The notes under the pieces: model-generated
The model's input: only the letters and a program-made list of their open reading frames with translations
What the model was told of the DNA's origin: nothing
Databases searched by the model: none
Shown here: one piece after another, positions 1 through 50,578 of the stretch
How positions within the stretch are numbered: the stretch's first letter is position 1
How the letters are laid out: each line of letters starts with the position of its first letter
Virus genome (UHGV): UHGV-1367765
Strand: one strand, 5' to 3'
Length of the DNA: 50,578 nt
Origin: a virus
Position numbers and translations under genes: made by a program

Positions 1-55
1 AGTCATCGGGCATTATCTGAACATAAAACACTATCAATAAGTTGGAGTCATTACC
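1..55 (+). mobile_element. IS1 right-end terminal fragment (last 55 bp, includes terminal inverted repeat and the insB stop)
   Basis: Sequence AGTCATCGGGCATTATCTGAACATAAAACACTATCAATAAGTTGGAGTCATTACC matches the IS1 right terminus as recalled; element body lies left of the window. Confidence 0.85.
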
Positions 56-511
56 GTTATTATCGGTGCTGCAGGTAAAGGGGGGGGAGCCGGAAGAAAT
101 TCAGGTAGTGAAGGTGGCACAACTTATTTCGGTTCCCTGATAACTGCACCGGGTGGTACAGGCGGTGGCGCGGGGGGAGCATCTGCAAACACATCATATA
201 TTCAGGGTATTTCATGGGGTGCCAGTCCGACATCGTCCGGTACTGTACTAAGAGCATTTCGCTGTAGTGCAAAAACACCAGGTGCAATGGTTATCTCTGT
301 TAAAGCTGTTGCAGGTGGTACCGGGGGGGATACACCACTAGGTTCAGGCGGTATAGGTGGTGCAAGTTCTTCATCATTCAGCGGACGTGGTGGTGGTAAA
401 GCTGAGGGCTTTGGTGCTGGCGGAGGCGGAGCCTGCGCACCTGCCAGAAGTGAGGCTCAATCGGGAGGTGACGGTGCCCCGGGAATAGTTATTGTTGAGG
501 AGTATGCCTGA
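56..511 (+). pseudogene. IS1-truncated side tail fibre gene, Gly-rich C-terminal portion
   Basis: Frame open from the IS1 junction at 56 through the listed ORF 287..511; GxGG-rich repeats typical of lambdoid side tail fibres; no start codon, 5' part removed by IS1. Confidence 0.55.
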
Positions 512-777
512 TGAGTAATTTTGCTCTGATTGAACATGGCGTGGTGAAAAATATTATTATCTGGGATGGAGAGGGTGATTTATTCTCTAACTGCGAAATT
601 ATAAATATTGATCATATAGATGCAGGCGTCGGTTGGTTCTATTCTGACGGAGAGTTTATAGCGCCACCGGAACCGGAAATGACTGAATATGATGTTGGTA
701 ATATCGACGCGGTGATGGAATCAGATACCAGCACCGCGCCGGGGGTTATCTGGCCAGTTCCACCTGAGATGGTTTAA
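511..777 (+). CDS. tail fibre assembly protein (short Tfa-like)
   Basis: ATG overlaps the fibre stop (ATGA) with a GAGGAG RBS; C-terminus [10 protein letters not shown] resembles the Tfa at 14794..15396. Confidence 0.5.
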   Translation: MSNFALIEHGVVKNIIIWDGEGDLFSNCEIINIDHIDAGVGWFYSDGEFIAPPEPEMTEYDVGNIDAVMESDTSTAPGVIWPVPPEMV

Positions 778-943
778 TCTCAATCAGAATGGGTTCGCCC
801 TTCTCGTTAACAGATATTTCCATTCCTTCAGGGATTTCAGATGCAGTAAAAAACCAGTTATCTTCTGGTAATTCCACAGCCCCGGTCACGTCATGAAGAC
901 CGGGGATTACTTCAGTCAAAGTAACAGGATTAAACAGGCGCAC
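746..943 (-). CDS. putative tail fibre assembly chaperone of the opposite-strand fibre cassette (start uncertain)
   Basis: Lies directly after the minus-strand fibre stop at 930; GTG with GGAGAG RBS around 943; the listed ORF start at 1033 would overlap the fibre by about 100 nt. Confidence 0.3.
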
Positions 944-1852
944 AATAAACTCTCCAGGAAAAAGCACTTGTTGATGGTCTTCCGTCGTACATCTGGCAGC
1001 GGACATAAAAACCTGTATTACTGATCTGGTCATCCACGATCATTGAAACGTGAACGTTATTAGGTGTGGCCTCGTAATCTGTTCTTATTCTTTCCGCTAT
1101 GCTGATAAAACGTGAAAGCTTAGGTAGTGCAATTGGATAAACGACTTTAGCCAGCCCATTATCATTGGAACCACCAGTTCCAAATACTTCTATTGCACCA
1201 TCTGACCAGCGTATCCACGCACCATTGGCATTAGCTCCTCGCTGAATGACATATCTGGCTTCTCCCAAACCAAGGTTTTCGAGAGCTGTTTTCACCGTGC
1301 CATCCGATTTGATATCGCCAAACGGATTCTTGCGGCTTAACAGCAGCGCACGAAGCGCGGTAAGCAGCTGGTCGTGCCGCCCCTTCTCCAGGCTGGCACC
1401 GGATGCCTCCACCACGCTGCAAAGCTCCTCCTGCAACATGTCAAAGTAGTCATCATCCAGATCGGTGGCAGGCGTGCCGGTCTGGGGGTTACCACGGGTA
1501 AAACCGTTCTTACCCGCGCCGAACTTATCCTTCTGCGCGGTTTCCAGCCCAGCAGAGTCTTAAAGAGCATCTGCCGGACATCGTCCACCACATCATACGA
1601 AGCAAACTGACCGCGCTCATCACGCCCGTTACTCAGTATGACAACCACGGAGAAGCCCTCTTTCAGCTCCTGCCAGTAGTCGGTCTGGCTTTTGTTTTCT
1701 CCCGGAGAGTCATCACCCGGTACCACATACGCCGCCGGGAGTCTCAGCTTTCCGACCTCCGGCAGATTTTTGAACTGTGCCGCGCCTGCCACCCGGTTTT
1801 CAAAATACGGGCAGCGGGCACGCAGCGCAGCAATAACAGGCGTCAGTTTCAT
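930..1852 (-). pseudogene. tail fibre gene with an apparent frameshift near 1540-1560
   Basis: N-terminal frame (MKLTPVIAALRARCPYFENR...) runs into junk after LLGWKP; the fibre-like sequence with the conserved motif [24 protein letters not shown] continues in another frame to 930. Confidence 0.45.
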
Positions 1853-2355
1853 CTGTGTCGTCGCTCCGGCTTCAGTGATTTACGCAATTCCCGCGCCAGA
1901 AAATAGCGTGTCCAGCTGCGGTTCTTTTCAAGCGTTTCCACCATGAAGTTATTACGTGGAGCCAGTCGCCAGCCGCTGCCACCGGATGCACCACGATGAT
2001 GGCTGCGACGACGCTTTGCCCCTCGCCTCACGCCATAGAACAAAAAAGCCGGATAAAAATCACCGGTGATACGGCGGTTTCCCTCTCCATTACGCTGGTT
2101 AGGGGCTATACGTGCCATAAAACCAGGGCGATGTTTACTGGCTCTGGGTACCATGTAACCAATCGAACGAGCCAGGCGTCCGGTCTGATAACCGGGGTTT
2201 TCACCCGGTGCCGACCGCGCACGGCGCATCACCAGCCGACGGGCATCACGCATATGACGCTGACCAATCGTGACAAACGCCCGCCGGACACGGGCGCGGT
2301 TAAAGCGCATCTCCGCGGGCTGCTGAAAATCAACGTGCAAAAAGGAAGTCGTCAT
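1849..2355 (-). CDS. phage virion morphogenesis protein (Mu G / tail-completion S-like), likely a remnant
   Basis: Arg-rich protein with TGRLARSIGY-type motif resembling the Mu G family; family call from memory. Confidence 0.35.
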   Translation of the reverse strand: MTTSFLHVDFQQPAEMRFNRARVRRAFVTIGQRHMRDARRLVMRRARSAPGENPGYQTGRLARSIGYMVPRASKHRPGFMARIAPNQRNGEGNRRITGDFYPAFLFYGVRRGAKRRRSHHRGASGGSGWRLAPRNNFMVETLEKNRSWTRYFLARELRKSLKPERRHR

Positions 2356-2593
2356 TGTTGCCTCCGTGACTCTGCCTACATTCGCCCAGCTCCGTACACT
2401 CCAGCAGCAGAAAGCGCCGCGCCCCGTTCAGATCGCGCTGACGTTTCATCCGGTAACCGCGCTGATGACGGGATTGTCCTGGCTTGTATTGCTTCCAGCC
2501 TTCGCTTTTGTGGCTTTCACAATAGCCTGACGGGTCTGTGGTGGTATGGCGGCAGCCACGAACACGGCAGGCTTTTGGGATTCGTGATGGCAT
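2330..2593 (-). CDS. small Cys-rich (zinc-ribbon-like) protein
   Basis: Internal ATG (MPSRIPKACRVRGCRH...) preceded by GGAG; CxxxGC...C.SH pattern; function unknown. Confidence 0.3.
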   Translation of the reverse strand: MPSRIPKACRVRGCRHTTTDPSGYCESHKSEGWKQYKPGQSRHQRGYRMKRQRDLNGARRFLLLECTELGECRQSHGGNNDDFLFAR

Positions 2594-2713
2594 ATGTACT
2601 CCAATGAAGAAGCCACCGACATAGCCTCCTCCATTCATCGTGAAACTATTTTCATCTACCCAGTAATGAATTCTTTGTAGAGTTGTGATCAATACAACTC
2701 ACTAATGGAGAGG

Positions 2714-2735
2714 CTTGTCCAACACGTTGGACAAG
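2714..2735. promoter_or_regulatory. perfect 22-bp palindrome CTTGTCCAACACGTTGGACAAG
   Basis: 10-bp arms around a 2-bp centre, about 120 bp upstream of the ATG of the minus-strand ORF 2330..2593; candidate operator. Confidence 0.35.
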
Positions 2736-3118
2736 TTTCCTGTTTGATTTACTGGACACTATAGAAGGACAGAATGCCTTCATCACTCGAATAACATCAA
2801 TTAAGGAGGTTCAACATGTTTCATTCCACAAATCATCAGGCTGTAATTATGGCTGCATCAGCTTGTACCACAGACCTTTTCCGCTTCACTTTGAGCCTGA
2901 TTCATTTCTACCTGACCGGCTCGCCTCTATCTTTTTAATCCCCGCTTTATCCAAATTGCATTGCCAGAATGCCGACAACAGACTGACATTCAAATCCAGA
3001 CTACCTCCAATAGTCTGACCGTACACCTATATAGTTTTAATTTTCATCAATCCATTTAACTATCGTTTAATTGTTGTCACATAGGATTCTGCCGTTTTTA
3101 ACAATGCAGGATAATAAG

Positions 3119-3412
3119 ATGAAAAAAATGTTGTTTTCTGCCGCTCTGGCAATGCTTATTACAGGATGTGCTCAACAGACGTTTACTGTTGGAAACAAAC
3201 CGACAGCAGTAACACCAAAGGAAACCATCACCCATCATTTCTTCGTTTCGGGAATTGGACAGGAGAAAACTGTTGATGCAGCCAAAATTTGTGGCGGCGC
3301 AGAAAATGTGGTTAAAACAGAAACCCAGCAAACATTCGTAAATGGATTGCTCGGTTTTATTACTTTAGGCATTTATACTCCGCTGGAAGCGCGGGTGTAT
3401 TGCTCACAATAA
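3119..3412 (+). CDS. bor: Bor outer-membrane lipoprotein (serum-resistance, lambda Bor / Iss family)
   Basis: MKKML...LITGCAQQTFTV lipobox; near-identical to lambda Bor as recalled; AGGA RBS; opposite strand to the lysis genes as in lambda. Confidence 0.9.
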   Translation: MKKMLFSAALAMLITGCAQQTFTVGNKPTAVTPKETITHHFFVSGIGQEKTVDAAKICGGAENVVKTETQQTFVNGLLGFITLGIYTPLEARVYCSQ

Positions 3413-3424
3413 TTGCATGAGTTG

Positions 3425-3442
3425 CCCATCGATATGGGCAGC
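3425..3442. terminator. hairpin between convergent bor and Rz
   Basis: TGCCCAT-CGAT-ATGGGCA stem-loop between the two stop codons. Confidence 0.3.
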
Positions 3443-3443
3443 G

Positions 3444-3905
3444 CTATCTGCACTGCTCATTAATATACTTCTGGGTTCCTTCCAGTTGTTTTTGCATAGT
3501 GATCAGCCTCTCTCTGAGGGTGAAATAATCCCGTTCAGCGGTGTCTGCCAGTCGGGGGGAGGCTGCATTATCCACGCCGGAGGCGGTGGTGGCTTCACGC
3601 ACTGACTGACAGACTGCTTTGATGTGCAACCGACGACGACCAGCGGCAACATCATCACGCAGAGCATCATTTTCAGCTTTCGCATCAGCTAACTCCTTCG
3701 TGTATTTTGCATCGAGCGCAGCAACATCACGCTGACGCATCTGCATGTCAGTAATTGTCGAGTTCGCCAGCTTCAGTTCTCTGGCATTTTTGTCGCGCTG
3801 GGCTTTGTAGGTAATGGCGTTATCGCGGTAATGATTAACAGCCCATGACAAGCAAACGATGATGCAGATAACCAGAGCGGAAATAATCGCGGTTACTCTG
3901 CTCAT
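3444..3905 (-). CDS. Rz: i-spanin Rz
   Basis: N-terminus [26 protein letters not shown] matches lambda Rz; start overlaps the endolysin stop. Confidence 0.85.
3503..3685 (-). CDS. Rz1: o-spanin Rz1 lipoprotein embedded in Rz
   Basis: Out-of-frame ORF inside Rz with lipobox LVVVGC and a proline-rich segment, as in lambda Rz1. Confidence 0.8.
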
Positions 3906-4378
3906 ACCTCAATCTCTCTGACCGTTCCGCCTGCTTCTTTGAATTTTGCAATCAGGCTGTCAGCCTTATGCTCGAACTGACCATAACCAGCGCCCGGCAG
4001 TGAAGCCCAGATATTGCTGCAACGGTCAATTGCCTGACGAATATCACCGCGATCAATCATCGGTAAAGCGCCACGCTCCTTAATCTGCTGCAATGCCACA
4101 GCATCCTGGCTTTTCGGAGAGAAGTCTTTCAGAGCAAGCTGCTTACGGTAAGCATCCCACCAGCGTGAAAGAAGCTGATAACGTCCGGCGGCTGTTGATT
4201 TGAGTTTGGGGTTTAGCGTGACACGTTTGCGAGGGTGATCGGAGTAATCAGTGAACAGTTCACCACCAACAATAACATCATAACCGTGGTTACGTGTCGG
4301 TTGTCGCCCGTTATCCGTTCCTTCTGACCATGCCACCATATCCAGGAAAGCTTTACGCTGGGAATTTAGTGCCTGCAT
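3902..4378 (-). CDS. R: endolysin R (lambda-type lytic transglycosylase)
   Basis: 158 aa, near-identical over most of its length to lambda R ([19 protein letters not shown]...). Confidence 0.9.
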
Positions 4379-4381
4379 AAA

Positions 4382-4708
4382 TTACTCCTTCGAGCTACCA
4401 AATTTGTTACCGATTACTCGCATTGCAGCCCCACGAATAGCATCGACACCGATCAGCCCCACGCCACCACCAATGGCAACAGAAAGCGATTTAGGCCATC
4501 CGACATACTCAAGAGCGGATGCAAAGGTCAGCGTCAGAGCGCCACATAGCAAAATCTCGAGCGTTTTTCGCTTCCAGCCACCACCACCGCCAAAATAGGC
4601 GATGCGCAAACCAGCCATAACGATCGACATAATCACTGCACCCAGCGGTGTGTCTCCACGCCACCAGCTCTGGACCAAGTCCAGCCAGGTATTTGGGTTA
4701 TGAGGCAT
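4382..4708 (-). CDS. holin (non-lambda type; start taken at internal ATG)
   Basis: Directly upstream of the endolysin; hydrophobic Gly-rich segments; RBS before MPHNPNTW. Confidence 0.55.
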   Translation of the reverse strand: MPHNPNTWLDLVQSWWRGDTPLGAVIMSIVMAGLRIAYFGGGGGWKRKTLEILLCGALTLTFASALEYVGWPKSLSVAIGGGVGLIGVDAIRGAAMRVIGNKFGSSKE

Positions 4709-4751
4709 TTCGTCATCTCTCACCTCGCGATATTTGCGGGTGCTGTGTTGG

Positions 4752-4777
4752 AAATAAAAAGGCCACGCAACGTGGCC
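4752..4777 (-). terminator. Rho-independent terminator between the methyltransferase gene and the holin
   Basis: GGCCACG-caa-CGTGGCC hairpin followed by a T-run on the minus strand. Confidence 0.5.
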
Positions 4778-4784
4778 ACCAGAA

Positions 4785-5837
4785 TTATTTCCCCACCAGT
4801 TCACTTACCTCTTTCACCGTCTGATTAAACCGCTCTGACTCAAGTTCAACACCTAACGCCCGACGCCCCAGCGCCATTGCTGCTTTTATTGTGGAACCGG
4901 ATCCCATAAAGAAATCAGCAACCAGATCACCAGGTCGACTACTGGCATTGATTATTTGCCGGAGCATATCCGCCGGTTTCTCGCACGGATGTTTACCCGG
5001 GTAGAACTGAACGGGCTTATGCGTCCAGACATCGGTATAAGGCACGGAGACTGATACGGAGAAATAGCGCCGGAGAGATTTAAACTCATCCAGCAATTCA
5101 GAATATTTGCGATTCAGTGAATCATAAGATGCCACCAGCTGGTGGTGTGGTTGTTCCAGTTGTTGTTCCTGAAACTTCTCTGCCGCTATACGGGAAAACA
5201 GTGCCTGTAACTTCCGATAGTCAGCCTCATTCGGCAACTGCCACTGACTGGCACCAAACCAGTGGGAAACCATATTTTTCTTACCTGTGGCTTCGGCAAT
5301 TTGTTTTGCCGTTATACCCAGTTCGGCACGAGCATCCCTGAAATACGATATCAGCGGTGCCATTATGTGCTGTTTGAGTTCCCTTTCTTTTGCCGCATAG
5401 CCGTCACTTTTGCCGCGATATGGCCCCTGGTAATGTTCAGCAAACAGAACGCGCTCTGTGGCAGGAAAATATGCGCGCAGACTTTCTTTATTACACCCAT
5501 TCCAACGTCCGGACGGCTTCGCCCAGATGATATGGTTAAGCACGTTGAAACGTTCACGCATCATGATCTCAATATCAGATGCCAGGCGATGCCCACAGAA
5601 CAGGTAAAGGCTTCCGGCAGGTTTTAACACCCGCCAGAACTGGGCCAGACAGTGGTCCAGCCACTTAAGGTAATCTTCGTCCCCTTTCCACTGATTGTCC
5701 CAGCCGTTGGGTTTCACCTTGAAGTACGGCGGATCGGTAACAATCAGGTCAATGGAATCATCAGGCAGGGACTGAATAAAATGCAGGCAATCAGCGTTGA
5801 TTAAATCAACACTGTTTATTTTTACAGTATTTTTCAT
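4785..5837 (-). CDS. DNA methyltransferase (N6-adenine/N4-cytosine class, DPPY motif)
   Basis: DLIVTDPPYF near the N-terminus and FFMGSGST near the C-terminus; no adjacent restriction enzyme. Confidence 0.8.
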   Translation of the reverse strand: MKNTVKINSVDLINADCLHFIQSLPDDSIDLIVTDPPYFKVKPNGWDNQWKGDEDYLKWLDHCLAQFWRVLKPAGSLYLFCGHRLASDIEIMMRERFNVLNHIIWAKPSGRWNGCNKESLRAYFPATERVLFAEHYQGPYRGKSDGYAAKERELKQHIMAPLISYFRDARAELGITAKQIAEATGKKNMVSHWFGASQWQLPNEADYRKLQALFSRIAAEKFQEQQLEQPHHQLVASYDSLNRKYSELLDEFKSLRRYFSVSVSVPYTDVWTHKPVQFYPGKHPCEKPADMLRQIINASSRPGDLVADFFMGSGSTIKAAMALGRRALGVELESERFNQTVKEVSELVGK

Positions 5838-5971
5838 GGATCAGTAAGCGTAACTCTGGTAGGCTCACTCTGCTTTTGCGCTAAAGCAGTGGGCCGTGGT
5901 TCGCTTGTGACCAGTAAGCATGAGCGAATGGCTGGCAGGTGCTACCAACACCCACCAGCCGCCCATTTTCA

Positions 5972-5999
5972 CAAATTAAAAGCCCTTCATTGCTGAAGG
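5972..5999 (-). terminator. terminator-like hairpin overlapping the 3' end of the 72-aa gene
   Basis: CCTTCA-gcaa-TGAAGG stem followed by a T-rich tract on the minus strand. Confidence 0.35.
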
Positions 6000-6205
6000 C
6001 GTCTGTAACAGCCGAACTGGTAATCTGCCAGCCCCGCCATAACCAGCTGGGTCAGTATTAACTGACAGCGTTCGCGTGAAAGGTATGTGTTTTGTGCAAT
6101 CTCCCCGACTGTTGCCGGTTTGCCGTTTAATTCATTAAAAACAACTTTCGCCGTTTCTGTCATATCTAGCTGTTTTAGCATGTTTTTTACCTTCATGGTT
6201 AACAT
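5987..6205 (-). CDS. small hypothetical protein (72 aa), possible winged-helix regulator
   Basis: ATG start; helix-turn-helix-like segment TVGEIAQNTYLSRERCQLILTQL; upstream of the methyltransferase on the same strand. Confidence 0.4.
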   Translation of the reverse strand: MLTMKVKNMLKQLDMTETAKVVFNELNGKPATVGEIAQNTYLSRERCQLILTQLVMAGLADYQFGCYRRLQQ

Positions 6206-6303
6206 GACATACCAATAACTCTTGTCTAAAAAGCCAGCAAGATAAAAAGTCAGTATTCACGACCACCAGCGTGTTTACCGTACTGCACCAGGTTTACAGG
6301 TAC

Positions 6304-6330
6304 AAAAAAACCCGCTCGACGGCGGGTTTA
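6304..6330. terminator. A/T-flanked GC hairpin (bidirectional terminator-like)
   Basis: AAACCCGC-tcgacg-GCGGGTTT with an A-run on one side, in the AT-rich region upstream of nmpC. Confidence 0.3.
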
Positions 6331-6754
6331 AGCTGTGTGGCGAAGTAACCACTCTTAACAGCATAACCAATTTTTTACGTACGTAAACCTCTAAACAATA
6401 TTTGTGAGAATGATATCGAGTGTTCAAAACACCACCACAATCACATAAGGAAAAATAAACAAATAATCATTAAATAATTTCCGACGTTATTTTCAATGAG
6501 TTTAAATTAAAGAGATGATTTATAGAACACTTATTAATAACAACCTTTAATATAATTTAGCTACCAAATTTATTTTCTTTCAGAGAATAGTCATGTACAG
6601 CATGCAATAGAAAAAGTTCAGATAAAAATAGAGATCTAGATCACAATTTAAATAAGAATCTAAAACTTATATCTTGAATTAATCACATTGATTAGATGAA
6701 TATTTGTCGCGCAGGGCATCATTTTTTAATAAATGTTCAAAAAAAGGTCTCACG

Positions 6755-7852
6755 ATGAAAAAATTAACAGTGGCAATTTCTGCTGTAGCTGCATCAGTAC
6801 TGCTGGCGATGTCTGCTCAGGCAGCAGAGATTTATAATAAAGACAGTAACAAGCTGGATCTGTACGGAAAAGTTAATGCTAAGCACTACTTCTCCTCTAA
6901 CGAGGCAGATGATGGTGACACTACTTATGTTCGTCTGGGCTTCAAAGGCGAAACCCAAATCAACGATCAACTGACTGGTTTCGGTCAGTGGGAATACGAA
7001 TTCAAAGGCAACCGTGCTGAATCTCAGGGTTCTTCCAAAGATAAAACCCGTCTTGCCTTCGCTGGTCTGAAATTCGGTGACTACGGCTCCATCGATTATG
7101 GTCGTAACTACGGTGTAGCATACGACATCGGTGCGTGGACTGACGTACTGCCAGAATTCGGTGGTGATACCTGGACTCAAACCGACGTATTCATGACTCA
7201 GCGTGCAACTGGTGTTGCAACTTACCGTAATAACGACTTCTTTGGTCTGGTTGATGGCCTGAACTTTGCTGCTCAGTATCAGGGCAAAAATGACCGTAAC
7301 GATTTCGAGAACTACACCGAAGGTAACGGTGATGGCTTCGGTTTCTCTGCTACCTATGAATACGAAGGATTCGGCATTGGTGCGACCTATGCAAAATCTG
7401 ATCGTACCGACACTCAAGTCAATGCAGGGAAAGTTCTTCCTGAAGTATTTGCTTCCGGTAAAAATGCAGAAGTTTGGGCTGCAGGTCTGAAATATGACGC
7501 TAACAACATTTACCTGGCCACTACCTATTCTGAAACCCAGAATATGACGGTGTTTGCTGATCACTTCATTGCTAATAAAGCACAGAACTTCGAAGCTGTT
7601 GCACAATATCAGTTCGATTTCGGTCTGCGTCCGTCCGTTGCTTACCTGCATTCTAAAGGAAAAGACTTGGGTGTTTGGGGTGATCAGGACCTGGTTGAAT
7701 ATGTTGATGTAGGTGCAACTTATTACTTCAACAAAAACATGTCTACTTTCGTTGATTACAAAATCAACCTGCTTGACAAAAATGACTTCACTAAAGCACT
7801 CGGTGTAAGCACTGACAACATCGTTGCTGTAGGATTGGTTTACCAGTTCTAA
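6755..7852 (+). CDS. nmpC: outer-membrane porin, NmpC/Lc (OmpC/OmpF/PhoE family), apparently intact
   Basis: 365 aa with signal peptide [23 protein letters not shown] and porin motifs; near-identical to E. coli NmpC as recalled; sits between Q and the lysis genes on the opposite strand, as in DLP12. Confidence 0.9.
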
Positions 7853-7876
7853 TCTGGTTACTAAAAGATATGTTGC

Positions 7877-7893
7877 GGGAGGCGTTGCCTCCC
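7877..7893. terminator. hairpin just downstream of nmpC
   Basis: GGGAGGC-gtt-GCCTCCC stem-loop about 25 nt after the nmpC stop. Confidence 0.35.
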
Positions 7894-7987
7894 CAACATA
7901 TAAGTGGCTCCCTCAAGCCACTTCCTTTAGAAGCACTACCTTGCTTCTGACTATATAAACCTTCTGTTATATATTACCCTTTATTTT

Positions 7988-8015
7988 GGGGGCGTTGACA
8001 CGCCCCATTTTTAAT
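7988..8015 (+). terminator. Rho-independent terminator downstream of nmpC
   Basis: GGGGCG-ttgaca-CGCCCC followed by ATTTTTAATAAAAT. Confidence 0.5.
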
Positions 8016-8039
8016 AAAATTAAGTGAACAATTAGCGTA

Positions 8040-8423
8040 TCAATTGGACTTCGTAACAACGATATCCATCTCTAACCGGATATCTAATGCCATTAACATT
8101 CCTTCAATTATTCCCTCAGCCTTCTGTAACTTTTTCCCGATATAACCATCAGAGCAACAATGCTTGCTTGCAAGTGACATGAATGTCATACCGCCGACAT
8201 AATAATCCACTAGTAAATCATGCAAATCGCTGTTGTTCTTTTTCAGACGGGCCATACATCCGCAAACGATCATCGCGTCATCATCACAACATTGCGGACG
8301 GGATTTTACTTTTGAAGGAAGTACCCCCTTAAAACCAGCAGCAATGGACGACCAGGTCACATCCTCACGGTTATTAGCTGCCCATGCCCCCCAACGCTCA
8401 AGAACCATCTGAATATCACGCAT
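8040..8423 (-). CDS. late-gene antiterminator Q (phage 82 / QuuD type)
   Basis: [18 protein letters not shown]... matches the Q82 family; cysteine cluster; the listed TTG start is 5 codons upstream of this ATG. Confidence 0.8.
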
Positions 8424-8440
8424 CAACTTTCTCCACAAAA

Positions 8441-9436
8441 TCAGGCCAGCACGCCAGTTGCCAGCGCACGATCGATAAAACGAAATATCAACTCCAGCTG
8501 GGAGCCATACTTCTCTTCAAATGCCGCGGTATCCGCATGCAGCTCGTCGTGATGCTTTCTGCACAAAGGCAATACAAAGAGGTCATGCGCTTTTGTACCC
8601 ATTCCGCCCTGACCGTGGCCTATCAGGTGGTGGGGATCATCAGCAGGCTTTCCACAACATGCACACGGCTGTGTCTTAACCCAGCGCGTGTACTTTTCGT
8701 TAACCCAGCGGCGACGTTTTGGGCGTAACATAAAAGACTCCGGCGACTCCGGATCCACTTTCAGCGCCAGCACCTTTTTCACTTTATCCTGGATGATGCT
8801 GGTGGCAGGAACCGAAGGAACAAGGTCACTTTCCCGGGTGACAGACGGCACAACAGGCTTCGGTAATCTCAGTGCCTTACGGGCTGCACTTTCCGGCAAG
8901 GCTCCCGCCAGGTCATTACGAACCAGCCACCAGCACAGTTCCGGCATTGTCACAACGTGACTGTCATCAAAACCGAGATCCCGACGCACAACAGACAACA
9001 CCCAGCGGGCACAGTTATCCGTTGCCATTGATTCCAGCCGTTCCGTGAACTGATCGCGCAGCTGGTTATCGCAGTGCCAGCACAGACGGATTGCACCCGG
9101 CGCGTGTCGCATTGTGGTCATGTTCTCGCTGTGCCAGTCGGAATGAGGCCACTGGCAGCCTTTTTCACGAAGTAACCAGCTTTCAAGACATTCCACGCCA
9201 CCAGCACGACGGATCACTGCCTCATTGCGGAACACGGCCCGAACGGCAGGATCATCCGCCAGCGGTTGTGATGCCGCCGGAACAGCACCACTGGCGAAAG
9301 ATGAATAACGTTCCGGCTCAGGCTCCAGCAGGACACGCCCCTGCATAAACAGGGGCATCAGCTCTGAACCTGGTCTGAACAATACGATCCCCATACGCGG
9401 GGCAATTTCAGGGGTCAGTAGTGCTCTCACGGTCAC
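8441..9436 (-). CDS. prophage protein with Cys/His-rich zinc-binding C-terminus (DUF968-like)
   Basis: CACCGKP...[10 protein letters not shown]...CRKHHDELH motifs; GTG start; family from memory. Confidence 0.45.
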
Positions 9437-9437
9437 C

Positions 9438-10235
9438 TCAATGAACGATATCGAGCAGCTTTAACAGCTCAGGGAATCGGGATTCGAAGAAATGCGGCTG
9501 CGTCTCGCGCGGATTTGCGGGACTGGTGATGTTCTTGCCGAACATGCAGCCTTTCGCTGTCAGCGACCAGAATTTTTTGATGTTGTTAATCGTGGTACGG
9601 CTGTATCGTTCGCGCTGCTCGACGATCCCCAGCTTCACCATCTGGTGATATGCCTGATTAGCCGTCAGGCGTATACCATACTGTTTCAGCAGTGCACTCA
9701 GTGACAGTGTCGGGCGACTTGAGCCATCGTGTGCATCAGCAGGAGCATCAATGGCATAGCGCGGTGCCAGATTCGGTAAGCCAACAGCCTCCTGGAGTTT
9801 CTGACAGGCTCCAAGCACTGAAGAGTTAGACAGGTTTAATTCCCGGCGCATAAAGTCCAGCAGAATCACACCAGCCTGCATCTTGTCAGCAGCCTGTCCG
9901 GATAATTTTTCCGGTGCGCTGGTTACCATATCGAAAGTACGGATCACCTTCAGATGGAATGACGGGCTGATCCACATTGCATAGGCATACACCAGTTCTT
10001 TGCAGACATACGTCCCCTGGTTATTTCCGCCACGAATAACGTTAACTGGCTCTATATTGACCGAGTTGCAAATCTGCAACTCGCTTATTAAACGTTCAGT
10101 TTGCTCATTGCGGAGCCAGAATGCAGGCTTATGCTTATCCAGAGAACCGGCAGCCCTGTGCAGATCGTTCAGGCTGTAACGCCCATAAGCATCACGACGA
10201 ACTTCAATACCATCAATGACCATCAGATTATTCAT
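9438..10235 (-). CDS. KilA-N domain protein
   Basis: N-terminus MNNLMVIDGIEVRRDAYGRYSLNDLHRAAG is KilA-N-like; GAGGAG RBS before this internal ATG. Confidence 0.6.
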   Translation of the reverse strand: MNNLMVIDGIEVRRDAYGRYSLNDLHRAAGSLDKHKPAFWLRNEQTERLISELQICNSVNIEPVNVIRGGNNQGTYVCKELVYAYAMWISPSFHLKVIRTFDMVTSAPEKLSGQAADKMQAGVILLDFMRRELNLSNSSVLGACQKLQEAVGLPNLAPRYAIDAPADAHDGSSRPTLSLSALLKQYGIRLTANQAYHQMVKLGIVEQRERYSRTTINNIKKFWSLTAKGCMFGKNITSPANPRETQPHFFESRFPELLKLLDIVH

Positions 10236-10254
10236 ACTTCGTTTCTCCTCTTGA

Positions 10255-10644
10255 TCAGGCGGCTGCACCCGCCGTTTTCTCGTACTTACTGATAGTGATC
10301 TCGATCTTCCCTCCCGGGATAACCGGTCCCCACTCAACCAGCATTCTTTTCACCTGACTGTCGTCTTCCCACACACCCGCGTGGGTCAGGGCGTCAAACA
10401 GCGCCTTGTTATAGTTGTCCAGATCGCGGATCCGGTTATCCGGAGGAAACAACACGATCTCCACTGAAGCAGGTGCCGACGTTGGTTTCGGCAGGCGACG
10501 TAACTGCTCAACTATTGCTGCGCACGCCGCGCTCTGGAATTTGCGCCCCGCTGCGCTTATCAGACTCTTACCAGCAAACGCCCCTTTGTTGGGGTGTCGC
10601 CAGTACGTGTTCACGCTGGGCGGGAAAGGCAAGATCAGCTTCAT
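10255..10644 (-). CDS. rusA: Holliday-junction resolvase RusA
   Basis: PPSVNTYW and RDLDNYNKALFDAL motifs of the RusA family. Confidence 0.8.
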   Translation of the reverse strand: MKLILPFPPSVNTYWRHPNKGAFAGKSLISAAGRKFQSAACAAIVEQLRRLPKPTSAPASVEIVLFPPDNRIRDLDNYNKALFDALTHAGVWEDDSQVKRMLVEWGPVIPGGKIEITISKYEKTAGAAA

Positions 10645-10967
10645 ACTTTCAGGCCCCTCTCATGTAACCAGTGGGCTGCACGCAGCCTGCCGTTTTCCTC
10701 ACCGGCAAGCAGTGCGCGGATAATCCCGACCGCCTCGCTGTCGTCGTCCTTCACCGCGGTATGAAGCGTTATCCCCCGGGCCACGCCACGCTTTATCGTG
10801 ATGACGCCTTTTTTCTCCAGTGCACGAAGATGCTCTACCGCTGCATTCACTGAACGGTATCCCAGCATGGTTGCCACCTCCTGATTGGTTGGCGGAAAGC
10901 CACGCTCTTTCTGGTAAGAAATCAGCATATCCAGCACCTGCTGCTGGCATTGAGTTAACGTCGTCAT
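10641..10967 (-). CDS. LexA-like winged-helix DNA-binding protein without a peptidase domain
   Basis: TQCQQQVLDMLISYQKERGFPPTNQEVATMLGYRSVNAAVEHLRALEKKGVI resembles the LexA N-terminal domain; stop overlaps the rusA start (ATGA). Confidence 0.55.
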   Translation of the reverse strand: MTTLTQCQQQVLDMLISYQKERGFPPTNQEVATMLGYRSVNAAVEHLRALEKKGVITIKRGVARGITLHTAVKDDDSEAVGIIRALLAGEENGRLRAAHWLHERGLKV

Positions 10968-11455
10968 TACGCCCCCACGTAATTCCCTGACAGATACCAC
11001 TCATCACTCGATACAGCGCGCTTGCTGCTTTTCCGTAAACACTGCTCACGACGCGCCAGAAAATTGTTTCGTTCTGGCTGGGAGTGGCTTTCACGGAATG
11101 CCGCCATCCACACCGTTGCAGCACGACGGTATAAGCCCCTGGACTCCAGTTCTTCTGACTGGCGGGTCAGGCACAAAATCTCCCGCGGGTCGTTAGTGCC
11201 GACATAGAAATTGCGCACAGGTCTGGTTTCACGAACTGGTTGCGGTTCCGGTTCCTGCGCTCTCTCAGTCAGGCGCGGGAAATGTCTGCGTGTATCTCCT
11301 TCACAACGGTGAGCCACACGCCCACTCTGACGTAACTTGCTTGCTGACTGCAGAACGCGCTGCCGTGAGTAACCTGCAAAAGCATCCGCAATGTCTCCGG
11401 AAGTACATCCCGGATGGGCTTCAATGAATTTCTGAACTTCATTCAAAAGACTCAT
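10967..11455 (-). CDS. PerC-family transcriptional regulator-like protein
   Basis: C-terminal LESRGLYRRAATVWMAAF...RREQCL resembles the PerC motif; translationally coupled (TAATG) to the LexA-like gene. Confidence 0.5.
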   Translation of the reverse strand: MSLLNEVQKFIEAHPGCTSGDIADAFAGYSRQRVLQSASKLRQSGRVAHRCEGDTRRHFPRLTERAQEPEPQPVRETRPVRNFYVGTNDPREILCLTRQSEELESRGLYRRAATVWMAAFRESHSQPERNNFLARREQCLRKSSKRAVSSDEWYLSGNYVGA

Positions 11456-11457
11456 GA

Positions 11458-12180
11458 TCACCCCCTGAATCCTGCCGGGATCTGGCTGTAGTCCACGTTG
11501 TCGTAACTGGATTTGAAGTACGGGTCTTCGCGTTTTTCGGTGTACGTGCTGACGGACGGTGATAAGCGCAGGGAAAGCTCATCCCATTTTTCCCGCAACT
11601 TCGACGGGCTGAGCACGTTACGGCACCAGAACGGATCGCGGCTGACGCGGCTGTACATCTCGCAGATTTGTTTGTGAGTACGACCATCCTGCACACACAT
11701 CAGGCGAATTTCGTTTGCCCAGGCTGTCCAGTTCGGTTCTTTGGGACGAACCACCTCGCCGTCACATTCGGCGGCTTGCTCGTACAGGGCGATGATTTTT
11801 TTCCAGAGCCACTGTGCGCAGGTCAAATCATCCTGCGTTCCCCACTGGCGCTTTTTAGGGCTGAATACAACCGCATCAGGATGGCGAGTTAAAAAATCCT
11901 GTTCATCCGTCTGCGTGTCCGGTTGCGAAGCGTCCGGACGAGAAGGTTTTTTATCTGACGGATCATGTTTTGATTTTACTGACGGATCCCCGCCAGATTC
12001 TGACGGGTGAAAACCCGCTTTTTTGCCAGATTTCGACGCATCAAATTTTGACGGGTCAGATTTTGATGCGTCAGATTTTGACGGGTCAGAATCTGACAGT
12101 TGAGAAAATGCCGCTGCCTGAAGCTTCGCAACGTTAAGCTGATAAACATTCGACGCATTGCGGTTATCGGAGTTACGCAA
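11458..12180 (-). pseudogene. 5'-truncated replication-initiator (O-like) remnant with a repeat-encoded Asp/Ser/Lys-rich segment
   Basis: No in-frame ATG near the 5' end (listed start is TTG); iteron-like DNA repeats encode DPSKSDASKSDPSKFDASKS; abuts a divergent plus-strand gene. Confidence 0.35.
11950..12105. repeat. iteron-like direct repeats (about 8 copies of TTTTGACGGGTCAGA-like units)
   Basis: Visible tandem units, each with a small TGAC..GTCA dyad, at roughly 16-17 bp spacing. Confidence 0.5.
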
Positions 12181-12543
12181 ATGCGCATGAATGTTTTCGA
12201 AATGGAAGGGTTTCTTCGTGGGAGATGTGTACCGCGAGATCTGAAAGTGAATGAAACAGATGCTGAATACCTGGTGCGTAAATTCGATGCGCTTGAAGCT
12301 AAATGTGCAGCACAGGAAAACAAAGTAATACCAGTGTCAACTGAACTGCCACCAGCAAATGAAAGTGTTTTGTTATTCGATGCTAACGGAGAAGGCTGGC
12401 TAATTGGCTGGCGTTCTCTCTGGTACACCTGGGGACAAAAAGAAACCGGAGAATGGCAGTGGACATTTCAGGTCGGGAGCCTTGAAAACGTCAATATCAC
12501 TCACTGGGCAGTAATGCCAAAAGCACCGGAGGCTGGAGCATAA
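12181..12543 (+). CDS. DUF551-like prophage protein
   Basis: ATG with GGAG RBS; Trp-rich C-terminus ending NITHWAVMPKAP resembles the DUF551 signature. Confidence 0.45.
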   Translation: MRMNVFEMEGFLRGRCVPRDLKVNETDAEYLVRKFDALEAKCAAQENKVIPVSTELPPANESVLLFDANGEGWLIGWRSLWYTWGQKETGEWQWTFQVGSLENVNITHWAVMPKAPEAGA

Positions 12544-12848
12544 TGACCACTTTTACCGACAAAGAACTGATTAAAGAAATTAAAGAGCGTATCAGCAGCC
12601 TTGACGTGCGAGACGATATTGAGCGCCGTGCTTATGAAATCGCACTCCTATCTCTGGAAGTAGAACCAGATGAACGCGAAGCTTATGAATTATTCATGGA
12701 AAAGCGTTTCGGTGACTTAGTAGATCGTCGGAGAGCAAAAAACGGCGATAACGAATACATGGCATGGGATATGACTCTCGGTTGGATCGTCTGGCAGCAA
12801 CGAGCAGGTATCCATTTTTCAACAATGTCACAACAAGAGGTGAAATAA
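12543..12848 (+). CDS. hypothetical protein (101 aa)
   Basis: ATG overlaps the upstream stop (TAATG); continuous with xis and int on the same strand. Confidence 0.45.
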   Translation: MTTFTDKELIKEIKERISSLDVRDDIERRAYEIALLSLEVEPDEREAYELFMEKRFGDLVDRRRAKNGDNEYMAWDMTLGWIVWQQRAGIHFSTMSQQEVK

Positions 12849-13198
12849 TGGAGCCATACAGCCTCACACTCGATGAGGCCTGTCATTTTCTTAAGATATC
12901 CAGACCGACTGCCATTAACTGGATACGCACAGGGCGTCTTCAGGCAACACGCAAAGATCCCACTAAGAATAAATCTCCTTACCTCACAACACGACAAGCC
13001 TGCATTGCGGCTCTTCAGTCTCCGCTGCATACTGTCCAGGTGAGCGCGGGTGATGGCATAACAGAGGAAAGAAAATGTCACTCTTCCGCAGAGGTGAAAT
13101 ATGGTACGCCAGTTTCACATTGCCGAACGGTAAAAGATTTAAACAGTCTCTTGGAACAAAGGACAAAAGGCAGGCGACAGAACTCCATGACAAGCTAA
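12848..13198 (+). CDS. xis: excisionase-like DNA-binding protein
   Basis: HTH-like N-terminus ([26 protein letters not shown]); immediately upstream of and overlapping int. Confidence 0.5.
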
Positions 13199-14238
13199 AG
13201 GCTGAAGCATGGCGGGTCAGCAAACTTGGTGAAATACCTGATATAACGTTCGAGGAAGCGTGTGTCAGGTGGCTTGAAGAGAAAGCACATAAAAAATCAC
13301 TGGACGATGACAAAAGCCGGATCGGATTCTGGCTTCAACATTTCGCAGGAATGCAACTAAGAGACATTACTGAATCAAAAATTTATTCAGCAATGCAGAA
13401 AATGACGAACCGGCGTCATGAGGAAAACTGGAAACTCAGGGCAGAAGCATGCAGAAAAAAAGGGAAACCTGTTCCAGAATACACGCCAAAACCAGCGTCC
13501 GTTGCAACGAAGGCTACGCATCTTTCATTTATAAAGGCCCTACTAAGAGCCGCAGAGCGTGAATGGAAAATGCTGGATAAGGCACCAATTATTAAAGTGC
13601 CTCAACCAAAGAATAAACGGATCCGCTGGCTGGAGCCCCATGAAGCACAAAGGCTGATTGATGAATGTCCGGAGCCATTAAAGTCTGTTGTTGAATTTGC
13701 ACTGGCAACAGGCTTAAGACGCTCGAACATCATCAACCTTGAATGGCAACAAATAGACATGCAGCGCCGGGTGGCATGGATAAACCCGGAAGAGAGTAAA
13801 TCAAACCGCGCAATTGGCGTTGCGCTGAATGATACTGCATGTCGCGTTTTGAAAAAACAAATCGGGAATCATCACCGTTGGGTATTTGTGTACAAGGAAA
13901 GCTGTACCAAACCAGACGGAACGAAAGCGCCAACAGTAAGGAAGATGCGGTATGACGCAAACACAGCCTGGAAAGCGGCGCTGAGACGGGCTGGTATTGA
14001 TGATTTCAGATTTCACGACTTGAGACACACCTGGGCAAGTTGGCTGGTTCAAGCCGGAGTCCCGTTGTCAGTGTTACAGGAAATGGGAGGCTGGGAGTCT
14101 ATCGAAATGGTTCGTCGATATGCTCACCTTGCACCTAATCACCTTACCGAACACGCACGGCAAATAGACTCGATCCTGAACCCATCGGTCCCAAATTTGT
14201 CCCAGTCAAAAAATAAGGAAGGTACTAATGATGTGTAA
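13075..14238 (+). CDS. int: tyrosine integrase (lambdoid Int family)
   Basis: 387 aa with the R..HxxR..Y catalytic pattern ([10 protein letters not shown]...VRRYAH); very similar to E. coli lambdoid prophage integrases as recalled; 3' end faces the att core. Confidence 0.9.
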
Positions 14239-14252
14239 CTTATTGATTTAAA

Positions 14253-14298
14253 TGGTGCCGATAATAGGAGTCGAACCTACGACCTTCGCATTACGAAT
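14253..14298 (-). other. att core: 46-nt copy of the 3' end of tRNA-Thr (thrW-type), not a complete tRNA
   Basis: Minus strand reads ...ATTCGTAATGCGAAGGTCGTAGGTTCGACTCCTATTATCGGCACCA; similarity to the tRNA stops upstream of this; 14 bp after the int stop. Confidence 0.7.
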
Positions 14299-14460
14299 CT
14301 GTAGCACCAATCATAACTATCTGTTTTAGCAAGCATTAACCGCATTCACTAAGCTATAGTTGATGGCACAAACAGAAAGCTGATGCATGATGTTGTCATG
14401 TGTATGTCACAAATACGGCACAACGATCTTCAAACATGTAGCCACACATCCACAGAAGAG

Positions 14461-14494
14461 CACAAAGCCTTGCAATCCAGTGCAAAGCTTTGTG
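14461..14494. other. extended imperfect hairpin in the inter-prophage junction
   Basis: CACAAAGC-C-TTGCA-atccag-TGCAA-A-GCTTTGTG nested inverted repeats followed by a T-rich tract. Confidence 0.3.
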
Positions 14495-14793
14495 CGCCTC
14501 AGTTTTGTCTAAGCGTTCTACTGAAAACATAGTAAAATCGGTAACTGCTGGAAATCATTCACTACTCGCACTATCGAAAGTTCGCCAGCCAGCCGCAGCA
14601 CGTTCTTGCATACGGCGTGTCTGCGGTTTCATTCATCTCCGACCGGAAACTTCTTATACAAAGTCGATACGCCAACATCATAGATGATCACCACCTTCTG
14701 GCGAGAAACTCCTGATGCAATATAATTTGTGGCTGGATTATCTGGACGCACTGGAACTGGTTGATACCTCCAGTGCTCCAGATATTGAATGGC

Positions 14794-15396
14794 CTACGCC
14801 TCCAGCAGTTCAGGCCAGATGACATCCGGCGCGGTGCTGGTATCTGTTGCCGTCACCGCGTCAATGTAATCCAGCACGGCGTTAAGTCGGGTTGTTTCTG
14901 CCTGCGTCAACTTCCGTCCGGCCTGTAATTTCAGCTGAATCAGACTAATGGAAGCCATTGCTGCATCAATCAGTGACTGGCGCTGTGCTTCTGCCGCTTC
15001 TACTGCGGCGCTATGCTGTGCCTCGGTATCCGTCACCCATTTCTCGCCATCCCATTGATCATATGGCGTGGATGGTGCTGCGGTGGTTGTTCCTTCCGGG
15101 TATTCTCCCAACTGTGAAACTTTCACAGGATTGCCAGTGGTGGTGCTGTAAACCGTTTCGCCGCGATGGTCTGGCACATATTCCCATGATTTTAAATCCA
15201 CAGAGCGGCAAATTGTATAACCATCCTTATATGCACCAGGGGCGTCTAAACAGGAATGCGCAGGGATACCGACACCAATGGCAAGATATTCATTTGAAGA
15301 GGAAATATATTCCCGAGTTTCACCATCATAGTTATAAACAGTAATATCCCCTGCCTTCGTAGCAATAAACTCGCTATTTAATACAGCGTTATCCAT
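14794..15396 (-). CDS. tail fibre assembly protein (Tfa)
   Basis: 200 aa, C-terminus ...DTSTAPDVIWPELLEA typical of TfaE/TfaQ-type chaperones; directly after the tail fibre gene. Confidence 0.7.
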   Translation of the reverse strand: MDNAVLNSEFIATKAGDITVYNYDGETREYISSSNEYLAIGVGIPAHSCLDAPGAYKDGYTICRSVDLKSWEYVPDHRGETVYSTTTGNPVKVSQLGEYPEGTTTAAPSTPYDQWDGEKWVTDTEAQHSAAVEAAEAQRQSLIDAAMASISLIQLKLQAGRKLTQAETTRLNAVLDYIDAVTATDTSTAPDVIWPELLEA

Positions 15397-16229
15397 TATG
15401 CAGCCCTCACAATGTAGTTAAATGCAACGTTCACCGGGCGAGTTTCATTGGCGGTATTTGCCACCCTTGACATATCGAAATCAAATGTTGTGACACCATC
15501 CCCTCCACCAGTGCCTGTAACCGCTGTTAATCCAGTAGTCAGAAAGTTATTACCGTTATTACGAAATGGACCACTGACAACTAAGTCATTAAAAAGCTGA
15601 ATTTTCCCTATTGAACCAGTGACGTTTTGCATTGCATGCTCCTGTGAAGCCAATAGAATCCTTCCTGGGTCAATGCCTCTCCCGTCATCCCAGCCACGAA
15701 TAAACTCACCGCGTAAATCAGGCAATTTATTTGTCGGGTAAGCCTTTGCCAGTTCCGGATACTCTTCGGCAGAAAAAGGCGCACCATTGCATTTCAGCCA
15801 GCCTGTTGGCGGAGTGGCTAAAGGCCACGGAACGGGCGCACCAACAGGTAATGCAGAACCTTCTCCCAAACCAAGGTTTTCGAGAGCCGTTTTCACCGTG
15901 CCATCCGATTTGATATCACCAAACGGATTCTTGCGGCTCAGGTATTCAACAGCAAACCCCGATCCCAGCAATTCAACAAAACCGGGCAGATCACCATTAT
16001 CAAGCACATCCCGTTGCGTTTTATCACTTACAAACTGGGCCAGAGCTGCAGCAATAAAGCTGGCCTGTCGAATAACCTTATTGACTTGCGCACTGGATGC
16101 TTTCCCTGCTGTAAATCCGGATAAAAGCGCAGGCAACGCTTCCCATTCCTCCTGCGACATAACATTGGCATTCCGATCAGTTGCAAACGCTTTAAAGTCA
16201 TTTTTCGCCATCAGAGTAATACTCCCCAT
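15396..16229 (-). CDS. tail fibre protein
   Basis: Contains the conserved [24 protein letters not shown] segment shared with the prophage A fibre; follows the baseplate genes. Confidence 0.65.
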
Positions 16230-16891
16230 GCCCCTACATCAAAACCACTGATGTATTCGTTATCAATATCAAACCCAAATAATTTAGAACCCTCGGAAGG
16301 TGTTTCAACCGAAGGCGTTTCAACGTCACCGGCCCATACACCAGCTGCTTTAACGGTGAGATAGCCCTGTTTGATAGCGGCGATCAGTTCGAGAGAGACA
16401 TCAGCAATATCGGTTTCCGGGAATACCCAGACCGATATCGTCATGTCCTGGTTGTCGACGATCTGCATCCTCAGGCCTGAGCCTGCGGTAGCAGCGTCAA
16501 GGATGGGAGGCAGAGAGTCGTTCCGACCATCCCAGTTGTTGATAGCGATTTTCGCTTTCAGAATGATGCGGTACGTCTCATCACTCAGCGTCGTATAGCC
16601 ATAATCAGGATCATATGGCCCTTGCCAGATGCCCTGGTCATATCCAAGCCCGTCAGTGTCCCAACTAAAATAAACGCCGCTAATTGGCTCGCTGACTATG
16701 CGACTACGACCAATCCACAGACCGAGCGTGTCGAGCTGCACGCCGACCGCCGTATCGATATCGAAGGCTGTTACAAGCCCTGACATAGTGCTGGACACAT
16801 CAATCAGCGGGCGAGTACTCAGATCTATATGGTCAAAAAAGAGTGGCTTGGTAGCGTGGTAGTTCGTGATAAGTTCGGTGTATTTGCTCAT
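16211..16891 (-). CDS. tail protein (DUF2313 / Mu gp48-like)
   Basis: Position between the baseplate J-like gene and the fibre; start taken at internal ATG (MSKYTELI). Confidence 0.55.
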
Positions 16892-18087
16892 GAGGTCACC
16901 GTGATAGTGACGTGACTCGCAACGCATGACGCAGATTCGTCATAAGCAATATCGATATTTCCGCTTGCGACTGAGTCAGAGGATTTGCCGATGAGCAGCT
17001 CCTGAATGTCGTAATAGCGAGCACTGCCTCCGCTTACCACGCCAAGGTTTGCCGGGGAATAAATACGACTCAGCAGAACGTCATCGCCAATTGCCAGGCC
17101 ATTTATATAATCGGCAACAGCCTGTTTTATCTGCTCGCCGATTTGAGATGTATACCCGGTAAAAACTTTCAGGGTAATGGCTACAAAAATTGGCACATCG
17201 GTAGAACGCGAAAAACTGATGACGTGAGGATTACCGTAAGTATCCGGCACCGTGACAGAAGTTGTCCCGTAGGTTGCCGTTCCCTGTCCTTTATTCCCCC
17301 TGATGGTCTGGGCTATTTCGGTAACATCTCCACCATCGACGATGGCGGAAATTGAGTGCGGCGGCAGCCCGTTGCTGTCGGTTGCCCCTGTGTCGTTCTC
17401 ATACAGCTTGTGACGTGTCACGCCAGCAACGTTAGCTATTGCACCGTCGACACTTTCAAACGGTGTGATCGATGGTAGCGCGACGCTTTGCCCCTGCCGA
17501 ATGCGCAGCTCTGCGTCGGTTTCTGCTGGTGAACCGACAGTAGCCGCTGCTGGGTTGGTTACCGACACCCAGCCGCGAGTCGGTGTGTTAATGGTGGTAA
17601 TAGTCCCGGCCATCGCCGCAACCGAACCGCTATTCGCACATGTGGCCGTCACCAGCACAGTACCATCAACCCCGATTGCTACACTCGCGGGAAAATTCCA
17701 GATAATGCCGTTTTTATCCCGTGCGGAGCCATTCGTGATAGTCGTGCCCGCCGTACCGGTTAACAGAAGGTCAGCAGTAGAGTTTGTCGCTACTTTTCGC
17801 GTGATCCCGTTAATTTTCACATTGCTGCTAAGCGCTGCGGCCTGCGCTGTCGTCGGTGAAAACGAGTTGTAGATCTCGATAGCGGTATTGTTAGCATCAT
17901 GCACAGCCAGAGCCACCAGCGCGACCATCTGCCCGTCTTTGCTGTCTGGTTCTAGGTAGGCATCACTACCGTAAATCTGCCTGAAATAGCTGGTCAGTGT
18001 ATCTAGGATTGTCTGGTAATCAGGCGCACTAATCCCCTGGGCGGTTACCGTTGCCGATAGCCCCAGCGTGTCGAGGTTCAAAGCCAT
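16888..18087 (-). CDS. baseplate J-like protein (Mu gp47 / P2 gpJ family)
   Basis: 399 aa; position and composition consistent with baseplate J. Confidence 0.7.
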   Translation of the reverse strand: MALNLDTLGLSATVTAQGISAPDYQTILDTLTSYFRQIYGSDAYLEPDSKDGQMVALVALAVHDANNTAIEIYNSFSPTTAQAAALSSNVKINGITRKVATNSTADLLLTGTAGTTITNGSARDKNGIIWNFPASVAIGVDGTVLVTATCANSGSVAAMAGTITTINTPTRGWVSVTNPAAATVGSPAETDAELRIRQGQSVALPSITPFESVDGAIANVAGVTRHKLYENDTGATDSNGLPPHSISAIVDGGDVTEIAQTIRGNKGQGTATYGTTSVTVPDTYGNPHVISFSRSTDVPIFVAITLKVFTGYTSQIGEQIKQAVADYINGLAIGDDVLLSRIYSPANLGVVSGGSARYYDIQELLIGKSSDSVASGNIDIAYDESASCVASHVTITVTS

Positions 18088-18441
18088 TTATGCCTCGCTT
18101 GTTACAGTCGTCTGGCCGTAGATTGTGTCAATGGAGGAAGTGAAAGTGACGCGGCGGCTGGTGCCGTCATAATTGGTATCGAAGGAAAGAATCGACAGAA
18201 CGCCCGGCGTGTCCTGTATGCGTTCGCGTATAGCCAGGATGTAGACGTCTGATCGCTGTTTCCCAAGCACTGACTGAACATACGGCGTGCCTTCCGTCAG
18301 ATCGAGAAACCACTGACCGCGCCAGAGCTCGAAACGGGTTTTTACGGCCTGGGCGACACATTCCGGACTGTCGATAAGGAAGGTGTCGTCACCTTGCCCG
18401 AAAGTGTAATCGCCGTCAGCATCTTCTCGTCGGTATCGCAT
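18088..18441 (-). CDS. baseplate wedge protein (Mu gp46 / P2 gpW, GPW/gp25 family)
   Basis: 117 aa, adjacent to the J-like gene. Confidence 0.65.
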   Translation of the reverse strand: MRYRREDADGDYTFGQGDDTFLIDSPECVAQAVKTRFELWRGQWFLDLTEGTPYVQSVLGKQRSDVYILAIRERIQDTPGVLSILSFDTNYDGTSRRVTFTSSIDTIYGQTTVTSEA

Positions 18442-19181
18442 TATTGCGGCCCTCCAGTAGTTCCCCCGCCTGTCTGAACTCCGCCATGTTTATGCGTGGC
18501 GACACTTATACCTGAAGCTGTCACATCATTCGTTACCGTAACCGGCCCAAGCATCGTCGCAGTACCACCACTTTCTCCCATTCCCTGAGACAGATTGCCA
18601 TTAATCGTTACGTTGCCGTTCAGCGTGATAGTCGGGGATGTGATTGTCGTTCCACCTTCAGCCGTAGCCGTGAGCTGGCCCGGTGTTTGAACGGTGATGT
18701 TATGTCCTGCGGAAACCTCTACGAACGCCGCACCATCATCGGTTCGCAGCTGCGCGGCGCTGGTACTGATACCGCTGATTTTTTGCGCTTGCGACTGCGG
18801 GCCAACGATGGCGAACGCATCAGATAAGTCATGCTGGCGCGGGTCGACGGTCTCCTGAACGCCGCCGCTCTGCCACCAGAAATCGATGCAACGGTCGGCA
18901 AAGATCAGCAGGCACTCATCGCCTTCTTTTACCGGAAAGGTCAGCGTGCAACCGCCTCCGCGCGGGAAGATGACAGGCACATCCACCAGCGGTTTTAATT
19001 CGGTGGAGTCGTCGCCAACAATACCGCGAAGCGCCACCTCTACTGTGCAGGTTACAGCGTCAGGATCGAACGACTGAATGATGCCAGGCATCGCTACGCG
19101 CATCTGAGTAGACACCGAATCGGCAATGGCCTGCGCGGTCTGCTGCTCGCCGCCGATCTGTGATTGAGTAGGAATTGGCAT
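18441..19181 (-). CDS. baseplate spike / assembly protein V (Mu gp45-like)
   Basis: 246 aa with a Gly/Thr-rich repetitive C-terminus typical of spike proteins. Confidence 0.65.
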   Translation of the reverse strand: MPIPTQSQIGGEQQTAQAIADSVSTQMRVAMPGIIQSFDPDAVTCTVEVALRGIVGDDSTELKPLVDVPVIFPRGGGCTLTFPVKEGDECLLIFADRCIDFWWQSGGVQETVDPRQHDLSDAFAIVGPQSQAQKISGISTSAAQLRTDDGAAFVEVSAGHNITVQTPGQLTATAEGGTTITSPTITLNGNVTINGNLSQGMGESGGTATMLGPVTVTNDVTASGISVATHKHGGVQTGGGTTGGPQ

Positions 19182-19192
19182 AAAAACCCCAT

Positions 19193-19216
19193 AAAAAAAC
19201 CAGCCGAAGCTGGTTT
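19193..19216 (-). terminator. Rho-independent terminator (minus strand) just upstream of the spike gene
   Basis: CCAGC-cgaa-GCTGG hairpin followed by a run of 7 T on the minus strand. Confidence 0.45.
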
Positions 19217-19403
19217 GGTATCAATTATCTCTTAGTAACTAAGCTACATCAGTGTGAAGTAAGGCTTTTCCGCTGCAATGGCACATATTCACAAGGTGTA
19301 TTAGGATATATTTGCAACAAGTAAGCATTAAAAATCAATTTCAGCCATGAAGCCGCCATAGAGTGGACCTGCACCATCGCATTCTTGACTACAGGAGTAA
19401 CAA

Positions 19404-19694
19404 ATGGGCTTTAGATTTCGCAAAAGAATCCGGATTGCGCCCGGACTCGCGATCAACATTAGCAAAAGCGGAGTAAGCACTTCAATTGGTGGTAAAGGTT
19501 CCACCATTAACATCGGGAAAAAAGGCGTAAAGATGACAAATGGCCTTCCCGGCACGGGGCTGTCGCATACCACTAACCTTTACTCTCCCGGGAAATCGAC
19601 AGAAAAAAAACAACTTACTCATAAGCAAAAAATAATTAGAAACATCCTGTTCGTAATTATTGTGTTTATTATAATTAAAGCTCAATATTTTTGA
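19404..19694 (+). CDS. DUF4236-like small membrane protein (inserted gene, opposite strand to the tail operon)
   Basis: MGFRFRKRIRIAPGLAINISKSGVSTSIGGKG signature; C-terminal hydrophobic helix; AGGAG RBS. Confidence 0.6.
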   Translation: MGFRFRKRIRIAPGLAINISKSGVSTSIGGKGSTINIGKKGVKMTNGLPGTGLSHTTNLYSPGKSTEKKQLTHKQKIIRNILFVIIVFIIIKAQYF

Positions 19695-19699
19695 CGCAT

Positions 19700-19730
19700 G
19701 CCCGCCTATCTGGCGGGCTATTTTACTTTT
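19700..19730 (+). terminator. Rho-independent terminator after the DUF4236 gene
   Basis: GCCCGCC-tatct-GGCGGGC followed by TATTTTACTTTT. Confidence 0.45.
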
Positions 19731-20071
19731 CGGCAGTCGTATGTTGCATACTGACGCGGCGCATTCATGCTGGCTTGCAGCCACTGGACATTGAGAATGG
19801 CTTTTCCGTTGCGCCCAATGAACTCCATTCCCACCCAGCGACCGGGTTGATCGGTAGCAACAACCCACTCAAATTTTACATTGTTATAATCACCTTCTTT
19901 TTTCAGAAAAGTGATTTTTTGAGTTTCTGGTTTTGCGCCATTAATTCTTGCAAGCCCATCATCCGCCCAGTGCACCCTGTAGTTACCACATTGTGAATCA
20001 GCAAATGCACTCAAGGATAAAAACGAAGTCAGCAGAAAAATTACGGCTGCTACACGCTTCACAATATTCAC
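19718..20071 (-). CDS. small secreted protein with signal peptide (inserted gene in the tail operon)
   Basis: N-terminus VAAVIFLLTSFLSLSAFA then a mature domain with two Cys; GTG start directly after the upstream stop. Confidence 0.45.
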   Translation of the reverse strand: MNIVKRVAAVIFLLTSFLSLSAFADSQCGNYRVHWADDGLARINGAKPETQKITFLKKEGDYNNVKFEWVVATDQPGRWVGMEFIGRNGKAILNVQWLQASMNAPRQYATYDCRKVK

Positions 20072-20072
20072 C

Positions 20073-21137
20073 TCAATAGTTGGTTTTCAGCATGGCATTC
20101 TGGCTGTAAAGCTCGCGAGCCCCACGCGCAAAACACATCAAATCCATGTACCACGCCTGACCTCTGGTGTCGCCAGTATAGTCGATAGCTTTGACGATAT
20201 AAACGCCATCTGTCGCAATGCTGGCAGCCTGTGACGTTGTGCCGGTCAGTACGCGGTTGCCGTTCTCTTCTGTTTCGGTGATGCGACCGGGCGACTGTGC
20301 TATTTCGCTATTACCGAGCGCGGCGCGGTACACCGAAGCCTGATCGAGCTGGATAAGACCATTAATACGGATGTTTGGGTTTATCAGGCACCGCACGTTT
20401 ACTCCGCCGCCCATCGTTTGTTGCGGCATACCGATCAGGCCAGTATCGGCATTCAACACAATGGCTTCGTGAATATATTTATCCTCCGGCACCATCTGGA
20501 CCTGACCATCCACCAGCTGCCATGTCGCTTTGCACTGCGCAGCAATATTATCCATCACGTTACGGGTGGATGAATAAATCGCACGGCCACGAGGAAACAC
20601 GGTATCAGGAAAATCGCCGGTAATGCCCTGTGTCACGCCGAACGCGTTGAAATCCTGCATCGTCGCCCGGTGCAGATCCGCAACGGTATAGCCAGCGGCA
20701 AGCGTGGTGATGGTGGTCGCATAGAGGAACGCTTCGTGATCACCAATGGCCTGAATCAACACCCAGGAATCCGTAATGTTGTCCTTCCCGGTGACGGTGA
20801 AGCGAATATCACCGTCAAAAATCAGGCCGTAGTTCTGACCGTTCACCTGCCCTATCTGGTCTGGTGAAATCTCCCGGGACACACCAACCTGGCTCGCATC
20901 AACATCCGGCGCTATACCGTCATACCCGGCAATGATGCGAATTTTTGCAAACTCCTGCCCCAGTATCTTGTTCGTGGTATCGGTCGAAAGGTTGTAAATT
21001 TTTACGTTCGCCACTCGCGGCCAGCGTGTATCTGCCCACTCGATCTGGAACGTGACCTTAAAATCAGACAGGGAAACGCCCTGCCCGTTCTGGTCCAACA
21101 GCTGCAACTCAAAATGGCGCATCCAGTTAAGAGACAT
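20073..21137 (-). CDS. tail/baseplate hub protein (Mu P gp44 / P2 gpD-like)
   Basis: 354 aa between the post-tape-measure genes and the baseplate genes. Confidence 0.55.
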   Translation of the reverse strand: MSLNWMRHFELQLLDQNGQGVSLSDFKVTFQIEWADTRWPRVANVKIYNLSTDTTNKILGQEFAKIRIIAGYDGIAPDVDASQVGVSREISPDQIGQVNGQNYGLIFDGDIRFTVTGKDNITDSWVLIQAIGDHEAFLYATTITTLAAGYTVADLHRATMQDFNAFGVTQGITGDFPDTVFPRGRAIYSSTRNVMDNIAAQCKATWQLVDGQVQMVPEDKYIHEAIVLNADTGLIGMPQQTMGGGVNVRCLINPNIRINGLIQLDQASVYRAALGNSEIAQSPGRITETEENGNRVLTGTTSQAASIATDGVYIVKAIDYTGDTRGQAWYMDLMCFARGARELYSQNAMLKTNY

Positions 21138-21139
21138 TT

Positions 21140-21445
21140 CTACTCCTGTACGAAAATGAGGTGGCTGTATGTGCCGAGGTTGGTTTTGGTGGGCTCGTCT
21201 GGTGCGCCCTTATCGGTCGCCACCACCAGCGCGCCATCAATGCCAAGCTGTGGATATTGTCGTAATAGGTTCACGCCGGTCAGTAGAGGTACGCCAGAGA
21301 GAAGCGCGGCACCGCCGCTATCCATCACGTCCATAATCCAGCCAGCCGCATCACGCCAGATGATCCTGAGTGTATACGTGGTATTGCCCAGCAAAACGCG
21401 GAACTGCTGATTGTCAGGAGAAAGCGGTATTTCGTTAAACTGCAT
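21140..21445 (-). CDS. putative tail protein
   Basis: Co-linear in the tail operon; no recognisable motif. Confidence 0.35.
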   Translation of the reverse strand: MQFNEIPLSPDNQQFRVLLGNTTYTLRIIWRDAAGWIMDVMDSGGAALLSGVPLLTGVNLLRQYPQLGIDGALVVATDKGAPDEPTKTNLGTYSHLIFVQE

Positions 21446-21446
21446 A

Positions 21447-22049
21447 TCATCCCCCGAATGCTGATGTAACGCTTCCGCCCAGCTGGCTCAGCAAGGATTC
21501 GTTTGGCGGTGTAGTGGATTTCATCCCGGAATTCTGCACCGCCGATGTGCTGACGCCATCCTGCATATCTGATTTATCTGCAACGGTGACATTTTTTGTC
21601 TGCGTTATGATGACTTCACGCAGGGTAAGCGTGCAGTTCAGCACGTTCTCGCTGGTTTTATCGGTCGTCACCTCGATGGCGCGCACCAGCATATTGCTGT
21701 ACACCCGCTTGCCAGTCACCACATCGAACGGCACCCGAGAGGACTGGAGATCCAGCAATTGCTGATAAGTCTCTTTCGGGCTCAGTCCGGCGCTGAGGCC
21801 GATTGAAGATGTATCGATGAAGTCCAGCAACGAACCGCCACCAGCGAAGCCGCATTCCATTGTGACTTCGCTGGGACGCTTATACGCATGATCGGCGATG
21901 AAACCCGACGCGCTATTCGTTGTTGGCTTCTCCACCGGATGCTCAGTAATTTCGAGCGCATCAGAATGCTTTTCGGAGACGACCACGCTGGGGATCAGCA
22001 GGCCAATTCGCCGGGATTGCTGGCGAAAAATCGCTGATAAAATATCCAT
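21447..22049 (-). CDS. putative tail protein following the tape measure gene
   Basis: Start overlaps the tape measure stop; position analogous to Mu N / P2 U. Confidence 0.35.
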   Translation of the reverse strand: MDILSAIFRQQSRRIGLLIPSVVVSEKHSDALEITEHPVEKPTTNSASGFIADHAYKRPSEVTMECGFAGGGSLLDFIDTSSIGLSAGLSPKETYQQLLDLQSSRVPFDVVTGKRVYSNMLVRAIEVTTDKTSENVLNCTLTLREVIITQTKNVTVADKSDMQDGVSTSAVQNSGMKSTTPPNESLLSQLGGSVTSAFGG

Positions 22050-24130
22050 TATCTCGGTCCTGCGGGGAGTTGCTGGGTTAACTGTGAATTCACGCCCTTT
22101 TGACGGTCAACAGTCAAACGGGCAGCTTCACGCGGATCGGAAACACCGTGGATGTTAATATTCGTTTCCTGCTGAATCACCGGGGCGCTGGTGGGCATAT
22201 TGCTCATTACTTTCGGAATGTAGTTGCGCGTTTCCTGCGGCATTAGCCCCATTCCATAACGCTTAACATTCCCGATCCCCCAGTTATATGATGCCAGTGC
22301 TTTGCTAAGGTCTCCGCCGTTCTGCCGCAACAGCTGGCTGAGGTACTTAGCGGCTGCCTGAGCTGACTTTTCCGGGTCGAATACATCATTCCCACGCAGG
22401 CCCATGTCGCGCGCCGTGCCATCCATAAACTGAAACAGACCTTTCGCGCCTGCGCCGGACACAGCGAACTGGTTACCACCCGACTCGGTGATCGCCACGC
22501 TTTTCAACAGGCCAGCAGGCAGCTGATAAAGAGATTCCAGCTTATTGAACAATGGCCCCATCCAGTCGAGCAAAACCTTGCCCTGCGCTGTGGCTTGTGG
22601 GCGTTTAACCGACTGCGCTCGCTGCTCCGGCTCCAGTCCCATCTCCTGAATTTTTCGCTGGATTTGCTCATCAGTGAAAAAGTCTTTGCCGGGATTTTCC
22701 TTTATCAGCGCCTCATATGCCTGCTGCCTTTCAGGTACGATATTGCTGCCTATACCGCCAATCGACGCCATTTCTTCACTGGTGGTCGGCGTATTGTTGG
22801 CAGGAATGAACATAAGCAACCAGGGATTCTTGATTGCCAACTGAGCGATCCCCTGCGCCAGCTTACCCAGCCCACCAATAGAGCCGCCAATTGCCTTACC
22901 GAGCCCCATAAATCCGGCGACAAGTCGCCCGATACCAGTGAGCATGGAGAACAGCTTCGCACCGGCCAGAAAGCCAAACAGGATGGTAAGCGTATTTTTC
23001 CAGCCGCCGAGGTTGTCCTTGAGCTCCAGAAACTTATCGCGCAGCCACTTGAACACCTTCTTTGCCTGCTCAATTTCTGGCTGCCATTTGGACCAGTCAA
23101 TCAGGCTTTTACCGCCCTCTTTCCACGTCTGGTAATCGTCGTACAGCAATCCGATCGCCAGAATCAGTGTGGTGATAATTCCAATCGGGGATTTCAGGAA
23201 CGCAGAATTAAGCAGACGCCATGCGACCAGTAGAGCACCGAATATTTTCAGCAGATTTTTACTGCCATCATCAAGACGCTTCCACCAGTCAATGACAGAG
23301 CCAGCGCCCTGTATAAGCCGCCACGCCATTCGTGTGAAGGCGTTTGCAAGCCAGATCACGCCCTTAATAACTTTGGTCAGAGTCTCTTCAATCTTCGGGA
23401 AGTTGTCGAGGATGCGCCGCCGCAGGCTGTCCAGCGAACCAGCCAAGCCACCAGCGAGATTTGAGCCGATCTTGTCCCGCATAATGCCAAACAGCGACGT
23501 AAGCCCGTGCATGGACGTCATGAATTTGTTGGACTGAACGGCTGCCTTATCAGCGTTGAACCCCGTCTTTTGCAGCATAGACTGGTAATCGGCGGTAAAG
23601 CCATTCATGCCGCGCCGCATCGCCATCAGCGTGTTTTCATCGATACCGAGCATCTGCGCGTATTGCTTCGCGCGGTAATACGGCATGTTGTTGAGCTTTT
23701 GCCCAACGCCAGTAAAGATGGCAGCAGTATCACGCATCTTTCCGCTGGCATCGCGGGTCTGGACACCAAGACGGTTCAGGAACCCTTCCGCCCCCGGATT
23801 GCTACGCATGAAGCCAGCCAACCCTTCGAGGGAGGACATGGCCGACTCAGCGCTGGCGCCAGTTTGCGATGCGGCATAGCCCAGCGCTTTGATGCCCTGG
23901 ACGCTGGCCCCCGTCCGCTGGGATGCCCAGTAAATTTTATCCAGACCATTCGCGATCTGGGTGGTAAATCCGACAATGCTCAGCGCTGCGCCTTCCACCA
24001 CCGCGCCGACCTTCATAACGTTTGCGGTAACGCCTTTCAGCACGGCTTCAAACTTATTAGCGCCAGCCTGATCGATATCGAATCCCAGCGAAACAAGGAA
24101 ATCTTTAATCGTATCTGCGTTACCGCTCAT
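22049..24130 (-). CDS. tail tape measure protein with C-terminal lytic transglycosylase (SLT) domain
   Basis: 693 aa, Ala/Gly-rich helical body; C-terminal ...ITESGGNQFAVSGAGAKGLFQFM... SLT motif. Confidence 0.75.
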   Translation of the reverse strand: MSGNADTIKDFLVSLGFDIDQAGANKFEAVLKGVTANVMKVGAVVEGAALSIVGFTTQIANGLDKIYWASQRTGASVQGIKALGYAASQTGASAESAMSSLEGLAGFMRSNPGAEGFLNRLGVQTRDASGKMRDTAAIFTGVGQKLNNMPYYRAKQYAQMLGIDENTLMAMRRGMNGFTADYQSMLQKTGFNADKAAVQSNKFMTSMHGLTSLFGIMRDKIGSNLAGGLAGSLDSLRRRILDNFPKIEETLTKVIKGVIWLANAFTRMAWRLIQGAGSVIDWWKRLDDGSKNLLKIFGALLVAWRLLNSAFLKSPIGIITTLILAIGLLYDDYQTWKEGGKSLIDWSKWQPEIEQAKKVFKWLRDKFLELKDNLGGWKNTLTILFGFLAGAKLFSMLTGIGRLVAGFMGLGKAIGGSIGGLGKLAQGIAQLAIKNPWLLMFIPANNTPTTSEEMASIGGIGSNIVPERQQAYEALIKENPGKDFFTDEQIQRKIQEMGLEPEQRAQSVKRPQATAQGKVLLDWMGPLFNKLESLYQLPAGLLKSVAITESGGNQFAVSGAGAKGLFQFMDGTARDMGLRGNDVFDPEKSAQAAAKYLSQLLRQNGGDLSKALASYNWGIGNVKRYGMGLMPQETRNYIPKVMSNMPTSAPVIQQETNINIHGVSDPREAARLTVDRQKGVNSQLTQQLPAGPR

Positions 24131-24307
24131 TGGCCGCTCTCCATTTATCTACCCGGGCGTCGTTATCCTCGCGCATGTCGAGGTAGTCATTGAGAAGCGC
24201 GATGCGGCAGAGGTCTACCGCACCGCTGTTAAGGTCTTTCTGGTCAATCTGGAAGGCAAGCGCCGGACGAAGAATAAAATCTTCACCGCCCGGCAGGCTG
24301 TTGAAGG

Positions 24308-24733
24308 TTATTCCGCTGGCGGGGTGGGCGTCTCGCTGGTAGGGAGTCCTTGCAAAAAATTTCCCAGCGAGTCGGCGACCACCCGCGCCACCAGTTGCAG
24401 CATGGTCAGCAGGTCTATATCGTCAAACGCCATTTCGCCATGCTGGCAGACCGGCACCCAGCCTTTCATATGCTCGCGTGAAACGACGGAAAGGCAGGGG
24501 AACAGGATAGCGTCCACGTCGCCATCGCTCAGATCGGACACAGCATTGGCAATCTTTGGCAGGATGGTAGCCATCGCGCCTTCTGTGTCTTTGCTACTGA
24601 TCTTCTCCTGAACGCTCCGGAAGTCAGAAACCATCCCGGCCAGCACCGGCAACAGCTTGCGGGACACCTTCAGCTGTTCGAAAACGCTGAGCTTTGCGGT
24701 GCGATATTTCACGCCTTTAATTTCGAATTCCAT
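24308..24733 (-). CDS. tail assembly chaperone
   Basis: 141 aa between the tube and tape measure genes; 178-nt gap before the tape measure gene could hold a frameshift extension. Confidence 0.45.
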   Translation of the reverse strand: MEFEIKGVKYRTAKLSVFEQLKVSRKLLPVLAGMVSDFRSVQEKISSKDTEGAMATILPKIANAVSDLSDGDVDAILFPCLSVVSREHMKGWVPVCQHGEMAFDDIDLLTMLQLVARVVADSLGNFLQGLPTSETPTPPAE

Positions 24734-24736
24734 GCG

Positions 24737-25177
24737 TTAAAACTCCCCGAGCAGCTGGTCAATCTTGCCGCAATCAAATACCCAGGCAACAGTTCCGCCC
24801 TCTTTGGCGTTATTGAAATCAGGCTGTTTCTGGAATGCACACGAACGCGCAGTAGAAATATCACCCGATGCCGTGTTGCGAATGACGATCACGTTATTGC
24901 CCCAGGTGGCAGAGGACTGGCTTTGCGCGTTATACGCCAGAGACAGCTTCTTGTTCACCGGGGAGGTTTTCAGCAGCGTTACCGTAATGGTGCCTGACTT
25001 ATCGGCGTGCAGGCTGTGCATCACTTCGCCATCGGCACCGATGATCATGGTGTTCTTGTTGCCGCCCATGGTCTGGGTGATACCTTCCTCAGAGTTCGCA
25101 GAACCCTGACCAAGATCGATAACGCCGGTCGGCCCGGTGAGCGACGCGGTTACATCGAGAAAAGAATAAGTTGCCAT
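24737..25177 (-). CDS. tail tube protein
   Basis: 146 aa immediately downstream of the sheath gene. Confidence 0.6.
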   Translation of the reverse strand: MATYSFLDVTASLTGPTGVIDLGQGSANSEEGITQTMGGNKNTMIIGADGEVMHSLHADKSGTITVTLLKTSPVNKKLSLAYNAQSQSSATWGNNVIVIRNTASGDISTARSCAFQKQPDFNNAKEGGTVAWVFDCGKIDQLLGEF

Positions 25178-25187
25178 TTATCGCTCC

Positions 25188-26348
25188 TTAGCGAACCACG
25201 TTGATCTGCACATCGGCATAATGAACTGCGCCAGCCAGCTTACAGGCCACCTGAATTAACGGTGCTTTGCGAGCTTCTCGGTCGGCCTGCGCCTGTTCTG
25301 ACAGAGGTTGCGCATACACGTAATAACCTTTGGTCAGCGTATCGCCGGAATTCAGCTGTCCGATAGGGCCACCATTCCACACGCCAGCCGCTACCAGACC
25401 GTTCGTGACGGACTGATCCATGGACTGTTCAACGTTGGAAAGCAGACGGGTCACACCAGCATCAGTCTGCGGAATTTTGGTGGTGCTGGTGTAAAGCAGG
25501 TTATAGAGGTTGGTCTGAACGTAGTTCTGCAACCAGTCGAGCCCGTGGCGCTCGTCGAAGAAGTCACCGTTAGCCATGACACCCTGTTGCAGGATCGCCG
25601 TGTCGTTGGCGTAGTACACGAACACGTTCGCGTTCTTCGTATCTACCGCAGCCGCCTGACCTAACGTCAGCGTTTCGTAGGTTACGCCTGGCTCCTGTTT
25701 GAACTTCAGGGTAATGGTGGTATTGCTGCCGTTGAAGTTAACAGTGAACGCACGACCGAACGCAGAAACCGCTGCATAAGAGCTACTGGTGGAATACTGA
25801 ATGAAAGTGCGGGAAAACTTGCCAGCCTTTAATTTCGACGCAACATCGGTCGTTGAAGTCGTGCTGATAATCCCGGCGTCACCAGAGGTCACACCAAAGA
25901 TACGGCTAAGGCTGGACGCTTCAATAAGTTTGGCGACCTCAATCACGTCATCAGCATCAAGCACATCGCCACCAGCGACAACATCATCAGCGACAACCAG
26001 CCCATACCAGTTGGTATATTGCAGGCAGGCATTAACGGCTTGCACGATAGTTTCAGTATCTCCACTCTCGGAAGAACTCAGCGTCTTCGCCCAGCGACCA
26101 ACATAAACCTGTGTCGGCTTCGGTGACTGGCTGAAGAAAACCTGCGCCGCTTCATATTCCGGGCTGTCGACTCCGAAGTCCTCGCCAATGTCCTCAACGG
26201 ACGCATAAAGGCGAATGCGTTCCTGCACCGGAATGACAGTGGAAGAGCCGAGGATCAGCAGCGCGCCGAAGTTACGACCAGTAGCCGCTTTCGGCGAGAT
26301 GATCACATCAACGTTTACAACGTTGGATACAGGTAAGCCCTGTGCCAT
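25188..26348 (-). CDS. contractile tail sheath protein
   Basis: 386 aa immediately upstream of the tube gene. Confidence 0.65.
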
Positions 26349-26351
26349 AGG

Positions 26352-26957
26352 TTAATCTCCAAAAAATGATACTGGTGCATCCACCAGCGATTTGATGCCG
26401 TACTCGCGCACAACCTTACGGCGCAGACGCACCGTCATGTCGTAACGGCGAACCCATTGCTGGTTGATAAGTTCGGGGAAGGGAGTCAGACCTGTGTAAT
26501 CGCCAAGAGACAGCCCCAGCGCATTCAGTGCTGCGTTGTTCTGCGGTACAGATATACCGTCACGAAACCGGGACGCATACACCATCCCCGCCGGACCATA
26601 AAACGAAGCCATACACTCAATCGTTTCATGCCGCCAGAGCTGAGAGCCATCATCGGTCTGTCTGGTGAATGCCGGACTGTCATCACCTGACCATCCGATA
26701 ACCCCAAACGCACACCAGTTCGTTTCAGCCGGTAGCAGTGGCGGTTGCTTTTTCTGCCAGCGCGGGCGAACCATCCCGGCAGACAGACCGGAAACGTTAC
26801 GCATCCACTGGCTTAGCAGCCTGTCGAGCGCTTCGTCATAAGCCGGATCGCCGCTGGTGGGTGTCAGCCAGCCGCGCTCTGTGCTGGTGTTATTACTCAA
26901 CGGGAGTACCCCCATCAAACGGCAACAGTTCGCAATGCGCCTGGACGAAGCCAGCAC
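26352..26957 (-). CDS. putative head-tail joining / tail completion protein
   Basis: Position between capsid and sheath genes. Confidence 0.35.
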   Translation of the reverse strand: MLASSRRIANCCRLMGVLPLSNNTSTERGWLTPTSGDPAYDEALDRLLSQWMRNVSGLSAGMVRPRWQKKQPPLLPAETNWCAFGVIGWSGDDSPAFTRQTDDGSQLWRHETIECMASFYGPAGMVYASRFRDGISVPQNNAALNALGLSLGDYTGLTPFPELINQQWVRRYDMTVRLRRKVVREYGIKSLVDAPVSFFGD

Positions 26958-27279
26958 CGTAAGCGGTATACGGGTCGACGAATGTCACGCGGTAATCACG
27001 GTTCTGATACGTCACGATATCGGCATCACGGCCAGTCTGCCCCTGCGTGAGTCGCTCAGTCGTCACGATTAAAATCGCCCCGCTGATAACCTGCCCGGCC
27101 TGCATGCGGCGGTTTTCAAGGGAGCGGTCAACGGTAACAACCCCTGCAAACTGCGTTTTAACTTCGCTGTCGCTGCCGATCCCGTCCTCGTCCACCGTTT
27201 GCGCGCGACGCGTTACCAACAGGTTGAAGTCGCAAAAATCGGGGTCGAAAAGCACGTCTGTTACATCAAGAGTCGGCAT
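26893..27279 (-). CDS. putative head-tail connector protein
   Basis: Position between capsid and sheath genes; listed start overlaps the neighbouring gene. Confidence 0.35.
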   Translation of the reverse strand: MPTLDVTDVLFDPDFCDFNLLVTRRAQTVDEDGIGSDSEVKTQFAGVVTVDRSLENRRMQAGQVISGAILIVTTERLTQGQTGRDADIVTYQNRDYRVTFVDPYTAYGAGFVQAHCELLPFDGGTPVE

Positions 27280-27853
27280 CTTTATCCCTCACAACATGGG
27301 TAATGGCTCTGCGGTACTGTCCGGTATCAATCAACGGCCTTACATTCTCATTGCTTATCAATTGACCAGAATCTGGGTTGATAGCATTAAGCTTTCCGTC
27401 TGCCGATCTGCGTGCTAACTCAGCTTTCGCCCCTTTGCGCCCTCGACGTGCGCGGGCTTCAACGGTGCTATCAGCAAGCGGTGTAAAGCCGGTAATAGTC
27501 ATGTAACGCCTGACGCCATTAGCGGCCAGCGTTCCGGCACGGTTGAGCGCTCTTTCTGCACCCGCCGCATTACCATCAAGCGCAGCCTGCGCCGCTGCTT
27601 TGAGCTGCGGCACTGTCTGTTCCTCTACTGATTTAACGCCGGGGACCAAGTGCGGGCGTGGGGGGATGTTTTGCGCTGGTGAGCCGTATTCGTTGACGTA
27701 ACCGATCCCGGCATTGCCAAACGGAACATCATCACGCTCACTGTCTTCCGAAGGGATACCGACCAGCACATCCTTTTTGGTTAGCGACCTGATCGCATCC
27801 AGAATGGCCTGAGCGTTATCCACCCTCGTTGTTACACCGCTTTTGAAACTCAT
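27266..27853 (-). CDS. putative head completion protein
   Basis: Position in the structural operon. Confidence 0.35.
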
Positions 27854-28257
27854 AGCTGGCGACCGCCCGCACCGAACATCGTGATCAGCTGATAAAATTC
27901 AGCGCCATATCGGGTGTTATTCCAGAAGCCTGCGTCAGGGTTTAGCGTCGCGCTGGTGTCATAGCTGACGCTTACCTTGTCAACGGACTTGGAGGATTGA
28001 ACACCATTGGTTGAACCGCCCGGGCCGCCAACCAGCATTGCCCGACTATCTGCCGCCCATAGCGTCATGTAGTGAGCCACGAACAACCCGGCAAAGTACG
28101 GAAACAAATCTTTGCCGGTGACGTTTTCGCTCAGCAGTTCATCGGCCAGATTCAGACGAAACTGGATTTGCGCTTCGGGATATTTGGCAGGGTCAGCAAA
28201 CTGCGGGAAGTCGCGGCGAAAATCACTTACCGCTGGCAGACTTTGATTCTTTGGCAT
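27850..28257 (-). CDS. putative head-tail adaptor protein
   Basis: Position after the capsid gene. Confidence 0.35.
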
Positions 28258-28444
28258 TTTTTACCTCGTTACGCGCGTCTGTGGCTTTGCCAACGGATAC
28301 TTCCGCGTGCGCACGAGTGAACCAGTGCGTGGCAACGTCTTCCTCCACTGCATGACGGCCTTTAACAAACTCGCGCCGCGAACCGTCGGGAAGCGTGAGC
28401 ACAAACGGGGTATGTACGTGTATTACTGCATTATTTTTTGCCAT
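28223..28444 (-). CDS. small structural-module protein
   Basis: 73-aa ORF directly downstream of the major capsid gene. Confidence 0.3.
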
Positions 28445-28485
28445 CGGGTCATCCTTAATGGCCCCGCCAGGGGGCCATGTGGCTG

Positions 28486-29427
28486 TTAAATGCCATCAAC
28501 GTACGAAATGGTTTCTTTGTACACTGGCTCAACCGCACCAAGCTTGCCGTAGTAGGTCGCAATCTGATACAGACCGCGATACTGGATAGGAACGCTCTGC
28601 AACGGCACCAGCGGATAGCGGACGTATTTTTTATCGTTGGTGTACGCAACCATGCGATCCTTATTCCCCACACCACGGCCTTTCAGCCATTTAACCGCGC
28701 GGATATTCAGCGGAACACCGTTCTGGTGATAGCTGATGGTGTTGGTCTGAAGGTACGTCAACAGGGACTGGTTACCCGCAGATGAAACGATGATGCTGGA
28801 CAACAGAGCAAACTGCTCTGGCGGGATCAGCAAATCACGCGGAACCACAGAGTAACCAGAAGCGGCCCACGCATCAGACAGCACCTGGTTAATGCTTGCG
28901 CGGATTTCGTCCGGTGTTGAGGTTGCCCACGTTTTGGCAGCGTTGTTGACAGGAACACCGTTCAGGGTAACAAGGCCTTTCAGGTTTAATGCGGAATCGC
29001 CAACATACACCTGCTCGTCGTTGTCCATCTGCCATTTGAGCTGCATCCCGTCGTACTTCTGGGTGTCAATCGGGCGACCTACCTGCTGAGCTGCTGCCAG
29101 CTCTACAACGGTCCAGCCAAGTTCCATCCCCCACAGGTTCAGCGGGTTACCGGATTTGCCGATATCCACGTTCACGCCAGCAATAGCGGTTGAGTCTTTG
29201 CCTACCCAGTTTTTACCGTTCGGATTTGCGCCAGTACCCGCAGCGCCAAAGCTGGTGTTAGTCCAGCTGGAAATGTCATCTGCGATAGAAACGTCTTCAC
29301 GCAGCTGAATATCGCGGGTCCAGGTGTAACCCACCAGCGGCAGGTTCAGCGTCTGGTCGAGTCGCTCCAGCTCCCCGATGAGAAAGGCACCAGAGCTATC
29401 AACGGTTGCCTGATCAAAAGTAATCAT
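28486..29427 (-). CDS. major capsid protein
   Basis: 313 aa, preceded by decoration-like and scaffold-like genes in the canonical order. Confidence 0.65.
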   Translation of the reverse strand: MITFDQATVDSSGAFLIGELERLDQTLNLPLVGYTWTRDIQLREDVSIADDISSWTNTSFGAAGTGANPNGKNWVGKDSTAIAGVNVDIGKSGNPLNLWGMELGWTVVELAAAQQVGRPIDTQKYDGMQLKWQMDNDEQVYVGDSALNLKGLVTLNGVPVNNAAKTWATSTPDEIRASINQVLSDAWAASGYSVVPRDLLIPPEQFALLSSIIVSSAGNQSLLTYLQTNTISYHQNGVPLNIRAVKWLKGRGVGNKDRMVAYTNDKKYVRYPLVPLQSVPIQYRGLYQIATYYGKLGAVEPVYKETISYVDGI

Positions 29428-29438
29428 TCGTCTGTTCC

Positions 29439-29942
29439 TTAAATCTTCCAGGAGATTTCTGCATTGCCGTTAGCGTCACCGGCCCCTGTGAATTCGGCGT
29501 TGGTCAGCGCCACGTTTTTGCCACTGACGGACGTGGACATGAAGCCGCCCAGCGGCACGTCAATGGTTGAATCGAGCGAAACGACCACGTAGACAGGATC
29601 ACCTTTTTTGATGGTGCTGGCATCGAAGCCAGATCCAAGGTTAACGGTCATGTAGCCACGTTTCATGGCGTCGCCCGGGAAATTCTTATCCGTCCCCACC
29701 TGGAGAACCATGTCTGGCTGCGATGTGGTCGGATACGGACGAACGTAGATCCCCTTCACCTTGTCGGCGGTGTCACCGTCCTCCAGCGGCACGAAAAAAC
29801 CGTCATCATCGTATTTACCAGCCAGCCCATAGGCAGCAAAGGCGTTATCGGATTTAAGGACCACCGGTTCGACGGTTAAGTCCTGCGGGCGAGAGATAGC
29901 CCCGGCAATGCCAACAGGCATCCGGTACAGATATGCAGTCAT
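29439..29942 (-). CDS. head decoration / structural protein
   Basis: 167 aa between the scaffold and capsid genes. Confidence 0.4.
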   Translation of the reverse strand: MTAYLYRMPVGIAGAISRPQDLTVEPVVLKSDNAFAAYGLAGKYDDDGFFVPLEDGDTADKVKGIYVRPYPTTSQPDMVLQVGTDKNFPGDAMKRGYMTVNLGSGFDASTIKKGDPVYVVVSLDSTIDVPLGGFMSTSVSGKNVALTNAEFTGAGDANGNAEISWKI

Positions 29943-29946
29943 TGGA

Positions 29947-31179
29947 TTATCCTTTGCGGTTAGACCAGAAGTCGGCGTTTTGTTTGTTCAGGGAAGCGAT
30001 GCTGGTCATGCCCATATTTGGACGTTGTGCATCGCCCGTGGTGCTGCGGGTGTTTCGCCCTTTGGCAATCTCTGACACGGCATTAAACGCCATGTTGACC
30101 GATTGTTTCGGCAATTTGCGGATATCCGCATCGCCGACTATCTGGCGAACCAGCGTTTTGTCAGCGGAAGCCAGAACCTCGCGTTTGAACGCGGTCGGTT
30201 TCATCTTACGGCTCAGATCGATACCCGGAACGATAACTTCGGCACGATAAGCAGCGTCACCGGTAATCGTGGTTTCCTCTTCGTCGTCCTCACCGTCGCC
30301 GGTAGGGTCTTTGTTATCTTTGCCGTCAGGCTTATCGTCGTTATCGCCCGTTGCAGTACCTTCCAGCTTAGCCAGCAGGGCTTTAAGCAAGGTTTTGATA
30401 TCGTCCTCGCCGTCGCCGGTTGGCTCTCCGCCCATTTCCGGCTTTTTGTCCGGCAATGGTTGCTGCGGTGAAAGGTTAATGTTGAGGTTAACGCCGCTGG
30501 GCAGATCCCCTTCATCACCCGTTACCGCCGCTGGCGCAGAGTCCAGCAGTTCGTTCATGGTGTCAGCGTCACCCGTTTTGATGGCCGTGCGCATGCGGGT
30601 CCACCAGCTTTTCTTTTGATTTGCCATTGTGTCTCTGTCTCCAATTGCACAACGATTTCCGGCTCTGCCTTTAGGGACAAGAGCCACATGGTTTCCGGTA
30701 ATATCGACCTGCTCGGCTTTACCTGGCTCTGTCTGCTCGTACTCCGCGTCATAGCCGCACGACACTTCACGCAGGCCATCTTCGATAAGCTGAATGGCGT
30801 TTTCGTCTTTGACGATAAGGTCAGCCAGCATCAAATCAGACTGGTCACCAGTCCCGCGCCGCACATTCTGAAGATGCCCGACAGCAAGCTCTTTCCAGTT
30901 CTCTGGATTCACCAGCCGCACATCCCCGTTTTCATCCTCGGGATGCAACACCGTGATACTCATTCCTTCGAATGAGGCGAGCGTGGCCTGATGGAATACC
31001 TGCTCAGGAGAACGCGTTACGACTATCTCACCGAGCTTGTCGGGTTTGAGGTTTGGCAGATCGGCAGCGCCGTAAAGCTGTTTACCCGTTCGACCTATCG
31101 GCACGTCTTTACACAACAGCGAGCCGTCAGCCAGCTGATAGCGGGTTTCCCCGAGCCGGGTATTGAAAAAATATTTCAT
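29947..31179 (-). CDS. head scaffolding / prohead maturation protein
   Basis: 410 aa with a highly acidic low-complexity middle (DGEDDEEE...) typical of scaffolds. Confidence 0.5.
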   Translation of the reverse strand: MKYFFNTRLGETRYQLADGSLLCKDVPIGRTGKQLYGAADLPNLKPDKLGEIVVTRSPEQVFHQATLASFEGMSITVLHPEDENGDVRLVNPENWKELAVGHLQNVRRGTGDQSDLMLADLIVKDENAIQLIEDGLREVSCGYDAEYEQTEPGKAEQVDITGNHVALVPKGRAGNRCAIGDRDTMANQKKSWWTRMRTAIKTGDADTMNELLDSAPAAVTGDEGDLPSGVNLNINLSPQQPLPDKKPEMGGEPTGDGEDDIKTLLKALLAKLEGTATGDNDDKPDGKDNKDPTGDGEDDEEETTITGDAAYRAEVIVPGIDLSRKMKPTAFKREVLASADKTLVRQIVGDADIRKLPKQSVNMAFNAVSEIAKGRNTRSTTGDAQRPNMGMTSIASLNKQNADFWSNRKG

Positions 31180-31193
31180 GGTTTACCTGCGAT

Positions 31194-31967
31194 TCAGGCG
31201 AGATAAGAATGAGGGTTGGGGAAGACGATTTCTTTGTAACAACGGCAGTTCGGCAGCTCACCAGCGTGACCGGTCATACCGTCAAGCGTTGGAGGTCGGC
31301 CCCATTCGACAAACTTCCCTTCCATCTCTCGATGAGAATGCCGGACGTCGCCATCTTCGGCTGTACGCCAGATATAACCATTCGAGCCGATTGACAGCGC
31401 ACGCGCCTGATCCAGTGCACCGGTTGCGCGCCCAAGCTCAGTCCGGGCGATAAGGTTCGCTCGTGAGCGTGACACGTCACCGGAAGCAGCTATCTCTTTC
31501 GCGAATGGCTCAGCGCGGCCACCAGTTACTACAGCCTCGATGGCCTTGTTCTGAATGTCATACACCCGATCGGCGGCCTCAAGAGGCAGAGATTTGATGT
31601 ACTTAATTTGCTCGGCGACGATGGATTTCATCACCTGGCCTACCGGGGCGCGGTCGACCATGTTGCGTAGTTCTGCGCTGATGTTCCGACTGTGCTGACG
31701 CCACTGCTTTTCATTCTGGCGCGCAATGTCGGCGGTGAAGCTCTCAGCAACCTTAGTCGCCCAGGGGGTGATGATTTCGCTGTAGCGCTCCAGCGCATCC
31801 ATTATTTCGGTAACGCTATCATTTGAACCATCGTAGCGCCCATTTACGATATCCCCGACCGCCCGCGCTATCTGCCGTAGGCTCGTTCGATATCGGATCT
31901 CCGCCTGGCGACTCTGGCGGTTTGTCGCCAAGTTCGCCGATGCCTGGCGGCGCTTCGTCTTCGGCAT
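31194..31967 (-). CDS. head morphogenesis protein (Mu F / SPP1 gp7 family); start uncertain
   Basis: C-terminal motifs (GYIWRTAEDGDVRHSHREMEG...LPNCRCY) typical of MuF-like proteins; listed start overlaps the portal gene by about 150 nt, an internal ATG near 31802 is the alternative. Confidence 0.55.
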   Translation of the reverse strand: MPKTKRRQASANLATNRQSRQAEIRYRTSLRQIARAVGDIVNGRYDGSNDSVTEIMDALERYSEIITPWATKVAESFTADIARQNEKQWRQHSRNISAELRNMVDRAPVGQVMKSIVAEQIKYIKSLPLEAADRVYDIQNKAIEAVVTGGRAEPFAKEIAASGDVSRSRANLIARTELGRATGALDQARALSIGSNGYIWRTAEDGDVRHSHREMEGKFVEWGRPPTLDGMTGHAGELPNCRCYKEIVFPNPHSYLA

Positions 31968-33285
31968 TCTCTATGTCCTCGTCGGTAATGGACGCCCCGA
32001 TGCCGGTTACGTCAGAATTTTCGCGCAAATCGGTCATAGCGGCTTTCAGTGTCATCAGACCATCACCCAGCGCCGTACTGATTGCGTTGGTAGTGTTTAA
32101 CGCCACCGTTGAGCGATCGACATCAGACATTTGCCAGAGCGGGTTAAACTCAAACGTGAAATCGTCCGGCAGCGGCTTACCGAGTTCCGAGCGGTGCATA
32201 ATGTCCAGTATCCGGCGCATCGGCATCCGTAAGCGGCGTTCCTGCAATGAGCTCACCCGGTCGTAATAGTTGGCGAGGTCTGCGTCACCAGTAGAGAAGC
32301 CTTTCGGGGATTGACCGAACAGTCGCACCAGCGGGATACCAACGGCACCGCTGATCTGCTCAGCGAACTGCGAAAGAATGTCATCCAGACCGCTGAAGCT
32401 GTACTGGTGGGTTTCGAACTTATCCCGCGAGTCCATGAGCGTCATGCCTTCATTGCTCTGGAACTGGCGGATCAGGTCGATGTTCTTCAGCAGCGCTTCA
32501 TACGCAGGACCACCAAGTGCGATAAGCTCGCGTAGCTTCTCCACGCTGTAGGTACGCAAATGCGCTTTGTAGACCAGCTGCGCCGCGCCGACAGTGGCGC
32601 TGTCGAACGCAGTAAGCCGATCCCAGATTCGCTCTACAACCGACATTCCCCATTCGTTTTCGGTCATCTTCTGCTGGAATGGCAGCGTCACCCCGTCGAA
32701 GCGAATCAGGCGGCTGTGATGGATGCGCCAGGCAGGAATTCCCGTTGCAGTGGTCACCACGTCGTAAAACTCAGGTTTACCCAGGTCCGGCCCCATCTCT
32801 TTAATGCGGCGGGTCAGCACCGGGTTAATCATCCAGCGGTCGAGCGGGAGAATACCCTTAAACTTGCCTTCTCCAATGGTTTCGAGCCGCAGCGGGGTCA
32901 TTGGTGCCTGCCCCTCAATCATGATGAACCCCACCGCGCCGCCGTAGAGGCGCGACCATTTCAGCACGTCATTCAGCGCATCCCAGATTTGCAACTCATC
33001 CAGTTGTGATTCGAGAATGCCGCGATCTTTTGCATCAATCTCCGAAGTGATACGAATGCCTTTCCGGGTCATATCGTCCGGGATAGCGTCGACCGCTTCG
33101 CCGATGATCCAGGACGAGCGATAGGACCATTCCACCAGCATGCGGTTGCGGCTGGTGAAGTTAGCCCGGTAGGTCGATGCTGAGTGCTGGTTAGGCGTCT
33201 GCATCCCTACGCGGGCGACAAAGTTCTCATAGCCATCAGCGGTGGCCTGCGCAGTTCTCCGCAGGGCTTGTTTGTTTCGTGCCAT
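31819..33285 (-). CDS. portal protein
   Basis: 488 aa immediately downstream of the large terminase. Confidence 0.65.
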   Translation of the reverse strand: MARNKQALRRTAQATADGYENFVARVGMQTPNQHSASTYRANFTSRNRMLVEWSYRSSWIIGEAVDAIPDDMTRKGIRITSEIDAKDRGILESQLDELQIWDALNDVLKWSRLYGGAVGFIMIEGQAPMTPLRLETIGEGKFKGILPLDRWMINPVLTRRIKEMGPDLGKPEFYDVVTTATGIPAWRIHHSRLIRFDGVTLPFQQKMTENEWGMSVVERIWDRLTAFDSATVGAAQLVYKAHLRTYSVEKLRELIALGGPAYEALLKNIDLIRQFQSNEGMTLMDSRDKFETHQYSFSGLDDILSQFAEQISGAVGIPLVRLFGQSPKGFSTGDADLANYYDRVSSLQERRLRMPMRRILDIMHRSELGKPLPDDFTFEFNPLWQMSDVDRSTVALNTTNAISTALGDGLMTLKAAMTDLRENSDVTGIGASITDEDIENAEDEAPPGIGELGDKPPESPGGDPISNEPTADSAGGRGYRKWALRWFK

Positions 33286-34907
33286 CAGGCCTGTCTCCCT
33301 AGCAGCTCCCAGATGTTCAGGGCTGAATTCATTGGCGCGTAGCTGATCATCACCGAGTCGGCGAGGTTCGGCGACTTGGTGCCATCAGGCTGTTTATCAA
33401 CAACGATTTTCCCCACGCCATTAATGGAGTAGGTCGGCTGCGACAGCTCAATGATGAGTTTGTCTTTGCTCGCCATGGCGCTGCTGATTGAGATGATTTC
33501 GTCCGGGTTGTAGGCCATGCCCTCAACCACGGCGCGATAGGTGTTCTGGAAAAGCTTGCGTAGCCACCACCAGCTCTGGGCCTTGGCGTTGGCGAAGAAG
33601 TCCTTGTTCAGGCGTGCGGCCTGTCCGTTGTCCCCGCGCACCGCTTCATCGTCCGGATCAAATACCGCGCCGCTACCACGAAACGGTGTGGCGAGTATTG
33701 ACGGTCGGCGCGCTGCGTAACGCAGTTCGTTGATGGCGCGCGCATCGCCGCGAACGCCAGCACCCAGGCCGTCCTCGTCGAAGCGAAACTCTTCGAGGTT
33801 GTCCTGTTCGCAAAAGCCGAAGACCTTCTCAACAGACTGGTAAATGTCGCTGCCAACGCCGGACCATTCACGCACGTTCTCCAGAAGGAAGCCGTGACGG
33901 GTCGAAAAGGCATTTTTGTCCCGGCCTTCGTCGGCGACGTCCATCGCGCCCAGTCGCTTGCCCGTTGGCTGAATACCAAGTTTGATATGCGCGTCGACGG
34001 CAGCCTGTACCCAATCGGACGGGATCAGGACGCCTTCCGCAGATGCGCTGTAGTTCAGGTCAAGTTCCTGCGCCACCACCACCGGATTGTCGATTTTCTC
34101 GCACTCCCTGCGATACCACTCTTCATCCTTGCGCGGGTCATCTCGCCAGTGGAACGTGAATACTGGTATCTTTCCGCCGTGGCGCTTCTGCGCGAACGGG
34201 TTCGCCATGCCATTAACCGAGCTCAGGTCAATACGGCAACGGGTGGTTTGCGACAGCGCCGCATCAATCAACAGAGGACGCTGGAGGAATGCAGCTTCAT
34301 CCACCAGGTAGAGCGTGGTACGGTCACCACGACCAATATTATCGCCAGCCTCGCCTTTGATGACCGCGCCAGTATCGGGAAACTCAACGCGCATGTACGG
34401 GGCGTGTTTCTTCTCGTCCCACGAACCGCGAAACTCGACGGGCAGCGTTTCCACGAACTTGCGCGCCTTCCAGAACAGCGCCTTCGGGTCACCGGTACTG
34501 TCGACGTATTCCTCTTTACGGGAGCCGAAGCCGATGACCATTTCTTTGTTGAAGAGGCAGAGCGAACAGGCCAGCCCGATCGCCGTCCAGCTGAGCCCCA
34601 TTTCGCGGCTCTTTTCGGTGATGCCGTTCTCCAGTCGTTCGCGCCGCTCCATGATCCAGTGAATCCACTCTTCCTGTTTCGGGAACAGCAGAAAAGGGAT
34701 GGTGACCGGCAGGCCATAATCGATGTTACGCGGGTCAGTAGTCATACCCCAGTCGATGATGAACTGTGCCGGGTTGGTGCGGTAAAACTGCTTTAGCGCT
34801 GGCAGCATTTCAGGGTTCTGGCGAATGCGCTGTAAGCGTTCCATCCGCCATTCAAAAACCATCTGGTAATCAGGATGTTTAAAATCGAAGGGAAATGGTA
34901 ACGGCAT
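33285..34907 (-). CDS. terminase large subunit
   Basis: 540 aa; ATPase plus nuclease architecture; follows the small subunit. Confidence 0.8.
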
Positions 34908-34909
34908 AC

Positions 34910-35464
34910 TTAGCCCATCATTTTTTTATACGCTTCTGCAGCCTGCTCCGGCGTTAAGTTGGTAATTTCTGTTCTGACTGGTCCTCCGTCAGCACCAGTC
35001 ACTTCATTTTTGACATTGTCTTTAAACGCCTGAACAGAAACATGACGCCCGAGCAACTCAAGGTTTTTAACCTTATCAGGCCATTTGATTTTCTTCAGGA
35101 GAGCAGCACTATCTGCTGATGCCATCTCGACGACATCCATTCCTGATAGCGTTGTACGCCACACCTTAGGCCAGTCTTTAATCGGCTTCAGTTCGCCATT
35201 GGCAAGCAGAATGTCAAGCACGTCCATCTGATCGATTTCAGTCAGCCGTCGCAATACATAGGCAGCGTCTATACCTACCTCTTCATTGCGTTCAGCCTTT
35301 AGCTCAGCAATGCGATCTGCTATGTCAGGTTTTGACAGGTTCTCGCTACCAGTGGCGCGAGCAGTTTTCTCGCTGTAACCCGCCCTGATAGCTGCCTGAG
35401 TGGCGTTTAAATCTTTCAGGTACTCACGGGCAAACAGCTCTTGTTTGTCTGTGAGCTTTGCCAT
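34910..35464 (-). CDS. terminase small subunit
   Basis: N-terminus [31 protein letters not shown] typical of small terminase subunits. Confidence 0.7.
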
Positions 35465-35571
35465 TATTGGCTCCGTTTATCCGTTAAAAGGGATATCAGT
35501 TAAGTTATCCCGTGTAGGGTATAAGCCATTATCAAAGCCATTCTGCAAGGAATGGCTTTTGTGATGGCAAT

Positions 35572-35591
35572 AAAAAACCGCCCGGAGGCGG
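35572..35591 (-). terminator. Rho-independent terminator after the 94-aa inserted gene
   Basis: CCGCC-cgga-GGCGG hairpin followed by a T-run on the minus strand, immediately after the stop at 35592. Confidence 0.5.
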
Positions 35592-35876
35592 TTACAGTGT
35601 TTTGTATGGTTTCGGCTTAGGGTCACCATGCTGGATGTGTGACATAATCACATCGTCACTAGGCTTATTCCCATGACAGCCAACCAGATAAATTTCATCA
35701 CCAAGCTGATATTCGAAAACATCAAACTCAGCATCCTCGAAGATCGGGGCACCCCCAGAGCTTTTCAGAAGCCTAAATGTCCGATCAGGAGCCTTAATAA
35801 CGGGACTGTAGCTCTCGAGAGCCCAAACATCACCTTTCCAGCCAGCACCAAACAAAATTATTGTCAGCATAGTCAT
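35592..35876 (-). CDS. hypothetical protein (94 aa) between the lysis module and terminase
   Basis: ORF with its own terminator; no recognisable motif. Confidence 0.4.
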   Translation of the reverse strand: MTMLTIILFGAGWKGDVWALESYSPVIKAPDRTFRLLKSSGGAPIFEDAEFDVFEYQLGDEIYLVGCHGNKPSDDVIMSHIQHGDPKPKPYKTL

Positions 35877-36073
35877 CCCTCTCGTAGTAGAGGATTAATT
35901 ATACCAACAGCAAAATAATCATTGCAAATCAGCTAATTATGTCAACCACAATAAAAATTGCGATATTCATCCCCATTATCAAGCCCACCCGCAGATGGGC
36001 TTTGTAATGGATAGCCGTTGCTCAGTTCTCGTAATGCTTTGATTTTTCCGATAACGCAGTTTTGCGTTTGCCA

Positions 36074-36595
36074 TCAGCACGCGATATCGAGAGTCAACTG
36101 CAGTTGCTCGCGCCAGTACTCAACATTTGCTTCAATAACCGGCTTATCCCATCGCCAGCGAGCCATCTCTCTTGCCCCATTGCTGGCTTTTGATTTCCGG
36201 TCATCACGAATGCGACATGCTTGCTCATATTTCTGCTGCTCAGTCAGTTCACCGCGAAGCAGACTATCAATGTGCAGGTCGCACCATACGGAGAATTTCG
36301 GATCGCACCATCTTGCAAAGGCAACTGATAACTTTGGATGCAGCCATGTTCCGCCGCCCCTGTCCTTTCGTGCCTTGCTTGTTTTTACATACCCGGAATC
36401 ACGGGTATGTAGAATTTTCGATGGTTCACCTGAATAAACCTCATCCAGAGCTCTAACGTATTCGAGAGTTTCAGCGTTGGACAACCAGTGATCCAGACGC
36501 TTCCCGAAACGTTTTGCAATATCAGTGGCATTAATCCAGCCATCAGTATTGAAGCGGATAGGTTCGCCTTTGTAATTCAGTGGAACGATATTCAT
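36074..36595 (-). CDS. KilA-N domain protein
   Basis: MNIVPLNYKGEPIRFNTDGWINATDIAKRFGKRLDHWL is KilA-N-like. Confidence 0.6.
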   Translation of the reverse strand: MNIVPLNYKGEPIRFNTDGWINATDIAKRFGKRLDHWLSNAETLEYVRALDEVYSGEPSKILHTRDSGYVKTSKARKDRGGGTWLHPKLSVAFARWCDPKFSVWCDLHIDSLLRGELTEQQKYEQACRIRDDRKSKASNGAREMARWRWDKPVIEANVEYWREQLQLTLDIAC

Positions 36596-36742
36596 AGCGT
36601 CTTTACCTTTTAGAAAGTGAGCCTGTCTCACAGAAAAGCCGCCCCGAGATGGTCGCCACCATATACGGCAGTTCTCAGGCTCAACTTTCTGAAAGGCTCG
36701 GGTGATGTAATATGCGCGTGAGATGCGCGTTTACTGCGGACA

Positions 36743-36765
36743 TAAAAAAGCCCCGCATCGCGAGG
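36743..36765 (-). terminator. terminator-like hairpin after the lysis cassette
   Basis: GCCCCGC-atc-GCGAGGC (one mismatch) followed by a T-run on the minus strand. Confidence 0.4.
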
Positions 36766-36798
36766 CTCATTAAATGGACTTTGTGATTTGCAAAAAAA

Positions 36799-37236
36799 TT
36801 ATTTCAGGCATTGCGTCCTGATGTATTCCTGCAGGTAGTTAACCTGCGCGGTTATCTTGTCGATTCCACTTCGTAGACGGTAATAATTGAGTTCAGCATC
36901 TGCTGTAAGTCTTGGGCTTTCTCCATCGCCCATGCTGCTGGCTCCGGTCGTTGACTTTGCACAGGTGGCGGCGACTTGCATGCGCTTACGACCAGCAGAA
37001 ACATCAGCACGGAGACTTTCGATAGTCGAGTTAGCATCAGCAAGCTCCTTTGTGTATCTGGCGTCAAGTTCTGCTACGTCACGTTGACGCTTCTGCATAT
37101 CAGCGATGATGGATGTGGCTTTGTCGCGCTGGGCTTTGTAGGCGATGGCGTTATCCCGGTAATGATTAACAGCCCATGACAGGCAAACGATGATGCAGAT
37201 AACCAGAGCGGAGATAATCGCGGTGACTCTGCTCAT
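36799..37236 (-). CDS. Rz: i-spanin Rz
   Basis: N-terminus identical to the prophage A Rz and lambda Rz. Confidence 0.85.
36852..37037 (-). CDS. Rz1: o-spanin Rz1 lipoprotein embedded in Rz (start taken at internal ATG)
   Basis: Out-of-frame ORF with lipobox LLVVSAC and a Pro-rich stretch. Confidence 0.65.
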
Positions 37237-37709
37237 ACCTCAATCTCTCTGACCGTTCCGCCAGCCTCTTTGAATTTTGCAATCAGGCTGTCAGCCTTAT
37301 GCTCGAACTGGCCATAACCAGCGCCCGGCAGTGAAGCCCAGATATTGCTGCAACGGTCGATTGCCTGACGAATATCACCGCGGTCAATCATCGGTAAAGC
37401 GCCACGCTCTTTAATCTGTTGCAGTGCCACAGCGTCCTGGCTTTTCGGAGAGAAGTCTTTCAGGCCAAGCTGCTTGCGGTAGGCATCCCACCAACGGGAA
37501 AGAAGCTGGTAGCGTCCGGCGGCTGTTGATTTGAGTTTCGGATTTAGCGTGACAAGTTTGCGAGGGTGATCGGAGTAATCAGTGAATAGCTCTCCGCCTA
37601 CAATGACGTCATAACCATGATTTCTGGTTTTCTGACGTCCGTTATCAGTTCCCTCTGACCACGCCAGCATATCGAGGAACGCCTTACGTTGATTATTGAT
37701 TTCCACCAT
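37233..37709 (-). CDS. R: endolysin R (lambda-type lytic transglycosylase)
   Basis: [35 protein letters not shown]... essentially identical to lambda R as recalled. Confidence 0.9.
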
Positions 37710-38016
37710 CTTCTACTCCGGCTTTTTTAGCAGCGAAGCGTTTGATAAGCGAACCAATCGAGTCAGTACCGATGTAGCCGATAAACACGCTCGTTATATA
37801 AGCGAGATTGCTACTTAGTCCGGCGAAGTCGAGAAGATCACGAATGAACCAGGCGATAATGGCGCACATCGTTGCGTCGATTACTGTTTTTGTAAACGCA
37901 CCGCCATTATATCTGCCGCGAAGGTACGCCATTGCAAACGCAAGGATTGCCCCGATGCCTTGTTCCTTTGCCGCGAGAATGGCGGCTAACAGGTCATGTT
38001 TTTCTGGCATCTTCAT
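37693..38016 (-). CDS. S: holin S (lambda type, dual-start MKM)
   Basis: [35 protein letters not shown]... matches lambda S; overlaps R by 17 nt as in lambda. Confidence 0.9.
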
Positions 38017-38258
38017 GTCTTAGCCCCAATAAGGGGATTTGCTCTATTTAATTAGGAATAAGGTCGATTACTGATAGAACAAATCCAGGCTACTGTGTTT
38101 AGTAATCAGATTTGTTCGTGACCGATATGCACGGGCAAAACGGCAGGAGGTTGTTAGCGCGACCTCCTGTCACCCGCTTTCACGAAGATCATGTGTAGAA
38201 GGCCGCAGCGTAACTATCACTGATGAATTCAGGATAGCCAGTGGATACGGCTCAGTTA

Positions 38259-38334
38259 TGGTGCTGGTTAACGGACTTGAACCGCTACCCATTCGCTTAC
38301 AAGGCGACCGCTCTACCATTGGAGCTAAACCAGC
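38259..38334 (-). tRNA. tRNA-Thr (anticodon UGU inferred)
   Basis: Hand-folded cloverleaf: 7-bp acceptor stem, D-stem GCTC/GAGC, anticodon loop CTTGTAA, T-loop TTCAAGT, 3' ACCA. Confidence 0.55.
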
Positions 38335-38339
38335 ATGTT

Positions 38340-38414
38340 TGGCGGGACAGCGTGGACTCGAACCACGATAAGAAGGTTAACAGCCTTCCGTAATGACCTT
38401 TATACGACTGACCC
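38340..38414 (-). tRNA. tRNA-like gene, anticodon GUU (Asn) inferred; possibly degenerate
   Basis: Cloverleaf with anticodon loop CTGTTAA, T-arm CGTGG-TTCGAGT-CCACG, 3' GCCA, but a U-U mismatch in the acceptor stem and a 3-bp D-stem. Confidence 0.4.
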
Positions 38415-38416
38415 AA

Positions 38417-38500
38417 ATAAAAAAAGCCACCGTTGCAACTTAAGAGTCACTAACGGCAGCTTATGCGAATAGTGTTGCTCATTTGCTCAATGATGTCAAC
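38417..38500 (-). promoter_or_regulatory. candidate late promoter pR' and tR' terminator downstream of Q
   Basis: TTGACA hexamer followed by a hairpin and T-run on the minus strand between Q and the tRNAs; element positions approximate. Confidence 0.35.
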
Positions 38501-38505
38501 ACGTT

Positions 38506-38994
38506 CTATGCTACATGTTTAATTTTCTCTACACGTTTCCGGTTTTTAAACGCACCATCCAGAACAGGGTAAATCATAAACAACGAGGAATTGAGGATTT
38601 CGTCAACTTCCCGGCGACAGGTTGCGAGCGATGGTTTTTGAATGCGCCCGCCGCCCCGGCATAACATCTTGCGAGGTCTTGCGACGCGATGATAGTAAGA
38701 TGCAATGGCGTGCTTGGAAGAGCCGTGGGCGTAGTAACTGAGGAGGATGCCAAAGGCTTTCTTGTCAATGTACATGACGGAATCGACGACCTGAGAAATC
38801 AACATTCCATCATCATCATTACACATTGGCCTTGTCATAACTCTTCCCGGCTCTACGCTCTCCATGAACTTCGCTATTACGCTGCTCATGCGCTTTTCCA
38901 GACGACCTGAATAAACCCATGCGCCCCACAGTTCAAGCCATCCATTCAGCCAATCGTGCTGCTCTTTGGTGAGGTTTAGTTCTCTTATGCTCAT
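38506..38994 (-). CDS. late-gene antiterminator Q (Q82/21 family)
   Basis: WLELWGAWVY motif shared with the prophage A Q; cysteine cluster; directly upstream of the late promoter region. Confidence 0.65.
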   Translation of the reverse strand: MSIRELNLTKEQHDWLNGWLELWGAWVYSGRLEKRMSSVIAKFMESVEPGRVMTRPMCNDDDGMLISQVVDSVMYIDKKAFGILLSYYAHGSSKHAIASYYHRVARPRKMLCRGGGRIQKPSLATCRREVDEILNSSLFMIYPVLDGAFKNRKRVEKIKHVA

Positions 38995-39179
38995 CGTCTT
39001 CCCCTCTTGCCCTGTTTGACCATCAGGACGCCGTTAACTATTACGTGACGCTCGCCTTTGCTGTCTCGGTTGTACTTGAGCACTGTTCCTCTTGCGCAGG
39101 AAAGCATCCTCGCCACTTCGGTCTGATTTCCTCGTGTCTGGATAAGAAGCTCTGGTATCGTTTGAATTGTGGCGTTCAT
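38991..39179 (-). CDS. ninH: NinH
   Basis: TIPELLIQTRGNQTEVARMLSCARGTVLKY matches lambda NinH as recalled. Confidence 0.75.
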   Translation of the reverse strand: MNATIQTIPELLIQTRGNQTEVARMLSCARGTVLKYNRDSKGERHVIVNGVLMVKQGKRGRR

Positions 39180-39538
39180 ACGTTCTCCAGTTCGGTGATT
39201 TTTATTCCAAGCCGTCCGCCTGGTACTTTCACACCACGAATTACGTGAATGTCATCGAATTGCTCGTCGTCTTCCGCAAATCCGGCGTGGATAAGGGAGT
39301 CGAGTAAACCCTTCAGGATGTTATCGAGGTCGCGGCGGCGGGAGTCTGGAACGTCTGCGATGACTTTGATGCGGAGTCGTGATTTGGTGAAAATGTCTAA
39401 CTTAAGTTGGCGGATGATTTGCTGAACGTCTTTTCGGTATTTCTGGCCTTTATCGCTGATGTAGTATTGACTTCCCCGTCTTCGCCAGTAGGTATTCACC
39501 GACGGCGGGTATGGAAGCACAAACTGATATTCGTTCAT
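39176..39538 (-). CDS. rusA: Holliday-junction resolvase RusA
   Basis: LPYPPSVNTYW and RRRDLDN motifs. Confidence 0.75.
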   Translation of the reverse strand: MNEYQFVLPYPPSVNTYWRRRGSQYYISDKGQKYRKDVQQIIRQLKLDIFTKSRLRIKVIADVPDSRRRDLDNILKGLLDSLIHAGFAEDDEQFDDIHVIRGVKVPGGRLGIKITELENV

Positions 39539-39813
39539 TGGACAAACACCCTCCCATTGTTAACCAATTTTTTAAGGGTAAGCACAATGGCCCGATCCAT
39601 TTCAGCCCTTCGCTCTTCCCTGCTCATATCTCTCCCATTATCAATTCTTGAATGACAATCAACACATAGCGCAGCAGTAAGGCAATCATCTACTTTAATC
39701 CCAACCCCCTTCCCTTCATTTCTGTGAGCGGCCTGAACTCCGTATCTTCCGCAAAGAACGCAAAATTCAATATCCCTGACTGCCTGAAGCCATTTTTTGC
39801 TTCTAAACATCAA
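39535..39813 (-). CDS. DUF1364 (YbcO-like) putative nuclease
   Basis: Cys/His pattern CVLCGRY...AAHRN...CVDCHSRIDNG typical of YbcO-like proteins. Confidence 0.5.
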   Translation of the reverse strand: MMFRSKKWLQAVRDIEFCVLCGRYGVQAAHRNEGKGVGIKVDDCLTAALCVDCHSRIDNGRDMSREERRAEMDRAIVLTLKKLVNNGRVFVQ

Positions 39814-40312
39814 TCCCCTCCAAAAAACGTCGGTACGCTGATTTGTTTTTTATGTTGCACACTGTCTGCGCACAAACACCAAATTCTTTGGCTATATCTC
39901 TGTATTTGCCTTTTGATTTATATATTGATTTCACTTGTTCTGGCGTTAGTTTGCAGAAGTGATGATTAAACCCATGAACAAGCAATCCGGAATCAAATCC
40001 ATGTTTCGCATTTTCTGTTCGCGTTACCCACTCAAGATTTTCAACTTTATTATTAAGTTTATTTCCATCCTTGTGATTAACTTCCGGTTTGCCATCTGGG
40101 TTATCAATAAATACTTCTGCAACAATTCTGTGAACCATTTTATATGATGGTCTTTTCCCGCCACCTGGATACAGACCGACAAATGCATATCCTCCTGGTT
40201 TAATGCCATGAGATAATTTTTTTGATTTACGGCATGAAATGATGTCTCCATTTTCAGTTACTTTATATATACCCTCAAAGCCGGGGATATCTTTTTCTTT
40301 AACATCACTCAT
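39803..40312 (-). CDS. HNH homing-endonuclease-like protein (NUMOD4 + HNH + C-terminal HTH)
   Basis: IPGFEGIYKVTENGDI (NUMOD4-like), VNHKDGNKLNNKVENLEWVTRTEN (HNH); AT-rich island. Confidence 0.65.
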   Translation of the reverse strand: MSDVKEKDIPGFEGIYKVTENGDIISCRKSKKLSHGIKPGGYAFVGLYPGGGKRPSYKMVHRIVAEVFIDNPDGKPEVNHKDGNKLNNKVENLEWVTRTENAKHGFDSGLLVHGFNHHFCKLTPEQVKSIYKSKGKYRDIAKEFGVCAQTVCNIKNKSAYRRFLEGIDV

Positions 40313-40481
40313 CGTCTTCTTCCTCGTACATTGAGCTATTCGGATCGCTCATCAGTTCTGCGCAGCAGTGCTCACACACGTGAACTTCCAGCACATGCAG
40401 CTTCTGACCGCAGTTAGCGCACGTTAAAGCTCGCTCGACGCTTTCTTTCTGGTATTGAAGGGTTTGTGATGGGCTAAGCAT
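40305..40481 (-). CDS. ninF: NinF (58 aa; not in the supplied ORF track)
   Basis: Own translation [44 protein letters not shown]... matches lambda NinF as recalled; coordinates from manual reading. Confidence 0.55.
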   Translation of the reverse strand: MLSPSQTLQYQKESVERALTCANCGQKLHVLEVHVCEHCCAELMSDPNSSMYEEEDDE

Positions 40482-40863
40482 TATTGACGTCCTGCATCAT
40501 GAGGAAGACAATCATGGCGGCACGGAGTGGATTGTCATATGCGACACCAACATTCGGTCCGGCATCATCAAACAATTCCCTTGCGTTGTCTGTAGCGCAC
40601 GGCATTGAGGGATTGTCTAAAATTATGCTGATGTTGTTTTCAGTGATAATCGGCCATGCGTCTGCTGGGTTTGCGCATGGGTTAAAGGATCCGCGCTCAA
40701 CCTCTACTTCAACTGCGTCTCCGTTTACAATGTCTCCCTCAAATGAGATAAACACCATCGCGCCATTCTCACCTTCTTTGTAATCCGGTGATCCGTTATG
40801 AATGGCTTCGAATACCGCCACGTTAATTTCAAAATCACTTAACTGTGAATAATCCATTGTCAT
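40474..40863 (-). CDS. hypothetical nin-region protein (NinX-like?)
   Basis: Start taken at internal ATG ([12 protein letters not shown]); family uncertain. Confidence 0.35.
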
Positions 40864-41036
40864 TTCCTCGCACGATGTCTTAGCCACCGGATATCCCACA
40901 GGTGAGCCGTGTAGTTGAAGGTTTTTACGTCAGATTCTTTTGGGATTGGCTTGCGTTTATTTCTGGAGCGTTTCGTTGGAAGGTATTTGCAGTTTTCGCA
41001 GATGATGTCGGTGATACTTCGTCGCTGTCGCCTCAT
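40860..41036 (-). CDS. ninE: NinE
   Basis: [23 protein letters not shown]...[18 protein letters not shown] matches lambda NinE; AGGAGG RBS. Confidence 0.75.
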
Positions 41037-41560
41037 GCCGCCCTCCTGACGCCCTGCCCGATCGCCATCAATGCCGCTTTGGATACGGTAGTAAACATCC
41101 GTCGAGGACTGATGAGCGGGCGCCAAATCAGCAGCATTGAGCCTTTGCTGTTTCCCTTCTTCTCCAGCCCCGTCGATGGTTCGATAAAATTAATCCGTCC
41201 ATCAGTGATGATGCGAACTTCGTCAACGCTCTCCAGAGCCTTGCTGAACCATCCGACTGACATATCCTCTGGCACAAGCATAACTACCGTCTGTCGCTGT
41301 TGTATGCACTGCTCAGCGGCTTTTTCCACCCACGGCCTGATATTGCTGTACGGTTGGTTATTCCAGATTGCACCGTGGCTTACCCACTCAGAATTGAGCG
41401 CGTCGTCGGCCTCAGTTAGCCAGTGAGCACACAGAGCATTTTTGTCGCTCGCTGCCGAATCCAGCCAGAATCCAAACTCAATATCCAGTGCATCAAAAAG
41501 CCAAAGCGGCGTTTGCCAGCAGTCCTTGTCGTGTGCTGGCGTATTTGATTTGATAGTCAT
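41033..41560 (-). CDS. phage DNA N6-adenine methyltransferase (Dam-type)
   Basis: [12 protein letters not shown]...NQPYSN motif pattern of lambdoid-phage Dam methylases. Confidence 0.7.
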
Positions 41561-41997
41561 GCAGCCCGATCTCCCCATCTCGCTTTCCACTCCAGAGCCA
41601 GTCTCGCTTCGTCTGACCACTTAACGCCACGCTCTGTACCGAATGCCTGTATAAGCTCTAATAGCTCCGCAAATTCGCTTACACGCATCCTGCTGGTTGA
41701 CTGGCCTATTACCACAAAGCCATTCCCGGCAAGGTTAGGAACAACATCCTGCTGCTTTAATGCTGCGGTAAACACACACTTCCAGCTTTCTGCATCCAGC
41801 CAGCGACCATGCCATTCAACCTGACGAGAGACGTCACCTAAGCAGGCCCATAGCTTCCTGTTTTGGTCTAAGCTGCGGTTGCGTTCCTGAATGGTTACTA
41901 CGATTGGTTTGGTTGGGTCTGGAAGGATTTGCTGTACTGCGTGAATAGCGTTTTGCTGATGTGCTGGAGATCGAATTTCAAAGGTTAGTTTTTTCAT
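41557..41997 (-). CDS. ninB: recombination protein NinB
   Basis: 146 aa, MKKLTFEIRSPAHQQNAIHAVQQILPDPTKPIVVTIQERNRSLDQN matches lambda NinB. Confidence 0.85.
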   Translation of the reverse strand: MKKLTFEIRSPAHQQNAIHAVQQILPDPTKPIVVTIQERNRSLDQNRKLWACLGDVSRQVEWHGRWLDAESWKCVFTAALKQQDVVPNLAGNGFVVIGQSTSRMRVSEFAELLELIQAFGTERGVKWSDEARLALEWKARWGDRAA

Positions 41998-42190
41998 GAC
42001 TTCCCTCTCTAACAGATTTCAGGTTATTCCACTCCGTTACCGCACTGCGATAATTCGCGGCCGCCACAGCAGCGTGGTTAGCGCAGTAGATTTGGCACCC
42101 GTTCTCCATGTCGAATATTGTCGGTGATTTTCCGCATTTACATTTTTTGGCACGCGGTGCGTCTGAACACATTCCGTTAACGGTGTCCAT
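41978..42190 (-). CDS. small Cys-rich hypothetical protein
   Basis: 70 aa with a CxC...C...C pattern; between the helicase and ninB. Confidence 0.35.
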   Translation of the reverse strand: MDTVNGMCSDAPRAKKCKCGKSPTIFDMENGCQIYCANHAAVAAANYRSAVTEWNNLKSVREGSHEKTNL

Positions 42191-42274
42191 CAGGATCCCC
42201 CTCGCTCTTAATCCAATAAAAAAGGGCTACTGTGTAAATAGCCCCTGTTATTATCTCAGTGATGTAGATGGTCA

Positions 42275-43711
42275 TCAGAATCCTCCTTTCTTCTTGGACT
42301 GCGGTTCCTCGCGTTCACGTCGGCGCATTTCAGCAGACTGTTGGTCTGTGTCATAAATAGCGCCATTTGCCTGAATGCAATACACCGTGCCGGTATTGCC
42401 ATGACGATTGAGACGAAGGATTAGTTCGGTTTCACCAGGTGGAACACTGTCATCAAAAGCGCCTTCACGATGGATCCCAACCCAATAATCGCAATCCTGT
42501 TCAATCTGCCCTGTATCTCGTGAGTCACTTGGTAATGGGCGTTTATTGGTTCGGCTTTCCAGTGCGCGGTTAAGCTGCGTCAGAAGCACAACAACGCAAT
42601 CAAGCTCTTTGGCAAGGTTCTTCAGTCCTTTGGTGATCATGCCGTAAGCAAGGTCGTTGCGATCGGCCTTCTCAGCGGTCATTAGTGTCAGGTAATCGAC
42701 CAGAATCATGCCAACACATCCTTTTTCTCGCTTGATTCGACGGCTTTCGCTGACGATTTGAGCCAGAGATAATCCCGGCGTGTCGTCGATGTAAAGCAGG
42801 TCGATTTCACTCAAGCGATTGGCTGTTTCGATCGCCCTGTTGAAGTCACCATCGTAATCACCCTGATAGCCGTCATCAGCGTCATTTGTCGCCGGAAGGT
42901 AAAAAATATTCGGGTTAACACCAGACTTCTGCCCTACCAGTTTTTCCAGTATCTGATCACCTGGCATTTCAAGGCTGAACATCAGAGCGGGCTTTTTCTC
43001 ATGCACTGCGCAGTTGATTGCCATCTGGCTGTATAGCGTCGTTTTCCCCATCTTAGGGCGAGCGCCAATGACGAACAGAGAGCCTTTCACCAGACCTTTC
43101 GGTGACAGCATCCTGTCCAGCGATGGTATTCCTGTGCTCATTCCTCGTTGTTCACCTGACGGGTCAAATCGCTTCTCAAGGTCGCTAACCCAGTCTTCCA
43201 TGACCTCACCAAATGAGCGAAGGCCGCGACGCGATCCGGTTTTTGCATGGTCTGTCAGTTGCGTGAAAATCGACTGAATAGCTTCGTACTTCTGTGTTGC
43301 AGTCATTCCGTTGCGGGAATAGAGCAATTCCGTCGCTTCAGTCATGCGGTTGATGGCGTAGCGTTCCATTGCGGTTTCACGAACCTGCATTGCATAGGCA
43401 ACGATGTTTGCTGCGCTTGGCGTGTTCTTTGCGATCTCAGCGATATAAGCAAAACCGCCAACAGACGCCGTTAACGATTTACGCTCCAGTTCATCGAAAA
43501 GCGTCAGGCCATCTACTGGCTTTTGCTCCCGGTGCATTCTGGTTATTTCTTCGAAAAGGATTTTGTGTGGTCGGCTGTAAAATGAGTCAGGCTTCAGCAT
43601 CGCCAGAACCTTCTGGACGCGCTCACTGCTGTCATCATCCAGAAGCAATCCACCAATCACCGCCTGCTCTGCCTCGATGCTATGGGGCGGCGCATAAAAA
43701 TTATCGGTCAT
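42275..43711 (-). CDS. replicative DNA helicase (DnaB-like)
   Basis: Walker A GARPKMGKT and DnaB-type N-terminal domain; downstream of the O-like initiator. Confidence 0.8.
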   Translation of the reverse strand: MTDNFYAPPHSIEAEQAVIGGLLLDDDSSERVQKVLAMLKPDSFYSRPHKILFEEITRMHREQKPVDGLTLFDELERKSLTASVGGFAYIAEIAKNTPSAANIVAYAMQVRETAMERYAINRMTEATELLYSRNGMTATQKYEAIQSIFTQLTDHAKTGSRRGLRSFGEVMEDWVSDLEKRFDPSGEQRGMSTGIPSLDRMLSPKGLVKGSLFVIGARPKMGKTTLYSQMAINCAVHEKKPALMFSLEMPGDQILEKLVGQKSGVNPNIFYLPATNDADDGYQGDYDGDFNRAIETANRLSEIDLLYIDDTPGLSLAQIVSESRRIKREKGCVGMILVDYLTLMTAEKADRNDLAYGMITKGLKNLAKELDCVVVLLTQLNRALESRTNKRPLPSDSRDTGQIEQDCDYWVGIHREGAFDDSVPPGETELILRLNRHGNTGTVYCIQANGAIYDTDQQSAEMRRREREEPQSKKKGGF

Positions 43712-44591
43712 CGTGTTCACCCTCACGAACTTTCAGGTAGGTATTATCGTTAAGCAGGAAATCAAATCCCTTTTTGTGCCAGACGGTTCCGCGCTGATGG
43801 TTTGGGCGCTCTTCGAACATCCATCGGCAATTTTCGCCTACGTAGCTCAAATAATTTCTCCAGTCCTGCATCGTGAAACCATGCCCGTCAAGCTGTCGGG
43901 TTATCACTCCGGCTTTGCGCCAGAACGTTCGGATCTGGTTTTTACGCTTGTCATTCAGTGCGCGGATTCTTGGCGCTTCAGGAAGGATTTCGTGGTAAGC
44001 ATCGACAACATCCTGACAGCTAACGGAAGGTTTTTTCTTGTCAGACTTTTTGTCTGCTGTGGCACTCTCTAATACGTCAGTATTAGAGATATTATTTATA
44101 TTATTGTTTATGGACAACCGTTGGACAACCGTTGGACAATCTCCGCTGAGAGCCGCGCCATTACTGGTGTTTGCGTTGGACAACCGTTGGACAACCGTTG
44201 GACAATTTTTTGCCTGAAAATCGTCATATTTAACGATTGTAAACAGGCTAAATTTCTTCCCCATCGAGCAAATATTAAGCATACCTTTCGACTCAAAAGT
44301 CCGTAATAAGCTCCGAACTTTGTTGTCGGGGATGAATGTTTCTCTGACCAGCGACGGGCGTCCAGTTATCATCTGACCGCGATCAACAGTTATCGGACCG
44401 ATATCCGTATTGACGACAGTAGATTCGTGATTAGCCTTGAGGATTAAGTGAAGCCAAAGATGTACTGCCTGAGAGTCCTTATAGAGCCTGCTGTCCATAA
44501 ACTGGCGGTGTATAGAGACATACCCCATACTGGATGCCTCCTGATGTTGTACAGGGTTATGCCTGTAATCAGCTAATTTAACGACGCCCAT
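43701..44591 (-). CDS. replication initiator (O-like) with internal origin iterons
   Basis: Central repeat-encoded segment (CPTVVQRLS... twice); sits immediately upstream of the helicase as in lambdoid phages. Confidence 0.7.
   Translation of the reverse strand: MGVVKLADYRHNPVQHQEASSMGYVSIHRQFMDSRLYKDSQAVHLWLHLILKANHESTVVNTDIGPITVDRGQMITGRPSLVRETFIPDNKVRSLLRTFESKGMLNICSMGKKFSLFTIVKYDDFQAKNCPTVVQRLSNANTSNGAALSGDCPTVVQRLSINNNINNISNTDVLESATADKKSDKKKPSVSCQDVVDAYHEILPEAPRIRALNDKRKNQIRTFWRKAGVITRQLDGHGFTMQDWRNYLSYVGENCRWMFEERPNHQRGTVWHKKGFDFLLNDNTYLKVREGEHDDR
44110..44205. repeat. origin iterons: two clusters of tandem CCGTTGGACAA repeats inside the O-like gene
   Basis: Direct repeats GGACAACCGTTGGACAACCGTTGGACAAT occur twice about 50 bp apart. 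Confidence 0.6.
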
Positions 44592-44739
44592 GTTTCACTC
44601 CTGCTTTGGCTAGTCTGTAAACACCAACAAGGCGCTCTGCGAACGCCCTGTTATTTGCTGCGGCTACCACTAATCCCTCAGGTGAATCAGGGTGTCGAAT
44701 CTCTTCTTTTTCCTGGTATTTCTTACGACGTTTTGTCAT
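44578..44739 (-). CDS. small basic protein (53 aa; not in the supplied ORF track)
   Basis: ATG with CAGGAG RBS between cII and O; overlaps the O start by 14 nt. Confidence 0.35.
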   Translation of the reverse strand: MTKRRKKYQEKEEIRHPDSPEGLVVAAANNRAFAERLVGVYRLAKAGVKHGRR

Positions 44740-44773
44740 AATTACTCCTGTGGATTGATCCAGTCTTTCTACA

Positions 44774-45052
44774 TTAGGCCTCGAAGAATTCGCCGTTCTT
44801 CGGGGCTTTTTCTTTTGTCAGCATTCTGGCTACTTGCTTAGCCAGTTCCGCCAACTCCTCGTCTTCAACACCCCATTCAAGAACAGCCAGAAGCATTCCC
44901 ATTTTGGGGATGAAGCTGTCTTTCCATCGCGAAATTTGCGATTCATTAATCCCTAACGCGTCGGCCACCTTTCGCTGACCACGTACAGCAATTCGATTCA
45001 GGATGTTGCTTGTAATTGCATTCGCTTTCTTGCGAGTACTTGTAAGTTGCAT
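44774..45052 (-). CDS. cII: CII-like transcriptional activator
   Basis: GINESQISRWKDSFIPKMGMLLAVLEWGVED matches the lambda CII core. Confidence 0.75.
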   Translation of the reverse strand: MQLTSTRKKANAITSNILNRIAVRGQRKVADALGINESQISRWKDSFIPKMGMLLAVLEWGVEDEELAELAKQVARMLTKEKAPKNGEFFEA

Positions 45053-45121
45053 ATGTAAGTATTTCCTTAGATAACAATTGATTGAATGTATGCAAATAAA
45101 TGCATACACCATAGGTGTGGT

Positions 45122-45153
45122 TTAATTTGATGCCCTTTTTCAGGGCTGGGATG
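45122..45153 (-). promoter_or_regulatory. nutR (boxA CGCTCTTAC plus boxB GCCCTGAAAAAGGGC)
   Basis: Canonical lambda nutR boxA and boxB on the minus strand directly downstream of cro. Confidence 0.65.
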
Positions 45154-45171
45154 TGTAAGAGCGGGAATGTC

Positions 45172-46524
<1,353 letters not shown>

Positions 46525-46573
46525 TCCCCACCTCAATCTCAGTAACCCAAAAACAAACTATTTTCCGTTTAAA

Positions 46574-46641
46574 AACAATGGAGTTTGTTTTTTGCACCTC
46601 CATTTACAATATTTCTTGTTTACAACATACAATCTTTCTTG
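46574..46641. promoter_or_regulatory. OL operators (three ACAA-N6-TTGT sites) with pL
   Basis: ACAATGGAGTTTGT, ACAATATTTCTTGT and ACAATCTTTCTTGT. Confidence 0.7.
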
Positions 46642-46686
46642 TAATTTTAAGCCATCAGCAGGACGCACTAACCACCATGAAGGTGA

Positions 46687-46717
46687 CGCTCTTAAAAATT
46701 AAGCCCTGAAGAAGGGC
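46687..46717 (+). promoter_or_regulatory. nutL (boxA CGCTCTTAA plus boxB GCCCTGAAGAAGGGC)
   Basis: Canonical boxA and boxB hairpin upstream of N. Confidence 0.7.
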
Positions 46718-46985
46718 AGCATTCAAAGCAGAAAGCTTTGGGGTGTGGTGAAGCCAGCTAGTCACTGGCAAGTGCTTACCTACTGTTGAGCGGTGAAGCG
46801 CTCCCAACGCTAGCAATAGCGTGGACGAGATGGGGAGCCGCGGGCGATAAGGCCGCCATAACGCGCACGTTGTCGCATGGAAAAATCGCTGGGGTGCCGG
46901 TTATACCCCTCCGAATGAGACTCAACAAGCTGGAGCTAGACTACCAGCCACCACACCACCAAAGCTAACTGACAGGAGAATCCAG

Positions 46986-47312
46986 ATGGATGCACAAACA
47001 CGCCGCCGCGAACGTCGCGCAGAGAAACAGGCTCAATGGAAAGCAGCAAATCCCCTGTTGGTTGGGGTAAGCGCAAAACCAGTTAACCGCCCTATTCTCT
47101 CGCTGAATCGCAAACCGAAATCACGAGTAGACAGCGCACTGAATCCGATAGACCTTACGGTGCTGGCTGAATACCACGAACAGATTGAAAGCAACCTGCA
47201 ACGTATTGAACGCAAGAATCAGCGCACATGGTACAGCAAGCCACGCAGTGAAATGGGTGTGACTTGTGTTGGTCGCCAGAAAATGAAATTAGGTAGCAAA
47301 CCACTTATTTGA
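46986..47312 (+). CDS. N: antiterminator N
   Basis: MDAQTRRRERRAEKQAQWKAANPLLVGVSAKPVNRP... matches lambda N (arginine-rich motif). Confidence 0.85.
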   Translation: MDAQTRRRERRAEKQAQWKAANPLLVGVSAKPVNRPILSLNRKPKSRVDSALNPIDLTVLAEYHEQIESNLQRIERKNQRTWYSKPRSEMGVTCVGRQKMKLGSKPLI

Positions 47313-47320
47313 GGTGAGAT

Positions 47321-47572
47321 ATGGAATTTCATGAAAGTGCGATTTGTGATTTTCGCGCTAACGCAAATTCAGTAAAACCACAGCCAATTGCAGTTCTTTT
47401 TAAAACAATGGGTGCGTGGGCTGTTTTATGCTTCGCCGCTGATGACACTGACGCAAGAATGGCAATAGGCCAAGAGATGGAGATGGACCCGACAAACGAT
47501 GAATTCATAATTTATGGCGCTCCATCTAATTACTTACTTGATACCTGCAACATTTACAATAAGGCTGCCTGA
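47321..47572 (+). CDS. hypothetical early protein (83 aa)
   Basis: GAGGTGAG RBS; first gene after N. Confidence 0.45.
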   Translation: MEFHESAICDFRANANSVKPQPIAVLFKTMGAWAVLCFAADDTDARMAIGQEMEMDPTNDEFIIYGAPSNYLLDTCNIYNKAA

Positions 47573-47743
47573 TGGTGGCCTTTATTTTTGGCCGTAAATA
47601 ATAGAGGTGAAGATGAACGCAGTTGAATTTACAAAATGGATGGCAGAGCAAGATATCACAGGAGCCGACGAAAAGGCTGTGTACTACATGGCTCTGCTAT
47701 GGATTCACAAAGCAAAAGAGGCTGCAAATGCTCTTGGAGGTGA

Positions 47744-47935
47744 GTGATGAAAGTAAAAATAACTGCTTCTAATACCAGTTTTATTAGTGTTGGTGATATT
47801 ACAGAAGTAATAACAAACCATGATGGAACACAAGTTATGTGGTCTGATTTTTGTAAAAGATATGAGCGAGTTAGTTGGTGTAAAAACGTATGGGGAGTCG
47901 AATACGAAGAATTACCTGAAATGCATGACGAATAA
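47744..47935 (+). CDS. hypothetical early protein (63 aa)
   Basis: ORF in the pL operon overlapping the stop of a small unlisted upstream ORF. Confidence 0.35.
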   Translation: MMKVKITASNTSFISVGDITEVITNHDGTQVMWSDFCKRYERVSWCKNVWGVEYEELPEMHDE

Positions 47936-48030
47936 GCACTGTGTATTCATTCCAACGAGTGAATACACGGAGCAATGTCGCTCGTAACTAAACAGGAGCC
48001 GACTTGTTCTGATTATTGGAAATCTTCTTT

Positions 48031-48058
48031 GCCCTCCAGTGTGAGGGCAGTTTTTTTT
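48031..48058 (+). terminator. Rho-independent terminator (tL-like)
   Basis: GCCCTC-cagtgt-GAGGGC followed by a run of 8 T. Confidence 0.6.
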
Positions 48059-48071
48059 GACGGAGTAAACG

Positions 48072-48320
48072 ATGATAAAAACTGATTACCCTGCAGATCT
48101 TAAACAAAAAGTAATAACAGCAATTAAATGCTCTTTTATCTCATGTCGTACAGATGAAGAACGATATGTCGTTGAGTGTGCAATTGTCGAGTTTCTCACA
48201 GCGATGGAATTTACCGCTGCAGAATCAATAGATGTATTAAAGCAATCAGACGGAAATGATATTGAAACGGATGATGTTATTGACCGACTAATAAAATCAT
48301 TCGAAGAAGAAATAGAGTAG
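48072..48320 (+). CDS. acidic hypothetical early protein (82 aa)
   Basis: ORF after the terminator; acidic C-terminus. Confidence 0.4.
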   Translation: MIKTDYPADLKQKVITAIKCSFISCRTDEERYVVECAIVEFLTAMEFTAAESIDVLKQSDGNDIETDDVIDRLIKSFEEEIE

Positions 48321-48403
48321 CCGCCTGAGCGCGGCTTTACCGCATACCAATAATGCTTCACGAGAGGCATTTTCGTTATGCAATCAAATATAAGGAGTTA
48401 CCC

Positions 48404-48538
48404 ATGATGCACTTTCAGCTCGCGGGTAGCGGCGTCATGTCCGCTTTCTACCCGCACGAATCTGAATTATCACGCCGAGTTAAACAATTAATCAGAGCAG
48501 CAAAGAAACAACTGGAGGCGTTATGCGCAATGAAATAG
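48404..48538 (+). CDS. CIII-like protein (protease-inhibitor regulator of CII)
   Basis: AAGGAG RBS; short protein with an amphipathic helix (SELSRRVKQLIRAAKKQLEA) in the cIII position. Confidence 0.4.
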   Translation: MMHFQLAGSGVMSAFYPHESELSRRVKQLIRAAKKQLEALCAMK

Positions 48539-48931
48539 CCATCAATCACCAGATGCTTCGTGCTGCACAGAACAAAGCAGTAATAGCCAGATTTATTGGT
48601 GATTCCAAAATGTGGCTTGAAGCAAATAAAGCGATGAAATCAGCTATCAACCTTCCGTGGTATCGCAGGAAATGAGTTTTACAGATAACTGGTCAGACGA
48701 AGAATTCATTCGTCAGATGAAAGAATTAATCGGTAACGAAGGAGATATTCATGTCACTTGCAACCACAGTGAAGGAGAGCAAGTTACAGAGGCGCATGTA
48801 CACGCAGAAAGCTCTCTGGTATCGCCATAATGGTGACCGCGAAGGAATGCGGGTATGCCTTAACTTGTCCCGAGTCGAAGTATTAAATCAGCGTTATTTC
48901 CTTGGGCCGTGTCCATTCTGAGAACAATCAT

Positions 48932-49537
48932 ATGAGCAAAGAATTTTACGCAAGACTGGCAGCTATTCAGGAGAATCTGAACGCGCCAAAGAATCAGTAC
49001 AACTCATTCGGTAAATATAAATACAGAAGCTGCGAAGACATTCTTGAAGGCGTTAAGCCGTTACTGAATGGCCTGTTTTTATCAATCAGCGATGAAGTTG
49101 TGTTGATTGGTGATCGGTATTACGTGAAAGCCACGGCAACTATTACCGATGGCGAAAACAGCCATACGGCAACCGCTCTTGCACGAGAGGAAGAAAGCAA
49201 GAAAGGAATGGATTCTGCACAAGTTACGGGAGCTACAAGCTCTTATGCACGCAAGTATTGCCTCAATGGTTTGTTCGGCATTGATGATGCGAAAGATGCA
49301 GATACAGACGAGCATAAACATCAGCAGAACGCAGCAGCAAAGCAATCAAAACCATCACCTACATCTGAACAGGTTCTAAAAGCATTCACTGACGCAGCAA
49401 TGCAGAAAAACACCGTGGAAGATCTTAAACAGGCGTTCGCCAAAGCGTGGAAGATGCTCGAAGGCACACCGGAGCAGCACAAAGCGCAGGACGTTTACAA
49501 CATCAGACGAGACGAATTAGAAGGAGCGTCTGCTTAA
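48932..49537 (+). CDS. erf: Erf single-strand annealing recombinase (P22 Erf type)
   Basis: MSKEFYARLAAIQENLNAPKNQYNSFGKYKYRSCEDILEG... matches P22 Erf as recalled. Confidence 0.85.
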   Translation: MSKEFYARLAAIQENLNAPKNQYNSFGKYKYRSCEDILEGVKPLLNGLFLSISDEVVLIGDRYYVKATATITDGENSHTATALAREEESKKGMDSAQVTGATSSYARKYCLNGLFGIDDAKDADTDEHKHQQNAAAKQSKPSPTSEQVLKAFTDAAMQKNTVEDLKQAFAKAWKMLEGTPEQHKAQDVYNIRRDELEGASA

Positions 49538-49920
49538 TGGCACATTCGATTACTGTAAGACTAAACAAGCCCGCAAGAGAGTTTCAGGCCGGGGAAAATA
49601 TCGGATTCAACATCCGTGCTGGCGTTCAGTATTACGATCGCCAGACAAAAAAGAAAGAATGGACAAACTACAGCGCCGTTGTATTTGCCAAGCCGGGAGC
49701 GCAAGCGGATTACTACCGTAGCGTTCTTGTTGAAGGTGGCATTGTGGAAATTACCGGAGAAAACATCAGGGTTGATGTTTATCAGGGGCAAAATGGTCAA
49801 TCAATCACTCTTGAATTACTGAATGCAAAGATTGGATTTGCAGCTTCAGGAAATGGCCCGCAGCAGCAAAGTAGTAACCAGCAGAACACTCCTGTATACG
49901 ACGATTCCATCCCATTCTGA
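49537..49920 (+). CDS. ssb: phage single-stranded DNA-binding protein
   Basis: OB-fold-like N-terminus and acidic C-terminal tail ending DDSIPF; start overlaps the erf stop (TAATG). Confidence 0.7.
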   Translation: MAHSITVRLNKPAREFQAGENIGFNIRAGVQYYDRQTKKKEWTNYSAVVFAKPGAQADYYRSVLVEGGIVEITGENIRVDVYQGQNGQSITLELLNAKIGFAASGNGPQQQSSNQQNTPVYDDSIPF

Positions 49921-49943
49921 TTCAGAAAAATAAGGATTTAATC

Positions 49944-50240
49944 ATGCCAGCGCCTCTGTATGGTGCGGATGACCCGCGCCGCTGTTCCGGCAATTCCGTA
50001 TCGGAGGTGCTGGATAAATTCAGAAAAAACTACGATCGGATAATGTCGCTACCGCAGGAAACGAAAGAGGAAAAGGAATTTCGCCATTGTATATGGCTTG
50101 CAGAGAAAGAAGAGCGCGAGCGAATTTACCAGACATCAATCCGACCATTCCGCAAAGCAACATATACCCACTTCCCTGAATATATCGACCAGCGCCTGCG
50201 TAATTACCGCTCACGTTATGGCGCTATCAGTAATGACTGA
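49944..50240 (+). CDS. hypothetical early protein (98 aa)
   Basis: AAGGA RBS; downstream of ssb. Confidence 0.45.
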   Translation: MPAPLYGADDPRRCSGNSVSEVLDKFRKNYDRIMSLPQETKEEKEFRHCIWLAEKEERERIYQTSIRPFRKATYTHFPEYIDQRLRNYRSRYGAISND

Positions 50241-50250
50241 GGAATTAACA

Positions 50251-50523
50251 ATGAAAACAATGAAGCTAAACATCGACCTCGGCAAATACGTTATTACCGG
50301 AACCAAACACGACCTGATTCTTAGCGAAAGAGGAATTATCAAAGAAGGTGAGAATGCAGGGAAAGAAACACTAAGCCGTATCGGTTATTACAGCAAGTTT
50401 GAGCATCTGGTTAAAGAGTTATGCAACCGTGAAATCCTGTTATCTCAGGCGCAGACGCTACAGGATATTCAGCAGCACATCGAGACATTAGGTGTGTCAC
50501 TTAGCATGGCTATTGACCAGTTC
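50251..50523 (+). pseudogene. early gene truncated at its 3' end by IS1
   Basis: ATG with GAGGA RBS; frame stays open to the IS1 junction at 50524; not listed in the ORF track. Confidence 0.5.
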
Positions 50524-50578
50524 GGTAATGACTCCAACTTATTGATAGTGTTTTATGTTCAGATAATGCCCGATGACT
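50524..50578 (-). mobile_element. IS1 right-end terminal fragment, inverted relative to the copy at 1-55
   Basis: GGTAATGACTCCAACTTATTGATAGTGTTTTATGTTCAGATAATGCCCGATGACT is the exact reverse complement of positions 1-55. Confidence 0.85.

What the first reader, a model, noticed from the sequence alone, without database searches (positions are those of the whole stretch)
1..55. Window bounded by two IS1 ends in inverted orientation, each cutting a prophage gene
Positions 1-55 and 50524-50578 are exact reverse complements and match the IS1 right terminus. Both copies present that end to the interior. The left copy truncates a tail-fibre gene, the right copy truncates an early gene and removes the int end of prophage B. 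Inverted IS1 copies can invert the intervening 50 kb by homologous recombination, and the interruptions make both prophages unable to excise normally.
Basis: seen in the sequence. Interest (0 to 1): 0.5.

Follow-up and report, generated by a model that had tools for sequence, protein, structure and literature searches.

The report
Contig ending in two IS1 copies
The window is a short-read contig that stops at each end 55 bases inside a copy of the common insertion sequence IS1; the two IS1/prophage junctions are real, but this is ordinary and nothing shows that any prophage DNA was removed or inverted.

Summary
Window 1-55 and 50524-50578 are exact reverse complements (56 nt with one chance base) and are identical to the last 55 nt of E. 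coli K-12 IS1A. Both IS1 right ends face inward, so two inverted IS1 copies are implied. The left junction cuts a glycine-rich tail-fibre cassette, of which 151 codons remain. The right junction cuts a DUF5405 early gene 18 nt before its end.

The symmetric bounding is technical. An independent public assembly of the same locus (50,678 bp, 1 mismatch in 11,852) also stops inside IS1, but 104 nt in. No public contig spans either IS1. The window is therefore a whole contig broken at a collapsed multicopy repeat, and 55 nt is probably the assembler's k-mer overlap.

The interior is a tandem prophage array at the thrW att site. Prophage A is a remnant already disabled by three internal deletions. 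Prophage B looks near-complete, and its xis/int end should lie beyond the right IS1.

The claims that the int end was removed and that IS1 blocks excision are not supported, because the data simply end. Inversion between inverted IS copies is textbook and cannot be detected from such data. This is ordinary, already-known biology.

The parts
1..55 (+). Right end of an IS1 copy (IS1A positions 714-768). It contains the insB C-terminus and stop (2-40) and the 23-bp right inverted repeat (33-55). The element body lies off the window to the left.
   Evidence: 100% identical to annotated K-12 IS1A. The sibling contig extends the identity to 104 nt.
50524..50578 (-). Right end of a second IS1 copy in inverted orientation. 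The element body lies off the window to the right.
   Evidence: Exact reverse complement of 1-55. The predicted 117-aa DUF5405/IS1 read-through protein needs 84 nt or more of IS1 and exists on the 50,678-bp sibling contig.
56..511 (+). 3' 456 nt (151 codons and stop) of a glycine-rich tail-fibre C-terminal cassette, cut by the left IS1. The adjacent 9-mer GTTATTATC (56-64) would be the target duplication if this is a simple insertion.
   Evidence: 99.7% identical to L001 6001-6457, the end of a 580-codon tail-fibre gene, and 98% identical to L017, where it is a promoterless cassette next to a Pin-type recombinase.
511..1543 (.). Rest of the invertible tail-fibre segment. It holds small tail/assembly ORFs (511-777 +, 746-1033 -), the opposite-strand fibre cassette (930-1543 -) and a cix/pix-like crossover site at 1260.
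   Evidence: Contiguous match to NZ_CP062811 (H1/L017) through window 1543. Crossover-like 26-mer found.
1538..14298 (.). Prophage A remnant of the thrW/proA-site type. It carries a tail-terminator fragment, HNH, Bor/Iss (3071-3412), lysis genes, a DNA methyltransferase, a porin (6704-7852), Q, early genes and an integrase (13075-14238). It lacks the tail, head/terminase and immunity modules.
   Evidence: 94-99.8% identical in three blocks to the E. coli 5735 prophage (L003), with L003 4918-11620 and 21332-25125 missing. Pfam hits.
14253..14298 (-). The 3' 46 nt of tRNA-Thr thrW. This is the att core separating prophage A from prophage B. It is a partial tRNA and occurs only once in the window.
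   Evidence: Alignment to the annotated thrW in L003. ARAGORN finds no complete tRNA here.
14299..50523 (.). Prophage B, a lambdoid phage with a contractile tail. On the minus strand: tail-fibre assembly/fibre (14794-16229), baseplate, tape measure (22049-24130), sheath (25188-26348), major head (28486-29427), portal, terminase (33285-35464), lysis, tRNA-Thr/Asn (38259-38414), nin/Q and DnaB-like helicase (42275-43726). On the plus strand: repressor (45491-46123), N (46986-47312), Erf (48902-49537) and anti-RecBCD (49944-50240). There is no xis or int in the window.
   Evidence: PHROG and Pfam hits. Annotated homologue L002. Phage matches.
50251..50523 (+). DUF5405 early gene (start at 50251 or 50260), cut by the right IS1 18 nt before its natural end. 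It reads on into IS1 for 26 codons, and the stop lies 29 nt beyond the window.
   Evidence: The exact 117-aa fusion is present in a public assembly.

Best explanation
The window is a complete contig from a short-read (probably metagenome) assembly. It covers most of a tandem prophage array integrated at the thrW tRNA-Thr site of an E. coli-like chromosome. Two copies of IS1 sit in this array in inverted orientation. One is in the tail-fibre cassette at the outer end of the degraded prophage A. The other is in the DUF5405 gene of the leftward early operon of prophage B. IS1 is multicopy, so the assembler could not pass through either copy. It ended the contig one k-mer (55 nt) into each, which produces the perfectly symmetric inverted termini.

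Shown: the identity of the termini with IS1, their orientation, the two breakpoints in phage genes, and that independent assemblies also stop inside IS1.

Inferred: both IS1 copies are full length. Each is most likely a simple insertion with an 8-9 bp target duplication, so the 5' part of the fibre cassette lies just beyond the left copy. B's remaining early genes, xis, int, thrW and proA then lie just beyond the right copy. On this reading nothing has been removed. Like any inverted IS pair, the two copies could recombine and flip the interval, but there is no evidence that this has happened.
For: The termini equal IS1A 714-768 at 100%, with chance expectation 0.

Homology to uninterrupted genes starts and stops exactly at the IS1 ends. 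All best left hits begin at query base 55, and all best right hits end at window 50524.

The sibling contig ENA ERZ27294074 k119_28834 is 50,678 bp and shows 1 mismatch in 11,852 nt. It carries 104 nt of IS1 at the left end. It also encodes the predicted 117-aa DUF5405/IS1 read-through protein, so it holds at least 84 nt of IS1 at the right end.

No contig carrying the lineage-specific proteins is longer than 50,678 bp. A k=31 Logan contig of the same lineage breaks at two internal repeats of the window. Contig ends therefore track repeats.

The 55-nt IS1 end matches a median of 10 places per complete E. coli genome.

The interior is collinear with normal prophage gene order, and a thrW att core lies between A and B. 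A relative of B has its int next to thrW-proA (L008).

IS1 is 768 bp and makes 8-9 bp duplications (PMC12428005). IS1 is among the most active IS in E. coli and tends to hop locally (PMC5009759). Multicopy IS complicate short-read assembly, and contigs end next to them (PMC4558774).

From my own knowledge, 55 is the largest default k of SPAdes/metaSPAdes for short reads.
Against: Neither IS1 body nor any sequence beyond it was seen.

The partner junction expected for a simple insertion (fibre 5' part, then GTTATTATC, then the IS1 left end) was not found among public proteins. This is weak evidence, because that piece would sit on a very short contig between IS1 and the nearby crossover-site repeat.

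The assembler and k of the source are unknown, so '55 = k' is an inference. The sibling's 104 nt is not simply its k of 119.

None of 5,426 complete E. coli genomes, the GTDB species representatives or the JGI metagenomes contains either junction. The arrangement outside therefore cannot be read from a relative.
Confidence: 0.7

Rival explanations
1. The two junctions are products of an IS1-mediated rearrangement and not of two simple insertions. The event could be an adjacent deletion, a duplicative (replicative intramolecular) inversion, or IS1 x IS1 homologous recombination. In that case the 50.5-kb interval is now inverted or its former neighbours are lost. This could include prophage B's int end.
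For: The copies are inverted, which is the geometry produced by duplicative inversion and required for recombinational inversion (PMC5009759; PMC4471558 for the replicative mechanism in IS26). The partner junction with a 9-bp duplication was not found. IS1 causes many deletions in E. coli (PMC5009759). Prophage A shows that this region has lost DNA repeatedly.
Against: There is no positive evidence. The three deletions in prophage A have 2-6 nt microhomology junctions and no IS1. An inversion creates no new IS-flank junction, so it cannot be seen in these data (PMC5009759). The failure to find the partner junction is explained by expected contig fragmentation.
Confidence: 0.22
2. The two IS1 copies and the interval form a giant compound transposon (IS1, two prophages, IS1) that moved, or can move, as one unit.
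For: Two inverted IS1 copies with their left ends outward have the architecture of an IS1 compound transposon. IS1-flanked phage-sized DNA has been reported to transpose (Rosner and Guyer 1980, seen only as reference 67 of PMC12428005, and not read).
Against: The inner junctions cut phage genes whose missing parts are expected just outside, as for in-situ insertions. The interval contains a thrW att core, which shows that the array was built in place by site-specific integration. The unit was not found at any other locus or in any other genome. The outer ends and any flanking duplication are unseen.
Confidence: 0.03
3. The termini are isolated IS1 end fragments or an assembly chimera, and not the edges of complete IS1 elements in one genome.
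For: Only 55 nt are present in the window, and 104 nt and at least 84 nt in the sibling contig.
Against: An independent assembly from another sample gives the same contig with the same two junctions. The contig enters IS1 without branching at the junction, so the IS1-bearing allele is the dominant one. Identity to IS1A is perfect over everything visible. Complete IS1 copies are near-universal in E. coli.
Confidence: 0.05

Closest known systems
IS1 (IS1 family; IS1A/IS1E consensus of E. coli K-12)
   Same: The terminal 55 nt in the window, and 104 nt in the sibling contig, are identical to the IS1A right end. This includes the insB stop and the right inverted repeat. The insertions lie in non-essential prophage DNA.
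   Different: Only the ends are visible. Full length, insA/insB' and target duplications could not be examined.
Contig breaks at multicopy insertion sequences in short-read de Bruijn assemblies (the problem addressed by ISMapper, PMC4558774)
   Same: The contig stops a fixed short distance inside the repeat at both ends. Other assemblies of the locus stop in the same element at other depths. A k=31 assembly also breaks at shorter internal repeats.
   Different: The assembler and k-mer size of the source are not known. The 56th matching base is coincidental.
Recombination between inverted IS copies producing chromosomal inversions (E. coli mutation-accumulation lines, PMC5009759; long-term evolution experiment, PMC4173774; Shigella, PMC8072062)
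   Same: Two inverted copies of the same IS lie about 50.5 kb apart on one replicon. This is the substrate for such inversions.
   Different: No inversion is demonstrated, and only one arrangement of the inner junctions is seen. That arrangement is the same in either orientation.
IS1 compound transposons (Tn9 with direct IS1 copies; Tn1681 with inverted IS1 copies, the latter from my own knowledge)
   Same: A segment is bracketed by two IS1 copies, here inverted as in Tn1681.
   Different: The segment is about 50 kb of prophage DNA. There is no selectable cargo known to travel with it, no second location, and no flanking duplication seen.

Membership tests
IS1 insertion sequence | Terminal inverted repeat and adjacent sequence of IS1 (right end GGTAATGACTCCAACTTATTGAT...) | tested here: met
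   Window 1-55 and the reverse complement of 50524-50578 are 100% identical to IS1A 714-768. The sibling contig shows 104 of 104 nt.
IS1 insertion sequence | Complete element of about 768 bp with insA, insB and the insAB' frameshift | not testable with these tools
   The window ends 55 nt into each copy. Only the last 12 insB codons are present. No public contig spans the elements.
IS1 insertion sequence | 8-9 bp direct duplication of the target at both ends of the element | tested here: inconclusive
   The inner 9-mers are GTTATTATC and GACCAGTTC. A search for the partner junction protein (fibre 5' part, duplication, IS1 left end) found none, but the partner contig may be too short to have been kept.
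IS1 insertion sequence | Multicopy in the host genome, which is what makes an assembler stop | tested here: inconclusive
   The 55-mer hits a median of 10 places per complete E. coli genome. The copy number in the source genome itself is unknown.
IS-bounded invertible segment (recombination between inverted IS copies) | Two copies of the same IS in inverted orientation on one molecule | tested here: met
   Both ends of one contig present the same IS1 end, so the two copies must be inverted. A single IS1 on a circle would present opposite ends.
IS-bounded invertible segment (recombination between inverted IS copies) | Both orientations, or an orientation differing from relatives, observed | not testable with these tools
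   This needs reads longer than IS1. Short-read data give no signal (PMC5009759).
IS1 compound transposon | The same IS-cargo-IS unit at more than one genomic location, or flanked as a whole by a target duplication | tested here: not met
   Neither junction occurs in 5,426 complete E. coli genomes, the GTDB representatives or the JGI metagenomes. It is known only from sibling contigs of identical extent. The outer flanks are unseen.
Tandem prophages at the thrW tRNA-Thr attachment site | Integrase followed by the 3' part of thrW at the prophage boundary, with a second prophage starting immediately after | tested here: met
   The integrase is at 13075-14238 (Pfam PF00589). The 46 nt of thrW 3' end lie at 14253-14298 and the prophage B tail genes follow. 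The expected second complete thrW beyond prophage B's int lies outside the window.

The most novel reading that the evidence does not exclude
The inverted IS1 pair might work as a functional unit. In one version it is a recombinational switch, or the product of an IS1 duplicative inversion. Either would flip 50.5 kb of tandem prophage DNA, uncouple prophage B's xis-int-att end from the rest of the phage and lock the phage in. In the other version the whole IS1-prophages-IS1 block is a mobile compound transposon carrying two prophages.
Probability: 0.05. Interest if true: 0.3.

Novelty: already known. Interest (0 to 1): 0.07.

Why it matters
It matters mainly as a caution. Symmetric inverted termini that match a known IS at the ends of a contig-sized window mark where an assembler gave up. 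They are not a biological boundary, and gene loss beyond them should not be inferred.

Biologically this is one more case of IS1 inserting into dispensable prophage DNA of an E. coli-like genome. If long reads later showed the interval flipping, it would be a small example of IS-mediated prophage domestication, which is already documented in E. coli and Shigella.

Tried and rejected
(1) Chance or low-complexity match. Rejected: 0 expected, and 55/55 identity to IS1A.

(2) A circular element with a single IS1. Rejected: both ends of the contig show the same (right) IS1 end, whereas a single copy would show opposite ends.

(3) Direct look-up of contigs encoding the junction-specific DUF5405/IS1 fusion. 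This was replaced by an exact-sequence look-up, which found the fusion on one 50,678-bp contig.

(4) Search for the partner junction (fibre 5' part, 9-bp duplication, IS1 left end). The exact look-up was absent. A homology search returned five short fibre fragments, none with an IS1-derived tail. One of them (P0007, contig L018) breaks at the same spot, but it continues into another tail-fibre/assembly cassette on the opposite strand and not into an IS.

(5) Exact scans for both junctions in GTDB species representatives and JGI metagenomes. These gave 0 hits in 4 scans.

(6) My first reading of window 56-1278 as a piece of a P2-like prophage. Revised: the match to NZ_CP062811 continues to window 1543 and places the segment in the invertible fibre cassette of a Mu-like-tail prophage, the tail type of prophage A's relatives.

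(7) NCBIfam gave no names for the small ORFs near the ends.

Full report
OBSERVATION.
The first 55 bases and the last 55 bases of the window are exact reverse complements. The repeat finder reports arms 1-56 and 50523-50578, 56 nt, 100% complementary. The 55-mer occurs exactly twice, once per strand, with zero expected in shuffles.

Both copies are identical to positions 714-768 of the annotated 768-bp IS1A of E. coli K-12 MG1655. This stretch holds the last 12 codons and stop of insB (window 2-40) and the right terminal inverted repeat (33-55). The 56th matching base is phage DNA on both sides and is a 1-in-4 coincidence. No other IS1 sequence lies in the window.

WHAT THE TWO JUNCTIONS CUT.
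Against 5,426 complete E. coli genomes, every good match to the left 2.5 kb starts at query base 55. Every good match to the right 2.5 kb stops at window 50524. Homology to uninterrupted genes therefore ends exactly at the IS1 termini.

On the left, window 56-511 is 99.7% identical to the last 456 nt of a 580-codon glycine-rich tail-fibre gene (L001). The break follows codon 429. In another genome (NZ_CP062811, L017) the match runs on to window 1543. There the same sequence is the promoterless alternative cassette of an invertible tail-fibre segment, next to a Pin-type recombinase, at the end of a Mu-like tail module. The window shares that wider context, so the IS1 probably sits in a silent fibre cassette.

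On the right, the gene starting at 50251/50260 is a DUF5405 early gene (Pfam 25.7 bits against a cut-off of 21.6). It is annotated as such in L002. It has lost its last 5 codons and stop, and it reads 26 codons into IS1.

WHY THE WINDOW IS BOUNDED BY IS1.
A protein that spans a lineage-specific deletion junction (1337-1852) is found on a public contig, ENA ERZ27294074 k119_28834, of 50,678 bp. That is 100 bp longer than the window. Over 11,852 overlapping bases it differs from the window at one position, and it carries 104 nt of IS1 at this end, all identical to IS1A.

The 117-aa DUF5405/IS1 read-through protein that I predicted from the window plus the IS1A sequence exists in the public protein collection, on exactly one contig of 50,678 bp. 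The sibling contig therefore also runs at least 84 nt into IS1 on the right.

No contig carrying these lineage markers is longer. A k=31 Logan contig of the same lineage (L005) covers only window 1253-3912 and ends at two internal repeats of the window. The IS1 55-mer hits a median of 10 places per E. coli genome.

Together these results show that contig ends here are set by repeats and by the assembler. The window is a whole contig that stops one overlap length inside a collapsed multicopy IS1 at both ends. From my own knowledge, 55 is the largest default k-mer of SPAdes/metaSPAdes, and 'k119_' is MEGAHIT's naming style. These two points are inferences, not results. That multicopy IS break short-read assemblies and that contigs end adjacent to them is the premise of ISMapper (PMC4558774).

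WHAT LIES BETWEEN.
- Window 56-1543 is the tail-fibre invertible-segment fragment described above.
- Window 1538-14298 is a remnant of a prophage of the kind integrated at thrW next to proA in E. coli 5735 (L003). Relative to that prophage, the window lacks the sheath-to-baseplate genes (junction at 1538-1543), L003 4918-11620 (head closure to terminase; junction at 2454-2455) and L003 21332-25125 (immunity region; junction at 12163-12166). Each junction has 2-6 nt of microhomology and no IS1.
- The remnant keeps Bor/Iss, lysis genes, a methyltransferase, a porin, Q and an intact integrase at 13075-14238.
- Immediately after the integrase come the 3' 46 nt of thrW (14253-14298). This is a partial tRNA present only once in the window.
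- Prophage B then begins with its tail-fibre end and runs through baseplate, tape measure, sheath, head, portal, terminase, lysis, nin/Q, replication, repressor, N, Erf and anti-RecBCD to DUF5405.

This is the layout of two phages integrated in tandem at thrW. In relatives, 1-6 kb of early genes, xis and int follow DUF5405. In one relative (L008) the int abuts thrW-proA. The simplest expectation is therefore that B's int end, a complete thrW and proA lie just beyond the right-hand IS1.

MECHANISM AND WHAT CAN BE CLAIMED.
Both ends of one linear contig attach to the same end of IS1. The genome must therefore hold two IS1 copies (or at least two right-end-bearing pieces) in inverted orientation about 50.5 kb apart. 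A single IS1 on a circle would show opposite ends.

IS1 is 768 bp and duplicates 8-9 bp of target (PMC12428005). It is one of the most active IS in E. coli and favours nearby targets (PMC5009759). Two independent or local-hop insertions into dispensable prophage DNA are thus the default reading.

Recombination between inverted IS copies inverts the interval. [quoted passage not shown] For the same reason this window cannot say whether the interval is in its original orientation. A duplicative inversion, or insertion followed by recombination, would leave identical inner junctions.

The claim that IS1 stops both prophages from excising also fails. Prophage A is defective because of its own deletions, and a fibre-cassette insertion is irrelevant to excision. 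Prophage B's fate depends on unseen DNA.

ATTEMPTS TO SEE BEYOND THE IS1 COPIES.

I searched for the partner junction expected from a simple insertion: the fibre 5' part, GTTATTATC and the IS1 left end, which would read ...NVIIGDAANLLI*. It is not in the collection by exact look-up. A homology search returned only five short fibre fragments, none with an IS1 tail.

One of these fragments, on a 733-bp E. coli contig (L018), breaks within 0-5 nt of the same spot. It continues into a different tail-fibre/assembly cassette on the other strand and not into an IS. I record it as an unexplained coincidence.

Exact scans for both junctions in GTDB species representatives and JGI metagenomes found nothing. 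The negative partner search is weak evidence. The missing piece would lie between IS1 and the crossover-site repeat roughly 250 bp away, giving a contig too short to be kept or annotated.

COMPARISON WITH KNOWN SYSTEMS AND VERDICT.
The termini pass the sequence test for IS1. Full length and target duplication could not be tested. The inverted-pair geometry is that of known IS-mediated inversion substrates (PMC5009759, PMC4173774, PMC8072062) and of IS1 compound transposons. There is no sign of inversion or of movement as a unit, and the unit occurs nowhere else.

The finding is real but ordinary. It consists of IS1 insertions in prophage DNA plus a repeat-limited assembly. Interest is low and the novelty class is 'already known'. 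The most novel reading not excluded is a functional IS1-bounded flip or a giant compound transposon carrying the prophage array. I put that at about 5%, with modest interest even if true.

Noticed in passing
window 1538-1543, 2454-2455, 12163-12166: Prophage A is a remnant with three deletion junctions relative to the E. coli 5735 thrW prophage. The tail module, the head/terminase module and the immunity region are lost. Each junction has 2-6 nt of microhomology and no IS. The 171-aa ORF 1337-1852 is a tail-terminator fragment fused out of frame to tail-fibre DNA, and it serves as a lineage marker.
   Followed up: partly
window 14253-14298: The 3' 46 nt of tRNA-Thr thrW lie between the prophage A integrase and the prophage B tail end. 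This is the att core of a tandem prophage array. The complete thrW expected after prophage B is outside the window.
   Followed up: partly
L018 (GCA_053564695.1 JBRQGX010000051.1) 228-232; corresponds to window 60-64: In an unrelated E. coli draft genome the same tail-fibre cassette is broken within 0-5 nt of the end of GTTATTATC, the 9-mer abutting IS1 here. It is joined to another tail-fibre/assembly cassette on the opposite strand. This could be coincidence, a recombination hotspot or an assembly join.
   Followed up: partly
window 80-87 (also 172-177, 323-329): There is a G8 run (plus G6 and G7 runs) inside the glycine-rich tail-fibre cassette. Three database proteins from other E. coli (P0005, P0006, P0009) are frameshifted immediately after the first run. 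This suggests slippage-prone tracts or homopolymer sequencing errors.
   Followed up: no
window 3789-4088 and 37120-37419; 1259-1337 and 15860-15938: A 300-nt 96% direct repeat links the lysis regions of prophages A and B. A 79-nt 97% direct repeat in the two tail-fibre genes contains a cix/pix-like crossover site (TTCTCCCAAACCAAGGTTTTCGAGAG at 1260 and 15861). Both are substrates for deletion between the prophages, and both are where a k=31 assembly breaks.
   Followed up: partly
window 38259-38414: Prophage B carries tRNA-Thr(TGT) and tRNA-Asn(GTT) genes downstream of its lysis/Q region.
   Followed up: no
window 44111-44217 and 12027-12101: Five overlapping copies of an 11-nt unit (TGGACAACCGT) lie inside the replication-initiator gene of prophage B and are likely origin iterons. 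Four to five 15-nt repeats (CAGATTTTGACGGGT-like) lie in the prophage A early region.
   Followed up: no
window 3071-3412, 4785-5837, 6704-7852: Prophage A remnant cargo: a Bor/Iss-family lipoprotein, a DNA methyltransferase and an OmpC/NmpC-like porin. All are retained despite loss of the structural genes.
   Followed up: no

Follow-up and report, generated by a model that had tools for sequence, protein, structure and literature searches.

A probable deletion scar behind an apparent fibre frameshift, beside an IS1-broken Pin-type switch in a gutted prophage

DNA inversion systems of the Gin, Cin and Hin class rely on a serine invertase to turn round the DNA that lies between two inverted sites of 26 bp; in the Gin and Cin systems a constant fibre N-terminus is thereby joined to alternative C-termini, each with its own downstream accessory genes. 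A Fis-dependent recombinational enhancer is required in cis and normally lies in the 5′ part of the invertase gene. In the e14 cryptic prophage of E. coli K-12, inversion of the P segment by PinE and PinQ has been shown experimentally (PMC4272514, PMC12529663), and the e14 product StfE2 is reported to serve the host as a receptor-masking anti-phage protein (PMC12529663). Fibre switches of cryptic prophages have recently been reported to be active in anti-phage defence (PMC12529663), so there is some use in cataloguing which sites their remnants have kept and which they have lost. Here we describe a fibre locus at one end of the UHGV virus genome UHGV-1367765, a stretch of 50,578 nucleotides that is referred to below as the window. 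Its closest known system is e14, yet unlike e14 it lacks, within the window, the second site and the invertase gene that an invertible segment needs, and its fibre gene is fused out of frame to a gene for a different tail protein.

A fusion of tail-terminator and fibre genes

The minus-strand part of the locus, from the fusion outwards, contains the following features.

1337–1852, minus strand: chimeric ORF of 171 aa, with about 104 tail-terminator codons followed by 67 out-of-frame codons across the fibre gene and a stop at 1337
1541–1544: deletion junction 1, placed by three-way alignment, blastn end points and the SfII map
1542–1852, minus strand: 5′ part (about 105 codons) of a tail-terminator gene, orthologue of SfII_11 (full length 186 aa; PF23840)
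1849–2355, minus strand: intact tail-completion (Neck1) gene, orthologue of SfII_10 (phrog_879 over its full length, E = 5e-94; 99% to SfII)
2330–2455, minus strand: 3′ 126 nt of a head-closure gene, orthologue of SfII_09 (phrog_25; matches to SfII and to locus L008, from the prophage of E. coli Res13-Sevr-PER07-33, stop at 2455)
2454–2593, minus strand: start of an HNH endonuclease gene, with about 46 codons in 139 nt (88.5% to L008 3528–3666; phrog_144, E = 1.5e-12)

An earlier note on this DNA, made from the sequence alone, had described 930–1852 as a single tail-fibre gene that changes frame near 1540–1560. Frame analysis does find a change at that place, and it now maps to 1541–1544: the 171-aa ORF at 1337–1852 occupies one frame, the region from 930 to about 1562 is open in a different one, and the two long minus-strand open frames overlap at 1337–1562. 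The description as a frameshifted fibre gene does not survive, since what lies upstream belongs to a tail-terminator gene (PF23840, E = 1e-19; 99.2% DNA identity to SfII) and two different genes are fused. The terminator fragment matches the Phage_tail_terminator profile (PF23840) over positions 8–121 of 150 with E = 1.1e-19 and 71.2 bits against a cut-off of 27, and is 97% identical to residues 1–106 of SfII_11; its orthologue is named “phage tail terminator protein” in RefSeq. SfII and the prophage of E. coli Res13-Sevr-PER07-33 (hereafter the Res13 prophage) both have this orthologue between the tail-completion gene and the DUF2635 and sheath genes, and the window copy, itself a member of PF23840, is truncated after about codon 105. 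On the other side, the frame 930–1543 matches tail-fibre PHROGs from profile positions 7–24 onward (phrog_1396, E = 2e-51) and is 98.5% identical to residues 7–210 of the 210-aa fibre of the Res13 prophage.

The three-way alignment resolves the fusion to the nucleotide: the window tracks the fibre gene up to 1543 and the terminator gene from 1542, and a 2-bp TT microhomology at 1542–1543 is all that the two flanks share. The blastn matches end accordingly, covering 55–1543 for the fibre locus of the Res13 prophage and 1543–2455 for L008. The ATG of the Res13 fibre gene lies 19 nt past the junction, and the window copy of the constant fibre part is devoid of these first 19 nt (start codon and six codons) as well as of a ribosome-binding site. 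Both flanks are present in the Res13 prophage at 98.2–98.7% identity and 9,592 bp apart; the interval between the same two flanks in SfII is 9,587 bp. In either genome 13 genes lie between them, and the 9.6-kb interval comprises DUF2635, sheath, tube, tail-assembly, tape-measure, DNA-circularization and baseplate genes and ymfQ. Because the two flanks lie 9,592 bp apart in one intact prophage, we conclude that an illegitimate deletion of about 9.6 kb produced the frame change by joining the tail terminator out of frame to the fibre. Re-sequencing of 1500–1600, which the earlier note had proposed as a check, would on this account restore no frame.

Two overlapping minus-strand open frames do look like a frameshift as long as homology is left aside, and could then be read as one continuous fibre gene over 930–1852 whose frame was shifted near 1540–1560, either by mutation or by an error in sequencing. 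The homology data render that reading extremely improbable: the upstream part is a PF23840 terminator, 99% to SfII gene 11, the fibre homology begins at fibre codon 7, and no indel reconciles the flanks, which do not correspond to contiguous parts of one gene and stand 9.6 kb and 13 genes apart in SfII and the Res13 prophage. Programmed translational frameshifts are established for the tail assembly chaperones G/GT, and tail operons thus do offer a precedent for two frames merging into one protein; here, however, the frames encode unrelated proteins, for which intact relatives have two distinct genes 9.6 kb from each other, and the junction occurs in none of the 5,426 complete E. coli genomes searched, which leaves such a mechanism a negligible probability. 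The window derives from a short-read metagenome contig (ENA ERZ27294074, k119_28834) and prophage repeats are abundant, both of which speak for a chimera made during assembly, but the 2 bp shared at the junction are far too short for a misjoin in a k = 119 graph. Moreover, the identical 171-aa chimeric protein is encoded on five public contigs from two assembly pipelines, among them the source contig, whose end falls within IS1, and a Logan contig of 2.6 kb, the independently built Logan assembly of SRR12174406 being among the sources. Given the 2-bp overlap and the recurrence in two pipelines, we reject an assembly artefact as very improbable. Exact-pattern scans of genome and metagenome contigs recovered neither the deletion junction nor the IS1 junction described below.

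The sequence upstream of the junction points to further loss. Window positions 1538–2455 are 99.2% identical to positions 6491–7408 of Shigella phage SfII (98–99% across SfII, SfI and SfV); they span the tail-completion gene in full, flanked by the 3′ end of the head-closure gene and the 5′ part of the terminator gene. At 2454/2455 a second deletion junction fuses the 5′ part of the HNH endonuclease gene to the 3′ fragment of the head-closure gene, and 6,701 bp are absent here relative to the Res13 prophage, namely the 3′ part of the HNH gene, both terminase subunits, ymfR, the portal, protease, capsid and connector genes and the 5′ part of the head-closure gene. The tail-completion gene is the sole intact gene left in this late-module remnant. 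Region 1–2600 is what remains of the late (virion) module, now gutted, of an SfV/SfII/e14-type prophage whose early and lysis region is lambdoid. Sequence comparison shows that two illegitimate deletions and one IS1 insertion left about 2.5 kb of some 20 kb of head, tail and fibre genes, the deletion at 1541–1544 taking the 3′ part of the terminator through ymfQ and joining terminator codon ~105 out of frame to fibre nt 20. The same prophage remnant carries cargo genes for a Bor lipoprotein, an N6/N4 DNA methyltransferase (PF01555) and an NmpC-like porin (PF00267) at 3119–3412, 4785–5837 and 6704–7852.

The fibre gene, its cassettes and the intact segment in relatives

Downstream of the junction, the fibre gene and the two cassettes that converge on each other are arranged as follows.

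1286–1543, minus strand: constant N-terminal part of an stfP-like fibre (97–98% DNA identity to SfII gene 23, e14 stfP and the Res13 fibre)
1260–1285: crossover site (pix) of the Pin type, 26 bp, TTCTCCCAAACCAAGGTTTTCGAGAG, with the same sequence as the one in e14 stfP
930–1259, minus strand: variable C-terminal (receptor-binding) part of the stfP-like fibre, inside the invertible segment (98.5% to the Res13 fibre)
746–943, minus strand: 65-aa ORF with a GTG start, downstream of the cassette in expressed orientation (phrog_5400, unknown function, E = 3e-22)
511–777, plus strand: 88-aa ORF in the fibre-chaperone position (phrog_14370, unknown function)
56–511, plus strand: alternative (silent) glycine-rich fibre C-terminal cassette, 5′-truncated (phrog_6202, E = 3e-26)
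1–55: terminal 55 nt of IS1 (insB end and terminal inverted repeat; 100% to IS1 ends)

The first ~95 residues of the fibre are 97–98% identical to e14 StfP and SfII gp23, and this homology ends at the crossover site. A search for crossover repeats, suggested in the earlier note, identified the 26-bp site at 1260–1285; it is identical both to the stfP-internal site of e14 (L006 4779–4804) and to the right arm of the inverted repeat in the Res13 prophage, and the chance expectation for the crossover-site pattern is 0.00. The e14 repeats as published, CCTTCTCCCAAACCAA (PMC12529663), agree with the window site at 15 of 16 positions. The invertase-proximal sites of the Res13 prophage, of the P2-like prophage UC4315 and of e14 are TTCTCCCAAACCAAC-type variants with five mismatches from the window site. 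Further inside the fibre frame, an in-frame ATG at 1439 heads a 169-aa fibre fragment, which could in principle still be made.

The plus-strand cassette had been described as a fibre C-terminus followed by a Tfa gene, converging on the minus-strand cassette and cut by IS1. Its convergence stands, with 56–511 and 511–777 facing the minus-strand fibre, and so does its fibre part. The glycine-rich frame at 56–511 is open, has no start codon and is 96.7% identical to residues 77–229 of the glycine-rich ORF in the Res13 prophage; its full-length relative matches PF21722 (Gly_rich_2), and together with the phrog_6202 match this marks the cassette as related to tail fibres. The Tfa label is not borne out: neither small ORF (511–777 or 746–943) has a Pfam or NCBIfam match at E ≤ 0.01, PF02413 (Caudo_TAP) included. 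The C-terminal 22 aa of the 88-aa ORF are nevertheless 73% identical to the C-terminus of TfaE (E = 1.4e-4), and the RefSeq name of its orthologue is “phage tail protein”; from position and C-terminal motif, a chaperone role for the 88-aa ORF is plausible. The 65-aa ORF overlaps it tail to tail and has an orthologue, WP_001236016.1, annotated in the Res13 prophage, in UC4315 and in a further reference locus, L007.

At 55/56 the cassette is cut by an IS1 end. The source contig terminates within IS1, and its 104-nt IS1 stretch, 55 nt of which lie inside the window, is 100% identical to the ends of IS1A/IS1B transposase genes on more than 5000 plasmids; across E. coli genomes, the median number of places that match it is 10. 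The IS1/fibre junction itself was not found in any complete E. coli genome. Relative to its relatives, the window copy of the glycine-rich cassette is short of 234 nt at its 5′ side and of the invertase-proximal crossover site.

The intact form of the segment is preserved elsewhere. Window positions 56–1543 are 98.2% identical to the intact Res13 prophage. Both in this prophage, which has a Mu-type tail, and in the P2-type prophage UC4315, the segment lies between inverted repeats of about 26–33 nt whose arms are 1415 nt apart; one of them is inside the fibre gene and the other directly beside the gene for a recombinase of 183–188 aa. The recombinase of the relatives combines a Resolvase with an HTH_7 domain and shares 87% identity with e14 PinE, and such a serine invertase gene stands beside the segment in the Res13 prophage, UC4315 and L007 alike. 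When inversion of the Res13 segment was simulated, the constant 87 residues joined the glycine-rich C-terminus in frame, giving a 327-aa ORF. The flipped arrangement occurs in nature: three complete E. coli genomes are collinear with it at 98% identity, beside pinE, and five carry the unflipped orientation seen in the window. The layout in ECE228, for example, runs ymfQ, stfP-constant::glycine-rich, 88-aa ORF, the other cassette inverted, and pinE.

In the intact relatives, then, the invertase flips about 1.47 kb between the fibre-internal site and its inverted partner, so that the 87-residue N-terminus is joined in frame either to a 123-residue C-terminus, the state frozen in the window, or to a 240-residue glycine-rich C-terminus, each cassette being trailed by its own small ORF. 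Judged from these relatives, the segment is a genuine, naturally flipping member of the e14 P/Mu G kind. The proposal in the earlier note that the locus is the remnant of an invertible host-range segment of that kind is accordingly well founded, the 98% identical relatives having the full segment, the flipped state occurring in nature and the site left in the window being that of e14 stfP.

State of the switch and a second one nearby

In the window, the constant part (1286–1543) lies outside the former segment and the convergent cassettes at 930–1259 (minus strand) and 56–511 (plus strand) lie inside it, one of them truncated. A tblastn search with PinE and two of the relatives' recombinases found no invertase gene in the window, the sole match being a 34-codon pin 3′ fragment at 14632–14733; the absence of a pin/gin gene asserted earlier thus holds, for the window only, as the contig ends inside IS1. 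No inverted partner of 1260–1285 is present in the 50,578 bp at up to six mismatches, although the partners in relatives differ by five, and the fibre-internal site is the only crossover site left for this segment. IS1 either removed the partner site, 234 nt of the cassette and pin, or displaced them past the contig end; were it a simple insertion, pin and the partner site would follow at a distance of about 0.8 kb.

Another switch of the Pin type, also decayed, occupies 14593–16229 in the neighbouring prophage and has these parts:

15396–16229, minus strand: second fibre gene, in the “stfP-constant::stfE” state relative to K-12 e14
15861–15886: identical 26-bp crossover site, in direct orientation with respect to 1260–1285 (sequence identity)
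14794–15396, minus strand: TfaE-like gene (PF02413, E = 2e-30)
14703–14819, plus strand: tfaP 3′ fragment, joined directly to the pin 3′ fragment
14632–14733, minus strand: pin 3′ fragment, codons 151–184 (tblastn)

The partner site of this second switch (14593–16229) was not found. The two fibre genes have in common a 79-bp direct repeat of 97.5% identity (1259–1337 and 15859–15937), which includes the crossover sites, 14.6 kb apart, and through which the entire first prophage remnant could be lost by homologous or site-specific recombination. One Logan contig for this locus stops at window position 1253, just beyond the 79-bp repeat, which fits a graph branch arising from either the repeat or inversion. 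Between the two switches, an IntD (DLP12)-like integrase gene at 13075–14238 (plus strand) is followed by what appears by eye to be a tRNA 3′ half on the minus strand (~14250–14296), where ARAGORN finds no complete tRNA; integrase and tRNA half together suggest an att junction between two tandem prophages. Each prophage has a phage lysozyme gene, at 3902–4378 and 37233–37709, the two being nearly identical and encoding 158 aa each, and the second prophage carries tRNA-Thr(TGT) and tRNA-Asn(GTT) genes on the minus strand (38259–38414) near its lysis/late-regulation region. All 50.5 kb of the window look like prophage DNA.

Whether anything of the first switch still works depends on what lies beyond the window and on its neighbours. 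The window ends inside IS1, the kept site is a perfect copy of the proven e14 site, and Pin enzymes work in trans across prophages (PMC12529663), so that the segment might still be physically invertible, with pin and the partner site just beyond IS1 or with Pin supplied by another prophage. We regard this as unlikely, if worth keeping in mind: partner sites number zero within 50.5 kb, the only pin sequence in the window is the 34-codon fragment, and with a fibre short of start codon and operon, an interrupted alternative cassette and the virion genes gone, no functional fibre would result. A more far-reaching reading has the remnant active, either through the 169-aa fragment from the ATG at 1439 or through recombination by Pin in trans, yielding a chimeric fibre fragment used by the host, for instance to mask a receptor against phages in the way reported for StfE2 of e14 (PMC12529663). 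Pin's substrates may be the direct sites at 1260–1285 and 15861–15886, or a partner beyond IS1. Invertases of the Pin family, however, disfavour recombination between direct repeats, and the gene is without expression signals; for these reasons we consider an active remnant highly unlikely.

The fibre has no start codon, ribosome-binding site or upstream operon and the virion genes are gone, from which we infer, with some force, that the switch can no longer serve host-range variation and that the locus is a frozen, non-coding remnant. The earlier impression of a decayed switch is in line with the one remaining site, the cassette cut by IS1 and the lost fibre start. As a whole, a deletion-scar fusion in a gutted prophage beside an IS1-broken Pin-type switch is very probably the right explanation of the locus.

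The main value of this result lies in what it corrects: where a prophage gene seems to be frameshifted, a deletion may have fused unrelated genes, and annotation of this locus as a “frameshifted fibre pseudogene” would be wrong. As for the defence role reported for other cryptic-prophage switches, the window copy has lost what such a role would need.

Comparison with known systems

With the Mu G and P1 C segments (Gin/Cin) and Salmonella Hin, the locus has in common the mechanism class and the layout, the latter as shown in its relatives; it differs in that its cassettes are different, DNA homology is undetectable and the window copy is defective. Phages SfII, SfI and SfV, which combine an HK97-like head with a Mu-like contractile tail, are far closer in sequence: their head-closure, tail-completion and terminator genes are 98–99% identical to those of the window, and the constant part of SfII gene 23 is 97.6% identical to the window fibre, including the 26-bp site. 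Yet these are complete phages with a single fibre and Tfa and with neither invertible segment nor invertase, whereas the window is without 16.3 kb of their morphogenesis genes.

The P2-like prophage UC4315 has both cassettes and both small ORFs at 98.6% identity over 55–1284, with an adjacent recombinase and inverted repeats, but its constant part is a 463-aa P2 H-type fibre. At the crossover site the homology to UC4315 breaks off, evidence that the cassettes and the neighbouring recombinase have been exchanged between unrelated tail types, in the classical manner of fibre modules; one cassette and invertase module is common to Mu-type-tail and P2-type prophages at 98–99% identity.

The e14 P segment (stfP-tfaP / tfaE-stfE′, pinE) resembles the locus most. 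The constant fibre N-terminus has 97% DNA identity over 1259–1543, the 26-bp fibre-internal crossover site is identical, and the layout of ymfQ, constant fibre, two convergent cassettes and pin is the same, the invertase of the window's relatives being 87% identical to PinE. In e14, too, an SfV-like late module has been gutted by internal deletions, which left a chimeric ymfN and a beeE portal fragment beside a jayE baseplate fragment, but the deletion end points differ from those in the window. The tips also differ, with StfP/TfaP and StfE/TfaE in e14 as against a 123-aa tip of unknown family and a glycine-rich PF21722 tip in the window, where each cassette comes with a small non-PF02413 ORF. 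Finally, e14 has retained its two sites along with pinE and remains able to invert (PMC4272514, PMC12529663), whereas in the window IS1 has removed or displaced one site, a portion of one cassette and pin, and the start of the fibre gene is gone. The locus is a product of ordinary prophage decay, a known kind of system in defective form with nothing outside known biology, and it provides a second, independent case of e14-style decay in which the morphogenesis module was deleted and the fibre and switch end was kept.

Follow-up and report, generated by a model that had tools for sequence, protein, structure and literature searches.

A viral genome (UHGV-1367765) carries, between the antiterminator gene Q and the lysis genes of a prophage, a DNA methyltransferase gene preceded by a small gene, which raises the question of what kind of enzyme this is, when it would be made and for what purpose. 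We addressed this question in the whole 50,578-nucleotide stretch, hereafter called the window. The original prediction had placed the two genes between a porin gene and a holin gene, and profile matches confirmed this location, and hence the position between Q and the lysis genes (Table 1). The listed 140-aa holin ORF runs over the methylase stop, and the PF05106 and TIGR01594 matches both set in at its residue 33, so that the real start of the holin is probably the ATG at 4708.

The methyltransferase had been described as a 350-aa protein with a DPPY motif, which was borne out by an open reading frame free of frameshifts. Its product matches the Pfam profile PF01555 (N6_N4_Mtase) with an E-value of 1.3e-42 and 146.6 bits (cut-off 26.7), the match covering residues 29-341 of the protein and positions 1-220 of the 221 of the profile. 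DPPY occupies residues 35-38 and FMGSG begins at residue 310, so that, in the order of the beta class, the catalytic motif IV (DPPY) comes first, the target recognition domain next and the SAM-binding motif I (FxGxG) last. The protein is collinear with M.EcoGII and 81% identical to it over 349 aa (283/349 residues), the only two gaps in the alignment falling at machine-reading errors in the reference copy. It is likewise 81% identical to the methylase of phage 1720a-02, and 89% identical to the reconstructed ancestor Anc291; the M.EcoGII and Anc291 values are slightly underestimated since both reference sequences are machine-read copies. The window methylase thus shares with M.EcoGII the beta-class architecture, the prophage location and a nearly equal length (350 vs 349 aa), but differs from it at about 19% of its residues and is nearer to Anc291. 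Identity to relatives reaches 88% at codon positions 1 and 2 and only 52% at position 3, which indicates that the gene is under purifying selection. On sequence grounds, it is a member of the already characterised M.EcoGII family and not a new enzyme.

M.EcoGII, from E. coli O104:H4 C227-11, methylates nearly all adenines of DNA, in any context, and the phage 1720a-02 methylase was cited as very similar to it by Murray et al. (2018, PMC5778455). M.EcoGII, Anc291 and Anc284/SUPREM, a reconstructed member lying further off, all methylated both DNA and RNA, with no motif discernible on RNA. Judging from its identity to this family, the window methylase probably methylates adenine with little or no sequence specificity. 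M.EcoGII itself is widely used as a tool, in MadID, chromatin footprinting and RNA methylation.

Table 1. Features of the methyltransferase module and its surroundings (positions in the window).
Feature	Coordinates	Strand	Evidence or remark
Lambda-family holin, next gene in transcription unit	4382..4708	-	PF05106, E 4.5e-25; TIGR01594, 120 bits vs 55 cut-off
Intrinsic terminator T3, methylase/holin boundary	4753..4777	-	Terminator scan; SfV annotation
M.EcoGII-family beta-class N6-adenine DNA methyltransferase, intact	4785..5837	-	350 aa; PF01555 and identity to M.EcoGII/Anc291
Structured methylase mRNA leader, about 140 nt	5838..5980	-	Alignment A3, covariance model R1
Leader helix P4	5883-5888 with 5871-5876	-	
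Leader helix P3	5919-5928 with 5900-5909	-	
Leader helix P2	5949-5960 with 5930-5941	-	5' arm holds Chi octamer 5952-5959
Leader helix P1	5961-5965 with 5890-5894	-	
Weak terminator-like hairpin T2, across the stop codon of the small gene	5975..5999	-	Terminator scan
Small winged-helix-like gene	5987..6181 (longest ORF to 6205)	-	64 aa (72 aa longest); phrog_331
Conserved untranslated spacer, T1 to small gene	6182..6299	-	Alignment A1; Chi octamer 6263-6270
Intrinsic terminator T1, AAACCCGCCGTCGAGCGGGTTT then T-run	6300..6329	-	Terminator scan; left boundary of conserved module
Porin gene, between Q and module, opposite strand	6704..7852	+	PF00267, E 1.9e-156
Antiterminator Q	8040..8438	-	PF06530 Phage_antitermQ, E 6e-53

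The surroundings of the gene bear on when it would be expressed. As originally described, a hairpin with a T-run separates the methylase from the holin (GGCCACGTTGCGTGGCC then TTTTTATTT, 4777-4761, minus strand) and a weaker one follows the small gene (CCTTCAGCAATGAAGG then GCTTTTAATT, 5999-5984, minus strand), across its stop codon. A terminator scan of 4300-8500, which returned 8 terminator-like sites where 3.8 were expected, revealed a third, strong hairpin upstream of the small gene (6329-6308, minus strand). This terminator, T1, coincides with the left edge of homology, which for SfV, mEp460 and L003 lies exactly at T1 (6328) and for 1720a-02 at 6360. The SfV annotation likewise places putative rho-independent terminators at the T1 equivalent, just after Q, and at the place of T3. 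The spacer between T1 and the small gene is nearly invariant among the window, SfV, L003 and 1720a-02. Chi octamers are 14-fold over-represented in the window. No sigma-70-like promoter was detected on the coding (minus) strand from 4300 to 8200, including after Q and before T1, and no late promoter of the module was located on that strand after Q and before T1; a weak TTTACG-16-TATGCT at about 6361-6388 scores 8/12, below the qualifying level.

The neighbours of the methylase are the small gene, Q, the porin, holin, endolysin, Rz, Bor, DUF968 and KilA-N genes, in agreement with the earlier observation that no restriction endonuclease is nearby; lacking an adjoining cognate endonuclease gene, the methylase does not form a Type II restriction-modification system. 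The region beyond the lysis genes looks degraded: it includes an HNH/head-closure fusion, and its portal-like and tail-fibre genes are present as fragments. A second, different methylase, correctly reported at 41033-41560 (minus strand), matches the Dam profile PF05869 (E 6.8e-63). Phage Dam-type methyltransferases of this kind are likewise orphan phage-encoded N6-adenine enzymes, but this one belongs to an unrelated family, has another motif order and sits beside NinB in the early/nin region.

The two genes had been regarded as a local insertion, a view that comparison with other phages does not sustain, the module being widespread. SfV orf47-orf48 is the same two-gene module (97.5% nucleotide identity over 85% of 4300-6700), and the module also comes directly after Q in cdtI, mEp460, phiP27 and Stx2 phages such as 1720a-02, the last sharing both its small upstream gene and its leader with the window. 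An equivalent pair occurs in Ayreon, and methylase copies that are identical or 99% identical are found in many viral contigs and in functional phages, SfV and mEp460 among them. SfV shares the order terminator, small gene, methylase, terminator and holin; its module lies directly after Q, whereas in the window the opposite-strand porin gene intervenes. Both the enzyme and its place at the head of phage late genes are already known.

Taken as a whole, the explanation that we consider probable is that of a late-operon anti-restriction cassette with a non-specific m6A enzyme, silent in the lysogen and read under the control of Q. The module would be the first cassette of the late transcription unit of a lambdoid prophage, in the order T1, 64-aa gene, T2, leader, methylase, T3, holin, endolysin and Rz, and its enzyme would transfer the methyl group of S-adenosylmethionine to the N6 of adenine with little or no regard to sequence. 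In the lysogen the methylase, bracketed by terminators and with no detectable promoter of its own, would be silent, to judge from the terminators and from the missing promoter-like site and Shine-Dalgarno sequence. After induction, RNA polymerase modified by Q would pass T1 to T3, so that the methylase would be made with the lysis proteins and could modify replicating or packaged phage DNA. On entering the next host, such methylated DNA would be shielded from many restriction enzymes sensitive to adenine methylation. It is synteny that points to Q dependence, because the late promoter was not located and the porin gene on the other strand intervenes. Methylation of virion DNA and an anti-restriction benefit would follow from the proposed scheme, in which the small protein or the leader may also have a role; a search of the literature found no report of heavily adenine-methylated virion DNA in SfV, mEp460 or similar phages. 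Heavily m6A-modified DNA is also open to methylation-dependent nucleases. In this strain itself the cassette may never serve a viable phage, because the prophage looks degraded beyond the lysis genes.

The small gene was predicted as a 72-aa, HTH-like gene. The 72-aa ORF exists (5987..6205, minus strand), but the third ATG, at 6181, is the likelier start, given a GAAGG 8 nt upstream and a length of 63-64 aa in public annotations and most homologues. The protein belongs to phrog_331, a family of unknown function (E 1.9e-34). Its winged-helix-like look agrees with the HTH-like label, whereas the profile search fell short of it, the match to TrmB (PF01978) reaching 17.2 bits against a gathering score of 25.6 (E 0.0047). 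No NCBIfam match was obtained for the small protein. We found 282 homologues, enterobacterial throughout and mostly of 63-64 aa; NCBI names them 'TrmB family transcriptional regulator', and a few carry PF17782 (DprA_WH). An AlphaFold2 model built on a 28-sequence alignment (mean pLDDT 65.5, pTM 0.41) was too poor for a fold search, and together with the sub-threshold TrmB score and the missing NCBIfam match it leaves the TrmB name weakly founded. The linkage to the methylase is tight: the small gene lies directly upstream of it in 58 of 76 diverse Enterobacterales genomes, and the methylase follows the small gene in 61 of the 65 viral contigs carrying the latter. Most close relatives of the methylase have a second allele of the small gene, about 50% identical, in which a helix-3 segment, RCQLILTQLV(M/L)AGLA, is nevertheless kept. 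This 64-aa partner gene seems undescribed.

Between the small gene and the methylase lies a leader whose mean identity to the window among relatives (83%) contrasts with the 52% at third codon positions, and whose conservation spans three families of Enterobacterales. It is not a coding sequence, as relatives differ in loop length by numbers not divisible by three, which breaks all frames. The methylase start codon stands in a conserved CUGAUC(C/U)AUG, and no Shine-Dalgarno sequence is found in the leader. Folded as a single sequence, the leader reaches a minimum free energy of -58.7 kcal/mol (z -2.84), its AUG being unpaired and not masked by any predicted hairpin. RNAalifold applied to the raw MAFFT alignment yielded a thin consensus of 16 pairs, since unequal loop lengths displace the columns, and was replaced by a hand-drawn structure. 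Alignment A3 comprises 51 distinct leaders. Of the cells, 95.3% are paired, slid controls giving 31-43%, and both partners are changed in 10 pairs, a number reached by none of 500 shuffles; these pairing counts are biased towards the hand-drawn structure, which served for the covariance model and then for re-alignment. The covariance model R1 matched 52 of 84 sources, once at each locus and in every case immediately upstream of the methylase, with no other match in 675 kb. The T2 stem is kept across genera by differing pairs (CCUU/AAGG, CCUC/GGGG, CUGC/GCAG, UCGC/GCGG and UUGC/GCAA). Two further helices were discarded: P4ext (GGCCCAC/GUGAGCC), a competitor of P1, reaches only 86% pairing and contains a C-A mismatch that is conserved, while P5 (GUGAGC/GCUUAC) appears in the single-sequence fold but, by eye in the alignment, is not retained in Morganellaceae. 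We do not claim an RNA switch.

Rfam 15, searched with the whole window at gathering thresholds and with 4700-6500 at E-values up to 10, gave no match in the leader (5838-5986) at either level; sub-threshold matches (Trp/Phe leader, isrK) were confined to the T1 terminator region. The literature search retrieved no paper on the leader sequence, and papers on EHEC prophage sRNAs (Tree 2014; Pas sRNA preprint 2026) mention neither the methylase nor the leader. The element seems undescribed.

Could this conservation reflect signals in the DNA, either Chi or an operator palindrome bound by the winged-helix protein, instead of RNA structure? P2 has as its 5' arm a Chi octamer, which is better conserved than the opposite 3' arm; the conserved spacer between T1 and the small gene contains another Chi, in a window rich in such octamers; and symmetric changes are equally expected of a palindromic operator. 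Chi, however, covers only 8 of about 140 conserved bases, and Proteus leaders devoid of it retain P2 through compensatory changes (GACUGUAAAAGUG/CACCUUUACAGUC, GACAGUGAGGAUG/CAUCCCCGCUGUC). A DNA-level signal is further opposed by the occurrence of three Watson-Crick pair types at one position of P3, by G-U pairs that fit the sense strand only, and by a leader that is identical beside two small-protein alleles about 50% identical to each other and that is still present at the roughly one-quarter of loci lacking the small gene. We therefore regard a DNA-level origin of the conservation as unlikely, and RNA structure as the better reading.

Should the leader act as RNA, the 64-aa protein and the leader might together amount to a post-transcriptional gate, not yet described, on a toxic, non-specific methyltransferase, functionally analogous to Mu com-mom though built of unrelated parts. 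The folded leader would be bound by the small protein, by the methylase or by a metabolite (e.g., SAM or SAH), and this binding would decide whether translation of the methylase takes place late in infection; the conserved helix-3 segment fits a nucleic-acid target shared by the two small-protein alleles. In Mu-like prophages, a small com-like gene precedes a gene for a non-specific adenine methyltransferase that takes the place of mom and was silent in vivo (Drozdz et al. 2012, PMC3299994). In the Mu-like prophages (Hin1523, Hia5, Nma1821) and in Mu com-mom, a small gene lies just upstream of a late, harmful and broad adenine modifier, as it probably does in the window; these systems show no detectable activity in the lysogen, and the 5' end of their enzyme genes bears control elements. 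On the other hand, Mu Com is a four-cysteine zinc-finger translational activator, whereas the window protein has a winged-helix look and conserves just two cysteines (C39 and C58, numbered on the 64-aa form) with no CxxC pair, and hence lacks a Com-type zinc finger. The window also differs in having no predicted start-codon-masking hairpin and in that its phage is lambdoid, not Mu-like. Such a gate is a tentative proposal to which we give rather low credence.

Other readings concern the methylase itself. Most beta-class enzymes recognise a defined motif, and a sequence-specific orphan methyltransferase would be in keeping with 18 differences from M.EcoGII among the 78 residues (23%) of the central four-helix target recognition domain, which spans positions 160-237 (60/78 identical, 77%), specificity not being readable from sequence. 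A sequence search of the PDB retrieved just distant beta-class enzymes, aligned to the N- and C-terminal Rossmann halves, with no match to the target recognition domain; the closest structures, e.g., M.RsrI, M.MboIIA and CcrM, are of site-specific enzymes. Yet the two characterised proteins nearest to the window methylase are both non-specific, as is the third, more distant reconstructed member, so that the property spans the clade holding the window protein. Moreover, the NCBIfam cut-offs exclude the YhdJ (NF008572; 109.8 vs 292 needed) and CcrM (NF050803; 67.4 vs 830 needed) equivalogs. A defined recognition motif is therefore very unlikely.

The original prediction left the choice between an anti-restriction and an epigenetic role. 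The former is probable; a lasting epigenetic role, with expression in the lysogen and altered host gene expression, is highly improbable. Some prophage methyltransferases do alter host methylomes, and selection for some advantage to the host could account for an intact gene in a seemingly degraded prophage. However, M.EcoGII and M.EcoGI are reported to be unexpressed in the lysogen and to harm the cell when made constitutively (Murray et al. 2018, PMC5778455), and in the window terminators enclose the genes, with neither a promoter-like site on the strand nor a Shine-Dalgarno sequence. It had also been proposed that finding no methylation motif attributable to the gene would speak against it, which is unsound, because a non-specific, lysogen-silent enzyme would yield none and yet function. 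That the gene is a decaying, functionless remnant of a cryptic prophage is scarcely credible: although the adjacent morphogenesis region is fragmentary and the element hosting M.EcoGII was described as a cryptic prophage (Murray et al. 2018, PMC5778455), the ORF is full-length and collinear with M.EcoGII with both catalytic motifs intact, near-identical copies abound in viral contigs, functional phages (SfV, mEp460) carry the module, and the substitution pattern is that of purifying selection.

The late anti-restriction cassette consequently remains our preferred explanation, and the gene should be annotated as an M.EcoGII-family, probably non-specific adenine methyltransferase of a late operon in a prophage. 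It is not to be taken for a new epigenetic system, and methylome data from lysogens are not expected to reveal it. The residual interest lies in regulation, as we found no description in the literature of how phages control so harmful an enzyme. The conserved leader and the tightly linked small winged-helix gene provide two testable candidates for such control.

The methyltransferase encoded between the porin gene and the holin is, judging from its sequence, a close member of the characterized M.EcoGII family of non-specific adenine methyltransferases, found in its usual cassette and in its usual place. The DPPY motif (residues 35-38) and FMGSG (residue 310) of the 350-aa protein follow the beta-class motif order. 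The protein shares 81% identity, without gaps, with the enzyme of phage 1720a-02, 89% with the reconstructed ancestor Anc291 and 81% over 349 residues with M.EcoGII, whose sequence was taken from a machine-read copy of Supplementary Table S1 of the SUPREM paper containing a few obvious errors. By region, the N-terminal Rossmann half has 119/134 residues identical, the four-helix recognition domain 60/78 and the C-terminal half 70/91. The window methylase scores far below the NCBIfam cut-offs of both YhdJ and CcrM, and among solved structures nothing is nearer than distant beta-class enzymes. In E. coli prophages the family of M.EcoGII is very large; the 1720a-02 enzyme was reported to be very similar to M.EcoGII, which methylates adenine in any context (PMC5778455). 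M.EcoGII, Anc291 and the deeper ancestor Anc284/SUPREM methylate both DNA and RNA, with no discernible motif on RNA (SUPREM paper); this property therefore spans the clade holding the window protein. The system is already known, and the original reading, an orphan methyltransferase with a probable anti-restriction role, was essentially right. Its proposed refutation, the lack of an attributable methylation motif, would give a false verdict on an enzyme that is silent and motif-less.

Genes of the methyltransferase module and its neighbours
Feature	Position	Strand	Remarks
KilA-N domain protein	9438-10337	minus	just upstream of Q
DUF968 protein	8441-9436	minus	weak HNHc nuclease match; just upstream of Q
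Antiterminator Q	8040-8438	minus	
OmpC-family porin gene	6704-7852	plus	PF00267, E 2e-156; between Q and module
Small ORF	5987-6205	minus	
Methyltransferase ORF, 350 aa	4785-5837	minus	PF01555 (N6_N4_Mtase), E 1.3e-42, residues 29-341
Holin, endolysin, Rz/Rz1	after methylase	minus	
Bor	beyond Rz/Rz1	plus	

Both genes lie between porin and holin as first described, the methylase ORF is uninterrupted by frameshifts, no nuclease partner is present among the neighbours of the module, and the two hairpins noticed earlier were recovered by a consensus scan at 4777-4761 (T3, between methylase and holin) and 5999-5984 (T2, at the small-gene stop). The small gene likewise exists, though probably not at its proposed length of 72 aa: it is likely to start at ATG 6181 and encodes 64 aa, a start preferred because GAAGG lies 8 nt upstream and most homologues and public annotations have 63-64 aa (orf47 of phage SfV measures 195 nt). 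A long holin ORF overlapping the methylase stop appears to be an artefact; since the holin family match begins at residue 33 of this ORF, the real start is probably the ATG at 4708, in which case a spacer of 76 nt containing T3 separates methylase from holin. The porin gene is opposite in strand to the late genes, whose transcription would cross it antisense, and is preceded by a very AT-rich region of 270 nt (6430-6700). The DUF968 and KilA-N arrangement upstream of Q is also present in mEp460 and 1720a-02. The second methylase, said to be of another type, is indeed a PF05869 Dam-type gene (41033-41560) adjoining NinB; it belongs to a second phage-like region (38259-38414(-), 39803-40312(-), 41033-41997(-)) that also holds tRNA-Thr(TGT) and tRNA-Asn(GTT) genes and a NUMOD4 and HNH_3 homing-endonuclease-like gene.

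The module is widespread. In the segment 4300-6700, nucleotide identity to SfV is 97.5% across orf47, orf48, S and R; for mEp460, cdtI, Ayreon and others it reaches 95-99% in parts, and for phiP27 and several Stx2 phages about 80%. Some part of this segment is matched in 4,368 of 5,426 complete E. coli genomes, 119 of which hold nearly the whole query. SfV is annotated in the order Q, terminator, orf47, orf48, terminator, S, and 1720a-02 in the order Q, small gene, methylase, stx2A. The match to SfV, mEp460 and the viral contig L003 starts exactly at T1 (6328), the hairpin upstream of the small gene, and that to 1720a-02 at 6360; further upstream the sequence is AT-rich and belongs to the porin gene, which is divergently oriented. 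The cassette is thus sharply delimited on its left by T1. A survey of one genome per species recovered 80 loci with methylases 61-93% identical, distributed among Enterobacteriaceae, Erwiniaceae and Morganellaceae. A small-gene homologue stands directly upstream on the same strand in 58 of the 76 loci with enough upstream sequence, unrelated genes replacing this segment in the remaining 18. Among viral contigs with the small gene and enough sequence downstream of it, the methylase immediately follows in 61 of 65. Four contigs (L180, L218, L244, L263) are recombinant replacements of the cassette, in which just the first leader hairpin (P2) is left, followed by a different gene of about 240 aa and a tRNA-like sequence.

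The methylase is most likely transcribed along with the lysis genes and solely by Q-antiterminated polymerase, because three terminators are present (the third, T1, a strong hairpin at 6329-6308), the consensus scan found no promoter-like site on the coding strand of the module, and relatives carry the module right after Q. This matches the reports that M.EcoGII and M.EcoGI are both silent in the lysogen and that constitutive M.EcoGII expression is deleterious (PMC5778455). Mu mom and the non-specific methyltransferases linked to com in Mu-like prophages offer a parallel: they are late and harmful, are kept under tight control and escape detection in lysogens (PMC3299994). The purpose proposed for M.EcoGII is to shield progeny DNA from restriction (PMC5778455), and we infer such protection for the window enzyme. 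About 50 nt before T1 (within 6302-6382(-)) are common to the segment just downstream of Q in 1720a-02 and gave sub-threshold Rfam matches (Trp leader, E 0.08; isrK, E 2). The segment may correspond to a short late-promoter transcript that is terminated; no promoter was located for it.

The small protein is probably a winged-helix nucleic-acid-binding protein. A profile search assigned it to phrog_331, a family of no assigned function; a TrmB profile matched below threshold, and a few relatives are annotated with a DprA-type winged-helix domain. Its family has only 282 members, all enterobacterial, and its predicted structure was too uncertain for use. A second allele, only ~50% identical, occurs in most of 80 viral contigs (L002-L081) whose methylases are at least 98.6% identical to that of the window; common to the two are MLKQ.DMTETA at the N-terminus and the helix RCQLILTQLV(M/L)AGLA. 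The ~50%-identical small genes (L003:3623-3850 and most of L002-L081 versus 5987-6181) stand beside 99-100%-identical methylases, which places a mosaic joint between small gene and methylase.

The 149 nt between small gene and methylase lack a Shine-Dalgarno sequence and end in a conserved CUGAUC(C/U)AUG; the included GATC (Dam site; 5838-5846(-)) directly precedes the start codon and is kept in nearly all relatives, Morganellaceae included. Mean identity to the window in 47 relatives is 83% for the leader and 73% for the methylase coding sequence as a whole, with means of 52% at third codon positions and 88% at positions 1+2 of the most conserved methylase domain. A covariance model built on 51 distinct leaders gave one match per locus, each abutting the methylase start, in 52 of 84 sources, and no other match within 675 kb. 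In all, 120 viral contigs contain 121 copies of an exact leader 21-mer: 114 lie about 130 nt upstream of the methylase start, contig ends cut off 3, and in 4 the first hairpin alone survives before a different gene. Loci without the small gene still keep the leader, and Photorhabdus and Xenorhabdus have a shorter one retaining a P2-like hairpin. The leader, about 140 nt long (5838-5980(-)), was found before M.EcoGII-family genes alone, in members of Enterobacteriaceae, Erwiniaceae and Morganellaceae; it has no match in Rfam and is not described in the literature searched.

Covariation supports two of its four proposed helices, P2 and P3. P1-P4 are 95.3% paired, against 31-43% with partners slid, on an alignment fitted to our own structure, and 10 pairs change on both sides, a number reached by 0 of 500 shuffles, among sequences related by descent. 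Five double-changed pairs lie in P2 (e.g., GACUGUAAAAGUG/CACCUUUACAGUC and GACAGUGAGGAUG/CAUCCCCGCUGUC in Proteus) and three in P3, with C-G, A-U and U-A at one position; P1 has just one compensatory change, from G-C to A-U in Mixta, and P4 barely varies and is hence uninformative. G-U pairs occur on the sense strand, which also folds better than the antisense (z -2.84 vs -1.94). In the predicted fold the methylase AUG does not pair, and hence no simple mechanism of masking is apparent. The P2 5' arm is a Chi octamer, better conserved than its partner arm. This octamer, GCTGGTGG, has 24 copies in the window versus 1.7 expected from shuffles, all between 4.1 and 33.6 kb (4157-33574, both strands); the last 17 kb have none. 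The minus strand, that of the late genes, carries 20 of the 24, and two copies fall in conserved non-coding parts of the module (5952-5959 and 6263-6270).

Beyond the lysis genes only fragments of morphogenesis genes remain, and because of this the prophage may be defective and its cassette idle. Within 2.4 kb (287-2692) lie an ORF in which an HNH domain is joined to part of a head-closure protein, a neck protein, a portal-like ORF that is incomplete, and fragments of tail fibre.

Two parts of the system appear undescribed, the probable winged-helix gene linked to the methylase and the conserved leader; as possible controls of a toxic enzyme they deserve modest interest.

Follow-up and report, generated by a model that had tools for sequence, protein, structure and literature searches.

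A phage-carried Lc/NmpC-type porin gene with an IpeX-type 3' UTR that may pair directly with ompC and ompF mRNAs

Introduction

Porins carried by phages alter the uptake of substances into the cell and its exposure to other phages, to colicins and to antibiotics. The closest described relatives of the locus presented here are the porin genes lc of phage PA-2 and nmpC of the E. coli K-12 prophage DLP12 (qsr'). In both, an RNA region extends from the porin stop codon to a terminator and faces the antiterminator gene Q; in DLP12 this region is ipeX. One review (PMC12197685) lists IpeX as an RNA of 167 nt, transcribed together with the porin gene from the porin promoter, and is among the sources that describe ipeX RNA as lowering OmpC and OmpF. 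According to three reviews citing the original study (PMC3617542, PMC10690425, PMC12197685), IpeX shows no base-pairing with ompC or ompF, or has no sequence complementary to them. IpeX is widely cited as a porin sRNA that acts without base pairing, and it is classed as Hfq-independent. In CFT073 at 37 °C the nmpC copies were up and ompC was down. Castillo-Keller reportedly found in 2006 that OmpA was unaffected by IpeX, and the effect on ompC, but not that on ompF, is said to have been Hfq-independent.

Here we describe a porin locus of this kind from a viral DNA stretch of 50,578 nt (UHGV virus genome UHGV-1367765; hereafter the window). The element that hosts it is a short defective lambdoid prophage. 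The porin gene with its IpeX-type 3' tail is an already known element; direct pairing of that tail with host porin mRNAs is the hypothesis that we put forward.

Results and Discussion

A full-length Lc/NmpC-type porin gene flanked by Q and lysis genes

Judged by homology, the window porin is a general bacterial porin (OmpC/OmpF/PhoE class) of the Lc/NmpC subgroup. The ORF matched Pfam Porin_1 (PF00267) over 1-337 of 337 (E 1.6e-156), the score for the NCBIfam 'porin OmpC' subfamily was above the cut-off, and the mature protein aligned end to end with solved OmpC/OmpK36 chains. The protein is 96% identical (aa) to Lc of phage PA-2, signal peptide included, with 13 substitutions separating the two. 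An earlier sequence-only reading of this DNA had described an intact, full-length NmpC-type phage porin with a signal peptide, and these matches agree with it. In K-12, by contrast, nmpC is interrupted by IS5. The same reading had Q and the lysis genes flanking the porin gene and running opposite to it, which the gene order bears out: Q is convergent with the porin gene, and on the lysis side a 72-aa ORF, a DNA methyltransferase, a lambda-type holin and a lysozyme are all encoded on the minus strand. DLP12, phage 434B and many lambdoid phages are arranged alike, and the Lc and NmpC porins occupy the same lambdoid map position. A methyltransferase module resembling that of Stx phages lies downstream in the window's prophage. 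Coordinates are given in Table 1.

Table 1. Features of the porin locus, in window coordinates
Feature	Position (nt)	Strand	Remarks
Short leader and intrinsic terminator after pR'	down to 6302	-	stem 6329-6308, T-run to 6302
Inferred late promoter pR'	6387-6353	-	TTTACG 6387-6382, TATGCT 6365-6360, TSS about 6353
AT-rich porin upstream region	6426-6754	+	candidate promoter; CRP-like site 6631-6646; TTGAAT 6673-6678
Lc/NmpC-type porin gene	6755-7852	+	365 aa; Porin_1 domain, identity to PA-2 Lc
Porin signal peptide	6755-6823	+	23 aa; as annotated in J02580 (PA-2 Lc)
Porin 3' UTR, IpeX-type RNA region	7853-8012	+	93.9% identity to DLP12 nmpC-quuD spacer; z = -7.6
Hairpin 1	7868-7901	+	stable; predicted fold
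Hairpin 2	7902-7923	+	stable, loop CCCUCA; predicted fold
Hairpin 3	7927-7950	+	stable; predicted fold
Hairpin 4	7952-7973	+	weak, all A-U; predicted fold
Proposed seed	7953-7987	+	conserved, mostly unpaired, A/U-rich; ompC core 7958-7972 (15 bp), ompF site 7960-7982
Intrinsic terminator of porin transcript	7989-8012	+	stem 7989-8006, T-run 8008-8012
Q antiterminator gene, Q21 family, QuuD/Q933W-like	8040-8423	-	PF06530; convergent with porin

The region upstream of the porin gene was AT-rich, as had been noted before, with a GC content of 0.23-0.30 over 6400-6800 versus 0.45-0.55 in the flanks. Lambdoid copies of it share about 81% identity. Conservation of the CRP half-site TCACA and of the motif CTTGAA extends to P7, where the CRP-like site is a perfect TGTGA-N6-TCACA, and a CRP site is annotated in J02580. 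This stretch is plausibly a regulated promoter region, and by these motifs it is probably CRP-responsive.

The inferred late promoter lies on the lysis side of the porin

The window Q falls into Pfam PF06530, the Q21 family (PMC9388147), and shares 75-77% aa identity with Q of 933W and VT2-Sakai. Those phages carry the late promoter pR' directly after Q. In Min27, pR' reads TTTACG-16-TATCAT with a transcription start about 22 nt past the Q stop codon, and a terminator-like sequence (GCCAGCC...GGCTGG plus T-run, about L089 1466-1492), read by eye and absent from the list of the terminator scan, follows about 258 nt downstream. This agrees with the pR'-to-terminator spacing of 258 nt determined by dRNA-seq and Term-seq (PMC7547250).

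The window sequence 6387-6302 (minus strand) has 77% nt identity to this pR' region of Stx phages, from which we infer that pR' of the window lies there, beyond the porin towards the lysis genes. The promoter, the start region and the first terminator correspond to those of the short pR'-tR' transcript (StxS). In Stx phages, however, Q directly precedes pR' and the transcript reaches tR' after 258 nt, whereas in the window the porin cassette intervenes and only the first 50-nt leader and the terminator are shared before a different module begins. The pR' homologue is thus not adjacent to Q but 1.65 kb from it, past the cassette. The pR'/leader/terminator element was common to all porin-bearing lambdoid phages examined. 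The TGAGCA direct repeat, which occurs twice as the Q-binding element in phage 21, was not seen by eye in the promoter spacer TACGTAAAAAATTGGT, and the pause-element candidate TACTTC near pR' is a poor match to a -10-like element. A phage-82-type Q, with the pR' features of phage 82 (extended -10-like element, GCC at +15-17), was also considered and dropped because Q falls into PF06530.

With pR' on the lysis side, late transcripts would begin past the porin and head in the other direction, and only read-through of the Q transcript could cross the porin antisense. The sequence-only reading had late transcripts crossing the porin antisense, a claim that this placement contradicts; it had also begun the porin region at 6360 (6360-8015), where the first 65 nt (6360-6425) belong to the late promoter and not to the porin. 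An antisense arrangement, in which the structured region behind the porin acts mainly on the minus strand as a late leader/tR', would fit the gene order Q, porin, lysis genes, and hairpins 2 and 1 are followed on the minus strand by U-containing tails. We consider it very improbable in view of the pR' homologue past the porin, the lack of any promoter-like site in a promoter scan of the minus strand between Q and porin (7853-8045), and a conservation of the UTR that tracks the porin and not Q. The porin locus is probably a self-contained porin-swap cassette (moron) that spans about 6425-8039, with Q on one side and the late promoter on the other; it comprises the AT-rich upstream region, the intact porin gene and a structured 160-nt 3' UTR with a terminator of its own. 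The placement matters for the modelling of prophage expression, as the porin would be insulated from late transcription and not crossed by it.

Close homology of the 3' UTR to the ipeX region

The window UTR aligned with the nmpC-quuD spacer of MG1655 (corresponding to 574340-574528) at 93.9% identity over 165 nt. Every stem and the proposed seed were identical, and the differences from the K-12 ipeX region were confined to loops and linkers. By this alignment the window UTR is closely homologous to ipeX of DLP12, in line with the earlier suggestion of an IpeX-like RNA. The distance from porin stop to terminator, about 163 nt, is consistent with the 167 nt of IpeX. Rfam, searched both with permissive E-values and with gathering thresholds, had no IpeX family, and Rfam matches on the minus-strand leader were only chance or terminator-like ones (Trp_leader, isrK).

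The fold of 7853-8015 reached -61.9 kcal/mol, compared with -33.4 +/- 3.8 for shuffled sequences (0 of 200 as good). Of the two hairpins noted before, one of them a terminator, the terminator stood, while the number did not: four hairpins plus the terminator were found. The loop ACCUUCUG of the weak fourth hairpin carries an anti-Shine-Dalgarno sequence.

The porin 3' UTR is present in about 46% of complete E. coli genomes. Among 88 loci there were only 22 UTR variants, and positions 7957-7978 were invariant. UTR divergence was 0.02-0.12 versus 0.13-0.38 at four-fold sites of the adjacent porin coding sequence, so that the UTR diverges 3-8 times more slowly. In E. albertii, porin, UTR and terminator are kept beside host genes without Q. 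P7-type P1-like phages and three E. fergusonii plasmids have, downstream of their porin gene, a homologous UTR that is about 65-70% identical and includes hairpins 1-3, the A/U-rich segment and a terminator; here the porin gene is about 75% identical (nt) to that of the window, the backbone is P1-type or plasmid, and there is no Q nearby. As far as these comparisons go, the cassette travels as a unit. No copy of the UTR was found beside chromosomal ompD/ompC-like porins of other genera, either in 79 loci with an nhmmer profile of the UTR or with blastn.

In an alignment of the lambdoid and P7-type clades, 95.4% of cells were paired, versus 46-54% when the partners were slid. Compensatory changes occurred at 9 pairs (0-3 with slid partners), and 7 of these fall into the helices of hairpins 1-3 in the P7 clade. 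Within the lambdoid loci, the difference in variability between stems and loops was significant at p = 0.02 (Fisher) without one likely mis-assembled locus and at p = 0.11 with it. This signal is weak because the lambdoid copies are too alike, and the structural support comes instead from the P7 clade.

The hairpins are near-palindromic and the minus strand of the region folds as well (z = -5.7). Together with the position between convergent genes, this would be compatible with a terminator, mRNA-stability or insulator module between porin and Q that has no role in trans. We regard this explanation as improbable, though less so than an antisense late leader: the unpaired segment is conserved as much as the stems, the UTR is kept without a convergent Q in E. 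albertii, P7 and the plasmids, and the 94%-identical DLP12 sequence is reported to lower OmpC and OmpF.

An invariant unpaired segment is complementary to the ompC start region

The proposed seed was unpaired in the two-clade consensus structure, and the unpaired probability was 0.7-1.0 at 7959-7966 and 7974-7988. Duplexes of the whole UTR with whole leaders (RNAduplex) were uninformative global structures with huge loops; pairing energies were therefore taken from windowed duplexes and compared with genomic backgrounds and with sites resembling translation-initiation regions (TIR-like, n = 410). The lambdoid seed pairs with the ompC ribosome-binding site at -26.7 kcal/mol (15 contiguous pairs, 27 in all), which leaves a total of -16.4 after opening costs. 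None of the background segments (0 of 8,850, 0 of 46,898 and 0 of 410 TIR-like) reached this duplex energy. Of 5,426 E. coli genomes, 5,346 carry the ompC target site at 99% identity or more. Thus, an invariant and accessible seed has statistically unusual complementarity to the ompC start region. Pairing of the lambdoid seed with ompF (-18.6, total -11.5) was equalled in 0.3% of random segments and in 2% of TIR-like sites and is only moderately unusual by this measure. Controls were at background level, both for ompA (-9.6 to -11.5) and for the porins' own start regions (-7.3 to -8.5).

The best partner of the P7-type seed (pTB91P2 copy) is ompF, at -26.1 (0 of 46,898 segments as good), whereas that of the lambdoid seed is ompC. 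With ompC, the P7-type seed reached -23.4 (1 of 46,898 as good), pairing with the start codon and not with the Shine-Dalgarno sequence. The two clades thus pair with ompC in different registers, and what is maintained is therefore the complementarity and not a conserved duplex.

An indirect action has to be weighed against direct pairing. The UTR would then still be IpeX and lower OmpC and OmpF, with its hairpins titrating or recruiting a protein (Hfq, ProQ or an RNase) and the complementarity a by-product of an A/U-rich anti-Shine-Dalgarno-like sequence. The review statements against base-pairing (PMC12197685, PMC3617542, PMC10690425) speak for this, and so does the conservation of hairpins 1-3 and of the loop CCCUCA across the clades. 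The seed is also predisposed to start regions because its anti-Shine-Dalgarno motif is flanked by A/U: TIR-like sites outscored random DNA by about 2 kcal/mol, and the start region of the prophage's own integrase reached -24.2. Against it stand the ompC duplex, which beats every one of about 56,000 background segments, and the diverged clade, which stays strongly complementary to both known targets but not to ompA. Moreover, no other unpaired part of the RNA is as conserved as the complementary segment, and the loops of the predicted fold show no GGA-type CsrA motifs. On balance we consider the indirect explanation unlikely, albeit the most serious of the alternatives.

A proposed mechanism of porin replacement

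Overall, the best explanation, and one we hold to be rather probable, is a porin-swap cassette whose UTR seed pairs directly with ompC and ompF. Transcription of the porin would co-produce the 3' UTR, which could stay within the mRNA or be released by processing as an RNA of about 165 nt. In this RNA, three stable 5' hairpins and the terminator would flank the largely single-stranded A/U-rich segment 7953-7987, which could base-pair directly with the translation-initiation regions of host porin mRNAs. Pairing would cover -32 to -2 of ompC, including the Shine-Dalgarno sequence, and -15 to +9 of ompF, including the start codon. Ribosome binding would be blocked, and the phage porin might then replace OmpC and OmpF in the outer membrane, while its own start region, being non-complementary, would escape. 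The complementarity suggests such pairing as the mechanism by which OmpC and OmpF are lowered. For IpeX-type UTRs in general, we lean slightly towards regarding them as true antisense regulators, in which a seed carried on lambdoid, P1-like and plasmid backbones occludes the ompC and ompF ribosome-binding sites and spares its own mRNA.

If the complementarity is functional, the mechanism of IpeX would be ordinary occlusion of the ribosome-binding site, and its 20-year description as a non-base-pairing regulator would be overturned. This would also define a mobile module of a porin gene plus an anti-host-porin RNA, in which one part of the transcript provides the phage porin and the other silences those of the host. 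The literature describes IpeX as a non-base-pairing RNA, whereas the extended ompC/ompF complementarity was computed here in sequence that DLP12 and the window share.

The proposed mode, imperfect pairing over the ribosome-binding region of porin mRNAs, is that of MicF and MicC, the antisense sRNAs of ompF and ompC. We do not claim membership of the window RNA in MicF/MicC, as these have unrelated sequences and are encoded by free-standing genes, whereas the window RNA is the 3' UTR of a competing, phage-carried porin gene. Its seed possibly goes back to a porin leader that was copied in inverted orientation.

Porin gene and genomic context

The element is a further copy of the known Lc/NmpC porin with its IpeX-type 3' UTR, carried in a short defective lambdoid prophage. 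A sequence-only reading had described a full-length porin with a signal peptide, located between Q and the lysis genes on the opposite strand, and this description was confirmed. The ORF matches the full Pfam model Porin_1 (1-337/337, E 1.6e-156) and scores above the cut-off of the NCBIfam subfamily 'porin OmpC', and from residue 24 on its product aligns along the full length with OmpC/OmpK36 chains of known structure. Lc of phage PA-2, in whose record (J02580) a 23-residue signal peptide is annotated, is 96% identical without gaps, signal peptide included. All porin neighbours listed in the table lie on the opposite strand. One of them showed no match in Pfam or NCBIfam and is taken to be a lysozyme from its sequence and its place after the holin.

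Features of the porin locus (window coordinates)
Feature	Position	Strand	Remark
Putative lysozyme ORF	3902-4378	-	sequence; place after holin
Lambda-type holin	4382-4804	-	
N6/N4 DNA methyltransferase	4785-5837	-	
72-aa ORF	5987-6205	-	
pR' homologue, start region, first terminator	6387-6302	-	77% nt identity
CRP-like site	6631-6646		
Porin ORF	6755-7852	+	365 aa
Porin 3' UTR	7853-8012	+	IpeX-type
Hairpin 1	7868-7901	+	
Hairpin 2	7902-7923	+	
Hairpin 3	7927-7950	+	
Hairpin 4	7952-7973	+	weak, all-A-U
Intrinsic terminator	7989-8006	+	stem; plus T-run
Q antiterminator	8040-8423	-	PF06530

The window appears to comprise two elements. The first (1-14300) is a short defective lambdoid remnant with integrase, KilA-N, DUF968, RusA-like, Q, porin, methyltransferase and lysis genes, in which head and tail genes are absent. 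The second (14800-47000) is a phage-like block on the minus strand with Baseplate_J, an SLT-domain protein, DUF2213 and DnaB helicase, as well as tRNA-Thr and tRNA-Asn (38259-38414). E. coli ETEC1730 (NZ_CP122832) has the same Q-porin-UTR stretch, with UTR and Q 100% and the porin CDS 99.9% identical (one mismatch). There, the prophage remnant adjoins thrW/proA, and an ISKox3 element adjoins the methyltransferase gene, followed by tRNA-Ile/tRNA-Arg genes.

The 3' UTR is of the IpeX type and conserved with the porin

The 163 nt after the porin stop fold at -61.9 kcal/mol (dinucleotide shuffles -33.4 +/- 3.8, z = -7.6). Of the two hairpins noted earlier, one of them a terminator, the terminator stood and the count did not, as four hairpins precede it. 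The suggested likeness to ipeX held up on alignment: the UTR is 93.9% identical, with all stems identical, to the nmpC-quuD spacer of DLP12 in MG1655, which is the ipeX locus. IpeX is a 167-nt DLP12 RNA made from the porin promoter within the porin transcript and then processed (PMC12197685). Rfam holds no model for this UTR or IpeX. The UTR is present in 2,510 of 5,426 complete E. coli genomes.

Compared one by one with twelve related loci, the window's UTR has diverged at 2-12% of positions and the four-fold degenerate sites of the porin gene next to it at 13-38%. Only 22 UTR variants occur in 88 loci, and 7957-7978 is invariant. The UTR of L108, an IMG/VR contig, carries C/G substitutions clustered in hairpins 1-2 and seen in no other copy; these are probably assembly or sequencing errors, and this locus was excluded from one test. 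E. albertii retains porin, UTR and terminator beside host genes with the Q gene absent. In phage P7 and plasmids related at this locus, identity is about 75% for the porin gene and about 65-70% for the UTR behind it, and the genome setting is very unlike the lambdoid one. Judged from these loci, UTR conservation tracks the porin and not Q, since the Q-less E. albertii and P7/plasmid loci keep both porin and UTR.

The P7-type UTR, found in P7 (P1-like) phages and three plasmids, represents a second clade of this RNA that has diverged from the lambdoid one. Hairpins 1-3 and the terminator are retained across both clades. In the two-clade alignment 95.4% of cells are paired, vs 46-54% with partners slid, and both-sided changes occur in 9 pairs, vs 0-3 with partners slid. 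The segment from hairpin 3 to the terminator is unpaired in the consensus structure, although no other part of the alignment is as well conserved. Two E. fergusonii plasmids, typed IncI1/B/O (conjugative; L172) and IncHI1B (pTB91P2; L171), carry P7-type porin and UTR, and the cassette is therefore mobile beyond phage backbones.

Predicted pairing with ompC and ompF

With leaders taken directly from the MG1655 sequence, 7958-7972 (AACCUUCUGUUAUAU) can form 14 Watson-Crick pairs and a single G-U with ompC -21..-7 (AUAUAACAGAGGGUU), a site that includes the Shine-Dalgarno sequence. Flanking helices extend this to 27 pairs between 7953-7987, here called the seed, and ompC -32..-2 (-26.7 kcal/mol; -16.4 net of opening both RNAs). 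In a second register 7960-7982 pairs with ompF -15..+9 (-18.6; net -11.5). Of 5,426 E. coli genomes, 5,346 carry the ompC site with an identity of 99% or more. The seed of the P7 type has another sequence; it pairs with ompF over Shine-Dalgarno and start codon (16 + 6 pairs) and with ompC over the start codon. Windowed duplexes gave -23.4 to -26.1 for three P7-type UTRs with ompF, and -21.3 for the plasmid copies pTB91P2 and pRHB18 with ompC. Background-level scores were obtained for ompA and for the start regions of the porins carrying the UTR.

Seed duplexes and number of background segments pairing as well (P7-type rows: seed of the pTB91P2 copy)
Duplex	kcal/mol	8,850 window 55-mers	46,898 enterobacterial 55-mers	410 TIR-like sites
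Lambdoid x ompC	-26.7	0	0	0
Lambdoid x ompF	-18.6	23 (0.26%)	166 (0.35%)	8 (2%)
P7-type x ompF	-26.1	0	0	0
P7-type x ompC	-23.4	0	1	0

These ranks are among the background segments of the table, and the set of TIR-like (translation-initiation-region-like) sites, each with a Shine-Dalgarno motif and an ATG that opens a reading frame, is small. Because the seed carries an anti-Shine-Dalgarno motif in A/U-rich flanks, it favours start regions, which on average pair with it about 2 kcal/mol better than random DNA does. Its best other partner in the window is the start region of the prophage's own integrase (13040-13090, +; gene 13075-14238; GGCATAACAGAGGAAAGAAAATG), at -24.2 to -24.6 kcal/mol, which ranks top of the TIR-like sites. 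This match could be due to chance or could mark a second target in the same prophage.

The 2006 ipeX study reportedly found OmpA unaffected, an Hfq-free effect on ompC and an effect on ompF that needs Hfq, a pattern that would agree with a strong ompC duplex and a weaker ompF duplex. One paper classes IpeX as Hfq-independent. The predicted pairing fits the reported ipeX targets, OmpC and OmpF being listed as such in several papers. Three papers citing the original study describe IpeX as acting without base pairing or without complementary sequence (PMC12197685, PMC3617542, PMC10690425). As a hypothesis for the mechanism, we give direct base pairing with ompC/ompF a little better than even chances. 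It offers a specific, testable pairing model for a regulator described for twenty years as non-pairing. In strain CFT073 at 37 C, nmpC copies go up and ompC goes down, which supports expression indirectly.

The hairpin 2 loop CCCUCA (7910-7915), conserved in both clades, is the complement of UGAGGG, a hexamer that occurs both in the Shine-Dalgarno region of ompF and in the 5' part of the ompC leader. It may provide a second contact, a lone 6-mer being weak evidence.

Upstream region and probable late promoter

The AT-rich stretch reported upstream of the porin was recovered, with GC dropping to 0.23-0.30 across 6400-6800; conservation within the cassette is lowest here (about 81%). Sequence alone does not allow placing of the porin promoter. 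A CRP-like site, matching the CRP site annotated in the PA-2 record (J02580), and a TTGAAT some 80 nt ahead of the porin ATG are conserved as far as the P7 clade; in P7 the former is a perfect TGTGA-N6-TCACA. These conserved motifs fit regulated porin expression from the prophage state.

The window Q is of the Q21 family and shares 75-77% identity with its counterparts in 933W and VT2-Sakai; in those phages pR' directly follows Q. Scanning phage Min27 (L089) placed TTTACG-16-TATCAT at the stop codon of Q, with one terminator about 50 nt farther on. Another terminator-like sequence, about 258 nt downstream (L089 about 1466-1492), was read by eye and not listed by the terminator scan; the same spacing, 258 nt, was determined between pR' and tR' in Sakai Stx phages by dRNA-seq and Term-seq (PMC7547250).

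In the window, the homologue of this Stx-phage promoter, start region and first terminator, to which it is 77% identical, sits between the porin and the lysis genes. The window's pR' homologue is common to every porin-bearing lambdoid phage examined (93% identity); in some of them, 2G7b for example, the holin gene follows it directly. Homology to Stx-phage Q stops at codon 126 of 127, where the porin cassette starts, and the pR' homologue lies beyond the porin; the cassette (~6425-8039) is therefore placed between Q and pR'. The earlier view, drawn from the porin's place between Q and the lysis genes, that late transcription inevitably runs antisense through the porin was thus not upheld, as pR' by homology is on the lysis side and the promoter scan found no promoter-like site on the minus strand between Q and porin. 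This placement of the late promoter beyond the cassette, added here, points to late transcripts that begin past the porin and run away from it.

With a leader of about 50 nt and a strong terminator, the inferred pR' would direct constitutive synthesis of a short RNA, comparable to the pR'-tR' transcripts StxS and lambda 6S. The window -10 (TATGCT) is weaker than that of Stx phages (TATCAT). In Rfam, 6302-6387 (-) resembles isrK weakly (E 3.7). Beyond the terminator, the module at 5840-6328 (-) comprises the 72-aa ORF and the beginning of the methyltransferase region; it shares 95.5% identity with the sequence that follows Q in Shigella phage SfV, and the mosaic joint coincides with the terminator.

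Follow-up and report, generated by a model that had tools for sequence, protein, structure and literature searches.

yfdN and the gene for a peptidase-less LexA-like protein adjoin in the early region of a defective lambdoid prophage without forming a dedicated pair

Introduction

YfdN of E. coli K-12 (b2357, encoded in the CPS-53/KplE1 prophage) has the PF06069 domain in common with PerC of EPEC and with PchA, PchB and PchC of EHEC. The pch genes of EHEC lie in horizontally acquired DNA and respond when prophages are induced, and PchE affects curli and flagella. PchA-C, which are encoded by genes of 315 bp (~104 aa), activate ler/LEE1, while the divergent PchD and PchE barely do so; in the study of PchA-E, yfdN was deleted from the reporter strain and referred to as 'the K12 unique PerC homologue' (PMC5931665). 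In the papers searched, YfdN figures only in overexpression work and transcriptome lists, and no characterisation of YfdN or of a peptidase-less LexA-like protein was found in them. A literature search for an enterobacterial LexA-domain phage protein returned nothing specific.

Host LexA combines an N-terminal winged helix with a C-terminal S24 peptidase and dimerisation domain, which has Ser119 and Lys156 as catalytic residues; self-cleavage occurs at Ala84-Gly85. Bases are contacted by S39, N41, A42, E44 and E45 of the recognition helix (PMC3091678). A truncated LexA homologue, gp6 of the Bacillus phage GIL01, is encoded in an early operon and activates the late promoter P3; its homology model comprises little beyond the winged helix (PMC6182141).

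Here we describe a yfdN-family gene and a LexA-like gene in a prophage that lies within 50,578 nucleotides of viral DNA (UHGV virus genome UHGV-1367765), the whole of which is called the window. Phages SfII, SfIV, SfV, cdtI and mEp460 and Stx2c phages carry these genes, 95-99% identical in nucleotide sequence, in the same O ... rusA block and under annotations such as 'PerC transcriptional activator family protein' and 'LexA DNA binding domain protein'. In most of these phages, though not in SfIV or the window, dam separates the two genes. Unlike the deleted remnant in the window, most of them are complete phage genomes, some from isolated phages. We consider it about 80% probable that the locus is a gene neighbourhood that is already annotated, not obligate, and part of a defective prophage. 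The two genes are ordinary, independently assorting early-operon genes of a lambdoid prophage of the SfII/SfV/CPS-53 type.

Results and Discussion

Gene organisation

The genes and their junctions are the following.

10967..11455, minus strand: yfdN-family gene (gene 1), from the ORF, Pfam PerC, PHROGs and identity to K-12 YfdN
10641..10967, minus strand: LexA-like gene (gene 2), 108 aa, without S24 peptidase, from Pfam, TIGR00498 and PHROGs
10965..10969, minus strand: TAATG stop/start overlap between yfdN and the LexA-like gene, read directly
10641..10644, minus strand: ATGA start/stop overlap between the LexA-like gene and rusA, read directly
10255..10644, minus strand: rusA, Holliday-junction resolvase, from Pfam RusA PF05866 and synteny
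11458..12180, minus strand: 5'-truncated replication-O-like gene upstream of yfdN, from phrog_391 (positions 75-298 of 298)

Gene 1 extends from an ATG at 11455 to a TAA at 10969-10967 and encodes 162 aa. An alternative GTG start at 11461 would give 164 aa, which is the RefSeq model, named 'PerC family transcriptional regulator', yfdN. Gene 2 starts with the ATG at 10967-10965 and ends with the TGA at 10643-10641. Both overlaps proposed in the original prediction, TAATG between the two genes and ATGA into rusA, are present in the sequence. Its placing of the genes in the nin region is also correct, since they are situated between the replication-O-like gene and the Q antiterminator gene (8438..8040), which is the nin-equivalent region. 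Our confidence in the identity and organisation of the two small overlapping genes is high: they are real, and the original prediction identified them correctly.

In a related locus with an intact immunity region (L001) the genes on the same strand are, in order, cro-like, cII-like, DUF4222, O, yfdN, (dam), LexA-like, rusA, KilA-N, DUF968 and Q; other relatives have Rha/ANT in the KilA-N slot. The whole run would be transcribed as one operon from the early rightward promoter. Overlaps of 1 and 4 bases are also found at the O/yfdN, dam/LexA-like and LexA-like/rusA junctions, and such overlaps extend over most of the run. The stop/start overlaps are a property of this entire compact run of genes and not of yfdN and the LexA-like gene in particular.

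YfdN

For gene 1 a PerC-like C-terminal motif had been proposed, and the profile search confirmed it: Pfam PerC (PF06069) matches residues 98-152 with 37 bits (cut-off 22.6), covering profile positions 5-59 of 90. The protein also matches phrog_1324, 'transcriptional activator' (E 1.8e-76), and is 94% identical to K-12 YfdN over 164 aa. Two structural regions can be delineated.

11276..11455, minus strand: YfdN residues 1-60, predicted winged helix-turn-helix, from AF2 and Foldseek
11000..11203, minus strand: YfdN residues 85-152, PerC domain with three predicted helices, from Pfam and AF2

In the AF2 model the N-terminus (pLDDT 83-92) is formed by helices 3-13, 19-25 and 31-44 and a beta hairpin at residues 47-60. 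Foldseek relates it to the winged helices of ArsR, MepR, MecI and BlaI (rmsd ~2 Å over ~60 residues, with weak E-values), and weak MarR-type matches were obtained in PHROGs and NCBIfam. A disordered linker connects this region to the PerC domain, for which helices 90-105, 109-122 and 126-149 are predicted (pLDDT 87-94 over residues 91-140) and which carries the invariant motif LES.GL.RRAAT.W. With the extra winged helix and the linker in its 162 aa, YfdN is not a single-domain protein of ~90-105 aa like PerC and PchA-C. We infer that it is a separate transcription factor, with its own DNA-binding domain and a PerC module. The dN/dS ratio is 0.15 for yfdN and 0.11 for rusA.

A role of gene 1 as an ANR-type anti-activator was considered and rejected, the NCBIfam match being sub-threshold (18.6 bits against a cut-off of 32). 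The ANR paper that was checked gave no support for a link between PerC and ANR proteins, and the idea is kept only as a lead.

The LexA-like protein

The second gene product was expected to be a LexA N-terminal winged helix devoid of the S24 peptidase, which agrees with the profile matches. Pfam LexA_DNA_bind (PF01726) scores 69 bits (cut-off 23.7) over residues 1-65, and the profile search gave no Peptidase_S24 match in the protein, which ends at residue 108. The score against TIGR00498, the profile for host LexA, is 70 bits, which is below the cut-off of 110.95 and covers only profile positions 1-91 of 203. The protein matches phrog_362 (E 1.1e-58) and is 100% identical to the LexA-family CDS of L001 (WP_000210159.1), annotated as 'LexA family transcriptional regulator'. 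Two parts are distinguished.

10764..10967, minus strand: residues 1-68, winged helix with recognition helix RSVNAAVEHLRAL, from LexA identity and Foldseek
10659..10745, minus strand: residues 75-103, helical hairpin tail, from AF2 and conservation

The winged helix is ~50% identical to residues 2-70 of E. coli LexA, is found with 1LEA by phmmer at E 7e-16, and superposes on the LexA-DNA complex 3JSO with an rmsd of 1.0 Å at 50% identity (Foldseek). Four of the five base-contacting residues of host LexA (S39, N41, A42 and E45) are present. The fifth, E44, is replaced by valine, and since position 44 is non-acidic across the whole phage family the specificity may differ from that for the SOS box.

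Where host LexA has the S24 domain with its catalytic Ser/Lys pair and Ala-Gly site, the LexA-like protein has a 35-residue helical hairpin. Helices were predicted by AF2 at residues 75-87 and 91-103 (pLDDT 87-90), and the hairpin is kept in relatives of 105-118 aa at 40-50% identity. The model suggests that this tail may take the place of the C-terminal dimerisation domain of LexA, in which case the protein would dimerise through it. It was considered whether the tail is a retained cleavage-site region, as HMMER aligned its LLAGE to VAAGE of LexA. This was rejected: the segment is a predicted helix, and the Ala-Gly dipeptide is not a conserved site in the family, because relatives carry LLANE, LLVGE, VERES or IDDQP at this place. 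Having neither an S24 domain nor a conserved Ala-Gly site, the LexA-like protein would be a DNA binder that is not inactivated by RecA*. The dN/dS of its gene is ~0.06, indicating strong purifying selection.

The closest functional parallel is GIL01 gp6, by analogy with which the LexA-like protein would be a RecA-insensitive DNA binder of the LexA type. Both proteins have a LexA DNA-binding domain without the C-terminal domain, both are encoded among the early genes of temperate phages, and their identity to the LexA of their own host is 44% for gp6 and ~50% for the LexA-like protein. However, the LexA-like protein adds a conserved helical tail, and GIL01 is a tectivirus while the phages considered here are lambdoid and carry a Q antiterminator. 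The tblastn search returned no Bacillus phage or tectivirus in the organism summary or among the matches listed. Since gp6 is not detectable as a sequence relative, the two were probably captured independently, and with gp6 too distant for tblastn the analogy is functional only.

Two other relationships were examined and discarded. A DNA-binding domain common to the LexA-like protein and the phage's own cI-like repressor (YmfK type) was not found, as BLASTP gave no similarity, and a link of the locus to defence systems was dropped because PADLOC matches were marginal only.

Gene neighbourhood in related loci

Of 83 related loci, 54 (65%) have a phage dam gene of ~650 bp exactly between yfdN and the LexA-like gene, and in only 29 are the two adjacent as in the window. 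The TAATG junction is present in ~25 related loci and a GCATG junction with an ATGA overlap in 58 of 84. At the other end of the LexA-like gene, the junction with rusA reads GTATGA in 81 of 82 related loci, and the 4-base overlap with rusA is also found in distant loci (L087 and L089-L091).

Among five distant LexA-like loci that were sampled, a PerC-domain gene was absent from four; rusA was located downstream in all five and adjacent in three. Homologues with 40-50% identity in Enterobacter, in Cedecea and on a sequencing-run contig have rusA downstream (adjacent in Enterobacter and on the contig), and no PerC-domain gene was called in these three loci. The Cronobacter locus L088 has a 78-aa single-domain PerC gene in the yfdN slot, together with dam. 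The recurrent downstream partner of the LexA-like gene is rusA. In K-12 CPS-53, yfdN encodes the same PerC domain and is also positioned directly downstream of an O-like gene (yfdO), but a dam remnant (yfdM) and tail-fibre remnants come after it, and both the LexA-like gene and rusA are lacking. The alleles of the two genes recombine independently, as seen in L002, where yfdN is 62% identical and the LexA-like gene 97%.

In view of the intervening dam, of the missing PerC neighbour in four of the five distant loci and of the solitary yfdN of K-12, yfdN and the LexA-like gene are neighbours and not a dedicated pair, and the original prediction of a dedicated, coupled regulator pair is weak. Such a translationally coupled and linked pair would cross-regulate genes of the host or of other prophages, for example virulence loci in the way PerC and Pch proteins regulate the LEE. 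The overlapping TAATG and ATGA junctions would fit this proposal, as would the adjacency of the two genes in a diverged Citrobacter locus (L004; yfdN 45%, LexA-like 67%), but the separation of the genes by dam in most sampled relatives and the independent reassortment of alleles speak against it. The PerC family offers a precedent in the activation of ler (PMC5931665) and in the effect of PchE on curli and flagella, yet Pch proteins outside group 1 barely affect ler. The immunity region, presumably including the promoter, is moreover lost in the window. We regard a linked regulator pair as very unlikely.

State of the prophage in the window

12163..12166, no strand: deletion junction, from blastn of the intact relative L001 against the window

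By blastn, positions 4255-13967 of L001 correspond to 2454-12166 of the window and positions 17760-19895 to 12163-14298. The missing ~3.8 kb comprise the 5' end of O, DUF4222, ymfL, ymfT (cro-like), ymfK (cI-like, annotated as LexA family), two small ORFs of which one is frameshifted, yfdR, and the opening ~19 bases of the next gene. The homology of the O-like gene to an intact gene of 313 aa (in L002) stops at ~12166. Past the lysis genes the prophage is truncated as well, homology to L001 starting at window position 2454. An unbroken copy of the exact junction was absent from all 5426 complete E. coli genomes, suggesting that the decay was recent or is confined to a lineage.

The divergent genes ymfT and ymfK presumably flanked the early promoters, which would be lost with them. 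As the immunity region, the presumed site of the early rightward promoter, is deleted, expression of the two genes in this copy is uncertain, and the remnant would be unlikely to express both at phage-induced levels. A crude consensus scan for promoters upstream gave one weak match only, and nothing convincing was detected upstream of the truncated O gene or of the SOS-like box described below. Read-through or weak promoters could still express both genes in the remnant.

Both ORFs may then be silent leftovers of a decaying prophage with no current function for the cell, which is quite possible, although at somewhat less than an even chance. The deletion of the immunity region and of the 5' end of O, the truncation beyond the lysis genes, the outcome of the promoter scan and the apparently recent or lineage-restricted decay are all consistent with this option. 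On the other hand, neither ORF is interrupted, and the LexA-like protein has the sequence of widespread alleles. Genes of cryptic prophages such as K-12 yfdN can be transcribed, and a residual promoter, if any, could even be derepressed now that the cI-like repressor is gone.

SOS-like boxes and possible targets

5810..5829, no strand: SOS-box-like palindrome CACTGTTTATTTTTACAGTA in the opening codons of the late-region DNA methyltransferase gene, from a pattern scan

This box has one mismatch to TACTGT-W8-ACAGTA. The 20-mer pattern, with up to 2 mismatches, had a match in 0 of 100 shuffles. The box falls within codons 3-9 of the methyltransferase gene (5837..4785) and is conserved in Citrobacter phage phiNP. 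Among LexA-box-like targets, for which a search of the genome had been proposed, only the fuller 20-mer pattern was significant; the minimal pattern CTGT-N8-ACAG was discarded, with one occurrence in the window against 0.68 expected, which is not above chance. The box at 5810-5829 is a candidate target of host LexA or of the LexA-like protein.

A 12/12 box is found inside the cI gene of L002-type phages, and L092 has a weaker one beside a promoter-like sequence upstream of the LexA-like operon. Most of the distant LexA-like loci (L087-L091) are without a strong box. The strong boxes are positioned in the late methylase gene and inside cI, not at obvious promoters, and might just as well be sites for host LexA or chance matches in A/T-rich coding sequence. 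The methylase box and the LexA-like gene occur together in 27 of 29 phage records, which is uninformative because they are ~5 kb apart in closely related genomes.

In the mechanism that we consider for these early-operon genes, the LexA-like protein would recognise a CTGT-type, SOS-box-like palindrome and would regulate phage promoters, SOS-box promoters or both during lytic growth, paralleling GIL01 gp6. This assignment of DNA targets is tentative and leans towards doubtful.

Another option is that the LexA-like protein mimics host LexA but resists cleavage, so that it would occupy genuine SOS boxes and keep the SOS regulon repressed while RecA* is active in the course of phage replication. 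Its targets would be LexA-controlled functions of rival prophages, colicins and phage genes with SOS boxes, such as the methylase box. Boxes that could serve such a mimic are the one at 5810-5829 and the one inside the cI gene of related phages. The ~50% identity, the 1.0 Å rmsd and the four conserved base contacts agree with a mimic, but E44 is systematically replaced in the family, and with dimer geometry set by a different, unrelated tail the spacing of half-sites may differ. The missing S24 domain and cleavage site and the strong purifying selection would also be expected of a mimic. The near-consensus boxes at 5810-5829 and in cI, with the weaker one in L092, can be cited for it too, yet host LexA explains SOS boxes equally well and most of the distant loci have no strong box. 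Taken together, a LexA mimic is unlikely.

Alternatively, the LexA-like protein could act in the manner of gp6 as a phage-specific activator or timer of later genes, with its own non-SOS palindrome near a phage promoter. The LexA-like gene always precedes rusA, DUF968 and Q in the early operon, and the altered residue 44 would fit a changed specificity. In lambdoid phages, however, the Q antiterminator switches on late transcription, so that an extra late activator is a priori not needed. No candidate operator was identified, and gp6, although likewise truncated, encoded in an early operon and an activator of a late promoter (PMC6182141), is not a detectable sequence relative. We judge this activator role to be rather improbable.

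Occurrence and significance

Of 5426 complete E. coli genomes, 2845 contain the gene block, which was also found in 50-63 phage records; among these are SfII, SfIV, SfV, cdtI, mEp460 and Stx2a/Stx2c phages. The figure of 63 comes from a tblastn search of 50,697 phage records (E <= 1e-3) with the 108-aa protein as query. A scan of genome contigs added little, with only 5 loci. Both genes already carry these family names in RefSeq and in phages SfII, SfIV, SfV and Stx2c. Both are common early genes in a family of prophages widespread among E. coli and Shigella.

As it stands the pair of neighbours matters little, given that the same family names appear in thousands of genomes and that yfdN is already cited as a PerC homologue. 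Both genes are found in about half of the complete E. coli genomes as well as in Shiga-toxin and serotype-converting phages. The LexA-like proteins, with a LexA winged helix, a hairpin as the predicted dimeriser and rusA downstream in every locus examined, form a conserved enterobacterial phage family. If they bind SOS boxes, they would constitute a widespread phage device that overrides the host DNA-damage response, with a bearing on prophage induction, Shiga-toxin release and antibiotic-induced SOS. That the family would in this way act as a RecA-proof LexA mimic, with which the phage, or even a cryptic remnant present in about half of E. coli strains, would damp or re-time the host SOS response and SOS-controlled rival elements, is a distinctly unlikely prospect. 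As a minor observation on the other gene, yfdN is listed among the nitric-oxide-responsive genes in CFT073 microarray data.

Gene organization and family assignment

The minus strand carries all genes of the locus, including the two under study and rusA directly downstream.

11455..10967, minus strand: yfdN-family ORF, 162 aa (ATG 11455, TAA 10969-10967)
10967..10641, minus strand: LexA-like ORF, 108 aa (ATG 10967-10965, TGA 10643-10641)
10644-10642, minus strand: ATG of rusA

RefSeq models of yfdN start at a GTG at 11461, giving 164 aa. Because the yfdN stop and the LexA-like start share a base, their junction reads TAATG, and the rusA start overlaps the LexA-like stop as ATGA; both overlaps described in the original prediction are present. 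Profile searches bear out the PerC-like and peptidase-less LexA-like identities that it proposed. The yfdN product matches PerC (PF06069, residues 98-152) with 37 bits against a cut-off of 22.6 bits, and the 108-aa protein matches LexA_DNA_bind (PF01726, residues 1-65) with 69 bits and gave no S24 peptidase match. The LexA equivalog TIGR00498 aligns to the latter over positions 1-91 of 203 only, with a score under its cut-off. In PHROGs the proteins fall in phrog_1324 ('transcriptional activator') and phrog_362 ('transcriptional repressor'), respectively. The yfdN product is 94% identical to K-12 YfdN of the cryptic prophage CPS-53, and the LexA-like protein shows 100% identity to an annotated LexA-family CDS (WP_000210159.1) of L001, a near-identical prophage of E. 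coli strain 5735. The yfdN gene has been termed 'the K12 unique PerC homologue' and was, by way of precaution, deleted in a ler reporter strain (PMC5931665).

Both proteins are members of known families and already so named in public annotation, and the gene order is standard for this phage group. Of 5426 complete E. coli genomes, 2845 carry the 2 kb block from O to rusA at 95-99% identity, and RefSeq names the genes there 'yfdN: PerC family transcriptional regulator' and 'LexA family transcriptional regulator/protein'. About 50 phage records contain the block too, among them those of Shigella phages SfII, SfIV and SfV, cdtI, mEp460, and Stx2a and Stx2c phages; the SfII labels are 'PerC transcriptional activator family protein' and 'LexA DNA binding domain protein'. 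No established function for either protein was found in the literature searched. What is added here is a predicted winged helix of YfdN's own, a distinct conserved family of LexA winged helix plus helical hairpin linked to rusA, and the finding that the pair is not obligate and that the window copy lies in a presumably promoter-less remnant.

Structure models and selection

The model of YfdN (mean pLDDT 77) has an N-terminal winged helix (residues 1-60), a disordered and variable linker (63-84) and a PerC domain of three helices (90-149). The folds nearest to the winged helix are the DNA-binding domains of ArsR, MepR, MecI and BlaI, at about 2 Å and with weak E-values. With these two domains YfdN would thus be a two-domain relative of the PerC and Pch proteins of about 100 aa.

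In the AlphaFold model of the LexA-like protein (mean pLDDT 84) the LexA winged helix is made up of helices 6-22, 28-35 and 40-52 and strands 56-58 and 66-68; after a short linker of low confidence (71-74) comes a confident helical hairpin (75-87 and 91-103). Superposed on DNA-bound E. coli LexA (3JSO), the N-terminal domain fits at 1.0 Å with 50% identity. Reported base-contacting residues of LexA are S39, N41, A42, E44 and E45 (PMC3091678), of which four are retained; E44 is replaced by Val, and this position is non-acidic across the whole phage family. The hairpin is kept in distant relatives and may stand in for the C-terminal dimerisation domain of LexA. The tail segment LLAGE, which HMMER aligns to VAAGE of LexA, was considered as a cleavage site and rejected because relatives do not keep its Ala-Gly and it is part of a predicted helix. 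With mean dN/dS values against the window allele of 0.06, compared to 0.11 for rusA and 0.15 for yfdN, the LexA-like gene is under strong purifying selection.

Conservation of the gene pair

The original prediction took the two genes for a translationally coupled regulator pair. The neighbours of the LexA-like gene were scored in related loci, 80 from IMG/VR plus genomic ones. The window-style adjacency to yfdN was present in 29 of 83 loci; in the other 54 a phage dam gene (about 650 bp) takes up exactly the space between the two and shares an ATGA overlap with the LexA-like start. The alleles reassort independently: relative to the window copy, identity in Shigella flexneri locus L002 is 62% for yfdN and 97% for the LexA-like gene. 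K-12 has yfdN without the LexA-like gene. An exhaustive HMMER search gave full-length relatives of the LexA-like protein (105-118 aa, 40-50% identity), including ones from Cronobacter, Kosakonia, Enterobacter and Salmonella, and longer forms with an N-terminal extension (135 and 165 aa) from Cedecea/Enterobacter and Klebsiella. Gene orders around genes for these relatives are as follows.

L089-L091: O, LexA-like, rusA, Rha/ANT, DUF968, Q-type antiterminator
L087: O, dam, large methylase, LexA-like, rusA
L088: O, 78-aa PerC, dam, LexA-like, reverse ORF, rusA
L092 (Enterobacter prophage): P, HTH, toxin/immunity insert, small ORF, LexA-like, small ORF, rusA, DUF968, Q

From the neighbourhoods of the distant homologues, the recurrent partner is therefore rusA and not PerC. 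Stop/start overlaps are also found at O/yfdN, dam/LexA-like and LexA-like/rusA. Translational coupling of yfdN and the LexA-like gene is plausible, but the overlaps are a trait of a packed operon and no evidence that both proteins cooperate. The original observation was correct; its interpretation is only partly supported, and a dedicated pair does not fit the intervening dam, the reassortment, the recurrence of rusA and the solitary K-12 yfdN.

In L092 the early operon is broken by a reverse-oriented RNase-toxin plus immunity-like insert (1363-2732), followed by a terminator-like hairpin. Seven proteins of about 140-350 aa from the exhaustive HMMER search (P0252, P0253, P0268, P0272, P0273, P0276 and P0279) each have two matched LexA DNA-binding-domain stretches and are possible single-chain pseudo-dimers.

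Prophage context and deletion

The immunity region is intact in L001, which is organized as follows.

PL-side strand: cI-like ymfK, two small ORFs, yfdR, yfdS, yfdT, xis, int, ending at tRNA-Thr
Other strand: cro-like ymfT, cII-like ymfL, DUF4222, O, yfdN, LexA-like, rusA, KilA-N, DUF968, Q
Past Q: porin gene (opposite strand), small ORF, DNA methylase, lysis genes

Since the genes sit between O and Q, their placement in a nin region was fair. The window aligns to L001 in two pieces, 2454-12166 and 12163-14298, and about 3.8 kb of L001 (13967-17760) is missing at the junction (12163-12166). At one end this segment takes in about 73 codons from the start of O, and at the other the opening bases of the gene after yfdR; between them lie DUF4222, ymfL, ymfT, ymfK, two small ORFs (one frameshifted) and yfdR. 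If the layout follows that of lambda, the early promoters would sit between the divergent ymfT and ymfK. With its immunity region gone, and presumably the early promoters too, the window prophage is a remnant. A consensus promoter scan upstream of the genes gave one weak match only, not above chance. The exact junction was found in one piece in none of the 5426 complete E. coli genomes.

The same region is affected by other deletions in K-12 CPS-53 and in three further strains. The left edge of homology is at 2454, the window prophage departing from L001 beyond the lysis genes. A second, unrelated prophage-like region (14298-50578) begins at the point where the match to L001's tRNA-Thr attachment site runs out; it carries a DnaB-type helicase (43726..42275), an SLT-domain tape-measure-like protein (24130..22049) and tRNA-Thr and tRNA-Asn genes (38259-38414). 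The arrangement would fit two elements sitting in tandem at a single attachment site.

Possible function and SOS-box-like sites

In a relative with intact immunity, the early rightward promoter would drive both genes after induction or infection. The LexA-like protein would be immune to RecA* inactivation because peptidase and cleavage site are absent, and its dimer would probably bind a palindrome with CTGT-like half-sites, either SOS boxes or an operator of its own. The only characterised analogue found is gp6 of Bacillus phage GIL01, a truncated LexA homologue that activates a late promoter by binding to a palindrome which overlaps the promoter's -35 element (PMC6182141). It was not detected among the matches listed by tblastn with the 108-aa protein, and the likeness is therefore one of kind; the two are probably independent captures of the 5' half of the respective host's lexA.

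LexA-box-like targets, to which the original prediction pointed, were sought in the window. The minimal pattern CTGT-N8-ACAG gave one match, as chance predicts, but this site, CACTGTTTATTTTTACAGTA at 5810-5829, has a single mismatch to TACTGT-W8-ACAGTA, which none of 100 shuffled sequences matched with two or fewer mismatches. It lies within codons 3-9 of a late-region N6/N4 DNA methylase gene (5837..4785, minus strand), with no obvious promoter just upstream. Citrobacter phage phiNP has kept this site, and a Klebsiella phage has kept it in part. A perfect 12/12 box, TACTGTTTTTATATACAGTA, occurs in related phages with a different immunity module (L002, 1103-1122), inside a cI-like S24 repressor gene where it codes for the linker between HTH and peptidase. 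Perfect boxes are also found in L010, L022, L055 and others, the hosts of the set being Shigella, E. coli and Citrobacter; L004 has the same cI-internal box with two mismatches (996-1015). In L092 a weaker CTGT-N8-ACAG box lies beside a promoter-like TTGCAA-17-AATAAT (3031-3080) just upstream of the LexA-like operon. A strong box is missing from most distant loci. These boxes are real oddities, for which host LexA is as good an explanation as the phage protein. A role of the LexA-like protein as a RecA-proof modulator of SOS-box promoters is given a modest probability of about 0.15; if true, it would be of real interest, the gene being so widespread.

Just upstream of the methylase gene, a 69-aa ORF (5987-6196, minus strand; MKVKNMLKQLDMTETAKVVFNELNGKPATVGEIAQNTYLSRERCQLILTQLVMAGLADYQFGCYRRLQQ) is annotated as 'hypothetical' in a relative and has no Pfam match; its product looks like another small winged-helix protein.

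What the first reader, a model, noticed from the sequence alone, without database searches (positions are those of the whole stretch)
11458..12180. Truncated replication-initiator remnant with iteron-like repeats in prophage A
The minus-strand ORF has no in-frame ATG near its 5' end and abuts a divergent plus-strand gene, suggesting a deletion junction. Inside it, 11950-12105 holds about eight tandem TTTTGACGGGTCAGA-like units, each a small dyad, which encode a DPSKSD-type peptide repeat. Lambdoid O genes carry their origin iterons internally in the same way, so this looks like a relic origin.
Basis: partly seen in the sequence, partly recalled or inferred. Interest (0 to 1): 0.42.

Follow-up and report, generated by a model that had tools for sequence, protein, structure and literature searches.

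The report
Broken phage replication gene with origin repeats
This is the tail end of a phage replication-initiator gene that still carries the phage's origin repeats; it matches the known E. coli K-12 pseudogene yfdO, but its break point is a recurrent deletion hot spot and its repeats are the published binding sites of the host regulator SrsR.

Summary
Window 11458-12166 (minus strand) is codons 79-313 of an SfII/SfIV-type phage "O" initiator gene, 97-99% identical to intact phage copies. The N-terminal winged-helix domain and the whole immunity region are deleted. It corresponds to yfdO/oweS of K-12 prophage CPS-53, which NCBI's pipeline already marks as "missing N-terminus".

The repeats are real: seven units at 11947-12090. 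Four lines of evidence point to DNA-level origin iterons rather than a peptide repeat:
- Synonymous codons are almost fixed there in 68 diverse homologues.
- One copy sits out of frame in phiP27.
- The repeats swap together with the N-domain between alleles.
- Distant O-like genes, with lambda as positive control, carry their own dyad repeats at the same place.

No cognate O is in the window, so the origin is inferred to be dead.

Two additions:
- Four of the units are exactly the published "SrsR boxes", the strongest genomic binding site of the host regulator SrsR/YgfI in K-12. That paper does not mention iterons.
- The truncation point is a TA inside GGTAACC. At least 20 independent deletion joints use it, including e14 oweE'-'aaaE and CPS-53 yfdO; five control windows gave none. 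The mechanism is unknown.

The core finding is ordinary; the hot spot is not.

The parts
11458..12166 (-). 3' three-quarters (codons ~79-313) of an SfII/SfIV-type phage replication initiator 'O' gene. It is a pseudogene equivalent to K-12 yfdO/oweS. It keeps the linker/iteron region and the lambda-O-like C-terminal domain.
12163..12166 (.). Deletion junction. The 4-nt microhomology GTTA (TAAC in O orientation) joins O nt 234 to the 3' end of yfdR / start of yfdS. The crossover TA is at 12165-12166. This is the recurrent hot-spot TA of GGG-TA-ACC.
12167..12180 (-). Non-O sequence (the yfdR end and the yfdS upstream region). It only mechanically extends the ORF to a TTG.
12031..12090 (-). Iteron copies 1-4 at a strict 15-bp period: TCTGACCCGTCAAAA / TCTGACGCATCAAAA / TCTGACCCGTCAAAA / TTTGATGCGTCGAAA. 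Read on the + strand (12041-12096) they are the four 'SrsR boxes' TCAAATTTTGA, TCAGATTTTGA, TCAGATTTTGA and TCAGAATCTGA.
11947..12013 (-). Iteron copies 5-7 spaced 21-24 bp apart: TTTTCACCCGTCAGAATCTGG, GGGGATCCGTCAGTAAAATCA and AAACATGATCCGTCAGATAAAAAA. In 73 homologues this block has almost invariant synonymous sites.
11458..11690 (-). Distal part of the lambda-O-like C-terminal domain plus the conserved C-terminal tail (..YDNVDYSQIPAGFRG). The stop codon overlaps the start of the next gene (TGATCATG).
10967..11455 (-). yfdN-like PerC-family gene, next in the same transcription unit.
12181..12543 (+). Divergent yfdS-like gene (DUF551, PHROG 583), the first gene of the retained early-left segment (yfdS-yfdT-xis-int).
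12543..14238 (+). yfdT-like gene (12543-12848), excisionase (12848-13198) and SfII-type integrase (13075-14238). Together they form the other flank of the deletion.

Best explanation
The region is the dead replication module of a defective SfII/SfIV-like prophage. A deletion running from the early-left operon into the O gene removed three things: the immunity region (cI-cro-cII), the promoter, and the first 78 codons of O, which encode the winged-helix DNA-binding domain.

What remains is the linker-coding part, which carries the phage's origin iterons, followed by a lambda-O-like C-terminal domain.

In the intact phage (inferred by analogy with lambda), dimers of the N-terminal domain bind the TGAC/GTCA dyads in the middle of their own gene and nucleate replication there. 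In this window no protein can do that, so the array does not act as an origin. It could be bound again only by a cognate O supplied by a related phage.

In E. coli K-12 the same array is shown to be the strongest binding site of the host LysR-type regulator SrsR (YgfI), which activates transcription of the remnant operon. With 43 of 44 box bases identical, the same use is likely here (inferred).

The deletion itself crossed over at a TA dinucleotide in GGGTAACC. That TA is a recurrent break point of this gene family.
For: Identity and truncation:
- establish what the gene is and what is missing.
- The same truncation is annotated as a pseudogene in other genomes.
- The window, K-12 yfdO and SfII O are identical through the array apart from 1-3 SNPs.

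The repeats are DNA-level elements:
- In 68 distinct homologues from different Enterobacterales, the major-codon fraction is 0.90 in codons 101-150 (64% of columns at or above 0.9). In codons 1-95 of the same genes it is 0.54 (1% of columns).
- The block TTT GAC/CAC CCG TCA/CCA GAA TCT GGN GGG GAT CCG TCA GTA keeps rare codons (TCA, GTA, GGG) while the amino acids change.
- phiP27 and a Citrobacter prophage carry a copy in another reading frame, read as VLTLQNL / VFTRQNL.
- The dyad centre is flipped (TGACGGGTCA) 34 times.

The N-domain and the repeats form one specificity module:
- phiNP, YeP3 and phiP27 share the N-domain and the repeats but have unrelated C-domains.
- The EC11 allele has the identical C-domain but a different N-domain and different repeats with 23-bp spacing. 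The mosaic boundary lies just after the repeats.

General architecture:
- Four distant HTH_36 O-like genes each have 3-4 dyad repeats of their own at the same gene position with 21-24-bp spacing.
- The same tool recovers the four known lambda iterons.
- Lambdoid origins lie in the middle of O (PMC7466680).

No cognate initiator in the window:
- Prophage B has a P22-type initiator and helicase that are unrelated to SfII O.
- No N-terminal O fragment is present in the window.

SrsR:
- PMC9181523 reports a 66-bp footprint, four boxes and roughly 10-fold activation of yfdONMLK.
- The box sequences match the window.
Against: - No experiment shows that SfII-type O binds these repeats or that replication starts there.
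- There is no clear AT-rich unwinding element next to the array. The maximum is about 0.70 A+T over 30 bp, and it overlaps units 6-7.
- The first four units are spaced 15 bp apart, not the 20-24 bp seen in lambda and the other families.
- SfII and SfIV have no P, DnaC or helicase gene beside O, so the downstream mechanism cannot simply be copied from lambda.
- Strong synonymous conservation would also be produced by any other cis element, such as an operator or an RNA element.
- SrsR binding was shown for K-12, not for this sequence context. Here yfdS lies upstream, not yfdP.
Confidence: 0.8

Rival explanations
1. The repeats are only a low-complexity peptide linker (a DPSKS repeat) between two protein domains. 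On this reading the DNA repetition is a by-product of coding and slippage.
For: - The units are in frame and encode a Ser/Asp/Lys/Pro-rich linker.
- The peptide pattern is also recognisable across genera.
- The number of 15-bp units varies between alleles, as expected for slippage.
Against: - Synonymous sites are nearly invariant while amino acids vary (D/H, S/P, P/A/T/G).
- An out-of-frame copy is conserved in two diverged genes.
- Alleles with another N-domain carry different repeats that encode different peptides at the same place.
- A host protein footprints the DNA.
Confidence: 0.04
2. The repeats are primarily a transcription-factor operator. They could be SrsR boxes, or an autoregulatory operator for O, controlling expression of the early-right or remnant operon, and not a replication origin.
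For: - SrsR binds the homologous K-12 array most strongly of all genomic sites and activates yfdONMLK and yfdPQ.
- Deleting yfdO, yfdK or yfdS lowers H2O2 survival.
- No AT-rich unwinding element was found.
Against: - The array is an ancestral feature of intact phage O genes in many genera, and it co-varies with the phage initiator's DNA-binding domain, not with the host.
- Its position and dyad architecture match lambda-type origins.
- SrsR use therefore looks secondary. The two roles are not mutually exclusive.
Confidence: 0.12
3. The remnant is still a working gene. An N-terminally truncated O protein (as K-12 yfdO is annotated) would be made and have a host-beneficial or anti-phage role. 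The repeats would then be its 5' leader or promoter.
For: - The 717-nt reading frame is fully open and 97-99% identical to intact genes.
- K-12 yfdO mRNA is detected, is SrsR-dependent, and its deletion has a phenotype.
- A lambda-O-type C-domain could in principle titrate a partner protein.
Against: - There is no start codon near the 5' end, and the consensus scan found no promoter-like site directed into it.
- An open frame is expected anyway if the deletion is recent or the sequence is refreshed by recombination with intact prophages. 1,576 of 5,426 complete E. coli genomes carry a full copy.
- Polar effects on yfdK were not excluded in the cited work.
Confidence: 0.15

Closest known systems
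Bacteriophage lambda O gene with ori-lambda inside it (also phi80 gene 15 and the Stx-phage O genes)
   Same: - Two-domain initiator whose gene carries several dyad-symmetric iterons in the linker-coding middle. The array lies at nt ~300-450 of 942 here, against ~349-435 of 900 in lambda.
- The C-terminal domain is homologous: 39% identity, E 1e-17.
- The N-domain and the iterons behave as one exchangeable specificity module.
- The gene sits after cro-cII in the early-right operon.
   Different: - The N-terminal domain is an HTH_36/MarR-like winged helix, unrelated in sequence to the lambda O N-domain.
- The iteron sequence is different (TGAC-NN-GTCA core), and four units have 15-bp spacing.
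- There is no obvious AT-rich tract.
- There is no P gene.
- In the window the DNA-binding domain is deleted.
E. coli K-12 yfdO (oweS), the CPS-53/KplE1 prophage pseudogene 'defective replication protein O'
   Same: - The same gene family at 99% nucleotide identity.
- The same first retained nucleotide, O nt 234.
- It is followed by yfdN and faces a divergent early-left gene.
   Different: - The partner of the deletion differs. In K-12 it is 18 bp upstream of yfdP. Here it is the end of yfdR / start of yfdS, so yfdP, yfdQ and yfdR are absent.
- The prophage here carries an SfII-type int-xis pair next to a thrW fragment, whereas CPS-53 has intS at argW.
- It keeps lexA-like, rusA, kilA-N, DUF968 and Q genes that K-12 lost.
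SrsR (YgfI) box array of the K-12 'yfdO/yfdP spacer' (Int J Mol Sci 2022, PMC9181523)
   Same: Four 11-bp boxes at 15-bp spacing. Three are identical to K-12 and the fourth differs by one base (TCAGAATCTGA against TCAGAGTCTGA).
   Different: - That paper treats the boxes as a promoter-region operator and does not mention iterons or an origin (0 occurrences of 'iteron').
- Here they are shown to be conserved parts of intact phage O genes.
- The upstream divergent gene differs, so the regulated left-hand target would be yfdS-yfdT-xis-int and not yfdPQ.
Ectopic or decoy phage origins that inhibit the cognate phage (lambda ori plasmids; PMC4488673 and PMC3349717)
   Same: An origin copy separated from a functional initiator gene could still bind an incoming phage's O protein.
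   Different: Those effects were shown with multicopy plasmids. This is a single chromosomal copy, and no interference has been tested.

Membership tests
Lambdoid O-type initiator gene with internal origin | C-terminal domain homologous to the lambda O C-terminal domain | tested here: met
   tblastn gives 39% identity over residues 166-277 to lambda, 933W and other Stx-phage O proteins (E 1e-17), and 35% to phi80 gene 15. PHROG 391/277 'replication initiation O-like' also match.
Lambdoid O-type initiator gene with internal origin | N-terminal sequence-specific DNA-binding domain present | tested here: not met
   It is deleted in the window: homology starts at codon 78/79. It is present in the intact relatives as HTH_36 at aa 23-70. 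The window therefore holds a remnant, not a functional member.
Lambdoid O-type initiator gene with internal origin | Three or more dyad-symmetric repeats (iterons) in the middle of the gene | tested here: met
   There are 7 units at 11947-12090. The lambda positive control was recovered by the same tool.
Lambdoid O-type initiator gene with internal origin | Iterons selected as DNA (not only as codons) and co-varying with the N-domain | tested here: met
   Synonymous-site conservation is 0.90 against 0.54. There is an out-of-frame copy. The module is exchanged as a unit in phiNP, YeP3, phiP27 and EC11.
Lambdoid O-type initiator gene with internal origin | AT-rich unwinding tract next to the iterons | tested here: inconclusive
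   No tract like lambda's was found. The local maximum is 0.67-0.70 A+T and overlaps units 6-7.
Lambdoid O-type initiator gene with internal origin | Initiator binds the iterons and replication starts there | not testable with these tools
   This needs EMSA or footprinting and a replication assay.
K-12 yfdO/oweS-type pseudogene | Same gene, truncated at O nt 234, followed by yfdN | tested here: met
K-12 yfdO/oweS-type pseudogene | Same deletion event (same partner sequence, CPS-53 context at argW) | tested here: not met
   The partner and the prophage context differ. This is an independent deletion at the same TA.
SrsR-box array | Several TCAGATTTTGC-like boxes within about 66 bp | tested here: met
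   Four boxes lie at 12041-12096 on the + strand. They match the boxes in Table 1 of PMC9181523.
SrsR-box array | SrsR binding and SrsR-dependent transcription at this locus | not testable with these tools
   It has been shown only for K-12.
Purely coding peptide repeat | Conservation explained by the amino-acid sequence alone | tested here: not met

The most novel reading that the evidence does not exclude
The TA inside GGGTAACC of SfII-type O genes (window 12165-12166) may be a site-specific break or recombination point.

At least 20 independent prophage deletions begin or end exactly there. They include the two classical K-12 cases, e14 oweE'-'aaaE and CPS-53 yfdO. All 12 partner sites for which the intact sequence could be recovered have a TA at the crossover, usually within a G-N-TA-N-C context.

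This pattern points to fixed 3' ends that finish in ..TA on both strands. Such ends could come from an unidentified sequence-specific nuclease or recombinase, or from an origin-linked nick. That would make the replication-initiator gene a programmed weak point through which these prophages become cryptic.

The surviving half keeps an iteron array that the host has taken over as its strongest SrsR site.
Probability: 0.45. Interest if true: 0.75.

Novelty: new member of a known kind. Interest (0 to 1): 0.5.

Why it matters
The truncated O gene with internal iterons is textbook lambdoid architecture in a defective prophage, and its K-12 counterpart is already annotated. By itself it matters little. 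Three things make the locus worth noting.

1. It defines the likely origin of a very common E. coli/Shigella phage group. SfII, SfIV, SfV-like, e14 and CPS-53 relatives occur in about half of complete E. coli genomes. I found no described origin for this group in the searchable literature.

2. It reinterprets a published regulatory site. The highest-affinity genomic target of the stress regulator SrsR is a phage origin iteron array. This raises the question of whether a host LysR-type regulator was recruited to a relic origin, or instead normally meets phage origins.

3. The break point is not random. One TA dinucleotide accounts for every truncation of this gene that I could find. That makes how these prophages become defective an experimentally tractable question.

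Tried and rejected
1. Pfam and NCBIfam give no hit for the remnant itself. Only PHROGs and tblastn identified it.

2. The first IMG/VR locus search returned only 99-100% identical copies, which were useless for divergence analysis. They were replaced by phage-database hits and a one-genome-per-species scan.

3. Literature searches for a described SfII or SfV origin found nothing relevant. A search for oweE/aaaE found only gene-name mentions.

4. The AT-rich unwinding element was not found.

5. A cognate initiator elsewhere in the window was rejected. Prophage B has a P22-type module and there is no N-terminal O fragment.

6. Hot-spot mechanisms considered:
- (a) Cutting by a GGTNACC (BstEII-type) restriction enzyme. 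This was attractive because the OHT76 and e14 partners also have GGTAACC. But junctions such as GGGTA|CCG are one base shorter than ligation of 5-nt overhangs predicts. In addition, another joint in this prophage creates a GGTTACC site. It was rejected as the general explanation.
- (b) A Pin/Hin-type invertase pseudo-site. From memory of the consensus (AAACC-NN-GGTTT) the site does not fit. This was not tested further.
- (c) A hairpin or cruciform at the site. The fold is not better than shuffled sequence, with z-scores between -0.1 and -1.2.
- (d) IS-mediated adjacent deletion followed by excision. No IS sits at the joints, except that an IS66-type transposase lies near one of them, L189.
- (e) Selection for a particular end point. 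This cannot give single-nucleotide precision from both sides.
- (f) Ascertainment bias of the pattern search. This was addressed with five control windows that gave 0 joints and with an unbiased 120-nt BLAST.

Full report
**1. What is at the coordinates**

The minus-strand ORF 11458-12180 (240 aa) is real, but its TTG start is only mechanical. Pfam and NCBIfam do not recognise it. PHROGs does: it matches positions 75-298 of the 298-position family 391, 'replication initiation O-like' (E 2e-96).

tblastn against phage genomes gives 97-99% identity over residues 2-240 to the 313-aa 'O' proteins of Shigella phages SfII and SfIV and of several E. coli phages. The full SfII protein has three parts:
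- an N-terminal HTH_36/MarR-like winged helix (aa 23-70);
- a Ser/Asp/Lys/Pro-rich repeat linker (about aa 100-160);
- a C-terminal domain that is 39% identical to the C-terminal domain of bona fide lambda O (E 1e-17) and similar to phi80 gene 15.

Nucleotide alignment shows that homology to SfII O begins at window 12166, which is O nt 234. The 14 bases from 12167 to 12180 are not O sequence. So the window holds codons about 79-313, and the DNA-binding domain is gone.

**2. The junction and the context**

On the other side of 12163-12166 lies the SfII early-left segment in divergent orientation:
- a yfdS-like DUF551 gene (ATG at 12181);
- a yfdT-like gene;
- xis;
- an SfII-type integrase.

Compared with SfII, everything from the interior of the early-left operon to O codon 78 is missing. 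That covers the rest of the left operon, cI, cro, cII and orf40. No N-terminal O fragment or immunity region is found anywhere in the window.

Downstream of the remnant the operon continues as in SfII, except that the dam gene is absent: yfdN/PerC-like, LexA-like, RusA, KilA-N and DUF968.

NCBI's pipeline annotates the equivalent remnant as a pseudogene 'missing N-terminus' in E. coli OHT76-1 and in K-12. The K-12 copy is yfdO (oweS) of prophage CPS-53/KplE1. It starts at the same nucleotide (query 234-942) and is identical to the window through the repeat region except for single bases.

**3. The repeats**

Tandem Repeats Finder reports 4.3 copies of a 15-nt unit at 12027-12090. The repeat finder adds three looser copies. 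In coding orientation the units are:
- TCTGACCCGTCAAAA
- TCTGACGCATCAAAA
- TCTGACCCGTCAAAA
- TTTGATGCGTCGAAA
- TTTTCACCCGTCAGAATCTGG
- GGGGATCCGTCAGTAAAATCA
- AAACATGATCCGTCAGATAAAAAA

Their coordinates were verified. The core is a dyad, TGAC-NN-GTCA.

The clustering is far beyond chance. There are 14 near-matches in the window against 2.85 expected, and 0 of 100 shuffles reach 14. In SfII, 4 of the 6 GAYCCGTCA sites in 41 kb lie within 124 bp.

**4. Are they iterons or just codons?**

Five independent observations bear on this.

(a) Synonymous sites. I collected 80 loci encoding relatives of the N-domain from one genome per species. In 68 distinct genes, the fraction of sequences using the commonest codon for the commonest amino acid averages 0.54 in codons 1-95, and only 1% of columns reach 0.9. 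In codons 101-150 it averages 0.90, and 64% of columns reach 0.9. Rare codons are fixed while residues vary between D and H or between S and P: Ser TCA in 61 of 61, Val GTA in 72 of 72, Gly GGG in 58 of 69. This shows selection acting on the DNA itself.

(b) An out-of-frame copy. In phiP27 the motif TTTGACCCTTCAGAWTCTGG occurs twice in different frames, read as FDPSDSG and as VLTLQNL. A Citrobacter prophage keeps the same out-of-frame copy.

(c) A flipped centre. The dyad centre is inverted (TGACGGGTCA, read as D-G-S) 34 times. At the DNA level that is the same site; at the protein level it is a Pro-to-Gly change.

(d) Module exchange. phiNP, YeP3 and phiP27 share the N-domain and the repeats but have unrelated C-domains. 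Conversely, the E. coli EC11 allele has a C-domain identical from 'SRPDASQPD' onward but a different N-domain. At the same place it has different repeats, CATCnGGTCAAAGTGACCnGATG, about six copies spaced 23 bp apart. The mosaic boundary falls immediately after the repeats, at O nt 443.

(e) General architecture. Four distant HTH_36 O-like genes were examined: Stx2a_F403, Klebsiella phage RothC, Vibrio phage D67 and Aggregatibacter phage S1249. Each has 3-4 dyad repeats of its own, spaced 21-24 bp apart, right after the N-domain coding part. The same tool run on lambda O returns exactly the four known ori-lambda iterons.

Lambdoid origins are known to sit in the middle of O (PMC7466680).
- No AT-rich tract like lambda's is seen.
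- The first four units are 15 bp apart.
- SfII and SfIV encode no P, DnaC or helicase next to O.

Binding and firing are inferred, not shown.

**5. Can it work here?**

The window has no cognate initiator. The second prophage (about 14.3-47 kb) has a P22-type initiator-like gene and a DnaB-type helicase that show no similarity to SfII O.

So the array is inert as an origin unless a related phage supplies O. Such phages are common: 1,576 of 5,426 complete E. coli genomes carry a full-length copy of this gene, and single genomes carry up to four matching places. Multicopy lambda origins are known to block lambda (PMC4488673). Whether a single relic copy does anything similar is untested.

**6. 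A published function for the same repeats**

A genomic SELEX study found the strongest peak of the LysR-type regulator SrsR (YgfI) in the K-12 'yfdO/yfdP spacer'. The peak intensity was 1206, against 288 or less for the other listed peaks visible in the retrieved excerpt of the paper's Table 1 (only part of the table was read). A 66-bp DNase I footprint contains four 11-bp boxes: TCAaATTTTGa, TCAGATTTTGa, TCAGATTTTGa and TCAGAgTcTGa.

SrsR activates yfdONMLK about 10-fold (PMC9181523). Deletion of yfdO, yfdK or yfdS lowers H2O2 survival (PMC3105296).

These boxes are iteron units 4-1 read on the other strand. In the window they lie at 12041-12096 with a single base difference. The 'spacer' exists only because K-12 yfdO is annotated from an internal start.

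The paper does not mention iterons: the word occurs 0 times in it. Because the array is ancestral in intact phage genes (point 4), SrsR use looks secondary.

**7. The break point is recurrent**

This went beyond the original finding but concerns its 'deletion junction'. Three joints share the first retained O nucleotide and have different partners:
- the window, joined to the yfdR end / yfdS start;
- OHT76-1, joined to the yfdR interior;
- K-12 CPS-53, joined 18 bp upstream of yfdP.

Conversely, e14-type prophages keep O nt 1-233 fused to the interior of the large terminase gene. This is the oweE'-'aaaE fusion, formerly called ymfN. Another strain fuses O nt 1-237 to a tail-fibre fragment.

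Exact-pattern scans of IMG/VR asked for O sequence that diverges within 6 nt of the site. They found 11 distinct left-retaining joints, one 1-nt deletion, and 4 distinct right-retaining joints. The same design at five control positions of the gene found no joints, only SNP alleles.

An unbiased 120-nt BLAST across the site in 5,426 complete E. coli genomes gave 2,495 places, with 1,585 records intact. All 13 partial rows of a 60-row spread break at query positions 56-67, which is the site. Three of those rows were examined. Two added new partners, a baseplate gene and a second position in kilA-N. The third, in a tail-fibre gene, has the same joint sequence as IMG/VR locus L206.

In total I count at least 20 distinct joints. 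All but the e14 joint fit exchange at the TA of GGG-TA-ACC:
- Left-retaining ends finish ..GGGTA.
- Right-retaining ends start TAACC...
- All 12 partner sites whose intact sequence I could recover have TA at the crossover.
- G at position -2 occurs in 10 of 12 partners, and C at +2 in 9 of 12.
- The similarity is strongest on the partner side that is replaced by O sequence.

No joint was identified as an inversion: all six left-retaining partners whose location could be mapped lie in direct orientation.

The pattern fits fixed 3' ends finishing in TA on both strands that then prime or anneal at short homologies. It does not fit ordinary two-sided resection of a break.

I could not identify the cause:
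- A BstEII-type restriction cut does not fit the junction arithmetic.
- There is no significant hairpin.
- No IS element is present at the joints.

The GGTAACC sequence is present in 80 of 80 E. coli alleles but in only 19 of 75 homologues from other genera.

The window joint could have arisen directly. It could also have arisen from an OHT76-type joint, which regenerates GGTAACC, by a second event at the same TA.

**8. Verdict**

The finding as written is correct and, in kind, ordinary. It is a lambdoid-style initiator pseudogene that still carries its origin repeats, and it is a close relative of K-12 yfdO.

New here are three things:
- the comparative case that the repeats are the origin iterons of the SfII/e14/CPS-53 phage group;
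- their identity with the SrsR boxes;
- the deletion hot spot at the truncation point, whose mechanism is open.

Noticed in passing
window 12163-12166; also L002, L163, L174, L175, L177-L210 and L297-L299: The TA in GGGTAACC of the O gene (O nt 233-234) is a deletion hot spot. At least 20 distinct joints use it, including K-12 e14 oweE'-'aaaE and CPS-53 yfdO, against 0 joints in five control windows. All 12 recoverable partner sites have TA at the crossover.
   Followed up: yes
window 12041-12096 (+ strand): Four iteron units are identical, apart from one base, to the four published SrsR (YgfI) boxes of the K-12 'yfdO/yfdP spacer', the strongest SrsR site in the K-12 genome. The source paper does not mention iterons.
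   Followed up: yes
window 14253-14296: Right after the integrase there is only the 3' part of tRNA-Thr (thrW-like att core). No whole tRNA was found. Tail-fibre genes of a second prophage follow directly, so two prophages appear to sit in tandem at one att site.
   Followed up: partly
window 38259-46123: Prophage B carries a P22-type replication module (initiator-like gene 43701-44591 and DnaB-type helicase 42275-43726), a Dam methylase, an HNH_3/NUMOD4 homing-endonuclease-like gene (39803-40312), Q, and tRNA-Thr and tRNA-Asn (38259-38414).
   Followed up: partly
window 2452-2458 and 1538-1543: There are two further deletion joints of prophage A relative to SfII. The joint SfII 41264|6491 also crosses at a TA and creates a GGTTACC site. 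The joint SfII 7408|16996 uses GAA/ACC microhomology and removes most tail genes.
   Followed up: partly
window 6704-7852 and 4785-5837: Prophage A has a phage-borne general porin gene (Porin_1, nmpC-like position between Q and lysis) and an N6/N4 DNA methylase.
   Followed up: no
window 12004-12017 (+ strand): A terminator-like hairpin (CGGGTGAAAACCCG plus a T-run) lies antisense to O, between iteron units 4 and 5. It is made by the conserved GGGTTTTCACCCG of unit 5.
   Followed up: no
window 11458-11520; L083, L084: A short C-terminal tail (..F/Y.DVDYS..P..GFR) is kept on O-like proteins even when the C-terminal domain is replaced by an unrelated one (phiNP, Klebsiella phages). It may be a docking peptide for a host factor. 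SfII and SfIV have no P, DnaC or helicase gene beside O.
   Followed up: no
L164 and L086 (phiP27): phiP27-type alleles carry a longer N-domain/iteron spacer and an out-of-frame iteron. The phiP27 initiator is followed by a DnaC-like gene, unlike SfII.
   Followed up: partly
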